A stretch of DNA of 32,000 nucleotides from Geotalea uraniireducens Rf4. Lineage in GTDB: Bacteria > Desulfobacterota > Desulfuromonadia > Geobacterales > Geobacteraceae. Below are positions 1 through 32,000 of the stretch, piece after piece. Positions within the stretch are counted from its first letter, which is position 1; each line of letters begins with the position of its first letter. The position numbers and the translations under genes are program-made. The notes under the pieces were generated by a model. It was not told the origin of the DNA. It made no database searches and was given only the letters and a program-made list of their open reading frames with translations. The DNA lies in contig NC_009483.1 in assembly GCF_000016745.1 (NCBI RefSeq), positions 1,800,001 through 1,832,000 of the forward strand, read 5' to 3'.

Positions 1-75
1 AAGCTTAATGCTGTAAGTCGAACCCATGCCGTTTCAATTGCGATTTCTTTAGGGATTATTGATCTCCTTGAATGA
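1..75 (+). CDS. C-terminal end of a LuxR/FixJ-type helix-turn-helix regulator (5'-partial, enters from outside the window)
   Basis: Absent from the ORF track because it has no start in the window. Frame +1 reads [24 protein letters not shown] followed by TGA (73-75). The pattern KL-x-x-x-SRT-x-AV-x-x-A-x-x-x-G-I-I is the typical recognition helix/C-terminus of LuxR-family HTH domains. Confidence 0.5.
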
Positions 76-438
76 CTGGCCGTCGATAATCGCCATGAGC
101 ATATTGTTGAAGTCGTGGGCGATCCTTCCTGCCAGGAGGCCGATGGCCTCCATTTTCTGTGCCTGGAGCAGGTGTTCTTCGAGCTTCTTGCGCGCCGTGA
201 TATCTTCCGAGATACCCAACAGATACTGAGGGGTTCCTGTGTCGTCAAGAATGGGAATCTTCTTGGTATGGAGTATTTGCGTACCTTTGTTTCCGGTTTG
301 GACGGTTTCTTCAGGGATGTCGAGAAGGGCGCCGTTATTGATGACCTCCCCGGTCTTTTGCAGTGAAAAAATCGGCTTCGTTGGGGGGAAGTCATAGGAG
401 TTTTTCCCCGTGAGATCTTCTCGGCTATTCCCCAACAA
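49..438 (-). pseudogene. Sensor histidine kinase remnant (distal part of a PAS domain plus the H-box only)
   Basis: The translation has a PAS C-terminal half (...[22 protein letters not shown]), a linker and an H-box ([16 protein letters not shown]). It then diverges ([11 protein letters not shown]) where GYSELL and the rest of HisKA/HATPase should follow. The frame is open only from 453, has no ATG (first start-like codon is TTG at 438) and no SD. Its last 9 codons overlap the convergent LuxR-type gene end. Confidence 0.6.
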
Positions 439-471
439 TTCTCGATAAAAGCTTTACTTCAGGCCGGCTCT

Positions 472-2034
472 TTAGGTGTGGACCGGAAGGGATACGTAAA
501 AGGCGCTCCCCTTGCCGATGCTGCTTTCTGCCCAGACCCTGCCGCCGTGGCCAATGGCGATTTCCTTTACAAGCGCAAGCCCGAGTCCGATTCCGCCGAA
601 CATCCGCCGGTCGGTGTTGTCTACGCGGTAAAACAGCTCGAAAATATGTTCCAGCTCTTCAGCGGGAATCCCGACCCCCTGGTCCCTCACCAGGATCGTT
701 ATGTTGCCCGCTTCCATAGACGCTCCCAGGCATACCTCACCACCGTTCGGCGAAAACTTGACGGCATTCGAAACGAGCATTTCGAGCATGCGGCGTAACA
801 GCTTTTCGTCACCCAGGACGGGGGCGAGGTCGACTGGGCAGTCGACGATAATCCGGTGATTCCGCGAAGCGGCACCGAAGAGATCGGCGGTTTCTTCCAT
901 GAGGGGACGGATATTGACCGGACGGAAGCCGGCGGTACTCCGGCTGGCTTTCTGCCTCTGGATGTCGAGATAATTGCCGATCAGCTCGTTTAACTTGTCC
1001 GCTTCCCGTTGAATGACCTTGAGATACTCCTTCAACTGCGGCATGGACAGTTCATTGGTCAGCATGAGTTCCGTATAGCCCATCAGGGCCGTCAGGGGGG
1101 TCCGCATTTCATGGCTAACCGCCGAGAGCATCCCTTCCTTGATCTGCTCAATCTCCTTCCGCTCGGTGATGTCGAAGGCGATCTGCAATCTGACCAGGCG
1201 GCTGTCGGTCCACGGAATGGCCCGGTCGATCCCCTGGTACCACCTGCCGTTTACTGCACTGCGGAATTCCCAGACGTAAGGCTGCTGCGGTATGCCGTCC
1301 CGCACGAGCATGTCGTTGGGGCACTTGCCGCAGTGTTCACCCGGATGCGACTGGAAGACCTCGTAGCACTTTTTCCTCTGCCAGTCGTCGCCAAACAGCA
1401 TGCCGCCGTACCGGTTCATGAAGAGGATTTCGCCGTTCTCCATGTCGGCCACGTAGACCAGGGCATTGAGAGCGTCGAAGATCGTGCTGAACTGGGTGAA
1501 CTGGCTCCGCAGCACCTCCTCCGCCTTCTTGCGCCTGGCCAGGGACTCTTCGAGTTCCCTCACCTTCTCTTCGAGCTTTGCCGCCACAACGCCGCTGTAT
1601 TTCCTGAGATATTCCTTCTCTTCTTCCAGAAGAGCCGGCGGCAGGGGCCTTTTCTTCCCTGTTTCAAGACCTCTCAGAATGGCGTTCAGTTCCTGCCAGA
1701 ACTCTTCGGGCTCCTTCGGTTTGACGATGAAGGCCTCCGCGCCGAGCGAAAAGGCGAGTTCTTTTTCCTTCGAGCCGGTATAGACGGCGGAATAGAACAC
1801 GAAGGGGATGGCCCTGAGTTCCTCGTCCGTCTTGATCATCCACAGGAACTGGAAACCGTCCAGCCGCGGCATCAGGGCATCGGAGATGATCAGGTCGGGC
1901 CTGTGCGCCCTGGCCAGGTCGAACCCTTCCCGGCCGTCGCTGGCCTCGATCACCGTATCGCAGCCGTGTTGCGCCAAGCTGTAGCGCAGAAGCCTCCGGT
2001 CATCGGCGTTGTCGTCGACAATGAGCACTTTCAT
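472..2034 (-). CDS. Hybrid sensor histidine kinase with N-terminal receiver (REC-coiled coil-PAS-HisKA-HATPase)
   Basis: 520-aa ORF. REC motifs: VDDNADD, IISDALMP, FIVKPK. The PAS domain ends in DITERK. H-box SHEMRTPLT, N-box VSNAVKFSP, G-boxes DQGVGI and GGIGLGLALV. It starts 12 nt downstream of the preceding gene in the operon. Confidence 0.9.
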   Translation of the reverse strand: MKVLIVDDNADDRRLLRYSLAQHGCDTVIEASDGREGFDLARAHRPDLIISDALMPRLDGFQFLWMIKTDEELRAIPFVFYSAVYTGSKEKELAFSLGAEAFIVKPKEPEEFWQELNAILRGLETGKKRPLPPALLEEEKEYLRKYSGVVAAKLEEKVRELEESLARRKKAEEVLRSQFTQFSTIFDALNALVYVADMENGEILFMNRYGGMLFGDDWQRKKCYEVFQSHPGEHCGKCPNDMLVRDGIPQQPYVWEFRSAVNGRWYQGIDRAIPWTDSRLVRLQIAFDITERKEIEQIKEGMLSAVSHEMRTPLTALMGYTELMLTNELSMPQLKEYLKVIQREADKLNELIGNYLDIQRQKASRSTAGFRPVNIRPLMEETADLFGAASRNHRIIVDCPVDLAPVLGDEKLLRRMLEMLVSNAVKFSPNGGEVCLGASMEAGNITILVRDQGVGIPAEELEHIFELFYRVDNTDRRMFGGIGLGLALVKEIAIGHGGRVWAESSIGKGSAFYVSLPVHT

Positions 2035-2046
2035 CGCTGCCTCACA

Positions 2047-2421
2047 TTATTCGCATTTTACGCCGATTGCTTTATGGATCCTCTCCACGATAGTGAGCGG
2101 GTCGATCGGCTTTTCGAAATAGGCGGTGCACCCTGCCTGCAAAACCCTGTCCCGGTCCCCGAACATGGCGTACGAGGTGATGGCAATGATCGGAACGCTT
2201 CCGTCGGCCTCCGAGGCCCTGATGCGCCGGGTCGCTTCCAGCCCGTCGATGCCGGGGAGATTGATGTCCATGATGATAAAGAACGGCCGCTCCCTGATCG
2301 CCAGCTCGACCCCCTCCTCGCCGGTCTCGGCGGGAATCACCTCGTAGCCGACCTTCTGGAGCGCATAGGTGATGAGCCGCATGTTGTCCTTGTTGTCCTC
2401 TACGACGAGCACCTTTTTCAT
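2047..2421 (-). CDS. Single-domain CheY-like response regulator
   Basis: 124-aa ORF with VVEDNKDN, IIMDINLPGIDG, ITSYAM and YFEKP receiver motifs. There is no output domain. A 4-nt overlap (ATGA) with the upstream kinase gene suggests translational coupling. Confidence 0.9.
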   Translation of the reverse strand: MKKVLVVEDNKDNMRLITYALQKVGYEVIPAETGEEGVELAIRERPFFIIMDINLPGIDGLEATRRIRASEADGSVPIIAITSYAMFGDRDRVLQAGCTAYFEKPIDPLTIVERIHKAIGVKCE

Positions 2422-4916
2422 GGTAACCTCACCGGTATTCTGAGAGTAAATCGGCTCCCTTTGCCGTACTCGCTTGTCAACAGTATATCACCTTTTAATA
2501 CCTCGGCAGCGAGCTTCCGGGTAAGGTAGAGCCCGAGCCCTGTTCCGGGGACGGTTGCCTGTAAAGGCGAGGCAAGACGGACAAAGGGCTGGAACATTTT
2601 CGGCAGGTCTTCTTCCCTGATGCCGATGCCGGTATCGGTCACGGAGATCTCCGCGACACCCGCTTCCGGAGCTTCGCCGGGGCACGGCATGATCCGTGTC
2701 TCCACGGTCAAGCCCCCATGTTCCGTGAACTTTAGCGCGTTGGAGAGAAGGTTCAGCACGCACTGCAAAAGCCGCCGCCGGTCCATGTGCATCTGCTGAT
2801 GGGTCGCTGCGACCTGCAGATCGAGCCCCTTTTCTTCCATGTCCTTTCTAACCAGGCCGACAGCTTCGGAGATCAGGTCATAGAAGTCGAACTCCTCGGC
2901 GACGGATTCGATTTTCCCCGCCTCGATCTTGGAGACGTCGATCACGTCGTTGATGAGGTTGAGAAGGTGCTTGCCGCAACGCAGGATGATGGCGAGGTTC
3001 TCCTTCTGCTCGGCATTGACCGGGCCGATCCATTCGTTAAGAATGACGCTTGAAAAGCCGATGATGGAGTTGAGCGGGGTCCGCAGCTCATGGCTCATGG
3101 AGGCGATGAACATCGATTTGAGACGGTCGAATTCCTTCAGCTTTGTGTTGGCCCCTTCCAGCTCGTCGGTTTTCTCATTCAGGTCTTCCACGATGTTCAT
3201 CAGTGCCTGCTGGCTTTCCGAGAGTTCCGTGCTCCTCCTGTTCAGGTCGGCGGTACGTTCGATGACCCGCTGTTCCAATTCTTCATTGAGTTTGCGAAGT
3301 TCAATCTCGGCTTTTTTAAGCTCGGTAATGTCGCGGGCTATTGTCGAAGCGCCGATAATCTTGCCGCCGGAATTGCAAATCGGGGAAATGGTTACCGAGA
3401 CTTCAACGCGGCTGCCGTCTTTGCGCAACCGCACGGTTTCATGGCGTTCAATCGGTTTCCCCTGCCTGACATGATCGAGAATGTACGCCATCTCTTCGGG
3501 ATGATCATCGGGAATCAGGATCGAAACCGGACACACCTTGACTTCTTCCGCCGGGTAGCCGTATAAGCGTTCAGCCCCTCTGTTCCAGCTCACGATGGTT
3601 CCTTCCGGCGATATGCCGATGATGGCGTCATCGGAGAACTCTACGATGGCTGCCAGGAGGGATAGCGCCTCCTCGATCCGCTTGCGCTCGACGACCTCCC
3701 AGGCTAGATCGGCCAGAAGAGATACCGTCTCCACGTCATGGGTGGTATAGTCCCGCGGTTTGTTTCCCACGCCGAGAATCGCCACGATGCTTTCTCCGCG
3801 AAAGACCGGTACGACCAGTTCCCGGACAACCGGAGAGTGCCCAGCGGGCAACCCCTTACGGTGGGGAAGCGAGGAGTAATCATTGTGGATGACCGGCCGG
3901 CGTTCGTGGATGCAGTCGACCCAGACTCCTGCTTCCGAAACATTGTAGTGACGTCCTTTCCCTTCCGCCAGGCAATACTCCTTCTTTGTCCTGGTCGACC
4001 AGTTTTGGAGCGATAGGGTTTTCTGGTCGGCTTCGAGGAAATGGTAGAAACCGATGAGGCTGCCGGTCAGCACCTCCACCTCGTTCAGGGTGGTCTCGAG
4101 CAGTTCGTCCAAAGTGTGCGTTGCTGCGAACTGGAGCAGGCGCAGGCGTGCCATGTTGATGCTTTCGGTTCGCTTCTGTACGGTAATGTCGCGACCTATT
4201 GTTGATGCGCCGGTGATTTTGCCTTCCCTCTCCCTGATGGGCGAAATGGCAAGGGACATTTCAATGAGTTGTCCATCTTTTCTCCGGCGCACCGTTTCAT
4301 AATGCTCGATGTGTTCACTCCGCCGTATCTTGTCAAGAATTTGCGGCACCTCATCCGCATGGTCGGCCGGGACCAGCGTTGAAATCGGCTTGCCGACGAT
4401 TTCGTCCGCGGTGTAGCCATAGATTCTTTCCGCGCCCTTGTTCCAGCTTGTGATGATTCCATCCGGGGTCTTGCCGATGATGGCGTCATCGGAAAATTCC
4501 ACGATGGCCGCGAGCTGGACAATCTCCCGCTCTGCCCGCTTGCGCTCGGTGATATCATAGACAGTCGAGCGGCTCATAACATAATTGCCATCGGGGTCTG
4601 TTACGGCGCTGGCGCTCAGCAGCACCGGCAGAATCGAGCCATCCTTGCGGACCATCTCGAACTCGAGGTCGTGTACCCATCCCCGCACCTTGAACTGAGG
4701 AAAATTGTCCTGAAAGGTCTTCAAACTCCTGTCGGTGATGAGGTCGTGAAACTTTATTTTCCCGATCACTTCTTCCCTGGAGTATCCCAGCCACCGGAGT
4801 TCGGTATCGTTGATGCGGGTGAAAACGCCGTCTTTATCCAGGGAGTGATAGCCGCACGGTGCGTTATTGTAAAGATCGGCGAGTTCCTCGATGGTCGTGC
4901 GCAGCGCCCTCTTCAC
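2418..4916 (-). CDS. Multi-sensor histidine kinase (PAS-PAS-GAF-PAS-coiled coil-HisKA-HATPase)
   Basis: 832-aa ORF with a GTG start at 4916 preceded by GGGAGGAGGAAA. Two paralogous PAS units begin LAAIVEFSDDAIIG...; a GAF-like segment lies between them. H-box SHELRTPLNSI, N-box LSNALKFT, G-boxes DTGIGI and GTGLGLYL. Confidence 0.9.
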   Translation of the reverse strand: MKRALRTTIEELADLYNNAPCGYHSLDKDGVFTRINDTELRWLGYSREEVIGKIKFHDLITDRSLKTFQDNFPQFKVRGWVHDLEFEMVRKDGSILPVLLSASAVTDPDGNYVMSRSTVYDITERKRAEREIVQLAAIVEFSDDAIIGKTPDGIITSWNKGAERIYGYTADEIVGKPISTLVPADHADEVPQILDKIRRSEHIEHYETVRRRKDGQLIEMSLAISPIREREGKITGASTIGRDITVQKRTESINMARLRLLQFAATHTLDELLETTLNEVEVLTGSLIGFYHFLEADQKTLSLQNWSTRTKKEYCLAEGKGRHYNVSEAGVWVDCIHERRPVIHNDYSSLPHRKGLPAGHSPVVRELVVPVFRGESIVAILGVGNKPRDYTTHDVETVSLLADLAWEVVERKRIEEALSLLAAIVEFSDDAIIGISPEGTIVSWNRGAERLYGYPAEEVKVCPVSILIPDDHPEEMAYILDHVRQGKPIERHETVRLRKDGSRVEVSVTISPICNSGGKIIGASTIARDITELKKAEIELRKLNEELEQRVIERTADLNRRSTELSESQQALMNIVEDLNEKTDELEGANTKLKEFDRLKSMFIASMSHELRTPLNSIIGFSSVILNEWIGPVNAEQKENLAIILRCGKHLLNLINDVIDVSKIEAGKIESVAEEFDFYDLISEAVGLVRKDMEEKGLDLQVAATHQQMHMDRRRLLQCVLNLLSNALKFTEHGGLTVETRIMPCPGEAPEAGVAEISVTDTGIGIREEDLPKMFQPFVRLASPLQATVPGTGLGLYLTRKLAAEVLKGDILLTSEYGKGSRFTLRIPVRLP

Positions 4917-5044
4917 TTTCCTCCTCCCTTCAGGACCGGCGGCTCGTTCAGAAGGAGCATGTTGTTCTTCCTGAACGCGCGCCTCGTGAGTTCCTCGTCA
5001 TCGGGATTGTCTTCGATCAGCAGTATCCATTTCTTTTCGGTCAT
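4913..5044 (-). pseudogene. 43-codon ORF that is the N-terminal (beta1-alpha1) remnant of a receiver domain
   Basis: Absent from the ORF track (too short). ATG at 5044 is preceded by AAAGGAGAAGAAAG. It translates to MTEKKWILLIEDNPDDEELTRRAFRKNNMLLLNEPPVLKGGGK*. The first about 28 aa match the start of CheY-like receivers, and similarity is then lost. Its TGA overlaps the GTG start of the downstream kinase (GTGA). Confidence 0.45.
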
Positions 5045-5072
5045 CTTTCTTCTCCTTTCGCTGCGTCGGCCA

Positions 5073-6743
5073 CTATGGCGTTCTCTCTCCGAGCTTTTTC
5101 TCCAGCTCCCCGATCCTTTCCTTCAGCTCCACCATCCGCAGCTCCCGGCCGACGAAGATCCGGTTCATCCGCTCCAGTTCAGCGTTCTTGGCCGCAAGCT
5201 CGGCGGTCCGCTCCTGCACCCGCTGTTCGAGTTCGTCCTTGAGCCTGCGAAGCTCTTCCTCTGCCAGCTTCTTTTCGGAGATGTCGGTGAACATCGCAAA
5301 GGAGCCCTGGAAATGATGCTCATCATCAAAGATAGGGGTAGCAGAAGTAAGAGTCCATACCGTCTCTCCGTTTTTACGGCGGAATCGGCGTTCGTAATTC
5401 TCCGAGAGGCCCTGGCGATGATTCTCCATTTTTCTCAGATGATCGGGCGCATCCTCCTCGAACATGAAGTCGGTCAACGGCCGGCCGATCATCTCCTCGC
5501 CGGAATAGCCGAGCATTTCGGCCATCCTGGCATTGGCGAAGGTGGTCATGGTGTCCGGCCCGAGCACCCAGATCCCCTCGATGGCCGTGTCTACGATGCG
5601 GCGGTACTTTGCCTCGCTTTCCCGTCGTTCCTCCTCCGCCCGTTTGCGCTCGGTGAGATCATAGGTCAGCCCGACGAATCCCCTGATCCGGTCGCTCTCA
5701 CCTCGCAGCGCGGTCACGGACAGATGCACCGGCACGCACGCCCCGTCCTTGCGAATGAAGGTCCACTCGTTTTCCTCGGGCAGGTTACGCCGGGGGCGGG
5801 CCGCAAACACATCGAATCCCGGCGAGATCGTTTCGCCCAGTTCTTCGGACAACTGAAGGGCGCGCCGCGCCATCTCTTCCGGATCGTGCCAGCACGCCGG
5901 TGTCTGTTTGTCGACCACTTCGTCGGCCGTGTAACCCAGCAACCGCTCTGCGGCAGGATTGAAGCTGCTGACAACCCCATCGGGAGCCGTAGAGATTATG
6001 CCGTGGGCTGCGCTGTCCAAAAGCGTCCGCTGGAAGAGGGTGAGTCGGCGCAAATCATTGTCCTGCTCCTGGATCGCCCCCATCATGGCGTTGAAGCTCT
6101 GGCCAAGCCGGGCCACCTCGTCGGCGCCGGAGGCCGGTACGCGCTGGTGGTAGTCGCCTCGGATGCGAACCTGCTCGACGGTCTCGGCCAGCGTGGAGAT
6201 GGGGCGGACGATGGTTCGTTGCAGAGCTGCCAGCAGGCCCAGGGTGATGGACACCAGCAAGACGACTACCCCTGCGGCAAACACCAGCAAGACGTTTCGA
6301 GTTTGCCGGTTGAGCTCGTCCAGGCTCATGGCGAGGTACAAATGCGCGCCGTCTTGCAGGCTCTGCACCAACTCCGCGGTGTTATGATTCAGGTAAACGC
6401 CATCGGGTTTGAGCGGATGGTGCCTGAATGTTGCGTTGGACCTGCTGCTGTAGCGGGCCAGCAACCGTCCGTCCCCCAAAACTATTTCCGCCTCCGAAAT
6501 TTGCGGATTGGCCCGTAACGTATTGAGAATTTCCCGTGCCCGTCCGGGGTCCTCGAAAGCCACCGCCGCTTCCGCCCCGACGGAAACCAGTTGCGCATAG
6601 GGCTCCATGATCTGCCGGGCTCGACGTTCCAGCGTTAGGCTCGCAAAGAACGCCAACGCCGCGCTCGCCACGGCGAAGGCCAGCAGCGCCGCGCCCCACA
6701 GCGCGAAAGCCAGTTTGTTGCGAATGCTAAGTCGCCGAAACAT
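5073..6743 (-). CDS. Membrane sensor protein: CHASE8-like periplasmic domain-TM-HAMP-PAS-PAS-coiled coil, with no kinase or other output domain
   Basis: 556-aa ORF with SD GGAGGTGA upstream of the ATG. N-terminal TM, then a periplasmic segment of about 130 aa (REILNTLRANPQISEAEIVLGDGRLLARY is CHASE8-like), a second TM, HAMP (IVRPISTL...ADEVARLGQSFNAMM) and two PAS domains each ending in (D)(I/L)(T/S)E(R/K)K. It ends in a coiled coil (FVGRELRMVELKERIGELEKKL). Confidence 0.85.
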   Translation of the reverse strand: MFRRLSIRNKLAFALWGAALLAFAVASAALAFFASLTLERRARQIMEPYAQLVSVGAEAAVAFEDPGRAREILNTLRANPQISEAEIVLGDGRLLARYSSRSNATFRHHPLKPDGVYLNHNTAELVQSLQDGAHLYLAMSLDELNRQTRNVLLVFAAGVVVLLVSITLGLLAALQRTIVRPISTLAETVEQVRIRGDYHQRVPASGADEVARLGQSFNAMMGAIQEQDNDLRRLTLFQRTLLDSAAHGIISTAPDGVVSSFNPAAERLLGYTADEVVDKQTPACWHDPEEMARRALQLSEELGETISPGFDVFAARPRRNLPEENEWTFIRKDGACVPVHLSVTALRGESDRIRGFVGLTYDLTERKRAEEERRESEAKYRRIVDTAIEGIWVLGPDTMTTFANARMAEMLGYSGEEMIGRPLTDFMFEEDAPDHLRKMENHRQGLSENYERRFRRKNGETVWTLTSATPIFDDEHHFQGSFAMFTDISEKKLAEEELRRLKDELEQRVQERTAELAAKNAELERMNRIFVGRELRMVELKERIGELEKKLGERTP

Positions 6744-6746
6744 GGA

Positions 6747-7400
6747 TCACCTCCGCTTGTGCACCGCCCCGTTCTCCAATACCTCATGGGAGACTTCCAG
6801 CATCTTGGTCTGAATCTTCAACGAAACGGAGCGGGCCTGATCGAGGTTAATGCTCATTTCCACCCGGTCTCCGACCTGGAACCGGATGATTCCGCCCTCC
6901 TGCAAAAACTCGGGGGCATCGCCCACCGTCAGGACCGGCCGGTTCTTTAACTGGGTAAGGGCGGTGCGGCGTTTGGCACTGTCTTTGTACGCAACAAAAA
7001 CGATCTGGCATGATGGCAATTTATCCAGCGTGTCTGCGCGGAAGATTTCAAACGGGCGCCCCTGTTCCGTGCGGCTCTTGAATGTCTTCTCCAGAACCTC
7101 GCCAAAGGGGTCGCTGCCCAGGATGCCGATGCTCCAGGGAGAACGGTCGTCGGCGAAAGCATTTGTCGGCCACGTCACGTAGTGGGCAAAATTGCGCAGG
7201 AAGGCGGCTTTCACCTTGATCGGATCGCGCGTCACCAACTCCTGGCCCGCAGCAGATCCTGGCAGGTGCAAAAAGAACAAGAGACCAATCAAACCGGCCC
7301 ATCGGCCGGCCCATGGCAGGAGTCGCGCGCGCGTCCGGACTCTTCCGCACGGCGGGACGCTGTTGACTGCTCCACGAACTATTTGAGCAAGATCTATCAT
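6747..7400 (-). CDS. YfiR/DUF4154-family periplasmic protein
   Basis: 217-aa ORF with a signal-like N-terminus. Motifs typical of DUF4154/YfiR: VKAAFLRNFAHYVTWP, IGILGSDPFGEVLE, QIVFV, PVLTVGD, GGIIRF, and VEMSINLDQARSVSLKIQTKMLEV. It lies 2 nt after the receptor gene stop and 3 nt before the CHASE8 gene start. Confidence 0.8.
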   Translation of the reverse strand: MIDLAQIVRGAVNSVPPCGRVRTRARLLPWAGRWAGLIGLLFFLHLPGSAAGQELVTRDPIKVKAAFLRNFAHYVTWPTNAFADDRSPWSIGILGSDPFGEVLEKTFKSRTEQGRPFEIFRADTLDKLPSCQIVFVAYKDSAKRRTALTQLKNRPVLTVGDAPEFLQEGGIIRFQVGDRVEMSINLDQARSVSLKIQTKMLEVSHEVLENGAVHKRR

Positions 7401-7402
7401 AG

Positions 7403-9598
7403 TTAAAATGTGAGTTTGGCCGAAAGTGCCACCGAAGCCGCTTCCGATGAGTAATCCGAGCCGCGGAAGAAATAAATCCGTTTGTTAAGGGTTTGGTCGG
7501 CCCAGCCCAGAATGTTGAAGGCATCGGCGCGCACCGTCAGGTGTTTCGTCGGACGATATTCCAGCCCGGCATTCCAGAAAACACTCGGGCCGTAGGCGGC
7601 ATCGTAACCCGGGTCGGCCAGCGCAAAACTCCGGGGCTGGCTTTGCGCGCCGTTCCAGTCAGCCAGAGCCTTGGCGCCCGGAAACCCCCAATACGCGCGC
7701 AGCGAAGTACTGGCGGCCCATTTTCCGTTCAACTCCTGGATCAACGCGAGCTTGGTGATGTTGTTGGCCCAGTTGGCCAGGTCGTGCCCGAAGCCATACG
7801 GTTCGGCGGTGATGCCCTGGATGGTGGCGGCGGACGCCAGACTGGAATCGAACAGCTTGGTGTATCCGTGCGAAAAGGTCAGCCTCGTTTTTTCCGAGCG
7901 AAAAGTTATCTCCGGCTCCACACCCCAGATCCTGAAAGTGCCCACTGCTACGGAGCGATTGGCCGCCGCGTCAAAACCAATGGCGTCGTTCTGCTCAATG
8001 AAGACGCTGCACCCGAAATTCCAATGCGCGTCGTGCTGCCGTTCGTAGCGAAACTCGAGGCTGTCCAGGGTTTCAGTGTCTCCCTGTGTGCCGGATCGCA
8101 CATGCTCTTCCCGTAACTCGCCTTCACCGCTGCGGCGCATCGCACGCGCGCCGATCAGCTTGAGCGTGTCTTTGGAACCGGGCGTGAAGACCAGCGCCAG
8201 CCGCGGCGAAAACAGCCAGTCGGTGTACGTGTGCTTGTCTACCCGGGCGCTCGCAAACGTGGTCCACTTCTCGCCCAAATGCCACTGGTGCTCCACCAGA
8301 AAGGAAATAGTATCGGTTTCCCATGCATCTTCGACCGGCGGAATGCCGGGGCCCGGCCCGAAGCCGAGGCGCGGCCCGTCAAACCACATGTGGGAGTATT
8401 CCAGGCCGAAGGCCAGTGACTGCTTTTCGTTCGGCGTCCAAGTTCCCAGCATACGGCCATACGCTTCGTGTTCCTGGCGATTCTGGGGGTCCGCAAATTG
8501 ATCATAAACCCAGAGACGATACTGATACCAATCGTAGCTCACGAACGTCTCCAGGTTGAAGACCTTACTCAGATCTTGTTTGTATTTGGTGGCGGCTGTG
8601 AACTGCCGGTCCAGGTTCGCGCGGCCTTTTTGGGCTATTGAAATATCCACCGTCTGCAACGATGTGCGCATCGGACGCACCACGCCGCCGCCCTGGGTGA
8701 AGCGCGCCCAGATTTCCACCGGACCGTTCACGTAGCTTGCGTGATACTTCATTTTCAAAATATCGCCCGCATCGTGCAGGTTCGGCTCGGGAAACGTCAC
8801 CGGCTGGCCGGAAACAACGGCCGGCCCTGATCCGGGAGTGGCGAACGACTTCCCGAACACATAAGGCGAATCATGCTGGTTCGACCCGCTTTGGTCCGCC
8901 ACGCCGACATAGAGAAACAGTCCCGACTCCTCGTTGAACTTTTGACCGAAACGAAATTCACCGGCGGTAAATTGATCCCGGAAACCCTGGCGGACTTGTG
9001 CGTCGGTCCCTTCAAAAGTCAGACCGTTGTAGGTTTCGAGATTCATAACTCCCGCCAGCGCGCCGGCGCCGTAGGTCGCGGATGCAGGACCATGGACCAA
9101 TGTCACGGAACGAAAGTCACCCAGCAAAGGCAGATCCCGCTCGCTCTCGGCCCCTACGAAAAAGCGATTGTTCATGACTTTGCCGTTTACCCGGAGCAGG
9201 TATTTGTCGTCCCGGTCGCTGATGATCCCCCGAATGCCGAAGTGATCCAGATGCGTGTTGTGCAGGATGAGCTGGGTGTTCGGCGCGTAAATCTCCAGCG
9301 ACTCGTTGAGATTCCGCGCGCCGCTTTGCGCGATGGTGGCTTCGTCCAGAACGGTCGTCTTCGCCGGAACCAACCGAACCTGTGTGGGCGTCAGGGTGGC
9401 CGAAACAATCCGCACGCGGCTCAATTGCTCAATGTCCAAACCGCCAAACTCCTCCGGCTCGCTGTTCGTGCGCTGAATCAGGTTGTGGCCGGCGGGATCG
9501 TCCGCCATTGCGACGGGCAGGGGCTCTGCCGGCACACTGAGCGCCAAAGCGATCGTGAGAGCCGCGCGCGCGATTAAATCATGCAAGGAATCTTTCAT
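7403..9598 (-). CDS. TonB-dependent outer-membrane receptor
   Basis: The ORF track gives 7403..9700. I prefer the ATG at 9598 (MKDSLHDLIARAALTIALALSVPA... signal peptide), which has AGGAGG 7 nt upstream. It has a plug region (TVLDEATIAQSGARNLNESLEIYAP, IRGI) and a long beta-barrel with alternating aromatic patterns. The C-terminus ends in F (SAKLTF). Confidence 0.9.
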   Translation of the reverse strand: MKDSLHDLIARAALTIALALSVPAEPLPVAMADDPAGHNLIQRTNSEPEEFGGLDIEQLSRVRIVSATLTPTQVRLVPAKTTVLDEATIAQSGARNLNESLEIYAPNTQLILHNTHLDHFGIRGIISDRDDKYLLRVNGKVMNNRFFVGAESERDLPLLGDFRSVTLVHGPASATYGAGALAGVMNLETYNGLTFEGTDAQVRQGFRDQFTAGEFRFGQKFNEESGLFLYVGVADQSGSNQHDSPYVFGKSFATPGSGPAVVSGQPVTFPEPNLHDAGDILKMKYHASYVNGPVEIWARFTQGGGVVRPMRTSLQTVDISIAQKGRANLDRQFTAATKYKQDLSKVFNLETFVSYDWYQYRLWVYDQFADPQNRQEHEAYGRMLGTWTPNEKQSLAFGLEYSHMWFDGPRLGFGPGPGIPPVEDAWETDTISFLVEHQWHLGEKWTTFASARVDKHTYTDWLFSPRLALVFTPGSKDTLKLIGARAMRRSGEGELREEHVRSGTQGDTETLDSLEFRYERQHDAHWNFGCSVFIEQNDAIGFDAAANRSVAVGTFRIWGVEPEITFRSEKTRLTFSHGYTKLFDSSLASAATIQGITAEPYGFGHDLANWANNITKLALIQELNGKWAASTSLRAYWGFPGAKALADWNGAQSQPRSFALADPGYDAAYGPSVFWNAGLEYRPTKHLTVRADAFNILGWADQTLNKRIYFFRGSDYSSEAASVALSAKLTF

Positions 9599-9632
9599 CT
9601 GGAGCCTCCTGAAGTTGGGGGCTGAGAACATC

Positions 9633-9929
9633 TCACAGGCATTGACTGAAGAAAGCCCGGCTTCTGCGGCAGAAAATCCCCTTGAAATCCTCCGGCTCAC
9701 CAGCTTTGGCGATCACGCTGGAGCCAACCTTCATGCCTTGCAGGGTCTGCCTCGGGTTGGACAGCAGGAATTGCGGCGTGCGTGCCCGGATTTTGGCTTC
9801 GAAACTGCCGTAGCCGCGCGAAGCCTCCAACTCCGGCTTTGCGCCGGTGACATGCTTGTTTAGGTAATCAATGAACGGTTGATAGAGGCGCTTCCGGCGG
9901 ATTCCCAGCGGGAAACCGGTAACCCAAGG
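9633..9929 (-). pseudogene. Stop-to-stop open frame with coding-like composition but no usable start; possible gene remnant of unknown family
   Basis: The minus-strand frame reads PWVTGFPLGIRRKRLYQPFIDYLNKHVTGAKPELEASRGYGSFEAKIRARTPQFLLSNPRQTLQGMKVGSSVIAKAGEPEDFKGI... It has no ATG or GTG near its 5' end, and the first start-like codon is TTG at 9830. It sits in the 380-bp gap between divergent operons. I do not recognise the family. Confidence 0.2.
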
Positions 9930-9978
9930 TTAAGGATATCTTAATGGGGGAGGTTTTCAAGAAATCCGGCTATGGCCC

Positions 9979-10007
9979 TTGACATAAGTTCTATATGGTA
10001 CTATTTT
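9979..10007 (+). promoter_or_regulatory. Sigma70-type promoter for the PNPOx-like/MarR/DUF2461 operon
   Basis: TTGACA (9979-9984), a 17-nt spacer, then TATTTT (10002-10007), about 35 nt upstream of the ATG at 10043. A near-palindrome TTTTATGTAAAA overlapping the -10/+1 region could be the MarR operator. Confidence 0.5.
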
Positions 10008-10042
10008 ATGTAAAATTAATATTTGGGGAGGGTCGAACTAAG

Positions 10043-10516
10043 ATGAAAGATCCAGATGCAATGCAGTCAGGACTTCAACTGTTGGAGAGCGCGGAAGCAG
10101 CGTATCTTACTACCATTGACGGCGACGGTTTTCCCCAGACGCGGGCCATGTTGAATTTGAGGAATTCGGATCAGTTTCCCGCCTTGAGCAGGCTGTTCTC
10201 TGCGCTTGATGACAAGTTCGTCGTCTATTTCACCACCAATGCATCTTCAGCCAAAATCGAGCAGATCAGGAGAAATCCCAAGGTGTCGGTATACTATTCC
10301 ATACCGGCGGAATGGCGCGGATTGATGCTTGGCGGTGCTATGGAAATCGTCACCGACTCCTGCCTGAAAAAGGCGATCTGGCAGAAGGGGTGGGAAATGT
10401 ACTACCCCGGCGGGAACGATGATCCCGATTACGCGATACTTCGATTATCGCCGATGGTTGCCAAGTATTATCATCAGCTTGTTTCCTCTGTCTTCGATCT
10501 GGGGCAAAAATCATGA
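10043..10516 (+). CDS. Pyridoxamine 5'-phosphate oxidase-family (general stress protein 26-like) FMN-binding protein
   Basis: The track ORF starts at 9995 inside the promoter. The ATG at 10043 has GGGGAGGG upstream. The sequence AYLTTIDGDGFPQTRAM...VYFTTNASSAKIEQIRRNPKVSVYY is typical of the PNPOx-like split-barrel family. Confidence 0.8.
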   Translation: MKDPDAMQSGLQLLESAEAAYLTTIDGDGFPQTRAMLNLRNSDQFPALSRLFSALDDKFVVYFTTNASSAKIEQIRRNPKVSVYYSIPAEWRGLMLGGAMEIVTDSCLKKAIWQKGWEMYYPGGNDDPDYAILRLSPMVAKYYHQLVSSVFDLGQKS

Positions 10517-10986
10517 AAAACAGACGGCAAGGCGGCTTTCTGATTGCCAAGATACATCAGCTGGCCGGACGGATTTTTTCCCGTAAGCTGAAGAAATACG
10601 AGATCGCTGATATTAATCCTGCCCAGGGGAGAATCCTCTTTGTCCTTTGGGAGAACGACGGTATATCCATCCAGGAGCTGGCGGTAAAGACTTCGCTGGG
10701 GAAATCGACCTTGACGAGCATGCTGGACAGGCTTGAAGAAACCGGCCATCTAACCCGTGTCCCGTCCAGTGATGACCGACGAAAGATACTGATCAAGCTC
10801 ACGGAAAAGGATCGGGCTCTCCGGAACCAGTATGCACGGGTGTCCGAAGATATGACGGAACTGTTTTACAGCGGCTTTTCCGCCGCAGAAATAGACATGT
10901 TTGAGGGATTCTTGCAGCGGATCCTTGGCAATCTGCAAGGCTTTGAAACAAAGGAGCAGGCTTGCCGGCTCGATTCTGATAAATGA
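10513..10986 (+). CDS. MarR-family transcriptional regulator
   Basis: 157 aa. The winged-HTH core reads INPAQGRILFVLWENDGISIQELAVKTSLGKSTLTSMLDRLEETGHLTRVPSSDDRRKILIKLTEKDRAL. A 4-nt overlap (ATGA) with the upstream gene. Confidence 0.9.
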   Translation: MKNRRQGGFLIAKIHQLAGRIFSRKLKKYEIADINPAQGRILFVLWENDGISIQELAVKTSLGKSTLTSMLDRLEETGHLTRVPSSDDRRKILIKLTEKDRALRNQYARVSEDMTELFYSGFSAAEIDMFEGFLQRILGNLQGFETKEQACRLDSDK

Positions 10987-11009
10987 TGGAATAATCCATT
11001 TCAACACGC

Positions 11010-11723
11010 ATGAAGGGGCATTTCATGGCAGCTGGAAACGAAGATCGATTCACGGGGTTTTCGCAGAACGCGTCGGCCTTTCTGAGGAATCTCGCGGCGA
11101 ATAACAACAAGGCATGGTTCGAGGCGCATCGGCAAGAGTACGAGGAACACCTGCTGGAACCGCTCAAGACGCTGGTCTCCGATCTGTCCGGCTTCATGCT
11201 CTCCATCGACCCGGATTTCATGACCATCCCGGCGGTGGACAGGACCATCTCCAGGATCTACCGCGACACGAGGTTTTCCAAGGACAAATCCCCCTATAAA
11301 ACCACCGTCTGGATAACCTTTAAAAGACCGGTCAGGAACTGGCAGGATTCACCCTGCTATTTCCTGGAACTCGGCACCGATTCCTACCGTTTCGGCATGG
11401 GCTTTTACAGTGCCGCGAAGGATACCATGGATCGGCTGCGGGAGATTGTCGACAAGCGGCCGGCGGAGTTCCTGAAGGTGGTTTCCTTCTTTGCAAAGCA
11501 GGATGTCTTCGTGCTGGAGGGGGAAAAGTACAAAAAGATTTTGAAGGGCACTCTCCCGGCAGATCTTCAGGAGTGGTATCAAAGAAAGAACCTCTATCTG
11601 GTCTGCAACAGAGAGATTGATGAAACCCTTTACGGCAGGAGGCTGGTCGATGACCTGATCTCCGGTTTCGGCATTGTCGCCCCATTGTACCACTACCTTT
11701 GGAAGCTGAAGGCGGGTAAATGA
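11010..11723 (+). CDS. DUF2461 (TIGR02453) family protein
   Basis: 237 aa. Family-typical motifs are FLRNLAANNNKAWFEAHRQEYEEHL and ISRIYRDTRFSKDKSPYKT. The start may be the second ATG at 11025 (GAAGGGG upstream). The last 11 codons and the stop lie inside the left copy of the direct repeat. Confidence 0.85.
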   Translation: MKGHFMAAGNEDRFTGFSQNASAFLRNLAANNNKAWFEAHRQEYEEHLLEPLKTLVSDLSGFMLSIDPDFMTIPAVDRTISRIYRDTRFSKDKSPYKTTVWITFKRPVRNWQDSPCYFLELGTDSYRFGMGFYSAAKDTMDRLREIVDKRPAEFLKVVSFFAKQDVFVLEGEKYKKILKGTLPADLQEWYQRKNLYLVCNREIDETLYGRRLVDDLISGFGIVAPLYHYLWKLKAGK

Positions 11724-11726
11724 TGG
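11690..11726 (+). repeat. Left copy of a 37-bp direct repeat (25 bp perfect) covering the DUF2461 gene 3' end
   Basis: 11690-11714 (CCACTACCTTTGGAAGCTGAAGGCG) is identical to 25123-25147. The alignment extends to 34/37 identities through the shared TGA stop. Confidence 0.85.
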
Positions 11727-12034
11727 AGTTCCACGCCCGGCTGCGTGACCTGGCCGGCGATGTGGATCTGAACGGCCACCCGACCGACCGCCTCCCCAAT
11801 ACCCTCAACGTCAGCTTCCGCGGCGTGGTCGGGGCAGACCTCCTGGCACGGACCCCCGAGATCGCCGCCTCCACAGGTTCTGCCTGCCACGACGGCAGCG
11901 GCGAACTCTCGGGTGTGCTCAAGTCCATGGGGGTCTCCCGCGAACAGGGCTTCGGAGCGGTCCGTTTCAGCCTTGGCCGCCTCACTGCCACCACCGAGAT
12001 CGACAGGGCTCTGCGGGGGATGCGGAACGATTGA
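11720..12034 (+). pseudogene. 5'-truncated cysteine desulfurase (NifS/IscS class-V aminotransferase), C-terminal ~100 aa only
   Basis: The translation contains NGHPTDRLPNTLNVSF, the catalytic-cysteine loop AASTGSACHDGSGELSGVLKSMG, and GAVRFSLGRLTATTEID. About 280 N-terminal residues, including the PLP-lysine region, are missing. The fragment begins exactly at the end of the direct repeat. Confidence 0.75.
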
Positions 12035-12137
12035 AGGAGGAACTTGCCAGGCGGGACGTGCCGGTCGTCGCCGAGATCGGGGAGATTGTCGTCGACCCGG
12101 ACAGCCGTATCAAGATTGAGCCATAAGGCTGCGCGCC

Positions 12138-12912
12138 ATGGCGACTTCCCTGCTGCTCATCAATCTGTTCGTACTCGGTATGGCCGGTGGGTGTTTCTCC
12201 GGCCTTTTGGGGGTCGGCGGTGGCATTATCATGCTGCCGCTCCTCATAACGGTACCCCAGTTGGCAGGGTTTCCCATCGGTCTCCGGCCAGCGGTGGGGG
12301 TTACCATGCTTCTGAGCCTGACAGGTTCCATGTCGGGCATTTTGATCCATCGTAAATATCATGCCCTGGATCTGTCATTGGCCCTTGCTGTAGGTGGGAG
12401 TGCTGCTGTCGGGTCATTGGGAGGAGCGGTCTCCTCCCGCATGGTGAGTGAGCGGCTAATGGCGATACTGTTTGCCCTGATGGCGGTAACGAGCCTGTTG
12501 CTCCTGCTGCTTGCCGAGCCAAGCGGCCCGGAGATTGAAGGAAGCCCGCGCCCGACCCGGTATCCAGCCGCTGCCCTGCTGGGGGGTGGTGTCGGCTTCC
12601 TGGCTGGTATCATCGGCCAGGGGGGGCTTTCATCATCCTTCCCCGTTAATTCATGCGTTCAAGGTACCGGTCCGGACGGCAATCGGCACCAGCGCGGCGG
12701 TCGCTTTTTTGTCGGCACTTGCCGGATTCCTTGGTAAGGGAACCGGTCCGGTACCGCTCCTCTGGGGAATCGCCGTATCATTCGGGGCGCTCCTGGGAGG
12801 GCAGATGGGGGGCATGCTAAGCCACCGGCTATCGACCATCACGTTACGGCGAATCCTTTTCTTGGTTGTTGCAATCAGTGCTGTTCGGATTTTTGTGCAA
12901 GCTCTTTTGTAA
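12138..12912 (+). pseudogene. TauE/SafE (DUF81) sulfite-exporter-family permease, interrupted by a frameshift at a G7 run
   Basis: The ORFs at 12138..12737 and 12511..12912 are the two halves of one protein of about 258 aa. The first half has FSGLLGVGGGIIMLPLL; the second has PLIHAFKVPVRTAIGTSAAVAFLSALAGFLGK...LLGGQMGG. The reading frame changes at GGGGGGG (12620-12626). Removing one G gives a continuous ...GIIGQGGFHHPSPLIHAFKV... Confidence 0.75.
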
Positions 12913-13005
12913 GCCTGCTTAACCGGTCTGCTGCCAGGAGCGCGTAATAGACATGGGGGATAATATGACAAAGTAGAGATAAAGTTGACGTGCTTATAAA
13001 ATATC

Positions 13006-13035
13006 TTGACAAAATTGGTAGATAATATATATACT
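13006..13035 (+). promoter_or_regulatory. Sigma70-type promoter in the AT-rich spacer
   Basis: TTGACA (13006-13011), an 18-nt spacer, then TATACT (13030-13035). An alternative -10 is TATATA with a 16-nt spacer. Confidence 0.4.
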
Positions 13036-13040
13036 ACACT

Positions 13041-13165
13041 CTATAGACTTAGTATACTTTTAGAATCACTAATCAATATTGCTGGGCTGACCAGAAAAAC
13101 TGGAGGCCAGGTCTGATTGTTGGAGATATTCATTTCTCCGATGGTTGATCTGGCCTCTTTTTTTT
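13041..13165 (+). ncRNA. Candidate ~125-nt small transcript or attenuating leader, defined by the promoter at 13006 and the terminator at 13103-13165
   Basis: There is no plausible ORF or SD between the predicted +1 and the terminator. The unit lies 215 nt upstream of the first rhodanese gene. No known riboswitch consensus was recognised by eye. Confidence 0.3.
13103..13165 (+). terminator. Rho-independent terminator (long stem with an internal hairpin, followed by T8)
   Basis: GAGGCCAGGTC (13103-13113) pairs with GATCTGGCCTC (13147-13157), 11 bp including one G-U. An inner stem is formed by GGAGA (13122-13126) and TCTCC (13135-13139). TTTTTTTT follows at 13158-13165. Confidence 0.65.
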
Positions 13166-13380
13166 ATTCGGTTATCGGCAACAAGAGAGAAGAAAGTTAA
13201 ACACCGATGTGATGTTGCGGTAGAAGCTGACCAGGTGACTTGGAGGCTGATCTGAAATTATTTTAAAAAGGAGAAACAGCCTGAAATAGTTGAACGTAAA
13301 TGGGGAGCCAGGCACCCTGACTGTCTAGCAGAATAGACATTGTCAAAGTCAAAATAAATAGTTCGAAAGGAGAAACAAAT

Positions 13381-14550
13381 ATGAAACGCAGAGACATTTT
13401 TACAGTTCTGGGATTGTTACTTGTGGCTTTAACTACTGGGTCTTTGCTCTCGGGGTGCAACAGTTCATCGGCAACTGCTGCAACTGCCCCAACAGCGACC
13501 GCGCAATTGAGCGACTATTTCAAGTCAACGGATTGGGTGGCGCTGCATGCCAGCGATCAAAACTTCGTCATCGTTGATACCCGTCCGGCAGCCAAATACA
13601 ATGCCGGTCATATTCCCGGCGCAATCAACATACCGCGCGACCAGTTCTATTTCCCCAGGAAGGTCATCGACGCCGCAACCGGGTCCTACAAAGTCGATTC
13701 CAATGGGCAACCGGTGCAGATCGCATATGACATACCGACCCCGGCCGAATTGATCGACATCCTTACCAGGAACGGCATCACCCCCGATACGACCGTAGTG
13801 GCCTACGACAACGACACATCCTCCTATGGCGGCCGCGTGCCGTGGGTCCTGAAGAGCTACGGTCACGCCAAGGCCTACGTGATCGATGGCGGTATCGACA
13901 AGTGGAAGGATGTCGACGGCCGGACGCTCAGCACGACCGCCGTGATTCCGACTCCCAGCGCCAAACCGTATAAAATTACCAGCTACCAGAACCATCGTGT
14001 CACCAAAAGCGACCTTGCTGCGGTAATCGACACCGCCAACGGCAACGTCACCAAGGCCGGTTATGTGATCTCCGATGTCAGGACGCCCAGTGAATATACG
14101 GGGTTCGTAACCACGGTCACATCCGGCACTGCTTCCACGGGCGCCTGGACGCAAAACAGCACCCCCTTAGTTTACAGTACAAACCAGGGTGCACGTCCGG
14201 GACATATCCCCTATGCAAAGTTCAGCGATTATGAATCCGCCGTTTATACCGACTACATCAACCCGGCTACCGGCCAGCCGGTTGCTAGCACGCTTCAGCC
14301 GGGCAGAAATGTAAAAGTGCTCAAGAGCGCAGCAGAAATACAGGCACATTTTACAAGCCTGGGAATTACACCTGATAAAATCGTTTACAACCACTGCGAA
14401 GGCGGCTTCCGCTCCGGGGTCTACACGCTGATCCTGCTTGGCCTCGGCTATCCCAACGTCTACAACTACGACGGGTCATGGAACGAGTGGTCCATCCAAG
14501 GTGCGGCTTATCCGGTTGTGACCGGCGACGGCCGCGTCAGCGGACCATAA
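13381..14550 (+). CDS. Exported tandem-rhodanese sulfurtransferase, predicted lipoprotein
   Basis: 389 aa with SD AAAGGAG. Signal peptide with lipobox LLSG|C. The N-terminal rhodanese domain is inactive (VIVDTRPAAKYNAGHIPGAINIP...VVAYDND). The C-terminal domain is catalytic, with the loop HCEGGFRSG followed by YDGSWNEW. Confidence 0.9.
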   Translation: MKRRDIFTVLGLLLVALTTGSLLSGCNSSSATAATAPTATAQLSDYFKSTDWVALHASDQNFVIVDTRPAAKYNAGHIPGAINIPRDQFYFPRKVIDAATGSYKVDSNGQPVQIAYDIPTPAELIDILTRNGITPDTTVVAYDNDTSSYGGRVPWVLKSYGHAKAYVIDGGIDKWKDVDGRTLSTTAVIPTPSAKPYKITSYQNHRVTKSDLAAVIDTANGNVTKAGYVISDVRTPSEYTGFVTTVTSGTASTGAWTQNSTPLVYSTNQGARPGHIPYAKFSDYESAVYTDYINPATGQPVASTLQPGRNVKVLKSAAEIQAHFTSLGITPDKIVYNHCEGGFRSGVYTLILLGLGYPNVYNYDGSWNEWSIQGAAYPVVTGDGRVSGP

Positions 14551-14567
14551 GCCCAAAATAATAACAT

Positions 14568-14601
14568 GACGGGAGGGGCGATTGTTGTGCCGCCCCTCCC
14601 G
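14568..14601 (+). terminator. GC-rich intercistronic hairpin (possible terminator or RNA-stability element, no U-tract)
   Basis: ACGGGAGGGGCG (14568-14579) pairs perfectly with CGCCCCTCCCGT (14590-14601) around a 10-nt loop, 18 nt after the stop codon. Confidence 0.45.
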
Positions 14602-14806
14602 TAGTAAGTGAGTTTCAATCGTCATGCAGAAGTCAATGCTCTTTGAAAACTATTTATAAATACGATAGGTGTAATCTCTTTTAACGATTATTCCGATTTG
14701 ACTTTCAGTAAGTGAGTTTGTTACGGTGTCGCTTTTGATTTCGGCAAGTTGGCACTGAACATTGTTCCCCTTTGCGGGACTTATTTTACTGAAAGGAGCA
14801 GAATCC

Positions 14807-15772
14807 ATGAAAAGAGGAATCGTAATATCTTTCGTGGCGCTCATGGCGCTGGCAATAACGGTTTTGGCGGGGTGCGGCAGCAGTGTGACCGAGAAGACAC
14901 CGGCAGCTCCGGTAGCAAAAGCGTACAGTGACCCTACCATGGCTACAGACGCGGCAACCCTCAAAGCATCGCTCGGCAAAGCCGGGACTGTCATTATCGA
15001 TGCCAGGTCGGCTTCGGCATTTAGCGCAGGCCATATACCTGGAGCGATCAATGCCGTCTGGCAGTCCTTCGCTACGGTAGGAACCGGAGTTCCGGGAGAT
15101 GCAAACTGGGGAGTTTTGAAAACAGCTGCCGAAATCGGGATCGCACTTGGCAACCTGGGTATTGATGCATCTACGGAGGTTATCGTCTATGCAGATGCTC
15201 CCGGAGGCTGGGGAGAGGATGGCCGTATACTCTGGATGCTGCGCATGGCCGGCGTAACCAAGTCCAAGCTGCTCAATGGCGGATTGAATGGGTGGAAGGC
15301 GGCCGGCTACGGCCTCACCACGGCGGCAACGCCGGCGCCCGCACCGACAACATTGTCCATTGCATCATTTACAGGCGATTATGTCGTTGAAAAGGCCTGG
15401 ATTCTCGCCAACATGGCCGGAAGTGACGTCAAGATCATTGACGCCCGAGACCCGGAGGAGTTTGCAGGTGCTGTCAAGTATGGTGAAAAGCGTGGAGGTC
15501 ACTTGCCGGGCGCTATAAACATGCCTTTCAATACAGCCCTCTATACCAACAATCCAGCCAATCCAGGAATCATCAAGAGTCAGGATGAATTGGAGGCGCT
15601 CTTCACGGCTGCCGGAATCAAGAAGACGGATACCATTGTAAGCTACTGCACCAAGGGTATCCGTTCCGGCCTGATGACGATGATTCTGCGTATGGCAGGC
15701 TACAGCAAGGCGGTCAACTATGACGCGTCATTTTATGAATGGGCCGGCGACGCAACGCTCCCGGTTCAATAA
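14807..15772 (+). CDS. Exported tandem-rhodanese sulfurtransferase, predicted lipoprotein (paralog 2)
   Basis: The track ORF starts at 14762. The ATG at 14807 has GAAAGGAG upstream and yields MKRGIVISFVALMALAITVLAG|C, a classical lipobox. The N-domain is VIIDARSASAFSAGHIPGAIN...VIVYADAPGGWGEDG. The C-domain catalytic loop is YCTKGIRSG. Confidence 0.9.
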   Translation: MKRGIVISFVALMALAITVLAGCGSSVTEKTPAAPVAKAYSDPTMATDAATLKASLGKAGTVIIDARSASAFSAGHIPGAINAVWQSFATVGTGVPGDANWGVLKTAAEIGIALGNLGIDASTEVIVYADAPGGWGEDGRILWMLRMAGVTKSKLLNGGLNGWKAAGYGLTTAATPAPAPTTLSIASFTGDYVVEKAWILANMAGSDVKIIDARDPEEFAGAVKYGEKRGGHLPGAINMPFNTALYTNNPANPGIIKSQDELEALFTAAGIKKTDTIVSYCTKGIRSGLMTMILRMAGYSKAVNYDASFYEWAGDATLPVQ

Positions 15773-15813
15773 CAGATCATATTTACCAGGTTAATCAGAT
15801 GTATTGCCGTAAA

Positions 15814-15838
15814 GAGGGCGCCAAATATTGGCGCCCTC
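15814..15838 (+). terminator. GC-rich intercistronic hairpin (no U-tract)
   Basis: GAGGGCGCCAA (15814-15824) and TTGGCGCCCTC (15828-15838) form a perfect palindrome between the rhodanese-2 stop and the outer-membrane protein start. Confidence 0.4.
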
Positions 15839-15863
15839 CTTACTTCACCTTGAGGGGATTCTT

Positions 15864-16703
15864 ATGAAAAAACTTGTTCAATCATCAATTGTGGCCATTC
15901 TGTTTGTGACGGCATCCGCCACTGCCAGCCTGGCCGGCGCCTGGACCGCCAAACAGCATGCCTTCTACGAAAAGCTGGCCTTCAACTACTACTATTCCCA
16001 CGAGACCTTCGATTCGTCGGGCAACCGCAATGGGACGCCCAATAACGGGAAATTCACCGATTACGACATCTGCAATTACTTCGAGTATGGGCTGTTCGAC
16101 AACCTGACCGTGATCAACTCGCTGGCCTACAAGTGGCTGGAGAACGACAATAACTTGGCCCGCACCAAGGGTTACGGCCTGGGAGACGTGGACCTCGGGT
16201 TGCGCTACAAACTGCTGGACAGCGAGAAGATCGGCATCGTTGCCACGCAACTGCTCGTCAAGATTCCGGGGACATATGATAAAAAGGACCCGTTGCCGCT
16301 CGGCAACGGCCAGTTTGACACGGAAATCCGGCTGCTCTACGGCCGTTCGCTCTATCCGCTGATCCCCGGTTACGGCAACGTGGAGTTCGGCTACCGCTGG
16401 CGGGCCGAGGGCCCTTCCGACGAGATCCGCTATCTTGTTGAATTCGGCGTGGACGTTACCAGGGATTTTTACACCCGCGCCAAGCTGGACGGGACCCTCA
16501 GCGTGGATAACGGTAAAAAACTGGACGGCAGCGGCAACCCCACGGCTACCAACAACTTCGACCTCGGCAAGCTGGACCTGACCGTTGGTTACAAGGTTAC
16601 TCCGGCATGGGGGGTGGAGATCAGCTATCGGCCAGACATCTACGGACAAAATATCGCGGCCGGCGCGAATTATTCCCTTGCGCTCTATTTCAAGACACCA
16701 TAG
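15864..16703 (+). CDS. Outer-membrane beta-barrel channel (MetA/phenol-degradation-like transporter family)
   Basis: ATG at 15864. The signal peptide is MKKLVQSSIVAILFVTASATASLA|G. Alternating amphipathic strands are present (GLGDVDLGLRYKL, NVEFGYRW, LDLTVGYKV, GVEISYRP, and the C-terminal YSLALYFKTP). The size (about 255 aa mature) and motifs fit small substrate-channel barrels. Confidence 0.7.
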   Translation: MKKLVQSSIVAILFVTASATASLAGAWTAKQHAFYEKLAFNYYYSHETFDSSGNRNGTPNNGKFTDYDICNYFEYGLFDNLTVINSLAYKWLENDNNLARTKGYGLGDVDLGLRYKLLDSEKIGIVATQLLVKIPGTYDKKDPLPLGNGQFDTEIRLLYGRSLYPLIPGYGNVEFGYRWRAEGPSDEIRYLVEFGVDVTRDFYTRAKLDGTLSVDNGKKLDGSGNPTATNNFDLGKLDLTVGYKVTPAWGVEISYRPDIYGQNIAAGANYSLALYFKTP

Positions 16704-16724
16704 TTCTGCATTGTCAGATTCAAA

Positions 16725-16840
16725 GGCAAATCCCCCTCAATCCCCCTTTTGTAAAGGGGGAAGCATTTAGATCCCCCCTTTATGAAAAGGGGAAGCATTT
16801 AGATCCCCCCTTTATGAAAGGGGGGGAGGGGGGATTTGCC
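16725..16840. repeat. Array of three tandem 31-32-bp hairpin repeats enclosed by a 14-15-bp inverted repeat (REP/MITE-like element)
   Basis: The units are TCCCCCTTTTGTAAAGGGGGAAGCATTTAGA (16741-), TCCCCCCTTTATGAAAAGGGGAAGCATTTAGA (16772-) and TCCCCCCTTTATGAAAGGGGGGG (16804-). Each contains a C5-6TTT...AAAG4-7 stem. The flanks GGCAAATCCCCCTC (16725-16738) and GAGGGGGGATTTGCC (16826-16840) are reverse complements. Spurious translations give the PPF(V/M)KGG-type peptides often seen for such repeats. Confidence 0.85.
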
Positions 16841-16877
16841 GTTAAGGTCGCTAATCAAGAAAAAACAGGACATTACC

Positions 16878-18707
16878 ATGAGCATTATCACTAACAACCA
16901 TCTTCGCCCCGGTCTGCAAGAACAGATTGCCGCAACAAAATCGGGTTGCACCAATTGCGGCGAATGCGTCCGGGAGTGTGCCTTCCTCAAGAAATATGGC
17001 ACACCCAAATCTATTGCAGACAGCTTCGATGCAATTGATCCAAAATCCCTTGCTCGCTCCTTCGAGTGCAGCCTGTGCGGGCTCTGCTCGGTGGTCTGTC
17101 CGGAACAGCTCGATCTGGACGGACTGTTTCTGGAGATGCGGCGCGAGGCGGTGGACCGGGGCTTCGGGGACTACCCGGAGCATTCACCCCTGCTGACCTA
17201 CGAACGGCTGGGAACATCCCGCCGTTTCAGCCTGTACCGGTTGCCCCAAGGGTGCACGACGATCTTCTTCCCCGGCTGCTCCCTGTCCGGCACCCGCCCC
17301 GATGGCGTCAACAGGGTTTTCGCCGAGCTTCAGAAGACTGATCCAACCGTGGGTATCGTCTTTGACTGCTGTTTGAAGCCGTCCCATAGCCTGGGGCGCG
17401 AGCAGTACACTGGCGCCATGTTCGAGGAGATGAACAACTGGCTTGTGCAGCAGGGGGTGAAAGAGGTGCTGGTGGCATGCCCCAACTGCCAGGTGATGTT
17501 CACCTCGCTAGGCCAGGGGCTGAAGGTGAGAACCGTCTGGGAGTCCCTCGCCGAGTCCGGACTGCAGCCGGAAGGAGTGTCCGGTACGGTGACGGTTCAT
17601 GACCCCTGTGTTATCCGCGATGCACAACCGGTGCATCAGGCCGTGCGTACCCTGCTCAATCGCCAGGGACTGATGGTGGAGGAGATGCCCCATTCCGGCA
17701 GAACCACCGTCTGCTGCGGTCAGGGGGGGGCGGTCAACCTGCTGAACCCGCAACTGGCCGCTTCATGGGGAGAACTGCGCAAAAGAGAGGCGGCCGGCAG
17801 GAGAATCATCACCTACTGCGCCGGCTGTGTCCAGGCCCTGGGGGGGCACACGCCGACCAATCACCTGGTGGATATCCTGTTCGCCCCGAATCAGACCCTG
17901 GCCGGAAAGAAAAAGGGCGCCGGAGCCCCCTTTACCTATCTGAACCGGCTTCGACTCAAAAGAGCCTTTAAACGCAAGGAGGGATATGCAGTGACACGAG
18001 AACGAACATTTGTACCGGAACAGGGGCAGCCAAAGAAACGCTCCTGGAAACCGCTGATCTTTCTGGTCTTGCTGGTGGCAGCCGTCGCCGGCGTGCACCT
18101 GTCGGGAGCGGCCCAGTATCTTCAGCAGGAAAAATTGCAGGCATTGATTGCCTCGTACGGAGTCCTGGCCCCGGCTATTTACATCCTGCTTTATGCCCTG
18201 GCGCCGGTATTGTTCCTGCCCGGCCTGCCGATCACCATTGTGGGCGGTATTCTGTTCGGCCCGGTCTGGGGCGTGGTTTATACCATTACCGGCGCGACCA
18301 TCGGCGCCTCTCTGGCATTTCTGGTTGCGCGCTACGTGGCCCGCGACTGGGTGGCAGCCAAGTTGACCGGGCCCACGTGGGAAAAGCTCGACAGCGAAGT
18401 GGCCCAGCACGGCTGGAAGGTGGTGGCCTTCACACGACTGATTCCGGCCTTCCCCTTCAATCTGTTGAACTACGCCTTCGGACTGACCAAGGTCCCGTTT
18501 GTTCATTATATGGTTGCCACCTTTGTCTTCATGCTGCCTGCCTGCATCGCCTTCATCGTTTTCTCCAGCTCATTGCTGGGGCTGATCAAAGGCAAGGTTT
18601 CCCCGACGGCTCTGCTGGGCATCGGCCTGATTGTGCTGGTGTCGCTGATTCCGGTGGTCTACCGGCGCTTCAAGGGGCGTCAGGCGGCCGAGGCGGAAGC
18701 TGAGTGA
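16878..18707 (+). CDS. Fusion protein: 2x[4Fe-4S] ferredoxin motif + two CCG (HdrD/GlpC/LutA-like) cysteine-rich domains, fused to a C-terminal TVP38/TMEM64 (DedA-superfamily) membrane domain
   Basis: Start taken at the ATG at 16878; the track's TTG at 16836 is possible, and the SD is weak for both. Fe-S motifs: CTNCGECVREC and CSLCGLCSVVCP. CCG units: FFPGCS...FDCCLKP...ACPNC and HDPCV...VCCGQGG...YCAGC. From about residue 395 there are several TM helices with the TVP38/SNARE-associated signature LFLPGLPITIVGGILFGPVWGVVYTITGATIGASLAFLVARY...FTRLIPAFPFNLLNYAFGLT. Confidence 0.85.
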   Translation: MSIITNNHLRPGLQEQIAATKSGCTNCGECVRECAFLKKYGTPKSIADSFDAIDPKSLARSFECSLCGLCSVVCPEQLDLDGLFLEMRREAVDRGFGDYPEHSPLLTYERLGTSRRFSLYRLPQGCTTIFFPGCSLSGTRPDGVNRVFAELQKTDPTVGIVFDCCLKPSHSLGREQYTGAMFEEMNNWLVQQGVKEVLVACPNCQVMFTSLGQGLKVRTVWESLAESGLQPEGVSGTVTVHDPCVIRDAQPVHQAVRTLLNRQGLMVEEMPHSGRTTVCCGQGGAVNLLNPQLAASWGELRKREAAGRRIITYCAGCVQALGGHTPTNHLVDILFAPNQTLAGKKKGAGAPFTYLNRLRLKRAFKRKEGYAVTRERTFVPEQGQPKKRSWKPLIFLVLLVAAVAGVHLSGAAQYLQQEKLQALIASYGVLAPAIYILLYALAPVLFLPGLPITIVGGILFGPVWGVVYTITGATIGASLAFLVARYVARDWVAAKLTGPTWEKLDSEVAQHGWKVVAFTRLIPAFPFNLLNYAFGLTKVPFVHYMVATFVFMLPACIAFIVFSSSLLGLIKGKVSPTALLGIGLIVLVSLIPVVYRRFKGRQAAEAEAE

Positions 18708-19462
18708 TAGCGGCGCCCCCCGACATAGCTCTGATCATACCGGCCAGGAACGAGGAACTCTCCCTGCCGGGAGTGCTCGGGAATGTGCCGACTGAGATCA
18801 CGCGGGTTGTGGTGGTTGACAACGGATCGACAGACGCGACGGCACAGGTTGCCGCTGAATATGGCGCCCATGTCGTCACCGAACCGGTGGCCGGTTACGG
18901 CAGGGCCTGCCTGGCCGGATTGGCCTTTCTGCGGAACGATCCGCCGGACATCGTGGCTTTTGTCGATGCCGACGGCAGCGATGAGCTGTCGCGCCTGCCC
19001 GACCTGATCGCCCCGGTTTCCGTCGGAGAGCAGGAACTTGTGCTGGGGCGGCGGATTCCGGTTGTCACGGCGGCGCTTAGTTTTCAGCAGCGCTTCGGGC
19101 ACCTGCTGGCCACCGTGTTGATACGTCTGTTTTGGAGATACCGCTACAGAGACCTTGGTCCGATGCGGGTCATCAGTTGGATGGCGCTGAATCGGTTGAA
19201 TATGGCTGACCAAGCTTTCGGCTGGACGGTGGAAATGCAGGTCAGGGCACTCAAACATGGGCTGCGGATACGGGAGATTGACGTCCCTTATCATCAGCGC
19301 ACTGCCGGAAAGTCAAAGATCAGTCGGACGATCACCGGTACGGTCAAGGCCGGGAGCACTATTCTGTGGGTTATCGGCCGTGAATTGGTGCACGGGTTAC
19401 AGCATAAAAGACAAGAGGCAGCGGCAGCAGACACGGTTATTACTGCCGAGCAGGCACAATAA
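18704..19462 (+). CDS. Small GT-A fold family-2 glycosyltransferase, DPM1/GtrB/ArnC-like (candidate polyprenyl-phosphate sugar synthase)
   Basis: 252 aa with a GTG start overlapping the upstream stop (GTGA). Motifs: ALIIPARNEE, VVVVDNGSTDAT, GYGRACLAG, FVDADGSD, DLGPMRVISW and EIDVPYHQRTAGKSKIS. No TM segments are evident. Confidence 0.8.
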   Translation: MIAAPPDIALIIPARNEELSLPGVLGNVPTEITRVVVVDNGSTDATAQVAAEYGAHVVTEPVAGYGRACLAGLAFLRNDPPDIVAFVDADGSDELSRLPDLIAPVSVGEQELVLGRRIPVVTAALSFQQRFGHLLATVLIRLFWRYRYRDLGPMRVISWMALNRLNMADQAFGWTVEMQVRALKHGLRIREIDVPYHQRTAGKSKISRTITGTVKAGSTILWVIGRELVHGLQHKRQEAAAADTVITAEQAQ

Positions 19463-19476
19463 AGGAGAATAACGCC

Positions 19477-20367
19477 ATGCAGATTATTGCAAAGTTTATA
19501 CAGCAGGCAAAACGAGCCGGTTTACATCATGTAATCATGGTTTTATTGATGGTAGTAACGGTAATCGTTTCCTGTTTCTCGGCTGCCACGGCGGCCGATC
19601 TGAGACTGATCGATGCAGCTGCGTTGAAGGGTAATTCAGCAAAATGGGTCATACTTGATGCCCGTCCCAAGGCCGACTGGGAAACCGGCCACATTCCGGG
19701 AGCCATCCAGTTTTCATGGGACAATTATACCCGCACCGACGCCAAGGGGGTAAAGTACAGCTCTTTTCCACCCCAGGAACTGGCCGTAGCACTGGCCGGA
19801 CTGGGGATTGACGAAAAGACCCCGGTAGTGGTGTACGGGGACGCCGACAAGAGCTGGGGCGGCGAAGGGTATAATATCTGGTTGCTTTCCTGGCTTGGTC
19901 ACAAGGGACCCATCCGGCTGCTGAATGGCGGCATCCAGGCCTGGCGCAACCAGAATTTGCCTCTGGCCAAGGGGCCGGAAAAGCCTGCCGCCAAAAAGGC
20001 CCGTTACCAGGTGGATCTCAAGCCCCCGTACATCGTCTCCACGGAAGAGGTGCAGAAGGGAAAAGGTTCTTTTGTGCTGGTTGATGTCCGCTCGACCTTT
20101 GAATGGATCAAAGGCAGGATACCCGGCGCCATTCATATACCCTGGGAGGATTTTTACACCGGCAAGGATCACCACCCGCTTCCTCCGGCGGAACTGAAAA
20201 AGCTGCTTGCCAAGCATGGCGTGGATACCTCCAAACCGGTGGTTTATTACTGCCTGGGCGGGGTGCGCTCTGCCTACGCCTGGACGGCCCACCAGTTGGC
20301 AGGGCTGCCTGAAGCCCGCAACTACAAGGGAAGCTGGGCAGCCTGGGAGAAGCGGGCGGGGCAGTAA
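19477..20367 (+). CDS. Exported tandem-rhodanese sulfurtransferase (paralog 3; signal anchor or lipoprotein)
   Basis: 296 aa with SD AAGGAG. Hydrophobic N-terminus VIMVLLMVVTVIVS|C (lipobox-like IVSC), followed by FSAATA. The N-domain is VILDARPKADWETGHIPGAIQF...VVVYGDADKSWGGEG. The C-domain catalytic loop is YCLGGVRSA, followed by YKGSWAAWE. Confidence 0.9.
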   Translation: MQIIAKFIQQAKRAGLHHVIMVLLMVVTVIVSCFSAATAADLRLIDAAALKGNSAKWVILDARPKADWETGHIPGAIQFSWDNYTRTDAKGVKYSSFPPQELAVALAGLGIDEKTPVVVYGDADKSWGGEGYNIWLLSWLGHKGPIRLLNGGIQAWRNQNLPLAKGPEKPAAKKARYQVDLKPPYIVSTEEVQKGKGSFVLVDVRSTFEWIKGRIPGAIHIPWEDFYTGKDHHPLPPAELKKLLAKHGVDTSKPVVYYCLGGVRSAYAWTAHQLAGLPEARNYKGSWAAWEKRAGQ

Positions 20368-20385
20368 TTTGAATGTATGATTTTC

Positions 20386-20464
20386 GTAGGGGCGATCCCT
20401 TGTGGTCGCCCGATTTTGACGTCGGTGGTGCTGCCAGCAGGGCGGGCACAAGACCCGCCCCTAC
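20386..20464. repeat. REP-like composite palindromic element
   Basis: The outer arms GTAGGGGCG (20386-20394) and CGCCCCTAC (20456-20464) enclose two internal hairpins, GGCGATC-CCTTGT-GGTCGCC and GGGCGGG-CACAAGA-CCCGCCC. This GTAGGGGCGA...GGCACAAGACC..CCCCTAC sequence type is a familiar extragenic repeat in several bacterial phyla. Confidence 0.55.
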
Positions 20465-20476
20465 AGGAACGCTGAA

Positions 20477-20992
20477 ATGAGTTTTTTAATATGTCGAATC
20501 GCACACTGCCTGATACTGTCTGCCCTGCTGCTTGCTCTGTCAGTCATGGCATGTCATGCAGTCGAATCCAGGTCAAAAACGCCAACGTCCAGCGCCAAAA
20601 AGAAGCTGCTGCTGTTCGCCAAGAATCCTGCCACCTGGGCCATTGTCAAGGGGGGCGCCAGCGGCAAGATGGTCTACCGCGAGTCATCCGGCGCCTTCAG
20701 CCTGAGTGCTGCCGGCCTCCGCCCCCGTTCGGCCTACGCCATGATAAGGTACGCCGATGCTCCTCCAAAAGCCGAGATTCTCGCCCGGGGAGAGAGTGAT
20801 GTTCGCGGCAATCTGGAACTGAACGGAGTCTGGCGAAACTGGACCAGAAAGTTCTGGCTTGTGTCGGGCGAGGATGTGGTGGGCTTGCCCGGTGAAGCCG
20901 GTTCGCTCCGCGCCTGGCGGCCGGAACGCTATCTTTTCGAGGAAAAACAGATCGGCATACCCTGCCAATGCCCCGAACCAGAGGAACCTTAA
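20477..20992 (+). CDS. Exported hypothetical protein (signal peptide, possible lipobox VMA|C), no recognised family
   Basis: 171 aa. The N-terminus is CLILSALLLALSVMAC. The mature part is rich in beta-type alternation, and the C-terminus has CQCPEPEEP. Its stop overlaps the start of the radical SAM gene (TAATG), and the coding-like composition continues through that junction. Confidence 0.6.
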   Translation: MSFLICRIAHCLILSALLLALSVMACHAVESRSKTPTSSAKKKLLLFAKNPATWAIVKGGASGKMVYRESSGAFSLSAAGLRPRSAYAMIRYADAPPKAEILARGESDVRGNLELNGVWRNWTRKFWLVSGEDVVGLPGEAGSLRAWRPERYLFEEKQIGIPCQCPEPEEP

Positions 20993-22017
20993 TGACAGCA
21001 ATGTTCAAAAAGAAAGTCGAGGCGGTGGATGACCGCTTCACCACATTCCATAGACTGGAAACGCTCCAGGTGAATCTGGGCGATCTCTGCAACCTGAGTT
21101 GCGCCCACTGTCATCATCATGCCTCGCCGCAAGGCGCCCGGATCATGGGCCGGGACGTCATGGAAAAGATCACTGCGTTCCTGGCGCGGCATCCCGGTCT
21201 GACGCTGGACATAACCGGCGGCTGCCCGGAAATGAACCCGGACTTCCGGTACTTCGTCGAGGCATCGGCAGGACACGCCGCACGTCGCATCATCCGCAGC
21301 AATCTGGCCATTGCCCTTGAACCCGGCATGGAATGGCTGCCTGACTTTTATCGCGAACAGGCGCTGGTGGTGATGGCGTCGCTTCCCTGCTACGAAGCGG
21401 AGAACGTGGAGAAACAGAGGGGAGGCGGGGTCTTCATGCAAAGTATCGAGGTGTTGCGGCGCCTCAATCGGCAGGGCTATGGCAGCGAACTGGAACTCCA
21501 CCTCGTCCATAACCCGGGCAACGGCTCCGTGTCCGGATCACGTGATATGCTGGAGCAGCATTACCGTACGGAACTTCTACAGCGTTTTGGTGTCAGCTTC
21601 AGTCGGCTCCACTGCATGAACAATACCCCCATCGGACGTTTTCGGGACAACCTGGAGCGCAGGGGAACCTATCAGCGCTATATCGAGCATCTGGCGGAAA
21701 AATTCAATCCGCTGGCCACAGAGCAAATCATGTGCCGAACGCTGGTCAGTGTCGGCTGGGATGGGGTGCTATACAACTGCGACTTCAATCTGGCTGCCGC
21801 ATTGCCGTTGCAACGGGCGGATGGCTCGCTCGTGACCATCGACCATGCCGACGAGGCGATTGTCCCCGGCAGCGGAATCCGGATGGCTGCGCACTGTTTC
21901 AGTTGCACCGCCGGCGAGGGTTCGGGGTGCGGCGGGTCATTGGCTGCATCCGGCAACAAGGTATATGGATCAGCGAACAGCAATGATCAGGGCGTGAGCG
22001 CATGCTGTCAGCAATAA
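20992..22017 (+). CDS. arsS: ArsS-family radical SAM/Cys-rich domain protein (TIGR04167, rSAM/selenodomain family), Cys form
   Basis: The ATG at 20992 (GAGGAA upstream) is preferred over the track start at 20968. Radical SAM motif LQVNLGDLCNLSCAHCHH. Family-typical blocks: LDITGGCPEMNPDFRYFV, SLPCYEAENVEKQRGGGVF, YGSELELHLVHNP, MCRTLVSVGWDGVLYNCDFN. The C-terminal motif HCFSCTAGEGSGCGG has TGC (21928-21930) at the position that is Sec in some members. Confidence 0.8.
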   Translation: MTAMFKKKVEAVDDRFTTFHRLETLQVNLGDLCNLSCAHCHHHASPQGARIMGRDVMEKITAFLARHPGLTLDITGGCPEMNPDFRYFVEASAGHAARRIIRSNLAIALEPGMEWLPDFYREQALVVMASLPCYEAENVEKQRGGGVFMQSIEVLRRLNRQGYGSELELHLVHNPGNGSVSGSRDMLEQHYRTELLQRFGVSFSRLHCMNNTPIGRFRDNLERRGTYQRYIEHLAEKFNPLATEQIMCRTLVSVGWDGVLYNCDFNLAAALPLQRADGSLVTIDHADEAIVPGSGIRMAAHCFSCTAGEGSGCGGSLAASGNKVYGSANSNDQGVSACCQQ

Positions 22018-23480
22018 TACCGGTCCTGACCGCTATCCATTTTGCCGCGCTGCTCGGCCTCTGCCTGTACGGGGTGCACCGGCTCTGGCTGATTTATTGC
22101 CTGTACATGCCAAAAGGAAGCGAGAGGTCGACCCCGGCCCCTTTTGCCGCACCCGAAGAGTTCCCATCGGTCACTGTACAACTGCCGCTTTACAACGAGC
22201 GCTTTGTGGCGGAACGCCTGCTGGATGCCGCAGCCGGTCTTGACTGGCCCCGTGAGCGGCTCGAAATCCAGGTGCTGGACGATTCGGACGACGACACCTG
22301 CCGGCTGGTGGACCAGCGGGCTGCCTGGTGGCGGAAGCAGGGTGTCGCCATCACCGTGGTGAGAAGAACCAGCCGCGACGGCTACAAGGCAGGGGCGCTT
22401 GCCAACGGCCTTGCAACGGCACATGGTGAATACATAGCCGTCTTTGATGCCGACTTCATCCCGCCGCCCGATTTTCTGCATGCCACCATGCCATGGTTCA
22501 GAAATCAGGACGTCGGCATGGTCCAGACCCGCTGGAGCTTCTGCAATGCCGACCACTCCTGGTTCACCGGCATCCAGTCCCTCCTGCTCGGTCCGCATTT
22601 CAGCATCGAACACCGTGTGCGCTACCGGCAGGGGTTGTTCTTCAACTTCAACGGCACCGCCGGTGTCTGGCGCAGGAGCGCCATTGAGTCTGCCGGCGGC
22701 TGGCAGTCCGACACGGTCACCGAAGACCTGGATCTGAGCTACCGTGCACAGTTGGCCGGATGGCGCTTTGTCTATCGCGAAGAGTGCCAGGTGCCGTCCG
22801 AGCTGCCGGTGACCATGGCTGCACTGCGCAGCCAGCAGCAGCGCTGGGCCAAGGGTTCCATCCAGACCGCCCGCAAGATTCTGCCGCGGTTGTTGCAGGA
22901 GCGCTTGCCGCCGGCCGTAAAGATCGAGGCAATGGCCCATCTGATGGCCAATATCTACTGGCTTCTGGGCATGATCGTCATGCTGACCCTCTATCCGGCA
23001 GTTACCTGGCGGGTCGGCATCGGCCTGCACCAGGTCCTGCGCATCGATCTGCCGCTCTTCCTGGCCACCAGCGGGGCGATCATGAGCTACTTCCTGCTCT
23101 ATTCCATCCGCAGCGGATCGAAGAGCCTGCTGCGGCATGTTGTGCTGCTGCCCGCCCTGACCATCGGGTTGGCCCCCAGCATCTCCCTTTCAGTGCTGAA
23201 GGGGTTGTTTCGCCCGGGCGGTGAGTTCGAGCGGACACCCAAATTCGGTGTGCGGGGACGTGAACGGATTCCGGGGCTGGCCTTCCTCTATCATCAGAAA
23301 AACCTTCCCTACATCTTCATGAACGGCGTGCTGTTCCTCTACTGCCTGCTGCCGGTAATCTTCGCCTGGCAGCGGGAAACCTGGTTCGCCGTGCCCCTGT
23401 TCCTGCTTTTTCCGTTCGGTTTTGCATTGGTACTGGCAAAAGATATCAGGGAATCGTTATTTTCGGCAAACTTGAGATAA
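22002..23480 (+). CDS. Integral-membrane family-2 glycosyltransferase with D,D,D,QxxRW signature (cellulose-synthase/glycolipid-synthase-like)
   Basis: 492 aa with an N-terminal TM. Motifs: VQLPLYNE, QVLDDSDD, AVFDADF, TEDLDLSYR and LRSQQQRWAKGS. Several C-terminal TM helices are present. A 16-nt overlap with the radical SAM gene. Confidence 0.85.
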   Translation: MLSAIIPVLTAIHFAALLGLCLYGVHRLWLIYCLYMPKGSERSTPAPFAAPEEFPSVTVQLPLYNERFVAERLLDAAAGLDWPRERLEIQVLDDSDDDTCRLVDQRAAWWRKQGVAITVVRRTSRDGYKAGALANGLATAHGEYIAVFDADFIPPPDFLHATMPWFRNQDVGMVQTRWSFCNADHSWFTGIQSLLLGPHFSIEHRVRYRQGLFFNFNGTAGVWRRSAIESAGGWQSDTVTEDLDLSYRAQLAGWRFVYREECQVPSELPVTMAALRSQQQRWAKGSIQTARKILPRLLQERLPPAVKIEAMAHLMANIYWLLGMIVMLTLYPAVTWRVGIGLHQVLRIDLPLFLATSGAIMSYFLLYSIRSGSKSLLRHVVLLPALTIGLAPSISLSVLKGLFRPGGEFERTPKFGVRGRERIPGLAFLYHQKNLPYIFMNGVLFLYCLLPVIFAWQRETWFAVPLFLLFPFGFALVLAKDIRESLFSANLR

Positions 23481-23534
23481 CAGACATGATAACCGGTTCT
23501 AAGTGCAATGCAGTTGCAACCTTGAGGGGAAATA

Positions 23535-25067
23535 TTACTGACCGGGTTCTGCAGTTGGCTGCCGAGCACCGCTGAGAGCCCTGCTGAGAAGGTATGCCGT
23601 TAGCGGCGCCAGGAAGACCGCTGCCGTCACCTGCGGATTCTCGGTCCACTGCCCCAGGATGAAATAGGGGATCTGAACCTGGTACGTCAGGAAGACCGCC
23701 CAACAGAGTACCAGTCCGGCCGGACCTGCGCAGAACGGCAGAAATACCGCCAGGCAGAGGGCGTACCATGGTTGCAGGGTCGGGGTAAGCAGCAATAGCG
23801 CCATGGCGATGGCATAACAGGCTTCCATCGCCTGACGTAATCTGTTGACCGGTGATAGTCCGTGATTGATGCTGCCGGCCAAACGGAGAATGATTCCGAC
23901 GGCAACCAGCAGAAAACAGGATGACAACAGCAGGCGGGCAATCGTTCCCGAGCCGGTCATGGTACGAAGCGTGTTGAAGGCAAAACCGGCAAATTCCCAA
24001 TTGCGGGCATAGGCATCCAGGCTGGCGGTCATGTTGACCAAGTGCGGCAGGAACGGCAACACGAGTGCTGCCAGAGTCGCGATAAATCCGGCTGCAAAAT
24101 GTCTGCGTCGCTCATTCGGGACCAGCAGAAACAGTACCGGCGTCAACACCAGGGGAAACAGCTTCACCAAGCCGGCGCAGGCCAGCAACGCTCCGGACAA
24201 CAGAAACGGCCACCGCCGCGGAGCCGTCGCAGAAGCGCTCTGCCGATCCATTGCAAGCAGGCAGAAGGAACCTATCAGCATGGCAAGACCTGCTCCGTCC
24301 ACGTGCCCAGACCCGGCGATCTCCAGCACCGGCAGTGGATTCCATGCATAGAGTACAGCCCGCCATGCCGGCATCTCAAGCCGCTTCAACAGCATAACCA
24401 ACAGGGCGCACAGTCCCAGGTCGAGCAGCGCCAGAAAAGCCTTGAGGCCTGTGATGGTTCCACCAGTCGCTGCTCCCCCGGCAAACACCAACTGGGCCGT
24501 TGGTGGGTAAATGGTGACATAATCCGGGTGATTGATCATTGAGTGAACGGCTTTCAGTCCGGGCAGCGGCGTTATGACGGATGGCGAAGCGGCATAGGGA
24601 TTGACTCCCCGCAGCAGGTTACTGCCATCCCACAGGTAGCGGTAGATGTCATCGGACAGTTGCGGCGGACTGAACAGGAACAACAGGCGCAACACGAGCC
24701 CCACAGCAAGGATGACGGCCGGCGACCAAAGGACCTTTGCGCGCTCTCCGCAATAGAGGGCAAGCGTCAACAGCGTCGCCATCAATGCCGTGACGCCAAT
24801 CAGCAGCGGCACCGCCAGGCGTAACTCCGGCTGAACAGCAAGTATGCCACAGGAGGAGATCAGGAAGACAGGAAGTGCTACCGTAACAATATTTCCTGCA
24901 AGAGCCGTAATCGTTAGGTTTTTTTTGGCTGTAGCCATGACCGTCACGTATTTCCTAATCGTATTCAGCAGTTCTTGGCGTCTGTCCGTTACAATCGGTC
25001 TCAGCCAGGCCACCGGTTCATTCAAAGTCTTTCCTGAAACAAACAAAAAGTCAAGAATTACAGTCAA
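23535..25067 (-). CDS. Polytopic GT-C-type membrane glycosyltransferase (DUF2029/GT87/mannosyltransferase-like)
   Basis: 510-aa ORF with more than 10 predicted TM helices. The first periplasmic loop carries SDDIYRYLWDGSNLLRGVNPYA, and further on YPPTAQ and WNPLPVLEIAGSGHVDG. These are typical of polyprenyl-phosphate-sugar-dependent GT-C enzymes. The start is uncertain: TTG at 25067 or ATG at 24938. Confidence 0.7.
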   Translation of the reverse strand: MTVILDFLFVSGKTLNEPVAWLRPIVTDRRQELLNTIRKYVTVMATAKKNLTITALAGNIVTVALPVFLISSCGILAVQPELRLAVPLLIGVTALMATLLTLALYCGERAKVLWSPAVILAVGLVLRLLFLFSPPQLSDDIYRYLWDGSNLLRGVNPYAASPSVITPLPGLKAVHSMINHPDYVTIYPPTAQLVFAGGAATGGTITGLKAFLALLDLGLCALLVMLLKRLEMPAWRAVLYAWNPLPVLEIAGSGHVDGAGLAMLIGSFCLLAMDRQSASATAPRRWPFLLSGALLACAGLVKLFPLVLTPVLFLLVPNERRRHFAAGFIATLAALVLPFLPHLVNMTASLDAYARNWEFAGFAFNTLRTMTGSGTIARLLLSSCFLLVAVGIILRLAGSINHGLSPVNRLRQAMEACYAIAMALLLLTPTLQPWYALCLAVFLPFCAGPAGLVLCWAVFLTYQVQIPYFILGQWTENPQVTAAVFLAPLTAYLLSRALSGARQPTAEPGQ

Positions 25068-25122
25068 CGCCTTTTCATGGTGGCATGGCGTCTTCGATCT
25101 GAGATAAAAATCATGAAAAACT

Positions 25123-25159
25123 CCACTACCTTTGGAAGCTGAAGGCGTGTGAATGACGG
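25123..25159 (+). repeat. Right copy of the 37-bp direct repeat (relic 3' end of a DUF2461 gene)
   Basis: 25123-25147 is identical to 11690-11714. In the same frame it reads HYLWKLKACE-TGA, against HYLWKLKAGK-TGA at the left copy. It lies in the intergenic region between the divergent GT-C and 4Fe-4S genes. Confidence 0.85.
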
Positions 25160-25306
25160 TTCGACAGGCGATTCAACGGAATACGGCAGCAAGGTAATTT
25201 TTTCTTTCGCCGGAGTTGGCGATGTGCTGTGTTGAAGGTACACTTGTTCCAGGGCATCTCATTCCTGAGAGCATAATCAGCCACGTCCACGATCGAAAGG
25301 TCCGCC

Positions 25307-26602
25307 ATGTCCCATCATGCACCGAAATCCGGCTACCGGCAGCTGGTCGAACGACTCAACAAGTTCCCCCAAGGGGCGCCTCCTTCGCCGCTTCTGTTTA
25401 AGATCCTCGCCATCCTCTTCAGCGAAAAAGAGGCCGCGTTCCTCTCCCGGCTGCCGGTGATGCCGTTTACCGCCCGCCGTGCGGCAAAGGCTTTGCAGAT
25501 GCAGGAGAAGGATGCCCGGGCCATTCTCGACGGTCTTGCCGCCCGGGCACTGCTTCTTGACCTGGAACAGAACGGCAGGACGATCTATCTTCTGCCGCCG
25601 CCCATGGCCGGCTTTTTCGAATTCTCCCTCATGCGGGTCCGCACAGATATCGACCAGAAGGCCTTGAGCGAACTCTTCTACGAGTACCTCAACGTGGAGG
25701 AGGATTTCATCCGTAATCTCTTTACCGTGGGGGAGACGCAGCTCGGCCGGACCTTCGTCTGTGAGCCGGCCCTTTCGGCTGAAAACGCTGTCCAGGTCTT
25801 CGCCTATGAACGGGCGAGCGAGGTGCTGCGCACCGCCCGCCATATCGGCGTGGGGCTCTGCTACTGCCGCCACAAGATGTCGCACATGGGAAAGGCCTGC
25901 GATGCTCCGCAGGAGATCTGCCTCTCCCTCAATAGTGCAGCCGAGCCGCTCGTCCGTCACGGACATGCCCGCTCCATCGATGCAGCCGAGGCGCTCGACC
26001 TCCTCCAGGAGGCCCATGATCGGAAGCTTGTCCAGTTCGGCGACAACGTCCGTGAGGGGGTGAACTTTATCTGCAACTGTTGTGGCTGCTGCTGCGAGTC
26101 GATGATAGCCGCCCGCCGCTTTGCCCACCTTCACCCGGTGCATACGACGAATTTTATTCCGGTTCTCCGTGACGACAGGTGCAACGGCTGCGGCAGGTGC
26201 GTTGCGGCGTGTCCGGTTGCGGTGGCGGAACTGATCACTGCCAACGATCCTCTCAATCCGGCGAGAAAAAAGGCGAGGATCGATAGGGAGAACTGTCTCG
26301 GTTGCGGGGTCTGCGTCCGGTCTTGCCCGGTGGCGGCCATCCGCCTTGAGTCCCGGCCGCAGCGGGTCATCACCCCGGTCAATTCCGCCCACCGCGTGGT
26401 GCTCATGGCCATTGAGAGGGGGCGTCTGCAAAACCTGATCTTCGACAATCAGGCGCTCATGAGTCACCGGGCCATGGCCGCGGTCCTCGGGGTGATCCTC
26501 AGGCTTCCTCCGGTCAAGCAGCTTATGGCAAGCAGTCAGATGAAATCCAGGTATCTCGAACGCTTGCTGTCCGGGGTCGATATCTTTTCAGTGGGGCGAT
26601 AG
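25307..26602 (+). CDS. 4Fe-4S dicluster domain-containing protein with an additional Cys-rich region
   Basis: 431 aa. Cys-rich core: CYCRHKMSHMGKAC...ICLSL...NFICNCCGCCCES. Two ferredoxin motifs follow: CNGCGRCVAACP and CLGCGVCVRSCP. The function cannot be assigned from sequence alone. Confidence 0.8.
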   Translation: MSHHAPKSGYRQLVERLNKFPQGAPPSPLLFKILAILFSEKEAAFLSRLPVMPFTARRAAKALQMQEKDARAILDGLAARALLLDLEQNGRTIYLLPPPMAGFFEFSLMRVRTDIDQKALSELFYEYLNVEEDFIRNLFTVGETQLGRTFVCEPALSAENAVQVFAYERASEVLRTARHIGVGLCYCRHKMSHMGKACDAPQEICLSLNSAAEPLVRHGHARSIDAAEALDLLQEAHDRKLVQFGDNVREGVNFICNCCGCCCESMIAARRFAHLHPVHTTNFIPVLRDDRCNGCGRCVAACPVAVAELITANDPLNPARKKARIDRENCLGCGVCVRSCPVAAIRLESRPQRVITPVNSAHRVVLMAIERGRLQNLIFDNQALMSHRAMAAVLGVILRLPPVKQLMASSQMKSRYLERLLSGVDIFSVGR

Positions 26603-26623
26603 TTTTGACGGGTAAAAGAATTT

Positions 26624-26655
26624 AAAAAGGGCACTCAGTGGAGTGCCCTTTTTTT
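26624..26655. terminator. Bidirectional rho-independent terminator between convergent genes
   Basis: AAAAA-GGGCACTC-AGTG-GAGTGCCC-TTTTTTT: a perfect 8-bp GC-rich stem with an A-run on one side and a T-run on the other. It lies between the 4Fe-4S gene stop (26602) and the GAPDH gene stop (26683). Confidence 0.8.
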
Positions 26656-26682
26656 ATGCGGCGGTTTGTTTCTGTCCGGTTC

Positions 26683-28128
26683 TCAACTGGGAAACGACGG
26701 AAGCTCCAGACCGGCCATCTTCTGGACCATGCGCACCACCTGGCAACTGTAGCCGAATTCGTTGTCGTACCAGACATAGAGGACGCAACGGTTCCCCTTG
26801 GTGATGGTGGCCAGGGAGTCCACCACCCCGGCGTGGCGGGAGCCGACAAAGTCGCTGGAGACGACCTCCGGGGAGTTGGTGTAGTCGATCTGGTTCTGCA
26901 GCGGCGAGTCGAGGGATATTTCCCGCAGGTATCCGTTGATCGCATTGATGTCGACCGGCTGGGCCAACTCCAGGTTGAGGATGGCCAGGGAGACGTTGGG
27001 GGTCGGTACGCGGATGGCGTTGCCGGTCAGCTTGCCGGTGAGCTCGGGAAGGACCTTGGCCACGGCCTTGGCGGCGCCGGTCTCGGTGATGACCATGTTC
27101 AGCGGGGCGCTCCGGCCGCGCCGTGAAGCCTTGTGGTAGTTGTCGATCAGGTTCTGGTCGTTGGTGTATGAGTGACAGGTTTCCACGTGGCCATTGACGA
27201 TGCCGAACCGGTCGTTGACCGCCTTCAGCACGGGGACGATAGCGTTGGTGGTGCAGCTGGCGGCTGAAAAAATACTTTCCTCCGAGGTGATCAGCTCATT
27301 GTTCACGCCGGACACGACGTTGGGGATATCCCCTTTGCCGGGGGCGGTGAGGAGCACCTTGGCAATTCCCTTGGCCTTCAGGTGCCGGCCGAGTCCCTCC
27401 CGGTCGCGCCACTTGCCGGTGTTGTCGATGAGGATGGCGTTGTGGATGCCGTACTGGGTGTAATCGACGTTTTCCGGGGCATCGGCGTAGATAATGCGGA
27501 TCATGTTGCCGTTGGCGATGATCGCATTTTCTTCTTCGTCTATGGTGATGATGCCGTGGAATTGGCCGTGCACCGAGTCGCGGCGGAGCAGGCTGGCCCG
27601 CTTGACCAGATCGTCAGCGCTTCCCTTGCGCACCACGGCTGCCCGGAGCCTGAGCTTTTCACCGCTCCCCGCTTTTTCGACGAGGATGCGGGCGAGCAGC
27701 CTGCCGATCCTGCCGAAGCCGTAAAGGACGATGTCCTGCGGTTCACTCAGCAAGGTGGTGCGACCGGTGTTGATTGCTGCCAGTTCCTGCCGGACAAAGT
27801 CGTCTACCGTCATCGTGCCGCCCATGGCTTGGTAACGGACGGTCAATTTGCCGATATCGATCCGCGCCGGGGCCAGGTCAAGTCTGGTAATCGCTTCGAT
27901 GATGGGAAAAGTGTCCCGCACCGTGAGTTCACTCTCAAGGATCAGTCGGGCAAAGCGGTGCGCTTTGAGGATATCGATGGTTGGGTTGTTGACCAGCGAA
28001 CGGCCGTAGACGCTGGTTACGATGTTGTGGTCACGGTAAAGGCGGCCGATCATGGGGAGCATCTGTTCGGCATACTCTTCGAGGCATTGCCACTCTTTTA
28101 AATGGGCTTCCTGTTTCTTGTTGTTCAT
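26683..28128 (-). CDS. gap: Glyceraldehyde-3-phosphate dehydrogenase, long form with an N-terminal extension of about 130 aa
   Basis: 481 aa. NAD-binding motif YGFGRIGRLLARIL, catalytic motif SAASCTTNAIVPVLK, and the C-terminal WYDNEFGYS. The N-terminal extension matches the roughly 480-aa GAPDH class seen in pseudomonads and others. Confidence 0.9.
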   Translation of the reverse strand: MNNKKQEAHLKEWQCLEEYAEQMLPMIGRLYRDHNIVTSVYGRSLVNNPTIDILKAHRFARLILESELTVRDTFPIIEAITRLDLAPARIDIGKLTVRYQAMGGTMTVDDFVRQELAAINTGRTTLLSEPQDIVLYGFGRIGRLLARILVEKAGSGEKLRLRAAVVRKGSADDLVKRASLLRRDSVHGQFHGIITIDEEENAIIANGNMIRIIYADAPENVDYTQYGIHNAILIDNTGKWRDREGLGRHLKAKGIAKVLLTAPGKGDIPNVVSGVNNELITSEESIFSAASCTTNAIVPVLKAVNDRFGIVNGHVETCHSYTNDQNLIDNYHKASRRGRSAPLNMVITETGAAKAVAKVLPELTGKLTGNAIRVPTPNVSLAILNLELAQPVDINAINGYLREISLDSPLQNQIDYTNSPEVVSSDFVGSRHAGVVDSLATITKGNRCVLYVWYDNEFGYSCQVVRMVQKMAGLELPSFPS

Positions 28129-28495
28129 TCATGGTCCTTTCTAGCAAATATTATTATGTCGGCTGTTTAAAAAAAACAATCTATCCTAGACTAACTGGCA
28201 GCCTTTTTCAACCACTCAATTAGCACCGCTCAATTATCTGCGTAGTAAGCGGCCGTGCTACGGACTTTTTGGTTGACGATTCCCTCCGAAAATAAATATC
28301 TGCTGGACGAATCCGGACAATAAAGCAGGCATGGCGGGCCGCCCGCAGATCGGTTTTTTGGTCAAACCTTGGGGGGCGCATCGAAGAAGGGGGGGGCGTG
28401 CATCAGCAACGGCGGCATGGTCACCATTGCTGCGAGAAGGCCGCCGGAGTTGTGCTTGTGTCTCTTCCGCAGTTTCAGGATGGACGCATTCGGGT

Positions 28496-30274
28496 TTATT
28501 TCTCTTCAGCCTTTTTCAGGGTAAATGAAAATGTGGACCCTTTACCGACGGTGCTTTCCACGGAGAGGGCGCCGCCGTGGGCCTGGACAATATGCTTTAC
28601 GATGGAGAGGCCGAGACCGGTCCCTCCCTGCTCGCGGCTGCGGGCTTCATCCACCCGGTAAAACCGCTCGAAAATCCTCGGCAGGTCTTTGGGGGGGATA
28701 CCCATGCCGGTGTCGGTGACGGAGATTTTCAGCATTTTCTCTTCATCGGCAGCCTTGACGGTTATTGTTCCTTTTTCCGGCGTGTACTTGATCGCATTGT
28801 CCAGGAGGTTGATAAGCACCTGCTCCAGTCTGCCGCGGTCACCCAGAATGGGCGGCGCTGCCTTGATCGTGCTGCAGTCGATGGTGATCCCCTTGTCAGC
28901 GGCCTTTTGCTCCAGGAGCATCAGGGCATGCCTGACAGTCCCTTCAATGTTGACCATGGACAGTTCCAGGCTCACATCCCCCGATTCCAGCTCCGACAGG
29001 GTGAGCAGGTCGCCGATAAGGCTGGTCAATCTTTCCGAATGGCTATGGATGATTTCGACAAAACGGACTGCACGTTCCGGATCACTTGCTAATGCGCCCG
29101 AAAGGAGTGTTTCGGCGTATCCTTTAATAACGGTTACCGGGGTGCGCAACTCGTGTGAAACATTTGCCACGAAATCCCGGCGGATTTTCTCCAGTCGCTT
29201 GATGTTGCTTATGTCGTGAAAGACCGCAACCACTCCTTGCAGCCGGTCCCCGTCGAGAAGCGGCACCCAGTGGGTGAGGATGGTTTTTTCCCCTTTGGCG
29301 TCAAGGGTTATCTCTTCAAGCCGCTCGCTTTTGCTGGCGATGATTGTTTTATAGGCAGAGTGGAGGGCCGGGTGTCTCGTAATATCGATGAGCGGCCTTC
29401 CCTCCACTTCCTCAGTGATGGCAAGCAGGTCGCGAAACGCCGGGTTGACCAGGGTGATGGTCCCTTTTGCGTCGGTAACCATAAGCCCTTCGCCCATCCC
29501 CCGCAGTATGGTGTCAAGACGGTTTCTCTCCGTGGAGATGCGCGCCAGCTGCCCCTCGATTCTTACCGACATGTCGTTCATGATCATTGCCAGTTCGCCG
29601 AGCTCATCCCGGCCCTTCACCGGCACCCGCAGTCCGTATTCCCCCTTGCCGATGCGGGAGGCGATGGATGCCATGGCGCGCAACGAGCGGGAGGTGAAGT
29701 TGGAGAGGACGTAGCTGAAGAGGAGGGAGGCCAACAGCGCCAGGGCCATGGCGACGCCGAGAATTGTATGAATGGTTGATCGGGCCTTTACCAGCTGCTC
29801 CAGGGGGAGGGCCAGTCTGATTGTGACCCTTTCGCCGTTCTTCAGTTCCAGCGGTCTGGCAACGTAGAGCATGGGAGTTTGCAGGGTCGATGAGTATCGG
29901 ATGGACGACCCTGTCCCTTCTTTCTGCGCAGCCAGGATTTCCGGCCGGTTCTGGTGGTTTTCCAGACCCTTCAGCTCATCGGCCTTGACCTGGGAATCTC
30001 CGACCACTTCGCCGTTTCGGGCGATGATGGTGACCCTGGCCTTCACCTCTTTGCCGATAGCTGCGGCAATTGCCTGGGCATCATGGTACAGGTCTCCACC
30101 TTCTCTTCCTGCCATGAGCGCCGCCATCCTGGTTTCGTTTGTCAGATTGTCCTTTATTTCGGCCAGCAAATAGTCTTCAAGGGCGTTATTAAGGTAGCCG
30201 TAAAGTATGCCGCCCATGAGCAACACCAGGCAGAGGTATGAGACCATCAGTTTCCAGCGAAAGGTGACCTTCAT
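28496..30274 (-). CDS. phoR: PhoR-like phosphate-regulon sensor histidine kinase (TM-periplasmic domain-TM-HAMP-PAS-HisKA-HATPase)
   Basis: 592 aa. H-box FVANVSHELRTPVTVIKGY. N-box LLDNAIKYTP. DTGMGIPPKDLPRIFERFYRVDEARSREQGGTGLGLSIVKH is the PhoR-type G1/F/G2 region. A 1-nt overlap (TAATG) with the upstream PhoB-like gene. Confidence 0.75.
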   Translation of the reverse strand: MKVTFRWKLMVSYLCLVLLMGGILYGYLNNALEDYLLAEIKDNLTNETRMAALMAGREGGDLYHDAQAIAAAIGKEVKARVTIIARNGEVVGDSQVKADELKGLENHQNRPEILAAQKEGTGSSIRYSSTLQTPMLYVARPLELKNGERVTIRLALPLEQLVKARSTIHTILGVAMALALLASLLFSYVLSNFTSRSLRAMASIASRIGKGEYGLRVPVKGRDELGELAMIMNDMSVRIEGQLARISTERNRLDTILRGMGEGLMVTDAKGTITLVNPAFRDLLAITEEVEGRPLIDITRHPALHSAYKTIIASKSERLEEITLDAKGEKTILTHWVPLLDGDRLQGVVAVFHDISNIKRLEKIRRDFVANVSHELRTPVTVIKGYAETLLSGALASDPERAVRFVEIIHSHSERLTSLIGDLLTLSELESGDVSLELSMVNIEGTVRHALMLLEQKAADKGITIDCSTIKAAPPILGDRGRLEQVLINLLDNAIKYTPEKGTITVKAADEEKMLKISVTDTGMGIPPKDLPRIFERFYRVDEARSREQGGTGLGLSIVKHIVQAHGGALSVESTVGKGSTFSFTLKKAEEK

Positions 30275-30951
30275 TATTCCTCCATCTTGTAGCCGAAACC
30301 ACGCACGGTCTTGATCATTTCTCCTGCCTCGCCGAGTTTGGTCCTGAGCCTTGTCACATGGGTGTCCACCGTCCGGGTATCCCCCACATAATTGTATCCC
30401 CAGACGTTTTGCAGCAGGAGGTCACGGCTCTGCACGCGCCCCAGGCGCTCGGCCAGGTTGAGGAGCAGCTTGAATTCGGTGGTCGTGAGGACAATCTCTT
30501 CGCCGGCAACGCTGACCATGTGCCGTTCGGTGTCGATGGTGACGAGGCCGATGGTGATGCACTTTCCCTGCGCTTTTTCCGGCATGGTGCGGCGCAGCAC
30601 CGCCTTGACCCGCAGTAACAACTCCCGGGTGGAGAAAGGTTTCACCATGTAATCGTCCGCGCCCACTTCAAAACCGACGACCCGGTCTATCTCCTCCCCC
30701 TTGGCGGTCAGCATGATGATCGGAATGGCGGCGGTTTTTTCATTCTTCTTCAGGAGCTTGCAGATCTCGGTCCCCATCAGGCCGGGAAGCATCAGATCCA
30801 GGAGAATGAGGTCGGGAGGATTGCTGCGCGCGGCTTCCAGGCCGGAAACACCGTCAAGGGCGATGAGCGGCCGGTATCCTTCCTTTTCCAGGTTGAAGGC
30901 TATCAGTTCCGCCAGGTCCCGTTCGTCTTCGATCACGAGTATGGTCTTCAT
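30274..30951 (-). CDS. phoB: PhoB-like OmpR-family response regulator
   Basis: 225 aa. REC motifs: LVIEDERDL, LILLDLMLPG, IIMLTAKGEE, ADDYMVKPFS. The winged-helix output is LTTTEFKLLLNLAERLGRVQSRDLLLQNVWGY...RTVDTHVTRLRTKL. A Pho box lies upstream. Confidence 0.75.
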   Translation of the reverse strand: MKTILVIEDERDLAELIAFNLEKEGYRPLIALDGVSGLEAARSNPPDLILLDLMLPGLMGTEICKLLKKNEKTAAIPIIMLTAKGEEIDRVVGFEVGADDYMVKPFSTRELLLRVKAVLRRTMPEKAQGKCITIGLVTIDTERHMVSVAGEEIVLTTTEFKLLLNLAERLGRVQSRDLLLQNVWGYNYVGDTRTVDTHVTRLRTKLGEAGEMIKTVRGFGYKMEE

Positions 30952-31143
30952 TGCGGCTCTCTTTCTTGGTTTGTTTCTGTCCGGAAAGGGTGCTTTTCCG
31001 CCCTGACTGTGTCAATCTGCGGGCTTGCTTGTGCGGCGTACCGATGTACGCCTCCGCGCAACCCTTGATTTCCTTGCCAGGACAAAAAATCCCCGCTTTC
31101 CGAATCAGAAACCAATAGTTTGCTGATCTTCTTATCGGATGCT

Positions 31144-31172
31144 ACAGGAGATATATGACAGTTATGTTACAG
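31144..31172 (-). promoter_or_regulatory. Pho box (PhoB-binding direct repeats) upstream of phoB-phoR
   Basis: The minus strand reads CTGTAAC-ATAA-CTGTCAT-ATAT-CTCCTGT. These are 7-bp repeats with 4-bp A/T spacers (11-bp period), close to the E. coli consensus CTGTCAT-A(A/T)A(A/T)-CTGTCA(C/T). They are oriented with phoB transcription, about 200 nt upstream of the phoB ATG. Confidence 0.55.
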
Positions 31173-31194
31173 GTGTGTAAAAAGCCTGGTCGGC

Positions 31195-31230
31195 TGTTCC
31201 ACAGCGCCTGTGGATAAGTATTGTGGATAA
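31195..31230. promoter_or_regulatory. Cluster of three DnaA boxes (two perfect TTATCCACA, one TGTTCCACA in opposite orientation)
   Basis: TGTTCCACA (31195-31203, + orientation; 7/9 strict, 8/9 against TTWTNCACA), gcgcc, TGTGGATAA (31209-31217), gtat, TGTGGATAA (31222-31230). The last two are perfect 9/9 boxes on the minus strand. About 340 bp of very AT-rich DNA follows. Confidence 0.6.
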
Positions 31231-31469
31231 TATGTTAATCAACGGAAAAAGGTTTAATAAATATGATACTCGCAGCAAATTGCCTAAGAAAACGGCAGTG
31301 GGATTTTGACAGTAATCTTGTCGAAATAATCAATTAAAACAATATGTTAGCGTAAATAACCGGAATGCAAGGAGAATGCTTCTGTCAAGGATTATTTACA
31401 ATAATAAAATGTAACACATGGTGTAACAAAAATAAGAAAAATAAAGGAATAACACTTCGTTTTAAAACC

Positions 31470-31498
31470 TTGACTTGTCATAAATGCTGTGATAATTG
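31470..31498 (+). promoter_or_regulatory. Sigma70-type promoter for the acyl-CoA synthetase gene
   Basis: TTGACT (31470-31475), then either TGTGATAAT (extended -10, GATAAT at 31491-31496, 15-nt spacer) or TAATTG (17-nt spacer). It lies about 75 nt upstream of the ATG. Confidence 0.45.
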
Positions 31499-31572
31499 GT
31501 AAATCCCTTTTAAATCAATGAGTTAAATTTGCATGTAAAGGCCAGATATGACGAAACTCCGGAGGATAAATT

Positions 31573-32000
31573 ATGTCACGGCAGCTTGAATTTACTATGG
31601 GAGGTTTGTTGGATCATATTGCGCAGCAATTCCCTGATAACGAAGCCTTGATTTATGTTGAGAGGGGCCTTCGTTATTCCTATCGGGAATTCAACGAGGT
31701 CTGCCGTCAGGTGGCCAAGGGGCTGCTCAAGATGGGAATTAAAAAGGGAGATAACCTCTCAATCTGGGCCTATAACGTTCCTGAGTGGGTCATCCTCCAG
31801 TTTGCCACTGCCAAGATCGGCGCTGTACTGGTGACCGTCAACACCAGCTACAAGTCTGCGGAGCTGGAGTATATATTAAAGCAGTCCGATTCGAATACGC
31901 TGTTCCTCGTCCAGGGGTTCAAAGACACCGACTATGTGGCGACCCTTCTGGATGTGGCGCCTGAGTTGGCAACCAGCAGGCCGGGCGAGCTTCAGGCTGC
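31573..32000 (+). CDS. AMP-dependent acyl-CoA synthetase/ligase (3'-partial, runs off the window end)
   Basis: Absent from the ORF track because no stop lies in the window. The ATG at 31573 is preceded by GGAGGA. The translation MSRQLEFTMGGLLDHIAQQFPDNEALIYVERGLRYSYREFNEVCRQVAKGLLKMGIKKGDNLSIWAYNVPEWVILQFATAKIGAVLVTVNTSYKSAELEYIL is the canonical N-terminal region of FadD-like adenylate-forming enzymes. Confidence 0.85.
   Translation, partial: MSRQLEFTMGGLLDHIAQQFPDNEALIYVERGLRYSYREFNEVCRQVAKGLLKMGIKKGDNLSIWAYNVPEWVILQFATAKIGAVLVTVNTSYKSAELEYILKQSDSNTLFLVQGFKDTDYVATLLDVAPELATSRPGELQA

Follow-up and report, generated by a model that had tools for sequence, protein, structure and literature searches.

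Gene content and edges of the island

The window (the whole 32-kb stretch of the Geotalea uraniireducens Rf4 genome that was analysed) contains a 13.4-kb island placed just after a DUF2461 gene (Pfam PF09365, E=2.8e-57), which follows a PNPOx-like gene and a MarR gene (Table 1). The 237-aa DUF2461 product has no record on exact look-up, and is probably annotated from another start. The intact cargo encodes, in order, two rhodaneses, a 291-aa protein, a Fer4/CCG/DedA fusion, a GT2 glycosyltransferase, a further rhodanese, a 171-aa protein, an ArsS-type radical SAM protein, a second GT2 and, on the minus strand, a GT87/MptB-like membrane glycosyltransferase. The three rhodanese genes, the ArsS-type gene and the glycosyltransferase genes that the original prediction placed in this interval are therefore all inside it, and the decayed genes that it placed at the left edge are a nifS-like gene that lacks its 5' part and a tauE/safE-like gene with a frameshift.

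The nifS-like remnant corresponds to positions 290-370 of the 371 of Pfam Aminotran_5 (274-366 of the 379 of NCBIfam NifS), with homology to full-length relatives starting at FHARL (nt 11729). Any microhomology at the joint inside this gene would amount to at most 1-3 G residues. The alternative that the remnant is a conserved stand-alone small protein was rejected: short matches on long contigs are split calls of full-length genes. In the tauE/safE-like gene, the C-terminal part (read by eye) resumes in the frame of the ORF at 12511-12912. At the other end of the island, homology of the cluster to its copies elsewhere reaches only ~20 bp upstream from the start of GT87.

Table 1. Features of the island, its edges and its flanks (window coordinates)
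Feature	Position	Strand	Content or basis
Duplicated segment H, intact left copy (1,237 bp)	10490..11726	+	PNPOx-like tail, MarR, DUF2461 + 3 bp; Pfam
32-bp repeat, left copy	10490..10521	+	Last 8 codons of PNPOx-like gene, ATGA stop/start overlap, MarR codons 1-3
MarR gene	10513-10986	+	Pfam
DUF2461 gene	11010-11723	+	Pfam
DUF2461 3' part, ancestry unlike 5' part	11301..11726	+	Tract reaching left joint; switch clearest at 11601-11726
37-bp repeat, left copy	11690..11726	+	Functional DUF2461 end (..HYLWKLKAGK*)
Left joint and 5'-truncated nifS/IscS-like cysteine desulfurase remnant	11727..12034	+	Last ~100 residues only
tauE/safE-like gene, frameshifted	12138..12912	+	G run ~12621-12628; Pfam TauE positions 1-153/237, then frame lost
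Intact cargo operon	13381..24938	.	Pfam and NCBIfam
131 bp between GT87 start region and relic	24959..25089	.	No match in any fetched locus
Relic part 1	25090..25121	+	Copy of PNPOx tail and MarR start, 29/32
Relic deletion junction	25122..25122	+	Single T; 1,168 bp missing relative to left copy
37-bp repeat, right copy (relic part 2)	25123..25159	+	Orphan DUF2461 tail (..HYLWKLKACE*)
Start of native right flank, foreign ancestry (putative right recombination arm)	25160..25214	+	~55 bp; crossover just past it

Scans with Pfam and NCBIfam models, covering the ORFs of the island and the flanking genes (precomputed Pfam matches on contig L042 for the left flank), found no recombinase gene in the island or elsewhere in the 32-kb window, in agreement with the prediction that the interval carries no integrase or transposase, and no excisionase, transfer or replication gene or remnant of one in the island. 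No tRNA gene was detected in the window by a tRNA scan, an Rfam scan gave no matches, no inverted repeats were found flanking the island, and the island matched nothing in plasmid and phage collections. The contrast in GC, GC3 or tetranucleotide usage that had been proposed as a mark of the island is missing (GC 0.571 in the island versus 0.564 in the flanks; no tetranucleotide outliers). On the terms of the original prediction this counts against a foreign island, yet it fits a donor of the same family.

Assemblers can be misled by short repeats, but the probability that unrelated contigs were joined here at a short shared sequence is negligible: the independently assembled L004 and L005 contain the right junction at 100% identity and L042 likewise contains the left one, these contigs coming from two other sequencing runs, and the source record looks like a finished 5.1-Mb chromosome.

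A composite relic of the MarR-DUF2461 segment

The 3' end of the DUF2461 gene recurs at the far end of the island. Within the 32-kb window, to which this copy count applies, the 25-mer CCACTACCTTTGGAAGCTGAAGGCG has exactly two copies, both on the plus strand (11690 and 25123; 0 of 100 shuffles matched), and the alignment extends to 34 of 37 positions. The predicted repeat is thus real on recomputation, and the reading frames agree that its left copy is the functional end of DUF2461 and its right copy an intergenic orphan, which is preceded 8 codons upstream by a stop codon and has the divergent GT87 and 4Fe-4S genes on either side. The left copy is identical (37/37) to the single copy in a related strain without the island (L002), and position 35 of the 37-mer carries conflicting signals. 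The 25-mer had no match among GTDB species representatives, where the source strain's chromosome is seemingly absent or masked; a GT87 scan of the same collection did not return the source strain. A 24-mer had no match in an exact-pattern scan of JGI metagenomes, a false negative for relatives (strain L043 has one SNP), and was absent from 2.9 million viral contigs. No reuse of the 37-bp site was seen across these three collections.

A second repeat, overlooked in the original prediction, abuts the right 37-bp copy: positions 25090-25121 match 10490-10521 at 29 of 32, and with ~5e-10 such matches expected in the window, chance is ruled out as its origin. The sequence of 10490-10521 is the same in the window, L043 and L001, so that all three differences are found only in the relic. 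The two repeats are non-adjacent pieces of the segment H, which is collinear with the island-less strains L043 and L001; they keep its order and orientation, lie 1 nt apart with no microhomology at the junction, and represent both ends of the 1,237-bp segment, so that a duplication of homologous sequence is present at the right junction. Because only a deletion explains two such pieces, the 70-bp relic (25090-25159) is, judged from its sequence, a second copy of H with an internal 1,168-bp deletion, not a simple att site.

This composition bears on the original proposal that an element entered the 3' end of DUF2461 and brought a replacement end. In its full form, the DUF2461 3' end would have served as attB for an element with a 37-bp attP core, which became fixed when its integrase was later lost. 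Several observations look as this proposal would have them: the direct repeats at both island ends match the single copy of the clean empty site in L043, L001 and L002, the gene whose 3' end they duplicate is intact, their first 25 nt are perfect, and the left copy appears foreign (L002-like) in its right-hand part, as for a gene end supplied by an element. The sequence abutting the right repeat, however, is not an element-specific arm but a copy of the host PNPOx/MarR junction from 1.2 kb upstream, sequence that would not be expected in an attP arm, and the supposed element's other end falls within a truncated gene. The 55 bp that follow the right copy, expected to be native, are foreign. The lack of mobility genes, the absence of the 24-mer from viral contigs and of the island from plasmid and phage collections, and the housekeeping-type character of the cargo operon also argue against site-specific integration, which we regard as quite unlikely.

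Empty sites in relatives and ancestry of the flanks

In three related strains (L043, L001 and L002) the 4Fe-4S gene directly follows DUF2461 and the 37-mer is single-copy, which is the predicted empty site and identifies the interval as an insertion relative to it. The right flanks of these strains share 98.9%, 95.9% and 94.1% identity with the window. The nearest relative, L043, which was recovered through a MarR protein search, is ~98-99% identical to the window; L001 is without 2537-4313 and 4526-10463, and L002 is without PNPOx and MarR. The original prediction suggested that the island may be old, but it is missing from a 98-99% identical strain, and the best reading is that it was gained recently on the source lineage.

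The 3' end of DUF2461 and the right flank up to ~25214 differ in ancestry from their surroundings. Between the window and L043 there are 3 differences in 323 bp (10978-11300) versus 10 in 126 bp (11601-11726; Fisher p=3e-4), and the pattern is reversed for L002 (23/323 versus 2/126). At the right edge, the window and L043 have 13 differences over 25123-25214 (92 bp) and then 1 over 25215-26166 (952 bp; p=1e-13). Over 25160-25214 the window differs less from L002 (4/55) than from L043 (10/55), and past 25214 it is the same as L043 and distant from L002. Polymorphisms of presumed donor type reach into both flanks and end at a crossover, at a small number of sites (10/126 and 13/92). Part of the ancestry signal could stem from recombination in L043 and not in the source strain, and the changes specific to L043 include an 8-bp cluster that may have arisen in one mutational event.

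Relic and left copy disagree at 6 of 69 positions (8.7%), and the probability of six or more differences at 2% divergence is 0.003. Since a strain without the insert is only ~1-2% diverged, the relic evidently arrived with foreign DNA and does not owe its differences to drift in place. This amount of decay is too great for an internal rearrangement, whereby MarR-DUF2461 underwent tandem duplication, or the cluster relocated within the chromosome, and the second copy decayed in place. The island does share the composition of its flanks, and deletions and rearrangements are frequent nearby; but the flanking ancestry switches indicate foreign DNA, and insertion exactly at the joint of a tandem duplication would be an extra coincidence. 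We consider such a rearrangement quite improbable.

The polarity of the event may also be questioned: the arrangement H-island-H' (H' being the second copy) could be ancestral, with L043, L001 and L002 each having lost the island by recombination between the repeats or by import of an empty allele. Recombination between two full H copies would regenerate a perfect empty site, the divergent tracts would look identical had L043 imported an empty allele, and deletions have occurred frequently near the locus, as in L001 and L002. Because the nearest relative and both outgroups are empty, however, two or three independent precise losses would be needed versus one gain. To the right of the site L043 differs from L001 and from L002 at 9 of 55 positions each, as far as in the next 70 bp, and so looks native; it is the window, not L043, that switches affinity with respect to L002 (from 4/55 to 17/70). 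Ancestral presence would moreover leave the origin of the composite structure unexplained, changing only the timing, and on balance it is unlikely.

A probable recombinational origin and its significance

The repeat is probably a scar left when recombination brought in a 13.4-kb chromosomal cluster of sulfur-related genes, with no integrase involved. Acquisition by homologous and illegitimate recombination is the best reading, and the original prediction's second option, a cassette acquired by recombination, is what the data fit best; the process is ordinary and well known, but its footprint here is unusually clean. From the directly observed composite relic, empty sites, truncated joint, ancestry switches and lack of mobility genes, we infer the following order of events and donor. 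The ancestral gene order would have been TonB receptor, PNPOx, MarR, DUF2461, 4Fe-4S. The donor DNA would have come from a divergent relative within the same species complex, which carried the rhodanese/ArsS/glycosyltransferase operon beside its own MarR-DUF2461 copy. The homologous MarR-DUF2461 segment and adjoining flank may have served as the right recombination arm, while on the left side an illegitimate break within the nifS-like gene would have joined the cluster to the end of DUF2461. The resulting intermediate, H-island-H', would contain a 1.24-kb direct duplication, from which H' could have shed the middle 1,168 bp, either while still in the donor or later, to leave the 70-bp relic with its 37-bp repeat. 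The first insertion may have been either a single crossover with a circular molecule or homology-facilitated illegitimate recombination (HFIR) involving linear DNA. The finished package would then have entered the present strain through homologous crossovers on either side, as the ancestry switches at the 3' end of DUF2461 and over the initial ~90 bp of the right flank suggest.

The donor arrangement, with the cluster beside MarR, DUF2461, PNPOx or 4Fe-4S, was found in none of the fetched cluster loci apart from copies of the source strain, and none of 77 MarR loci checked carries the cluster; close relatives are thinly sampled overall. An island flanked by two full H copies was not found in any collection. 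Further copies of the cluster, in Geobacteraceae, Gallionella, Thiothrix, Nitrospinota and others, occupy at least five other genomic contexts, none of them adjoining DUF2461 or MarR, and the nearest of these copies has only 82-88% protein identity. A literature search on genomic islands of this species and on the ArsS-type cluster returned nothing specific to the locus.

Campbell-type insertion-duplication, which takes a single homologous crossover, and HFIR are known from naturally transformable bacteria and from E. coli conjugation, and in an E. coli conjugation experiment single crossovers with circular molecules duplicated 109-950 bp at the homologous locus (PMC3240628). As in those processes, the foreign DNA here would have one homologous arm and be joined non-homologously at its other end (in this case inside a gene), the homologous segment is duplicated on both sides of the insert, and a dedicated recombinase is unnecessary. 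Unlike the HFIR experiments, this is a natural 13.4-kb event deduced from sequence; one of its duplicates has since been reduced to 70 bp, and both flanks carry foreign tracts, which points to a later double-crossover transfer superimposed on the first insertion.

Capsule and O-antigen loci contain strain-specific cassettes that are swapped by homologous recombination in conserved flanking genes. Displacement of T6SS effector-immunity modules of Vibrio cholerae, a further example of such exchange, is described as leaving orphan remnants (PMC5361080). The island resembles these cassette exchanges in that its cargo lies between conserved neighbours, strains have alternative states at one site, the recombination tracts end in flanking genes and orphan fragments remain; but the alternative state here is empty and not another cassette, and the orphan is a deleted copy of an upstream two-gene segment, not a displaced cargo gene.

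Integrase-mediated islands, integrative conjugative elements (ICEs) and prophages enter the 3' ends of genes for tRNAs or proteins and have att direct repeats on both sides, and such integrative elements encode a tyrosine or serine recombinase, usually beside one att end. The likeness of the present locus to these elements extends to the duplicated 3' end of an intact target gene and the empty site of relatives; in contrast to them, it has no mobility gene, a composite repeat, a truncated gene at one end, no compositional signal and a conserved chromosomal operon as cargo. A direct repeat duplicating the 3' end of a gene is therefore not in itself evidence for an integrase-type element; here it is the bases adjoining the repeat that disfavour an integrase.

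A broader view, that the region between the DUF2461 3' end and the 4Fe-4S gene is a recurrent recombinase-independent hotspot of this species complex where the MarR-DUF2461 portable homology arm regularly shuttles conserved metabolic operons from strain to strain, and that the present cargo may make a sulfur- or selenium-containing glycoconjugate, is very unlikely; what probability it has derives from the structural differences around the locus among all four compared strains. As a probable recombinational gain, the island would be a clean natural case of a whole metabolic operon acquired without mobile-element machinery, with footprint and empty site both kept, and could be useful for studies of gene flow in Geobacter-type subsurface bacteria. 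The cargo cluster itself, conserved in several lineages that cycle iron and sulfur, may be of greater interest.

Structure of the repeats around the gene block

The original prediction described a perfect 25-mer at 11690 and 25123; exactly these two copies occur in the window, and no 25-mer match arose in dinucleotide-preserving shuffles. The match extends to 37 bp (34 of 37 identical). Its left copy is the 3' end of the DUF2461 gene (HYLWKLKAGK*), and its right copy, placed between the GT87/MptB-like gene and the 4Fe-4S gene, reads HYLWKLKACE* and is an orphan because of a stop eight codons upstream. This description was correct but overlooked a second repeat (29 of 32 identical; repeat finder and pairwise BLAST), which abuts the 37-bp repeat on the right-hand side only, and for which about 5e-10 equally good chance matches are expected in the window. 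At its left copy the second repeat covers the final eight codons of the PNPOx-like gene, the ATGA stop/start overlap and MarR codons 1-3. The right-hand relic (H', 70 bp) consists of the left and right ends of the intact MarR-DUF2461 segment (H, 1,237 bp), in the order and orientation of the full copy, with a single T between them and the middle 1,168 bp missing. In the full copy both pieces are coding; the relic must therefore have arisen by deletion from a second copy of the segment, and an insertion site or att core is ruled out.

Coordinates of features in the window
Feature	Position	Remarks
PAS-rich sensor gene	2418-4916	858-bp internal repeats
PNPOx-like and MarR genes	9995-10986	
H, intact segment	10490-11726	
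32-bp repeat, left copy	10490-10521	
DUF2461 gene	11010-11723	PF09365, E=2.8e-57
37-bp repeat, left copy	11690-11726	
Island between H and H'	11727-25089	13,363 bp
nifS-like remnant	11727-12034	5'-truncated
tauE/safE-like gene	12138-12912	broken by frameshift at G run, ~12621-12628
Promoter and hairpin element	13006-13170	
Cargo cluster	13381-24938	
Palindromic repeat units	16722-16843	
GT87/MptB-like gene	23535-24938	minus strand
H', relic	25090-25159	
32-bp repeat, right copy	25090-25121	
37-bp repeat, right copy	25123-25159	
4Fe-4S gene	25307-26602	
GAPDH-like gene	26683-28128	

Empty sites in related strains

The structure is not an assembly artefact, because both junctions recur at 100% identity in contigs assembled independently from two further sequencing runs (the right in L004 and L005, the left in L042); that misassembly produced the joints is extremely improbable. 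An island with empty sites in relatives had been predicted, and in three metagenomic strains (the closest, L043, located via MarR, and the outgroups L001 and L002, located via DUF2461 homologues) the DUF2461 gene is indeed followed directly by the 4Fe-4S, GAPDH-like, histidine kinase and response regulator genes of the window's right flank. The 37-mer is single-copy in all three. L043 (gene order TonB receptor, PNPOx, MarR, DUF2461, 4Fe-4S) is collinear with window positions 513-11726 at 98.2% identity, then resumes at window position 25123. Right-flank identity to the window is 98.9% for L043 (97.0% over the first 1.4 kb), 95.9% for L001 and 94.1% for L002, with 94.7% between L001 and L002. 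The 24/25-mer was not found in GTDB species representatives, JGI metagenomes or viral contigs, collections in which this strain's own chromosome is apparently absent or masked.

Because the insert is missing from the closest strain and from both outgroups, a single gain on this strain's branch is parsimonious. Ancestral presence of the island, with repeated precise loss in the relatives, would take a larger number of events, and L043 seems native at the insertion site; this history is rather unlikely, and would alter only the timing of the gain, not the origin of the structure.

The region upstream of DUF2461 differs in structure in every strain compared. In L001 (9110-9437), window positions 2537-4313, inside the PAS-rich sensor gene, are missing, as are 4526-10463, so that no more than the final 53 bp of the PNPOx gene survive; in L002, PNPOx and MarR (window 10050-10977) are absent. 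GC is 0.49-0.51 (GC3 0.58-0.60) in the PNPOx-like and MarR genes, below the GC of about 0.57-0.61 in the genes next to them; PNPOx shares 92% identity with its L043 counterpart, versus 98-99% for adjacent genes, and the pair is widely conserved (more than 50 of the fetched MarR-containing metagenomic loci). Downstream, L043 has 227 extra bp between the convergent 4Fe-4S and GAPDH-like gene ends (window 26167-26960; L043 12657-12907) and a cluster of about 70 substitutions in which it is the outlier, which looks like a separate recombination tract in L043. The GAPDH-like protein (481 aa) has its NAD-binding domain from residue 132, after an N-terminal extension of about 130 residues, and its length is conserved in L001, L002 and L043.

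Apparent foreign tracts and the probable route of acquisition

Of the 69 positions compared, 6 (8.7%) distinguish the relic from the left copy. The three that fall in the 32-bp part are private to the relic; there the left copy, L043 and L001 are identical. With the insert-free L043 only about 1-2% diverged, at least six differences in the relic have P=0.003. The relic is best read as foreign DNA that came in together with the island; in-place duplication, or a move within the same chromosome, is at odds with this divergence and is quite improbable.

Both flanks contain apparent switches of ancestry, which rest on few sites. On the right, the window and L043 differ at 13 positions in 25123-25214, then at one in 25215-26166 (p=1e-13). 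Over 25160-25214 the window is nearer L002 (4/55 differences) than L043 (10/55), and from 25215 on it matches L043 exactly and lies far from L002 (17/70); because the distance of L043 to L001 and L002 is constant across that point, the window is the recombinant here. On the left, the DUF2461 gene is L043-like over 10978-11300 (3 differences, versus 23 to L002) and L002-like over 11601-11726 (2 differences, versus 10 to L043; p=3e-4 and 0.02 for the switch).

At the left joint a nifS/IscS-type cysteine desulfurase gene is cut, so that model positions about 274-366 of 379 remain; homology to full-length relatives begins at FHARL (nt 11729). Site-specific integration followed by loss of the integrase, the att-type mechanism originally put forward, would account for the empty site as well as the 37-bp repeat. 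Left unexplained would be the 32 bp of copied host sequence beside that repeat, the gene truncated at the island's opposite end, the 55 bp of foreign ancestry that follow the right repeat and the absence of any mobility gene (the window has no recombinase or tRNA genes); this reading is distinctly unlikely. In composition the island does not stand out: GC is 0.571 in the island and 0.564 in the flanks, GC3 ranges overlap, and the island is no tetranucleotide outlier. No plasmid or phage match to the island was found.

The simplest account, and a probable one, is recombination-mediated acquisition, which had been offered as an alternative and which the composite relic and the foreign tracts on both sides bear out. 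The donor would have been a diverged member of the species complex with the operon adjoining its own MarR-DUF2461 segment. One crossover would have followed homologous pairing of this segment and the adjoining flank, and the other end would be an illegitimate joint within nifS, three bases past the DUF2461 stop codon, which left DUF2461 intact and enclosed the island in a 1.24-kb direct duplication. An internal deletion would later have cut the right copy down to 70 bp, presumably also removing the long repeat otherwise able to delete the island. In E. coli conjugation, single crossovers of circular molecules are reported to give 109-950 bp duplications of the homologous locus (PMC3240628), the same footprint as that proposed for the island. 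Because foreign tracts resembling the allele contiguous in L002 lie on both sides, the finished package may come from another lineage, having formed there and entered by a pair of homologous crossovers, one at about 11.3-11.6 kb and the other near 25.2 kb. As the donor arrangement, an island operon adjoining a MarR-DUF2461 segment, was not found and the ancestry tracts involve few sites, the event order and exact route are only inferred.

Gene content and distribution of the cargo

The closest full-length relatives of the nifS-like remnant (L040 5248-7460) adjoin a SelD-like (AIRS domain) gene and a methyltransferase gene, a hint at a role of the lost gene in selenium or sulfur mobilisation. 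Apart from its frameshift the tauE/safE-like gene is complete; it may have turned into a pseudogene recently, or the G run may be prone to slippage or contain a sequencing error. The AT-rich stretch preceding the first rhodanese gene has a sigma-70 promoter close to consensus (TTGACA, 18 nt, TATACT; 11/12) and, ~70 nt further on, a 24-bp hairpin (fold z-score -5.4) with a U run; this element, which matches no Rfam family, is a candidate small RNA of ~125 nt or attenuating leader. The gap that separates the 291-aa gene from the Fer4/CCG/DedA gene contains nested palindromic, tandemly repeated 32-nt units (CCCCCTTT..AAAGGGGG..) resembling a REP-type intergenic element.

The cargo cluster encodes three rhodaneses, two conserved proteins of unknown function (291 and 171 aa), a Fer4/CCG/DedA-VTT fusion, two GT2 glycosyltransferases, an ArsS-type radical SAM protein (TIGR04167, 382 bits versus a cut-off of 300) and the GT87/MptB-like protein. 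This operon is conserved in Geobacteraceae, Desulfuromonadaceae, Gallionella, Thiothrix, Sulfuricellaceae, Nitrospinota and Syntrophobacteraceae. Among the fetched loci (L006, L008, L011-L039, L120-L123) the other copies are always at different loci, frequently beside sulfate ABC transporter, CysE, TusA or DsrE genes but in no case next to MarR, DUF2461 or PNPOx. The nearest other copy has 82-88% protein identity, whereas the flanking genes of the empty-site strains reach 92-99%. The cluster might, as a guess, be a pathway for a sulfur- or selenium-containing glycoconjugate. The island is a well-documented case of a known process and of modest interest by itself; the rhodanese/ArsS/glycosyltransferase cluster, which has no assigned function, may merit attention of its own.

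Follow-up and report, generated by a model that had tools for sequence, protein, structure and literature searches.

Eukaryotic relatives of bacterial DedA proteins, TMEM41B and VMP1, scramble lipids and are medically relevant, and we know of no function for bacterial DedA proteins of the YdjX/TVP38 type (COG0398). UndP flipping has been demonstrated with DedA/UptA proteins, members of COG0586 according to Todor et al. 2023 (PMC10127716). When eight E. coli paralogues were compared for UndP transport, high-level rescue was obtained with DedA only, with small effects of YqjA and YabI; YdjX and YdjZ were tested in the UndP-transport assay, and rescue was not reported. COG0398 domains are also found in fusions, the commonest of which are with pyridine-nucleotide disulfide oxidoreductases (PF07992/PF02852) (Todor et al. 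2023, mBio, PMC10127716), and this flavoprotein disulfide-reductase/COG0398 fusion is the closest described case to the protein reported here. Among Fe-S proteins, the five-cysteine CCG set of HdrB binds a non-cubane [4Fe-4S] cluster, and EtfD carries an Fe-S/CCG module on a membrane domain, forming an electron wire that reduces menaquinone. YedE and YedF have been put forward as a candidate selenium transport pair upstream of SelD (Lin et al. 2015, PMC5322559).

The window, a stretch of 32,000 nucleotides from Geotalea uraniireducens Rf4, contained a gene joining an HdrD-like Fe-S/CCG module to a VTT membrane domain (Table 1). Its reading frame spanned 16836 to 18707 on the forward strand, encoding 609 aa from the ATG at 16878, a start supported by alignment, in which the same methionine began the 609-aa homologues. 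More than 120 full-length homologues of the fusion were found at 69-97% identity, about 10 full-length representatives being retained at the 50% clustering level, and at least 52 species-representative genomes, from Desulfobacterota and Nitrospirota, encoded both halves in one frame. All 18 cluster cysteines were invariant in alignments reaching down to 33% identity. Split and partial forms do occur, such as a VTT-only gene in locus L057 and stand-alone Fe-S/CCG genes, as might be expected if a faulty assembly or a frameshift error had merged two separate genes. Such an artefact has a negligible probability and was rejected because the fusion frame, unbroken and with a conserved linker, was shared across hundreds of independent assemblies. 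The Fe-S/CCG-VTT fusion is confirmed as a real, widely conserved gene of anaerobic bacteria. The single-gene fusion claimed in the preliminary description of this DNA is therefore sound, an artefact being ruled out by conservation, whereas the view that it is unusual does not hold for an architecture widespread in anaerobic Desulfobacterota and Nitrospirota. Nor is it without precedent, given the published COG0398 fusions to pyridine-nucleotide disulfide oxidoreductases. The architecture was correctly said to have no known characterisation: no description was found in the published literature or curated families searched, and it was absent from the literature on ydjXYZ/ynjE function, selenium-DedA links and ArsS-TVP38 links. 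NCBI names the protein 'VTT domain-containing protein' and IMG 'YdjX (TVP38/TMEM64 family)/Fe-S oxidoreductase'. The suggested translational coupling to a DPM1-like GT2 was visible in the sequence as a 4-bp overlap, GTGA (GTG at 18704, TGA at 18705-18707), and was repeated in the relatives L001, L002 and L003.

Table 1. Features of the fusion gene and of its neighbours, in positions of the window
Feature	Position	Strand	Basis or occurrence
Tandem-domain rhodanese lipoprotein, LSGC lipobox, active-site loop CEGGFRS	13381..14550	+	
Tandem-domain rhodanese lipoprotein, LAGC lipobox, active-site loop CTKGIRS	14807..15772	+	
Secreted ~279-aa protein, signal peptide, tentatively outer-membrane barrel-like	15864..16703	+	20/57 loci
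Fusion gene, 609 aa: HdrD-like Fe-S/CCG module and YdjX/TVP38-type VTT membrane domain	16878..18707	+	
Two ferredoxin-type CxxCxxCxxxC(P) motifs, residues 24-79, two predicted cubane [4Fe-4S] clusters	16947..17114	+	Pfam Fer4_17/Fer4_8
CCG motif 1, residues 134-204: C134, C164-C165, C201xxC204	17277..17489	+	All five Cys retained, in contrast to EtfD CCG1
CCG motif 2, residues 238-320: C244, C279-C280-G, C314xxC317	17589..17837	+	Pfam CCG best stretch
Basic juxtamembrane linker, residues 343-390, K/R-rich	17904..18047	+	Sequence; AF2 confidence falls here
VTT/DedA-superfamily membrane domain, residues 391-600	18048..18677	+	PF09335
GT2, soluble, 252 aa, polyprenyl-phosphate hexose synthase-like (AglJ/DPM1/PpgS-like)	18704..19462	+	16/57 loci
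Tandem-domain rhodanese, N-terminal hydrophobic anchor or signal, active-site loop CLGGVRS	19477..20367	+	
Secreted 171-aa protein, C-terminal CxC	20477..20992	+	Conserved in such clusters
ArsS-family radical SAM protein	20968..22017	+	TIGR04167, 382 bits vs cut-off 300
Membrane GT2, CesA/PgaC-like, 492 aa	22002..23480	+	16/57 loci
GT-C glycosyltransferase, MptA/B (GT87) family, start approximate	23535..24887	-	63% identity to L003 gene carrying PF26314/PF09594; 17 other loci

The two modules also occurred in other arrangements. The reverse order, VTT-Fe-S/CCG, was seen in five representatives at 50% clustering, and the same Fe-S/CCG clade was also seen joined to an MprF-like flippase TM domain, upstream of a coupled VTT gene. 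Of the stand-alone Fe-S/CCG homologues, one adjoined a rhodanese, a GT2 and a GT-C gene, and another (P0150) had an uninformative neighbourhood. A further sequence, P0127, combined Fe-S/CCG, TM and rhodanese parts, but was given little weight because it came from a single 4-kb contig and is possibly a deletion or chimera.

Both domain assignments were borne out by Pfam scores above the cut-offs. In the N-terminal half, Fer4_17 matched residues 24-79 with 40.9 bits (cut-off 22.2) and CCG matched in two stretches with 48.9 bits (cut-off 20.6). The eight cysteines of the cubane motifs (C24xxC27xxC30xxxC34 and C64xxC67xxC70xxxC74-P) were invariant, as were all ten of the two CCG motifs, each of which had the full five-cysteine set (CXnCCXnCXXC). 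Judged from these residues, the predicted ligand set of the module is Hdr-like, as in catalytic HdrB; the two cubane clusters should act as an electron wire and the CCG sites should be of Hdr type. The AF2 model of this half (pLDDT ~90) was matched by Foldseek to EtfD (8e-11), LutA (8e-7) and HdrB (7e-5), whereas a sequence search of the PDB returned a weak CCG match to EtfD alone. The preliminary description had taken the CCG domains as a sign of disulfide chemistry, of which such domains are not diagnostic: EtfD, to which the fold matched best, works as an electron wire to menaquinone. The CCG motifs of the fusion lacked the Thr and His replacements by which the EtfD clusters are made non-catalytic. 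Among NCBIfam models the closest to the Fe-S half was NF045663 'diclust_near_Sec' (231 bits, model positions 310-664 of 759), whose whole-protein cut-off of 530 bits the window protein missed, and its scores against the DsrK, TfrB, GlcF and LdhH models were far under their cut-offs.

Hydrophobic segments began at residue 391, after the linker, and VTT_dom (PF09335) matched residues 447-563 with 92.3 bits (cut-off 33.9). Two re-entrant loops, turning at Pro-Gly and at prolines one or two residues apart, were described by Okawa et al., and the corresponding signatures were present as P448-G449 and P523xxP526; P448, P523 and P526 were invariant in both alignments and G449 was at least 90% conserved. 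The VTT domain was 35% identical to E. coli YdjX (4e-33) and 33% to YdjZ, in a comparison limited to these two proteins. The polyprenyl-phosphate and selenite precedents drawn earlier from DedA belong to other members of the family, the domain here being YdjX-like; the selenite-resistance link of Ledgham in 2005 reportedly concerns a protein named DedA. Because the linker is basic, the Fe-S module is probably on the cytoplasmic side, and it would be cytoplasmic in either fusion order, since an N-in/C-in topology has been reported for TMEM41B. The best reading is of one inner-membrane protein whose N-terminal 390 residues are predicted to face the cytoplasm. AF2 confidence in the VTT half was too low (pLDDT 50-68), so no domain interface was read and no argument of structural coupling was drawn from the model.

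The structural match to the menaquinone-reducing EtfD of M. smegmatis, which extended over 388 aligned columns, raises the possibility that electrons pass between the Fe-S/CCG module and the menaquinone pool, as in HdrDE, DsrMK and EtfD, with the VTT domain as an anchor or isoprenoid-quinone site. It might then feed or drain a thiol/persulfide relay of MauE/DoxX and CX4C rhodaneses: CGC-containing membrane proteins resembling MauE/DoxX, in pairs with TsoB-like CX4C rhodaneses, flanked 12-14 of the 57 fusion loci compared here, the single-domain rhodaneses matching the N-terminal domain of TsoB (104 bits) with CX4C where TsoB, itself a rhodanese/DsbD-like fusion, has UxxxxU. MauE and RhdS were, however, absent within this window, and no haem-b or cytochrome-b-type membrane partner was matched in the fusion protein or its cluster. 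No His or Cys of the VTT part was invariant in the alignments, VTT domains are not known to bind quinones, and the fusion, unlike EtfD, retains the full Hdr-type cysteine set. We consider a quinone-linked role improbable.

Gene context was evaluated at the 57 fusion loci and in a well-flanked subset, the 27 loci bordered by 8 kb or more on each side. A rhodanese or a YdjY-domain protein (the latter assigned by NCBIfam NF040466) was encoded at 48 of the 57 loci and at 26 of the 27 well-flanked ones, and each of the three rhodaneses of the window began with a signal or lipoprotein sequence and had an active-site loop with its Cys intact. The secreted protein of ~279 aa had no family match; the 171-aa one was considered as a divergent YdjY and rejected, having no similarity. 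SelD or YedF was found within 10 kb at seven of the 57 loci (5/27 well-flanked), with SelD, YedF and NifS-like genes on the strand of the fusion in L018, L027 and L036, and a reverse-order fusion (L090) had rhodanese, SelD and YedF on its flanks. An in-frame TGA lay at the conserved Cys in the ArsS neighbour in L027, whereas the ArsS of the window had Cys (GSGCGG) where Sec is known to occur. YedE was not matched in the window or at any fusion locus by tblastn with a single E. coli YedE query, a search of limited sensitivity. Close to the nearest VTT-only relatives, a MerA-like flavoprotein gene lay 60-110 bp away in five loci.

We tentatively postulate, as a possibility that falls short of probable, that the fusion is a membrane core linking periplasmic sulfur/selenium carriers to reductive release in the cytoplasm; we infer its substrate, direction and chemistry. 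It would form part of a conserved envelope system in which a secreted rhodanese or YdjY-domain protein almost always accompanies it. A chalcogen, most likely selenium and otherwise sulfane sulfur, would be loaded in the periplasm onto the active-site cysteine of the rhodanese to give a perselenide, persulfide or selenotrisulfide-type adduct, and then handed through or along the VTT domain. Cleavage of the S-Se or S-S bond at the paired CCG clusters would then release it reductively, supplying SelD/YedF/NifS-like proteins or ArsS/TIGR04282/TIGR04283 enzymes. In anaerobes, the Fe-S/CCG module would correspond to the flavoprotein disulfide reductases that other bacteria carry fused to COG0398 domains or encode beside them. 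A chalcogen substrate is suggested by the constancy of rhodanese or YdjY at well-flanked loci, with a like trio in E. coli, and by SelD/YedF adjoining both fusion orders where YedE is absent and the ArsS of L027 carries a TGA. The name of the NCBIfam model that best matches the Fe-S half would also suggest it, as does the recurrence of a reductase partner, in the MerA-like genes beside VTT-only relatives and in the PF07992/PF02852 fusions. The coupling of thiol, persulfide or selenium reduction to a membrane step, which had been proposed at the outset, is supported circumstantially by the rhodanese/YdjY and SelD/YedF context.

Counting against a chalcogen substrate, SelD and YedF occurred at few loci and were absent within this window, glycosyltransferases being found instead at about half of the loci, the window included. 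No candidate electron donor was found for the two predicted cubane clusters, and by analogy CCG proteins such as EtfD, which are electron wires, also count against it, as does the MprF-like flippase TM domain attached to the same Fe-S/CCG clade. Where an activity of DedA-superfamily proteins is known, moreover, they transport lipids and not small solutes (PMC10127716). The more specific claim that the fusion is an unrecognised selenium (or sulfane-sulfur) acquisition route of anaerobes, taking the chalcogen from periplasmic rhodanese or YdjY carriers, replacing YedE and releasing selenide for SelD at an Hdr-like pair of non-cubane clusters, is doubtful.

Alternatively, the VTT domain might flip polyprenyl-phosphate(-hexose) for the co-encoded GT2/GT-C pathway, with the Fe-S/CCG module gating the step, sensing redox or modifying a lipid-linked intermediate, and the rhodaneses as glycosylation targets or accessory factors. 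The operon of the window encodes a polyprenyl-phosphate-hexose GT2, a GT87 GT-C and a CesA-like GT2, and the VTT domain may therefore also handle a lipid carrier, the 4-bp overlap joining the fusion to the first of these. The three genes co-occurred, in shuffled order, at 16-18 of the 57 loci, with ManC inserted in the cluster of L002, and no other flippase candidate lay within the cluster; half of the well-flanked loci, however, were without these glycosyltransferases, yet kept a rhodanese or YdjY. Members of the DedA superfamily are lipid scramblases or UndP flippases, but in E. coli the high-level rescue of UndP transport was confined to DedA and did not extend, in what was reported, to YdjX or YdjZ. 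The stand-alone Fe-S/CCG homologue with rhodanese, GT2 and GT-C neighbours points to lipid-linked glycan chemistry, and the fusion of this clade to the MprF-like flippase domain, with its coupled VTT gene, is in keeping with it; no known lipid-carrier step, however, requires an Hdr-type Fe-S module, and the SelD/YedF context of both fusion orders would be left without explanation. A lipid-carrier flippase role of the VTT domain is a serious rival to chalcogen transfer, if on the whole an unlikely one.

Arsenic was also considered as the substrate, the module transporting or reducing arsenic species, in place of selenium or sulfur, for an ArsS/ArsM organoarsenical pathway. Genes for ArsS, TIGR04282 or TIGR04283 were near 16 of the 57 fusion loci, an ArsS among them in the window, and the closest VTT-only relatives had ArsM-like methyltransferases (9/28), ArsR-rhodanese regulators (13/28) and ArsS (3/28) as neighbours. 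The names of the ArsS-related families reportedly derive from work on cyanobacterial ArsS, the arsenic role in these anaerobes being putative. As the cluster of the window contained no ArsM, arsenate reductase or arsenite pump, TIGR04167 includes selenoprotein forms, and SelD and YedF are markers of selenium and not of arsenic, this role appears very unlikely.

Returning to the chalcogen reading, the two domain orders, the rhodanese/YdjY partnership from E. coli to Geobacter and the swapping of the redox partner among Fe-S/CCG, MerA-like flavoprotein and AhpD-like proteins make a concrete, testable hypothesis: the YdjX-type VTT subfamily may act on a sulfur or selenium species from the periplasm, in partnership with a cytoplasmic reductase of the thiol/disulfide type. 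Were the selenium route true, it would provide a first function for bacterial COG0398/TVP38 proteins, among them those of E. coli ydjXYZ-ynjE and those fused to flavoproteins in aerobes, and would bear on how selenide reaches SelD in vivo. If the VTT domain instead flips a lipid carrier, the fusion would reveal redox control of a step in polyprenyl-phosphate glycosylation, likewise a novelty.

Several known systems share part of this architecture. HdrD, DsrK (of DsrMK) and EtfD (PDB 9ojn) have the two ferredoxin-type and two CCG motifs and a membrane attachment; the fold of the Fe-S module is common to HdrB and EtfD, with five-cysteine sets as in catalytic HdrB, but HdrDE, DsrMK and EtfD have a haem-b membrane partner where the window protein has a VTT domain. 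The closest sequence relatives of the Fe-S/CCG half, the NF045663 proteins (pyridine nucleotide-disulfide oxidoreductase/dicluster-binding protein), have an N-terminal flavoprotein half that the window protein lacks, carrying a VTT domain instead. The UptA/DedA UndP flippases of Roney and Rudner have the same superfamily fold with two re-entrant loops but probably belong to a different subfamily; the polyprenyl-phosphate sugar GT2 beside the fusion recalls their lipid carrier. The COG0586 proteins considered by Todor et al. have no Fe-S module; the fusions described for them are with rhodanese and PAP2 domains (PMC10127716). YedE/YedF is likewise a proposed membrane entry of selenium, and YedF and SelD also flank several fusion loci; YedE has no sequence relation to the fusion, which would be an alternative membrane component. 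The selenoprotein TsoB (NF045694), a rhodanese/DsbD-like fusion, similarly couples a periplasmic rhodanese to a transmembrane redox device, which is DsbD-like in TsoB and VTT plus Fe-S/CCG here, the TsoB-type rhodanese being absent from the window. E. coli ydjX-ydjY-ydjZ-ynjA-ynjBCD-ynjE has the same trio of YdjX-type VTT, YdjY and multi-domain rhodanese, but as separate genes, with an ABC transporter and with the AhpD-like YnjA as thiol-redox protein; no function for this locus was found in the literature, and it serves as a parallel. The flavoprotein fusions of Todor et al. probably fall in the same VTT subfamily, by IMG name and 35% YdjX identity, and likewise place a cytoplasmic disulfide-reductase-type module on the membrane domain. 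Theirs is an FAD/NAD(P)H enzyme, whereas the window protein carries an unrelated, oxygen-sensitive Fe-S/CCG module, and hosts of the window type are strict anaerobes, which calls into question the published tie of COG0398 to aerobic metabolism (PMC10127716).

The ORF, Pfam domains and cysteine pattern of the fusion bore out the preliminary description throughout, as did the overlap of its stop codon (TGA, 18705-18707) with the GTG start of the downstream GT2. Its start methionine is that of the 609-aa homologues. Ferredoxin-type cysteines occur as C24xxC27xxC30xxxC34 and C64xxC67xxC70xxxC74-P and those of the CCG stretches as C134...C164C165...C201xxC204 and C244...C279C280G...C314xxC317, and a K/R-rich linker (residues 343-390) lies N-terminal to the first hydrophobic segment. 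More than 120 full-length homologues shared 69-97% identity with the fusion (81% for the Geobacter sp. AOG2 protein; Geobacter sp. SVR and Geomonas subterranea also have orthologues), a profile search added many more at 53-59%, and a search of 50%-identity representatives returned about 10 full-length clusters at 37-55%. Hosts were Geobacteraceae, Desulfuromonadales, Desulfobacterales, Syntrophales, Syntrophorhabdus, Desulfarculus, Syntrophobacteraceae and Thermodesulfovibrionales/Nitrospirota. Every one of the 18 cluster cysteines was invariant across the alignments. Also invariant were P448, P523 and P526 of the VTT signature, with G449 at least 90% conserved, together with R520 and the GWK motif. 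The fusion is one conserved protein in which an Hdr-like Fe-S/CCG module on the cytoplasmic side is joined to a YdjX-like VTT domain. An assembly or frameshift artefact joining two genes, the case named earlier as refuting, was ruled out by the full-length homologues and by a scan of species-representative genomes, in which 52 loci kept both halves in a single frame.

Features of the fusion protein and of the operon in the window
Feature	Position	Strand	Remarks
Rhodanese lipoprotein	13381
Rhodanese lipoprotein	14807
Secreted ~279-aa protein	15864
Fusion ORF	16836..18707	+	ATG at 16878, 609 aa
Soluble AglJ/DPM1/PpgS-like GT2	18704
Third rhodanese	19477
Secreted 171-aa protein	20477
ArsS-family radical SAM protein	20968		382 bits (cut-off 300)
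CesA-like membrane GT2	22002
GT87 GT-C	23535..~24887	-	Convergent with the operon
Ferredoxin dicluster domain	Fusion residues 24-79		Pfam
CCG, two stretches	Best, fusion residues 238-320		Pfam, 48.9 bits (cut-off 20.6)
VTT domain	Fusion residues 447-563		Pfam, 92.3 bits (cut-off 33.9)

The best curated match of the Fe-S half, NF045663 ('diclust_near_Sec'), reached 231 bits where the cut-off is 530, and covered the dicluster/CCG part of the model only. Because this score is below the cut-off and the TfrB, LdhH, GlcF and DsrK models scored far lower still, the Fe-S half forms, on model scores, a clade of its own among HdrD-like proteins. AlphaFold2 modelled residues 10-375 with a pLDDT of about 90, and Foldseek matched the module to M. 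smegmatis EtfD (E 8e-11, 388 columns), a LutA model and HdrB. According to the EtfD paper, catalytic Hdr sites can be told from electron wires by their ligands: HdrB retains all cysteines, whereas in EtfD the first CC pair has Thr as its second residue, giving a linear 3Fe-4S cluster, and a His completes the second cluster. Unlike EtfD, the window fusion has CC in both CCG motifs and CPNC, without His, at the corresponding CXXC, which is consistent with, though short of proof of, Hdr-type non-cubane clusters. Set beside the EtfD likeness and these differences, a role of the fusion as a quinone-linked electron module appears improbable.

The VTT half shared 35% identity with E. coli YdjX (4e-33) and 33% with YdjZ, carried the COG0398 name as its IMG label, and had the Pro-Gly and PxxP turns known from the superfamily's two re-entrant loops. 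Both termini of TMEM41B are cytosolic, and the Fe-S module would therefore be cytoplasmic at either end of the VTT domain. Five 50%-cluster representatives (P0137, P0140, P0141, P0188 and P0261) had the reverse order, VTT first; since the two modules have been fused repeatedly, and in both orders, there is strong evidence that they function jointly. Among the 50%-identity representatives, most matches were Fe-S/CCG proteins standing alone, about 370 aa long, and one relative was fused to a receiver domain. Four fusion proteins of about 810-830 aa (P0121, P0125, P0283 and P0301) were longer at the C terminus by some 220 hydrophobic aa, and Pfam reported a second VTT stretch in P0121. On a single short contig (L005, 1787-3775), protein P0127 combined two rhodanese domains with the Fe-S/CCG module and one TM segment; either a natural deletion has joined the fusion to the downstream rhodanese or the protein is a chimera.

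Genes of the window operon overlap or are closely spaced, and all three rhodaneses carried export signals and intact active-site loops. The best sigma-70-like match of the region (13006-13035; TTGACA, 18 nt spacer, TATACT; 11/12) precedes the first rhodanese gene by about 350 nt and may be the promoter of the entire cluster. The 175 nt that separate the secreted 279-aa protein gene from the fusion start codon are occupied by three hairpin units, each of about 31-32 nt and arranged in tandem (16740-16830; ATCCCCC-TTTATGAAA-GGGGG then AAGCATTTAG), which look like REP or terminator elements. Further upstream, a TauE/SafE-like sulfite-exporter gene is spread over overlapping frames (12138..12737 and 12511..12912), through either a sequencing error or a frameshift that made it a pseudogene, and a 104-aa ORF (11720-12034; SACHDGSGELSGVL...) looks like a NifS-type cysteine desulfurase reduced to a C-terminal fragment; full-length NifS-like genes adjoin the fusion in five other loci. 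The flanks (472-9700 and 28496-30951) held several PAS/GAF histidine kinases, a YfiR-like gene, a TonB-dependent receptor and an OmpR-type regulator, and no link to the fusion cluster was seen there.

We clustered the neighbouring ORFs of 57 fusion loci and named the clusters by NCBIfam. The neighbours were multi-domain rhodaneses (22 loci), TsoB-like single rhodaneses with a CX4C loop (14), YdjY-domain proteins, mostly directly downstream of the fusion (20), the secreted protein of about 280 aa (20), GT-C (18), small GT2 (16), CesA-like GT2 (16), MauE/DoxX-like membrane proteins (12), ArsS (10), TIGR04282 (9), TIGR04283 (8), YedF (7), SelD (6) and NifS-like proteins (5). An exported rhodanese or YdjY was a near-constant companion (26 of the 27 loci whose flanks extended at least 8 kb each way); in the same 27, recurrent companions were ArsS, TIGR04282 or TIGR04283 (13) and SelD or YedF (5), or a polyprenyl-phosphate glycosylation set, with glycosyltransferases in 13. 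In 12-14 loci (e.g., L044 1841-2362, L023 12406-12909) a recurrent pair lay beside the fusion: a MauE/DoxX-like membrane protein containing a CGC motif, and a secreted rhodanese of one domain whose loop reads CGFVKC. This rhodanese corresponds to the N-terminal domain of TsoB, a double-selenocysteine protein, with CX4C in place of UxxxxU.

Selenium genes were arranged as fusion-YdjY-NifS-YedF-MauE-rhodanese-ArsS-SelD in locus L027, as fusion-NifS-YedF-MauE-rhodanese-SelD in L036, and as rhodanese, reverse-order fusion, SelD and YedF in L090. YedE and YedF have been proposed as selenium transport candidates (Lin et al. 2015, PMC5322559); tblastn with a single E. coli YedE query found no YedE homologue in any fusion locus. 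The ArsS gene of L027 (16446-17330) has an in-frame TGA at a conserved Cys (GFT*NG against GSGCGG in the window) and is probably a selenoprotein form. Loci L017 and L023 were ordered TIGR04283-TIGR04282-ArsS-fusion, and ArsM-like and ArsR-rhodanese genes were often near the closest VTT-only relatives; an arsenic role of the fusion itself is nonetheless very unlikely in our estimation.

We tentatively propose, as a possibility still short of an even chance, that the VTT domain would connect a periplasmic carrier with the cytoplasmic reductase, which would cut an S-Se or S-S bond and free the chalcogen. The earlier suggestion of reduction coupled to translocation is partly supported, by a context of rhodanese/YdjY and selenium genes. 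In the main rival, rather unlikely in our view, the VTT domain would flip the lipid carrier that serves the GT2/GT-C pathway encoded alongside it, as favored by the translational coupling of the fusion to the GT2, by a relative whose Fe-S/CCG module is fused to an MprF-like 'LPG_synthase_TM' domain, with a separate VTT gene downstream (4-bp overlap), and by locus L088, where a stand-alone Fe-S/CCG gene occurs with rhodanese, GT2 and GT-C. Among eight E. coli paralogues, high-level rescue of UndP transport was seen with DedA only, with small effects of YqjA and YabI, the remainder being proposed to act on other lipids (Roney and Rudner). The readings are partly compatible, and in the window the cluster may serve both chalcogen handling and envelope glycosylation. 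The fusion offers a testable lead on the function of bacterial TVP38/YdjX proteins and on selenide supply to SelD.

Literature searches found no paper on the Fe-S/CCG-VTT fusion. Todor et al. (2023, PMC10127716) gave pyridine-nucleotide disulfide oxidoreductase domains as the commonest fusion partners of COG0398 DedA proteins, tied COG0398 to aerobic metabolism and noted COG0586 rhodanese fusions of unclear meaning. MerA-like flavoprotein genes adjoined the closest VTT-only relatives in five loci (gaps of 60-110 bp), and VTT-DUF3047 fusion proteins among these relatives (L061 9986-11449; P0242) were encoded directly 3' of such a gene. In E. coli K-12 the gene order is ydjX-ydjY-ydjZ-ynjA(AhpD-like)-ynjBCD-ynjE(rhodanese). 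Because the redox partner of the VTT subfamily varies (Fe-S/CCG, MerA-like flavoprotein or AhpD-like protein), these comparisons support a thiol/disulfide-type step as its common theme, and suggest that the Fe-S/CCG version is the anaerobe form. What is new here is a new redox partner for the known COG0398-reductase theme, in an unusually informative gene context.

Follow-up and report, generated by a model that had tools for sequence, protein, structure and literature searches.

What does a radical SAM enzyme of the ArsS family do among glycosyltransferases and exported rhodaneses, and what does such a gene set make? The question is raised by Gura_1559-1568 of Geotalea uraniireducens Rf4, a block spanning positions 13381-24938 of the window, the 32,000-nucleotide stretch of DNA that was analysed (Table 1). 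From gene content, we infer that the block is a modular unit, found across the Geobacteraceae, for the synthesis and export of a glycan or glycoconjugate of the envelope. About half of its versions, this one included, encode a radical SAM enzyme of the arsenosugar type, so the sugar put on the cell surface may be an unusual one that bears arsenic, sulfur or selenium.

Extent and conservation of the gene block

All 8 genes listed in an earlier sequence-only reading were found in place and match RefSeq proteins, and its family calls agree with Pfam and NCBIfam profile matches and with RefSeq names. The start codons chosen here reproduce the RefSeq proteins ABQ25755-25765 (Gura_1559-1569) exactly. 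The boundaries required revision. That reading opened the block at 16878, but the conserved unit begins 3.5 kb further upstream, where genes for two rhodanese lipoproteins, the first at 13381, precede that of a 12-strand outer-membrane channel. The starts of the ArsS gene (20968) and the GT-C gene (25067) were corrected to 20992 and 24938.

The genes overlap or abut, with junctions of -4 nt (FeS/CCG-VTT to GT2a), +14 nt (GT2a to rhd3), +109 nt (rhd3 to p171), -1 nt (p171 to ArsS) and -16 nt (ArsS to GT2b), and the GT-C gene converges on GT2b across 54 nt. About 45 related loci share this gene order at 55-90% protein identity, confirming that the adjacency is kept outside this genome. Because the flanks of these loci are unrelated, chance association is excluded. 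By this arrangement, the block is a single, conserved operon; a literature search on its locus tags gave no match. The promoter-like site ahead of rhd1 is a positional lead only, since the total count of TTGACA/TATACT-type sites is not above shuffle expectation. Upstream of the block, the window also contains part of a NifS gene and a pseudogene of TauE.

The constant core comprises at least one rhodanese lipoprotein, the channel, GT2a, rhd3, p171, a BcsA-like GT2b and a GT87 GT-C enzyme, the gene for the last being present in every related locus at differing distance and orientation. Fuller versions add TIGR04282, TIGR04283, two B12-radical SAM genes and a gene for a small methyltransferase. 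The junction is visible in 22 metagenome loci, of which 12 have ArsS and 10 lack it, and ArsS-free blocks also occur in two isolates, Geobacter sp. AOG2 and FeAm09. The core therefore functions without ArsS, which is not the hub of the system and which, judged by gene order, is an optional insert in a modular Geobacteraceae operon. At two loci (L006 and L009), DsrE, TusA and an encapsulin with cysteine desulfurase adjoin the block, and at another (L001) a TehB-like methyltransferase lies 3.5 kb downstream.

Table 1. Features of the Gura_1559-1568 block, with positions counted in the window
Feature	Position	Strand	Basis
Promoter-like site TTGACA-18-TATACT	13006..13035	+	AT-rich 470-bp gap upstream of rhd1; 11/12 match
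rhd1 (Gura_1559), 389-aa tandem rhodanese lipoprotein	13381..14550	+	Pfam Rhodanese E 1e-29; exact RefSeq match
rhd2 (Gura_1560), 321-aa tandem rhodanese lipoprotein	14807..15772	+	Pfam Rhodanese E 8e-33; exact RefSeq match
Outer-membrane channel (Gura_1561), 279 aa	15864..16703	+	Signal peptide; predicted 12-strand beta barrel
FeS/CCG-VTT fusion (Gura_1562)	16878..18707	+	Pfam Fer4_17, Fer4_8, CCG x2, VTT_dom
GT2a (Gura_1563), 252-aa soluble GT2, Dpm1/AglJ/PpgS type	18704..19462	+	PF00535
rhd3 (Gura_1564), 296-aa exported tandem rhodanese	19477..20367	+	Pfam Rhodanese E 7e-39, two stretches
p171 (Gura_1565), exported 171-aa protein	20477..20992	+	Signal peptide; predicted Ig-like beta sandwich
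Type A ArsS paralog (Gura_1566), 341-aa radical SAM	20992..22017	+	TIGR04167 382 bits; PF12345
GT2b (Gura_1567), 492-aa membrane synthase-type GT2	22002..23480	+	Pfam Glyco_tranf_2_3, Glyco_trans_2_3, Glyco_transf_21
GT-C enzyme (Gura_1568), 467 aa, GT87/DUF2029	23535..24938	-	RefSeq 'glycosyltransferase 87 family protein'

Synthase-export genes and a proposed lipid-carrier branch

The AlphaFold model of the channel (pLDDT 81) has 12 long strands, and among PDB entries it fits the COG4313 channel 4rl8 best (TM 0.71-0.74, E 8e-11). JGI calls the protein XagA-like, and several homologs are named 'protein XagA' there. GT2b carries a QQQRW motif and several TM segments; its closest solved relative is BcsA (E 2e-26, residues 35-405), it scores 133 bits against the CelA model, under cutoff, and it is 39% identical to a Pseudoalteromonas gene that adjoins a channel homolog. 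GT2b is thus a BcsA-like synthase, paired with the channel as in xagA/xagB-like clusters, and not a lipid-carrier glycosyltransferase. The xagABCD genes are required for biofilm polysaccharide (PMC3609779). The GT-C enzyme has about 10 TM segments and an SDDxYRYLWDG motif after TM segment 2 or 3; its orthologs match PF26314 or PF09594, and its own MptB score is 29.6 bits (cutoff 40).

With respect to GT2a, no TM segment was predicted, and the best NCBIfam matches, AglJ (E 1.5e-24), dolichyl-phosphate hexose transferase (E 1.7e-17) and PpgS (E 1.6e-15), all fall under cutoff. GT2a is 39-43% identical to GT2s of Rhodococcus, M. abscessus and Pseudoalteromonas that adjoin TIGR04282/DUF2064. In the actinobacterial clusters (GT2 39-40% identical to GT2a) these two genes occur with MTA phosphorylase, an epimerase and GtrA, all three present in Rhodococcus. 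A Methylobacterium cluster has the order TIGR04282-GT87-rSAM-GT2, its GT2 being 35% identical to GT2a and its GT87 34% identical to the GT-C enzyme. The actinobacterial clusters look like the mycobacterial methylthioxylose (MtxS/MtxT) pathway. GT2a is accordingly MtxS-like by synteny, while scoring under every curated equivalog cutoff; the link is drawn from synteny in other phyla and from what we take to be the Rv0535-Rv0541c gene order. The product of MtxS is MTX-P-C50, which MtxT transfers (PMC8780516, PMC12088412). Such clusters offer an independent precedent, not mentioned in the sequence-only reading, for a part of it that stands, namely a SAM-derived, heteroatom-bearing 5-deoxypentose on a polyprenyl-phosphate carrier, transferred by a GT-C enzyme.

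We tentatively favor, at somewhat less than even odds, a glycan synthase-export system of the Xag kind, with a pentose branch that runs over polyprenyl phosphate and into which the ArsS paralog feeds here. The same genes could instead form a Xag-type exopolysaccharide or biofilm operon in which ArsS and the FeS/CCG-TVP38 fusion hitch-hike as a module of their own, chemically unlinked to the glycan. The xag genes have an established polysaccharide role (PMC3609779), and the channel, GT2b, GT87 and GT2a module is found free of ArsS in roughly half of the Geobacter blocks and in Pseudoalteromonas, where channel, GT2b, GT87, a redox membrane protein and GT2a follow one another directly. We nevertheless consider hitch-hiking unlikely: ArsS shares 1 nt with p171 and 16 nt with GT2b, and two unrelated ArsS lineages have entered the same block at different positions. 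Additionally, the ArsS-associated TIGR04282 and TIGR04283 are present even in the ArsS-free Pseudoalteromonas cluster, though with scores under cutoffs, and GT2a-type genes of other phyla have genes for MTA phosphorylase or radical SAM enzymes as neighbors.

ArsS and its redox partners

Gura_1566, identical (100%) to the RefSeq ArsS, exceeds the TIGR04167 cutoff of 300 bits and shows a CNLSCAHC motif, a DUF3641 domain, GSGC313GG and a 25-aa C-terminal tail with a conserved final Cys. The alignment splits ArsS into types A and B. Type A carries the derived substitutions T208C, D255G, Q267L, S312G and S/T314G, at positions that type B and the outgroups have in common. Both types occur together in the same genome in two cases (L010 with L039, L009 with L051), which means that type A cannot be the only housekeeping copy. 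Of the 9 distinct loci found via ArsS, 8 have type A ArsS inside the block; at the ninth (L012) it adjoins rhd3, the rest of the block being missing. A third lineage, from Geobacter sp. SVR (377 bits), is 43-46% identical to types A and B and occupies a cassette of its own at another point of the block, together with TIGR04169, named as arsenosugar-biosynthesis-associated.

The fusion protein Gura_1562 comprises a cytoplasmic part with 2x[4Fe-4S] and two CCG (HdrD-like) stretches, covered by a match to NF045663 (231 bits), and a TVP38-type membrane domain that is 36-42% identical to cyanobacterial TVP38 proteins flanking arsM/arsS. The fusion was found in 13/13 ArsS-bearing blocks with upstream sequence visible and is absent in some ArsS-free blocks. 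Geobacter type B clusters have the order FAD-reductase, VTT, ArsS, DUF3047, TIGR04283, TIGR04282, and a Pseudanabaena plasmid has TVP38, a MerA-like disulfide reductase, arsM, TVP38, arsS; the reductases of these ArsS clusters are 56% identical. A MerA-like plus TVP38 pair accompanies ArsS in both settings; the fusion, which is not peculiar to this block, replaces that pair, and the neighborhoods identify ArsS, TVP38 and a disulfide reductase as ancestral partners. A Burkholderia ArsS locus includes MTA phosphorylase and TIGR04283.

These shared partners, the score of Gura_1566 and its 40% identity to arsM-adjacent cyanobacterial ArsS are all consistent with an ordinary arsenosugar pathway, in which a plain ArsS adenosylates dimethylarsenite supplied by an ArsM whose gene lies elsewhere, the adjacent glycosyltransferases complete arsenosugars or arsenosugar lipids of known kinds, and the rhodaneses are bystanders. 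The TIGR04282, TIGR04283 and methyltransferase genes of fuller blocks fit this pathway, as does the setting, since Geobacter of the G. uraniireducens type inhabit arsenic-rich aquifers and carry arrA. We regard it as improbable. The sequence-only reading had noted neither arsM nor ars genes in the window, and indeed tblastn found no ArsM homolog there and the scanned window ORFs included no ars genes. Nor does an ArsM homolog lie within 10 kb of any type A locus; type B loci sometimes have one. The derived substitutions of type A, its coexistence with type B and the roughly half of block versions that lack ArsS also argue against a plain ArsS, and we know of no arsenosugar that needs a GT-C enzyme, an outer-membrane channel or a BcsA-like synthase.

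Rhodaneses, p171 and the proposed route

The rhodaneses have lipoboxes LLSGC (rhd1) and VLAGC (rhd2) or a signal peptide with an ATA|AD cleavage site (rhd3), and active-site loops CEGGFRS, CTKGIRS and CLGGVRS, respectively. Orthologs of rhd1 (79-87% identity) open the block in many loci, and rhd2 is variably present or duplicated in relatives. The predicted model of p171 (pLDDT 83) has 9 strands and a flexible C-terminal CxCPEPEEP tail, whose CxC is conserved among homologs. A profile search gave no family match, a fold search against the PDB nothing significant (best E 0.02, TM <0.4), and its relatives are 204 close homologs, every one unnamed, and 243 distant clusters, 0 with a Pfam family.

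Three exported rhodaneses with intact active sites, in a block where rhodaneses are constant, raise a sulfur or selenium variant: type A ArsS would add the 5'-deoxyadenosyl radical to a persulfide, perselenide or methyl-chalcogenide, yielding a methylthioxylose-like thio- or seleno-pentose, with rhodaneses, channel and TVP38 capturing and importing the chalcogen. The precedent of MTX, a thio-pentose, points this way, as do the rhd3-ArsS pair that persists alone in L012, the sulfur-relay genes near the block in L006/L009, the NifS and TauE remnants here and the TehB-like gene past the block in L001. This variant seems distinctly unlikely. No ArsS-family member is known to have S or Se activity. 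The import step is modelled on a proposal for ExtH/ExtI and DedA with selenite, ExtH and ExtI having been linked to the reduction of selenite and tellurite (PMC5877670). The rhodaneses are weakly ExtH-like, but their scores (49.9 bits for rhd2, up to 94 bits in AOG2) are far under the cutoff of 200, and the channel is a COG4313-like barrel, not an ExtI-type porin. Rhodaneses also occur in ArsS-free blocks, so their role is independent of ArsS, and the TIGR04169 gene of the SVR cassette is arsenosugar-associated by name.

For the favored glycan system with a pentose branch, the cytoplasmic ArsS paralog would transfer 5'-deoxyadenosyl from SAM to a reduced substrate that carries the heteroatom. 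Going by the family, this substrate would be methylated As(III), with S or Se as alternatives, and the HdrD-like domain, anchored by TVP38, might hold it reduced or pass it on. A housekeeping MTA-type phosphorylase or nucleosidase would take off the adenine, the pentose would be activated (via TIGR04282 in versions having that gene), and GT2a could load it on polyprenyl phosphate, as MtxS does with methylthioxylose. After flipping, the GT87 enzyme would move the sugar in the periplasm onto the GT2b-made polymer, for export through the channel. Against this scheme, TIGR04282, MTA phosphorylase and a GtrA/ArnEF-type flippase were not found in the window. The sequence-only reading keeps its conserved operon and its lipid-carried sugar; the place of ArsS, the role of GT2b, the extent of the unit and the small flippase need revision. 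The VTT domain belongs to the TVP38/COG0398 kind, proposed to scramble phospholipids rather than flip polyprenyl phosphate, unlike the COG0586 kind, which flips undecaprenyl phosphate. The rhodaneses and p171 may handle the heteroatom in the periplasm, possibly by sulfur transfer to it or by substrate capture; a direct hand-over between these periplasmic rhodaneses and the cytoplasmic ArsS would require a transport step. ArsS-free versions would draw on another pentose donor, for example an MTA-derived one.

Gene content and limits of the block

The eight genes that the sequence-only reading had placed at 16878-25067 were all found in the window, and their start-codon translations match RefSeq. 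The ArsS product (Gura_1566) shows 100% identity with the protein that RefSeq lists as ArsS for Geotalea (Geobacter) uraniireducens, and nine other translated proteins are exact matches of ABQ25755-25765 (Gura_1559-1569). HMM scans upheld the families assigned to the FeS/CCG-VTT fusion, the soluble glycosyltransferase GT2a, the tandem rhodanese rhd3, ArsS and the membrane synthase-type GT2b. The starts of the ArsS and GT-C genes were corrected, and the conserved unit begins at 13381, upstream of the limit first drawn. The reading's observation is confirmed, while its interpretation, ArsS within a polyprenyl-phosphate glycosylation triad with exported rhodaneses, is partly supported. No RNA elements were detected in the window by Rfam (gathering thresholds) or ARAGORN, promoter and terminator scans of the window gave counts not above shuffle expectation, and a literature search by locus tags returned no match.

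Features of the window and of the loci retrieved for comparison (L-numbers)
Source	Feature	Position	Detail
Window	NifS-type cysteine desulfurase fragment	11722-12035	C-terminal, ~100 aa; just upstream of block
Window	TauE/SafE sulfite-exporter gene	12138-12912	frameshifted at G-run near 12630; after NifS fragment
Window	rhd1, rhodanese lipoprotein gene	13381-14550	
Window	GC hairpin	14569-14602	strong; 13-bp stem, no T-run; directly after rhd1
Window	GTAAGTGAGTTT	14604-14615, 14708-14719	exact 12-nt direct repeat in 211-bp rhd1-rhd2 gap
Window	rhd2, rhodanese lipoprotein gene	14807-15772	
Window	outer-membrane protein (channel) gene	15864-16703	279 aa
Window	FeS/CCG-VTT fusion gene		-4 nt to GT2a
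Window	GT2a gene		+14 nt to rhd3
Window	rhd3 gene		+109 nt to p171
Window	p171 gene		-1 nt to ArsS
Window	ArsS gene	start 20992	-16 nt to GT2b
Window	GT2b gene		convergent with GT-C, 54 nt between
Window	GT-C gene	start 24938	
Window	fes431 gene	25307-26602	431 aa; 4Fe-4S dicluster and CNCCGCCC motif; divergent from GT-C gene
L024	ArsM-like gene, type B locus	5624-6613	
L035	ArsM-like gene, type B locus	4653-5627	
L042	ArsM-like gene, type B locus	4988-5953	
L047	ArsM-like gene, type B locus	2775-3689	
L090	molybdopterin-dependent oxidoreductase gene	1176-2462	
L091	molybdopterin-dependent oxidoreductase gene	1853-3273	
L092	molybdopterin-dependent oxidoreductase gene	8905-10008	
L092	MTX-like cluster	6962-8277	M. 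abscessus plasmid
L094	ArsS cassette of Geobacter sp. SVR	3774-8989	
L104	B12-binding radical SAM tandem pair	9442-12278	
L119	B12-binding radical SAM tandem pair	10642-13481	
L108	B12-binding radical SAM tandem pair	10692-13531	
L009	B12-binding radical SAM tandem pair	13166-16025	
L095	altered genes of Geobacter sp. FeAm09	6572-7288, 11066-12453	fusion gene reduced to VTT domain; GT-C gene as two ORFs
L006	putative DsrE-like, TusA-like, encapsulin and desulfurase genes	13313-17385	directly beside block
L009	putative DsrE-like, TusA-like, encapsulin and desulfurase genes	18393-20600	directly beside block

The NifS fragment and the TauE/SafE gene look like pseudogenes or sequencing errors. The hairpin and the GTAAGTGAGTTT repeats after rhd1 may form a processing or regulatory site. 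The 4Fe-4S protein fes431 was considered as a member of the block and ruled out, being missing from all related loci; its close homologs exist elsewhere, linked to the block in no other locus.

Among the exported parts, rhd3 is a tandem rhodanese by HMM scan. The model of the outer-membrane protein is a 12-strand barrel (pLDDT 81), nearest in structure to the COG4313 channel 4rl8 (TM 0.71-0.74); it also matches FapF-type 12-strand channels, and its homologs are labelled 'XagA' by JGI. The 171-aa protein p171 begins with a signal peptide, continues as an Ig-like beta sandwich and carries a CxCPEPEEP tail that is conserved. Neither p171 nor its distant relatives match Pfam or NCBIfam, and comparison of p171 with PDB folds gave nothing significant.

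The adjacency of rhodanese-like lipoprotein genes to an outer-membrane beta barrel gene recalls ExtH/ExtI of Geobacter sulfurreducens (selenite/tellurite; PMC5877670), and the block rhodaneses match the ExtH model weakly. Membership of ExtH/ExtI was ruled out, however, because NF040901 scores are 49.9 and 34.9 bits (cutoff 200) and the barrel is of the COG4313/FapF type. Rhodaneses of the block and its relatives together span 35-94 bits against the same cutoff, the channel is a 12-strand COG4313-like barrel and, unlike ExtH/ExtI, the block contains no cytochromes.

ArsS lineages and their redox partners

Window ArsS scores 382.4 bits against TIGR04167 (cutoff 300), the family after which RefSeq names it as well, and also matches DUF3641. 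Its motif cysteines C33, C37 and C40 lie in CNLSCAHC, PF12345 is matched at 154 bits, and C313 in GSGCGG aligns with a Cys or Sec of a second lineage, type B; a PDB search found no solved relative. Types A and B were delimited among the closest 120 ArsS homologs. Type A proteins, including that of the window, have ~341 aa and a C-terminal tail, and all copies lie in the block or adjoin rhd3; type B proteins have ~318 aa and take in the Geobacter selenoprotein form. The two types coexist within single MAGs, and each is ~40% identical to arsM-adjacent cyanobacterial ArsS. Type A departs, through derived substitutions, from residues common to type B and the outgroups (T208C, D255G, Q267L, S312G and S/T314G). 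A contig scan by patterns derived from the ArsS alignment was too specific, returning only Desulfuromonadia, and the broad view of the family rests on plasmid records.

Type B loci follow the order FAD-dependent MerA-like reductase, VTT, ArsS, DUF3047, TIGR04283 and TIGR04282. In four of them an ArsM-like gene, whose product matches Pseudanabaena ArsM at 28-29% identity along the full length, precedes the reductase-VTT-ArsS set, which points to type B as the canonical arsenosugar cluster. Across the loci examined, ArsM-like genes were found solely in these four and in the cyanobacterial plasmid. The stated absence of arsM from the window holds: no ArsM homolog was found there or up to 10 kb from any of the type A loci, and over this range window ArsS lacks the link to arsM that marks the characterised system of cyanobacteria.

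That system, the Synechocystis ArsS/ArsM arsenosugar pathway (Xue et al. 2019, as cited in bioRxiv 10.1101/2022.09.23.509062), shares several features with the window. The window enzyme falls into the radical SAM family of cyanobacterial ArsS with a score above the curated cutoff, has the CxxxCxxC motif and DUF3641 architecture, and is ~40% identical to an ArsS encoded beside arsM in a cyanobacterium; in both settings ArsS is partnered by a TVP38 membrane protein and by a reductase of the disulfide type. An ordinary arsenosugar pathway served by a distant arsM would account for these likenesses, but we consider it unlikely. The window differs in that arsM is missing from the neighbourhood and in that an FeS/CCG module fused to TVP38 takes the place of the free-standing MerA-like flavoprotein. 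Its ArsS has substitutions specific to the lineage as well as a C-terminal tail, lies within a glycan synthase-export operon (GT-C, channel, rhodaneses), and can be absent from the block. A variant of the pathway that uses sulfur or selenium would sit well with the exported rhodaneses, the MTX precedent and the rhd3-ArsS pair kept in one locus (L012); with the ExtH scores well under cutoff on the other side, we regard it as quite improbable.

The Pseudanabaena plasmid has the order TVP38, 'mercuric reductase', arsM, TVP38, arsS. The window VTT domain shares 36-42% identity with the TVP38 proteins of this plasmid, and the Geobacter type B reductase shares 56% with the plasmid reductase; we therefore take the redox-TVP38 partner to be ancestral to ArsS and the FeS/CCG fusion to be an anaerobe's replacement. 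The window fusion protein comprises Fer4_17/Fer4_8, two CCG stretches and a VTT domain whose relatives RefSeq names 'TVP38/TMEM64 family', that is, COG0398. Such a replacement agrees with PMC10127716, where pyridine-nucleotide disulfide oxidoreductases are reported as the commonest fusion partners of DedA proteins in COG0398. As in those fusions, the VTT domain is coupled to a disulfide-reductase-type module; unlike them, the module is 2x[4Fe-4S] plus CCG (HdrD-like) rather than an FAD/NAD(P)H domain, as fits an anaerobe. Undecaprenyl-phosphate flipping has been assigned to COG0586 only (PMC10127716), and the TVP38 assignment of the window's VTT domain, taken from the RefSeq names of its relatives, would place it outside this proven flippase subfamily.

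Glycosyltransferases and the putative export pair

GT2a matches PF00535 and, at E 1e-15 to 1e-24 but with scores below their cutoffs, AglJ, dolichyl-phosphate hexose transferase and PpgS. GT2b combines Glyco_tranf_2_3 and Glyco_transf_21 and contains QQQRW; its nearest solved relative is BcsA (E 2e-26 across residues 35-405). The GT-C assignment also stands. RefSeq names the window protein a GT87 family protein, its orthologs match PF09594 or PF26314, and with ~10 TM segments and an invariant SDDxYRYLWDG it has the features of GT-C fold transferases, whose first outer loop carries an acidic motif. The window copy alone falls under the model cutoffs (MptB, 29.6 bits versus 40) and had no match in the local Pfam copy, in which one of six GT-C orthologs reached GT87; a profile search of PDB sequences also found no match. 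Of the proposed glycosylation triad, the GT-C features thus hold, whereas no small GtrA- or ArnEF-type flippase was found in the block, where the TVP38-type VTT domain is the sole candidate.

GT2a is 39-40% identical to the GT2s of two actinobacterial clusters and 35% identical to a Methylobacterium GT2. The Rhodococcus cluster has the order MTA phosphorylase, epimerase, GT2, DUF2064, GtrA, and that of M. abscessus GT2 then TIGR04282; in Methylobacterium, TIGR04282, a GT87 gene (product 34% identical to window GT-C) and a SPASM radical SAM gene precede GT2. We take the Rhodococcus order to mirror M. tuberculosis Rv0535-Rv0541c. According to PMC8780516 and PMC12088412, MtxS (Rv0539) makes the lipid donor MTX-P-C50 and MtxT (Rv0541c) transfers methylthioxylose (MTX) to lipoarabinomannan (LAM) caps. 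The block would share the logic of this route, compared here through the actinobacterial clusters: a small soluble GT2 loads a 5-deoxy-5-heteroatom pentose, derived from a nucleoside by-product of SAM, onto polyprenyl phosphate, and a GT-C enzyme then transfers the pentose outside the membrane. It differs in that MTA phosphorylase, epimerase and DUF2064 are all missing from the window, the nucleoside would come from a radical SAM enzyme and not from polyamine metabolism, and Geobacter has no LAM. DDMAA, the product of ArsS (bioRxiv 10.64898/2026.04.29.721666), is an arsenic analogue of MTA, which makes an MTX-like route chemically natural. One ArsS locus of Burkholderia holds both MTA phosphorylase and TIGR04283.

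Actinobacterial MTX-like clusters with DUF2064 (L089, L090 and L092) lack ArsS. RefSeq nevertheless names the DUF2064 protein of an MTX-like cluster 'TIGR04282 family arsenosugar biosynthesis glycosyltransferase', and because ArsS is missing there the arsenosugar label of TIGR04282/TIGR04283 looks over-specific. In three unrelated taxa, genes for molybdopterin-dependent oxidoreductases accompany GT2 and TIGR04282/DUF2064, in Methylobacterium beside a cytochrome b gene. By eye they recall the MsrP/YedY family; if this presumed kinship is right, their role might be the periplasmic repair of a thioether sugar after oxidation, in parallel to the periplasmic rhodaneses.

The other half of the block has a counterpart in Pseudoalteromonas, where seven contiguous genes lack ArsS, rhodanese and p171 alike. 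They encode a channel (34% identity to the window protein), GT2b (39%), a GT87 enzyme (29%, local), an FAD/NapH-type redox membrane protein (not comparable to the window), GT2a (43%), and TIGR04282-like and TIGR04283-like proteins, both below cutoff; the channel and GT2b homologs are adjacent. In Xanthomonas, xagABCD is required for a biofilm polysaccharide (PMC3609779), and xag-related genes have been proposed for iron-oxidiser stalks (PMC4643136). The block has a putative likeness to xagABCD, judged from the name XagA that JGI gives to homologs of its outer-membrane protein and from the Pseudoalteromonas cluster: a XagA-like outer-membrane protein would be paired with a membrane GT2 synthase. 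Unlike xagABCD, it adds three rhodaneses, p171 and an optional ArsS, and its redox protein is FeS/CCG-TVP38 where Pseudoalteromonas has the FAD/NapH type.

Modularity of the block and a proposed route

Synteny was assessed by tblastn of window proteins against loci fetched via ArsS. The order rhd1-(rhd2)-omp-FeS/CCG/VTT-GT2a-rhd3-p171-ArsS-GT2b-GT-C recurs in Geomesophilobacter sediminis, six Geobacteraceae MAGs and a JGI contig, with protein identities of 55-87% and unrelated flanks, so that the neighbourhood proposed from the window alone is conserved. Sampling via p171 instead of ArsS revealed ArsS-free blocks: in the isolates Geobacter sp. AOG2 and FeAm09 and in several long contigs, p171 is followed directly by GT2b. 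In a metagenome scan, type A ArsS was present in 12 of the 22 loci with a visible junction and missing from the remaining 10. The FeS/CCG-VTT fusion occurs in all ArsS-bearing blocks with visible upstream sequence (13/13) and is missing in a few ArsS-free ones. One locus (L012) keeps only the rhd3-ArsS pair, and the fullest versions (L104, L119) also include a methyltransferase of 196 aa, two B12-radical SAM genes and TIGR04282. Geobacter sp. SVR has a third ArsS lineage (377 bits; 43-46% identical to types A and B), in a cassette of ABC importer, TIGR04169 AhpD-like protein and ArsS between GT2a and rhd3.

The ArsS-free versions show that the core works without ArsS, as would be expected if a Xag-type operon carried an ArsS module that has no relation to it and merely hitch-hikes. 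That ArsS entered one operon twice, independently, argues for a functional link instead, and we judge hitch-hiking improbable. The block is a new modular combination of ArsS with TVP38 and reductase, an MTX-like branch and a Xag-like synthase-export pair. Our preferred reading, held tentatively, is that the ArsS paralog supplies a heteroatom-bearing 5-deoxypentose that is carried on polyprenyl phosphate (GT2a, GT87) onto an exported Xag-type polysaccharide.

Building on the observed gene content, modularity and homologies, we propose that the ArsS paralog would make a 5'-deoxyadenosyl-heteroatom nucleoside, with the FeS/CCG domain supplying or maintaining the reduced substrate at the membrane. 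Housekeeping enzymes would strip off adenine, GT2a would load the pentose onto polyprenyl phosphate, the GT87 enzyme would transfer it in the periplasm to the GT2b polymer, and the channel would export that polymer. The rhodaneses and p171 would act on the heteroatom or deliver it; the periplasmic rhodaneses might tune it, for example from oxo- to thio-arsenosugar. The weak points of this mechanism are the absence from the window of a GtrA-type flippase, TIGR04282 and MTA phosphorylase, the scores of GT2a below every equivalog cutoff, and the location of ArsS and the rhodaneses on opposite sides of the inner membrane.

To our knowledge, no enzyme other than ArsS has been characterised that commits arsenic to the arsenosugar route. 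The operon joins a paralog of it to a GT2 and GT-C pair like the MTX machinery and to a synthase-export pair, offering for test a route from nucleoside through pentose-1-phosphate and polyprenyl-phosphate pentose to envelope glycan. If the lipid-carrier reading is true in this full form, which we hold to be less probable than not, it would provide the first example of an arsenosugar, or its thio- or seleno-counterpart, being placed on a polymer of the bacterial surface by way of a lipid carrier, and TIGR04282/TIGR04283 would be general parts of a pathway from SAM nucleosides to lipid-linked pentoses that includes mycobacterial methylthioxylose. Versions with and without ArsS, sometimes within one genus, are ready-made comparisons. 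Geobacter dominates arsenic-mobilising aquifers, and a surface polymer bearing arsenic or a chalcogen would matter for metalloid cycling. Even if the product is ordinary, the modular map corrects over-specific 'arsenosugar' annotations.

Several variable parts of the comparison loci deserve mention. The 196-aa methyltransferase (L002, L010) was ruled out as a hidden ArsM because its similarity is only that of a generic methyltransferase fold (E 0.002 over 51 residues); it has no BLAST similarity to methyltransferases of the actinobacterial clusters. The tandem B12-binding radical SAM pairs adjoin TIGR04282 and weakly resemble PhpK, HpnJ and BchE-like methyltransferases; none occurs in the window, and such a pair could methylate the heteroatom in ArsM's stead. 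In the SVR cassette, the importer's binding protein is PhnS-like (2-aminoethylphosphonate type) and the AhpD-like TIGR04169 protein is an 'arsenosugar-associated peroxidase-like' protein; dimethylarsinate or another organo-oxyanion might be what the importer takes up. The FeAm09 copy, with its reduced fusion gene and split GT-C gene, looks degenerate. In two MAGs (L006, L009) the genes beside the block would encode putative DsrE-like and TusA-like proteins and what, by eye from the N-terminal sequences, we take to be a family 2 encapsulin with cysteine desulfurase cargo; the four together hint at a sulfur-metabolism neighbourhood.
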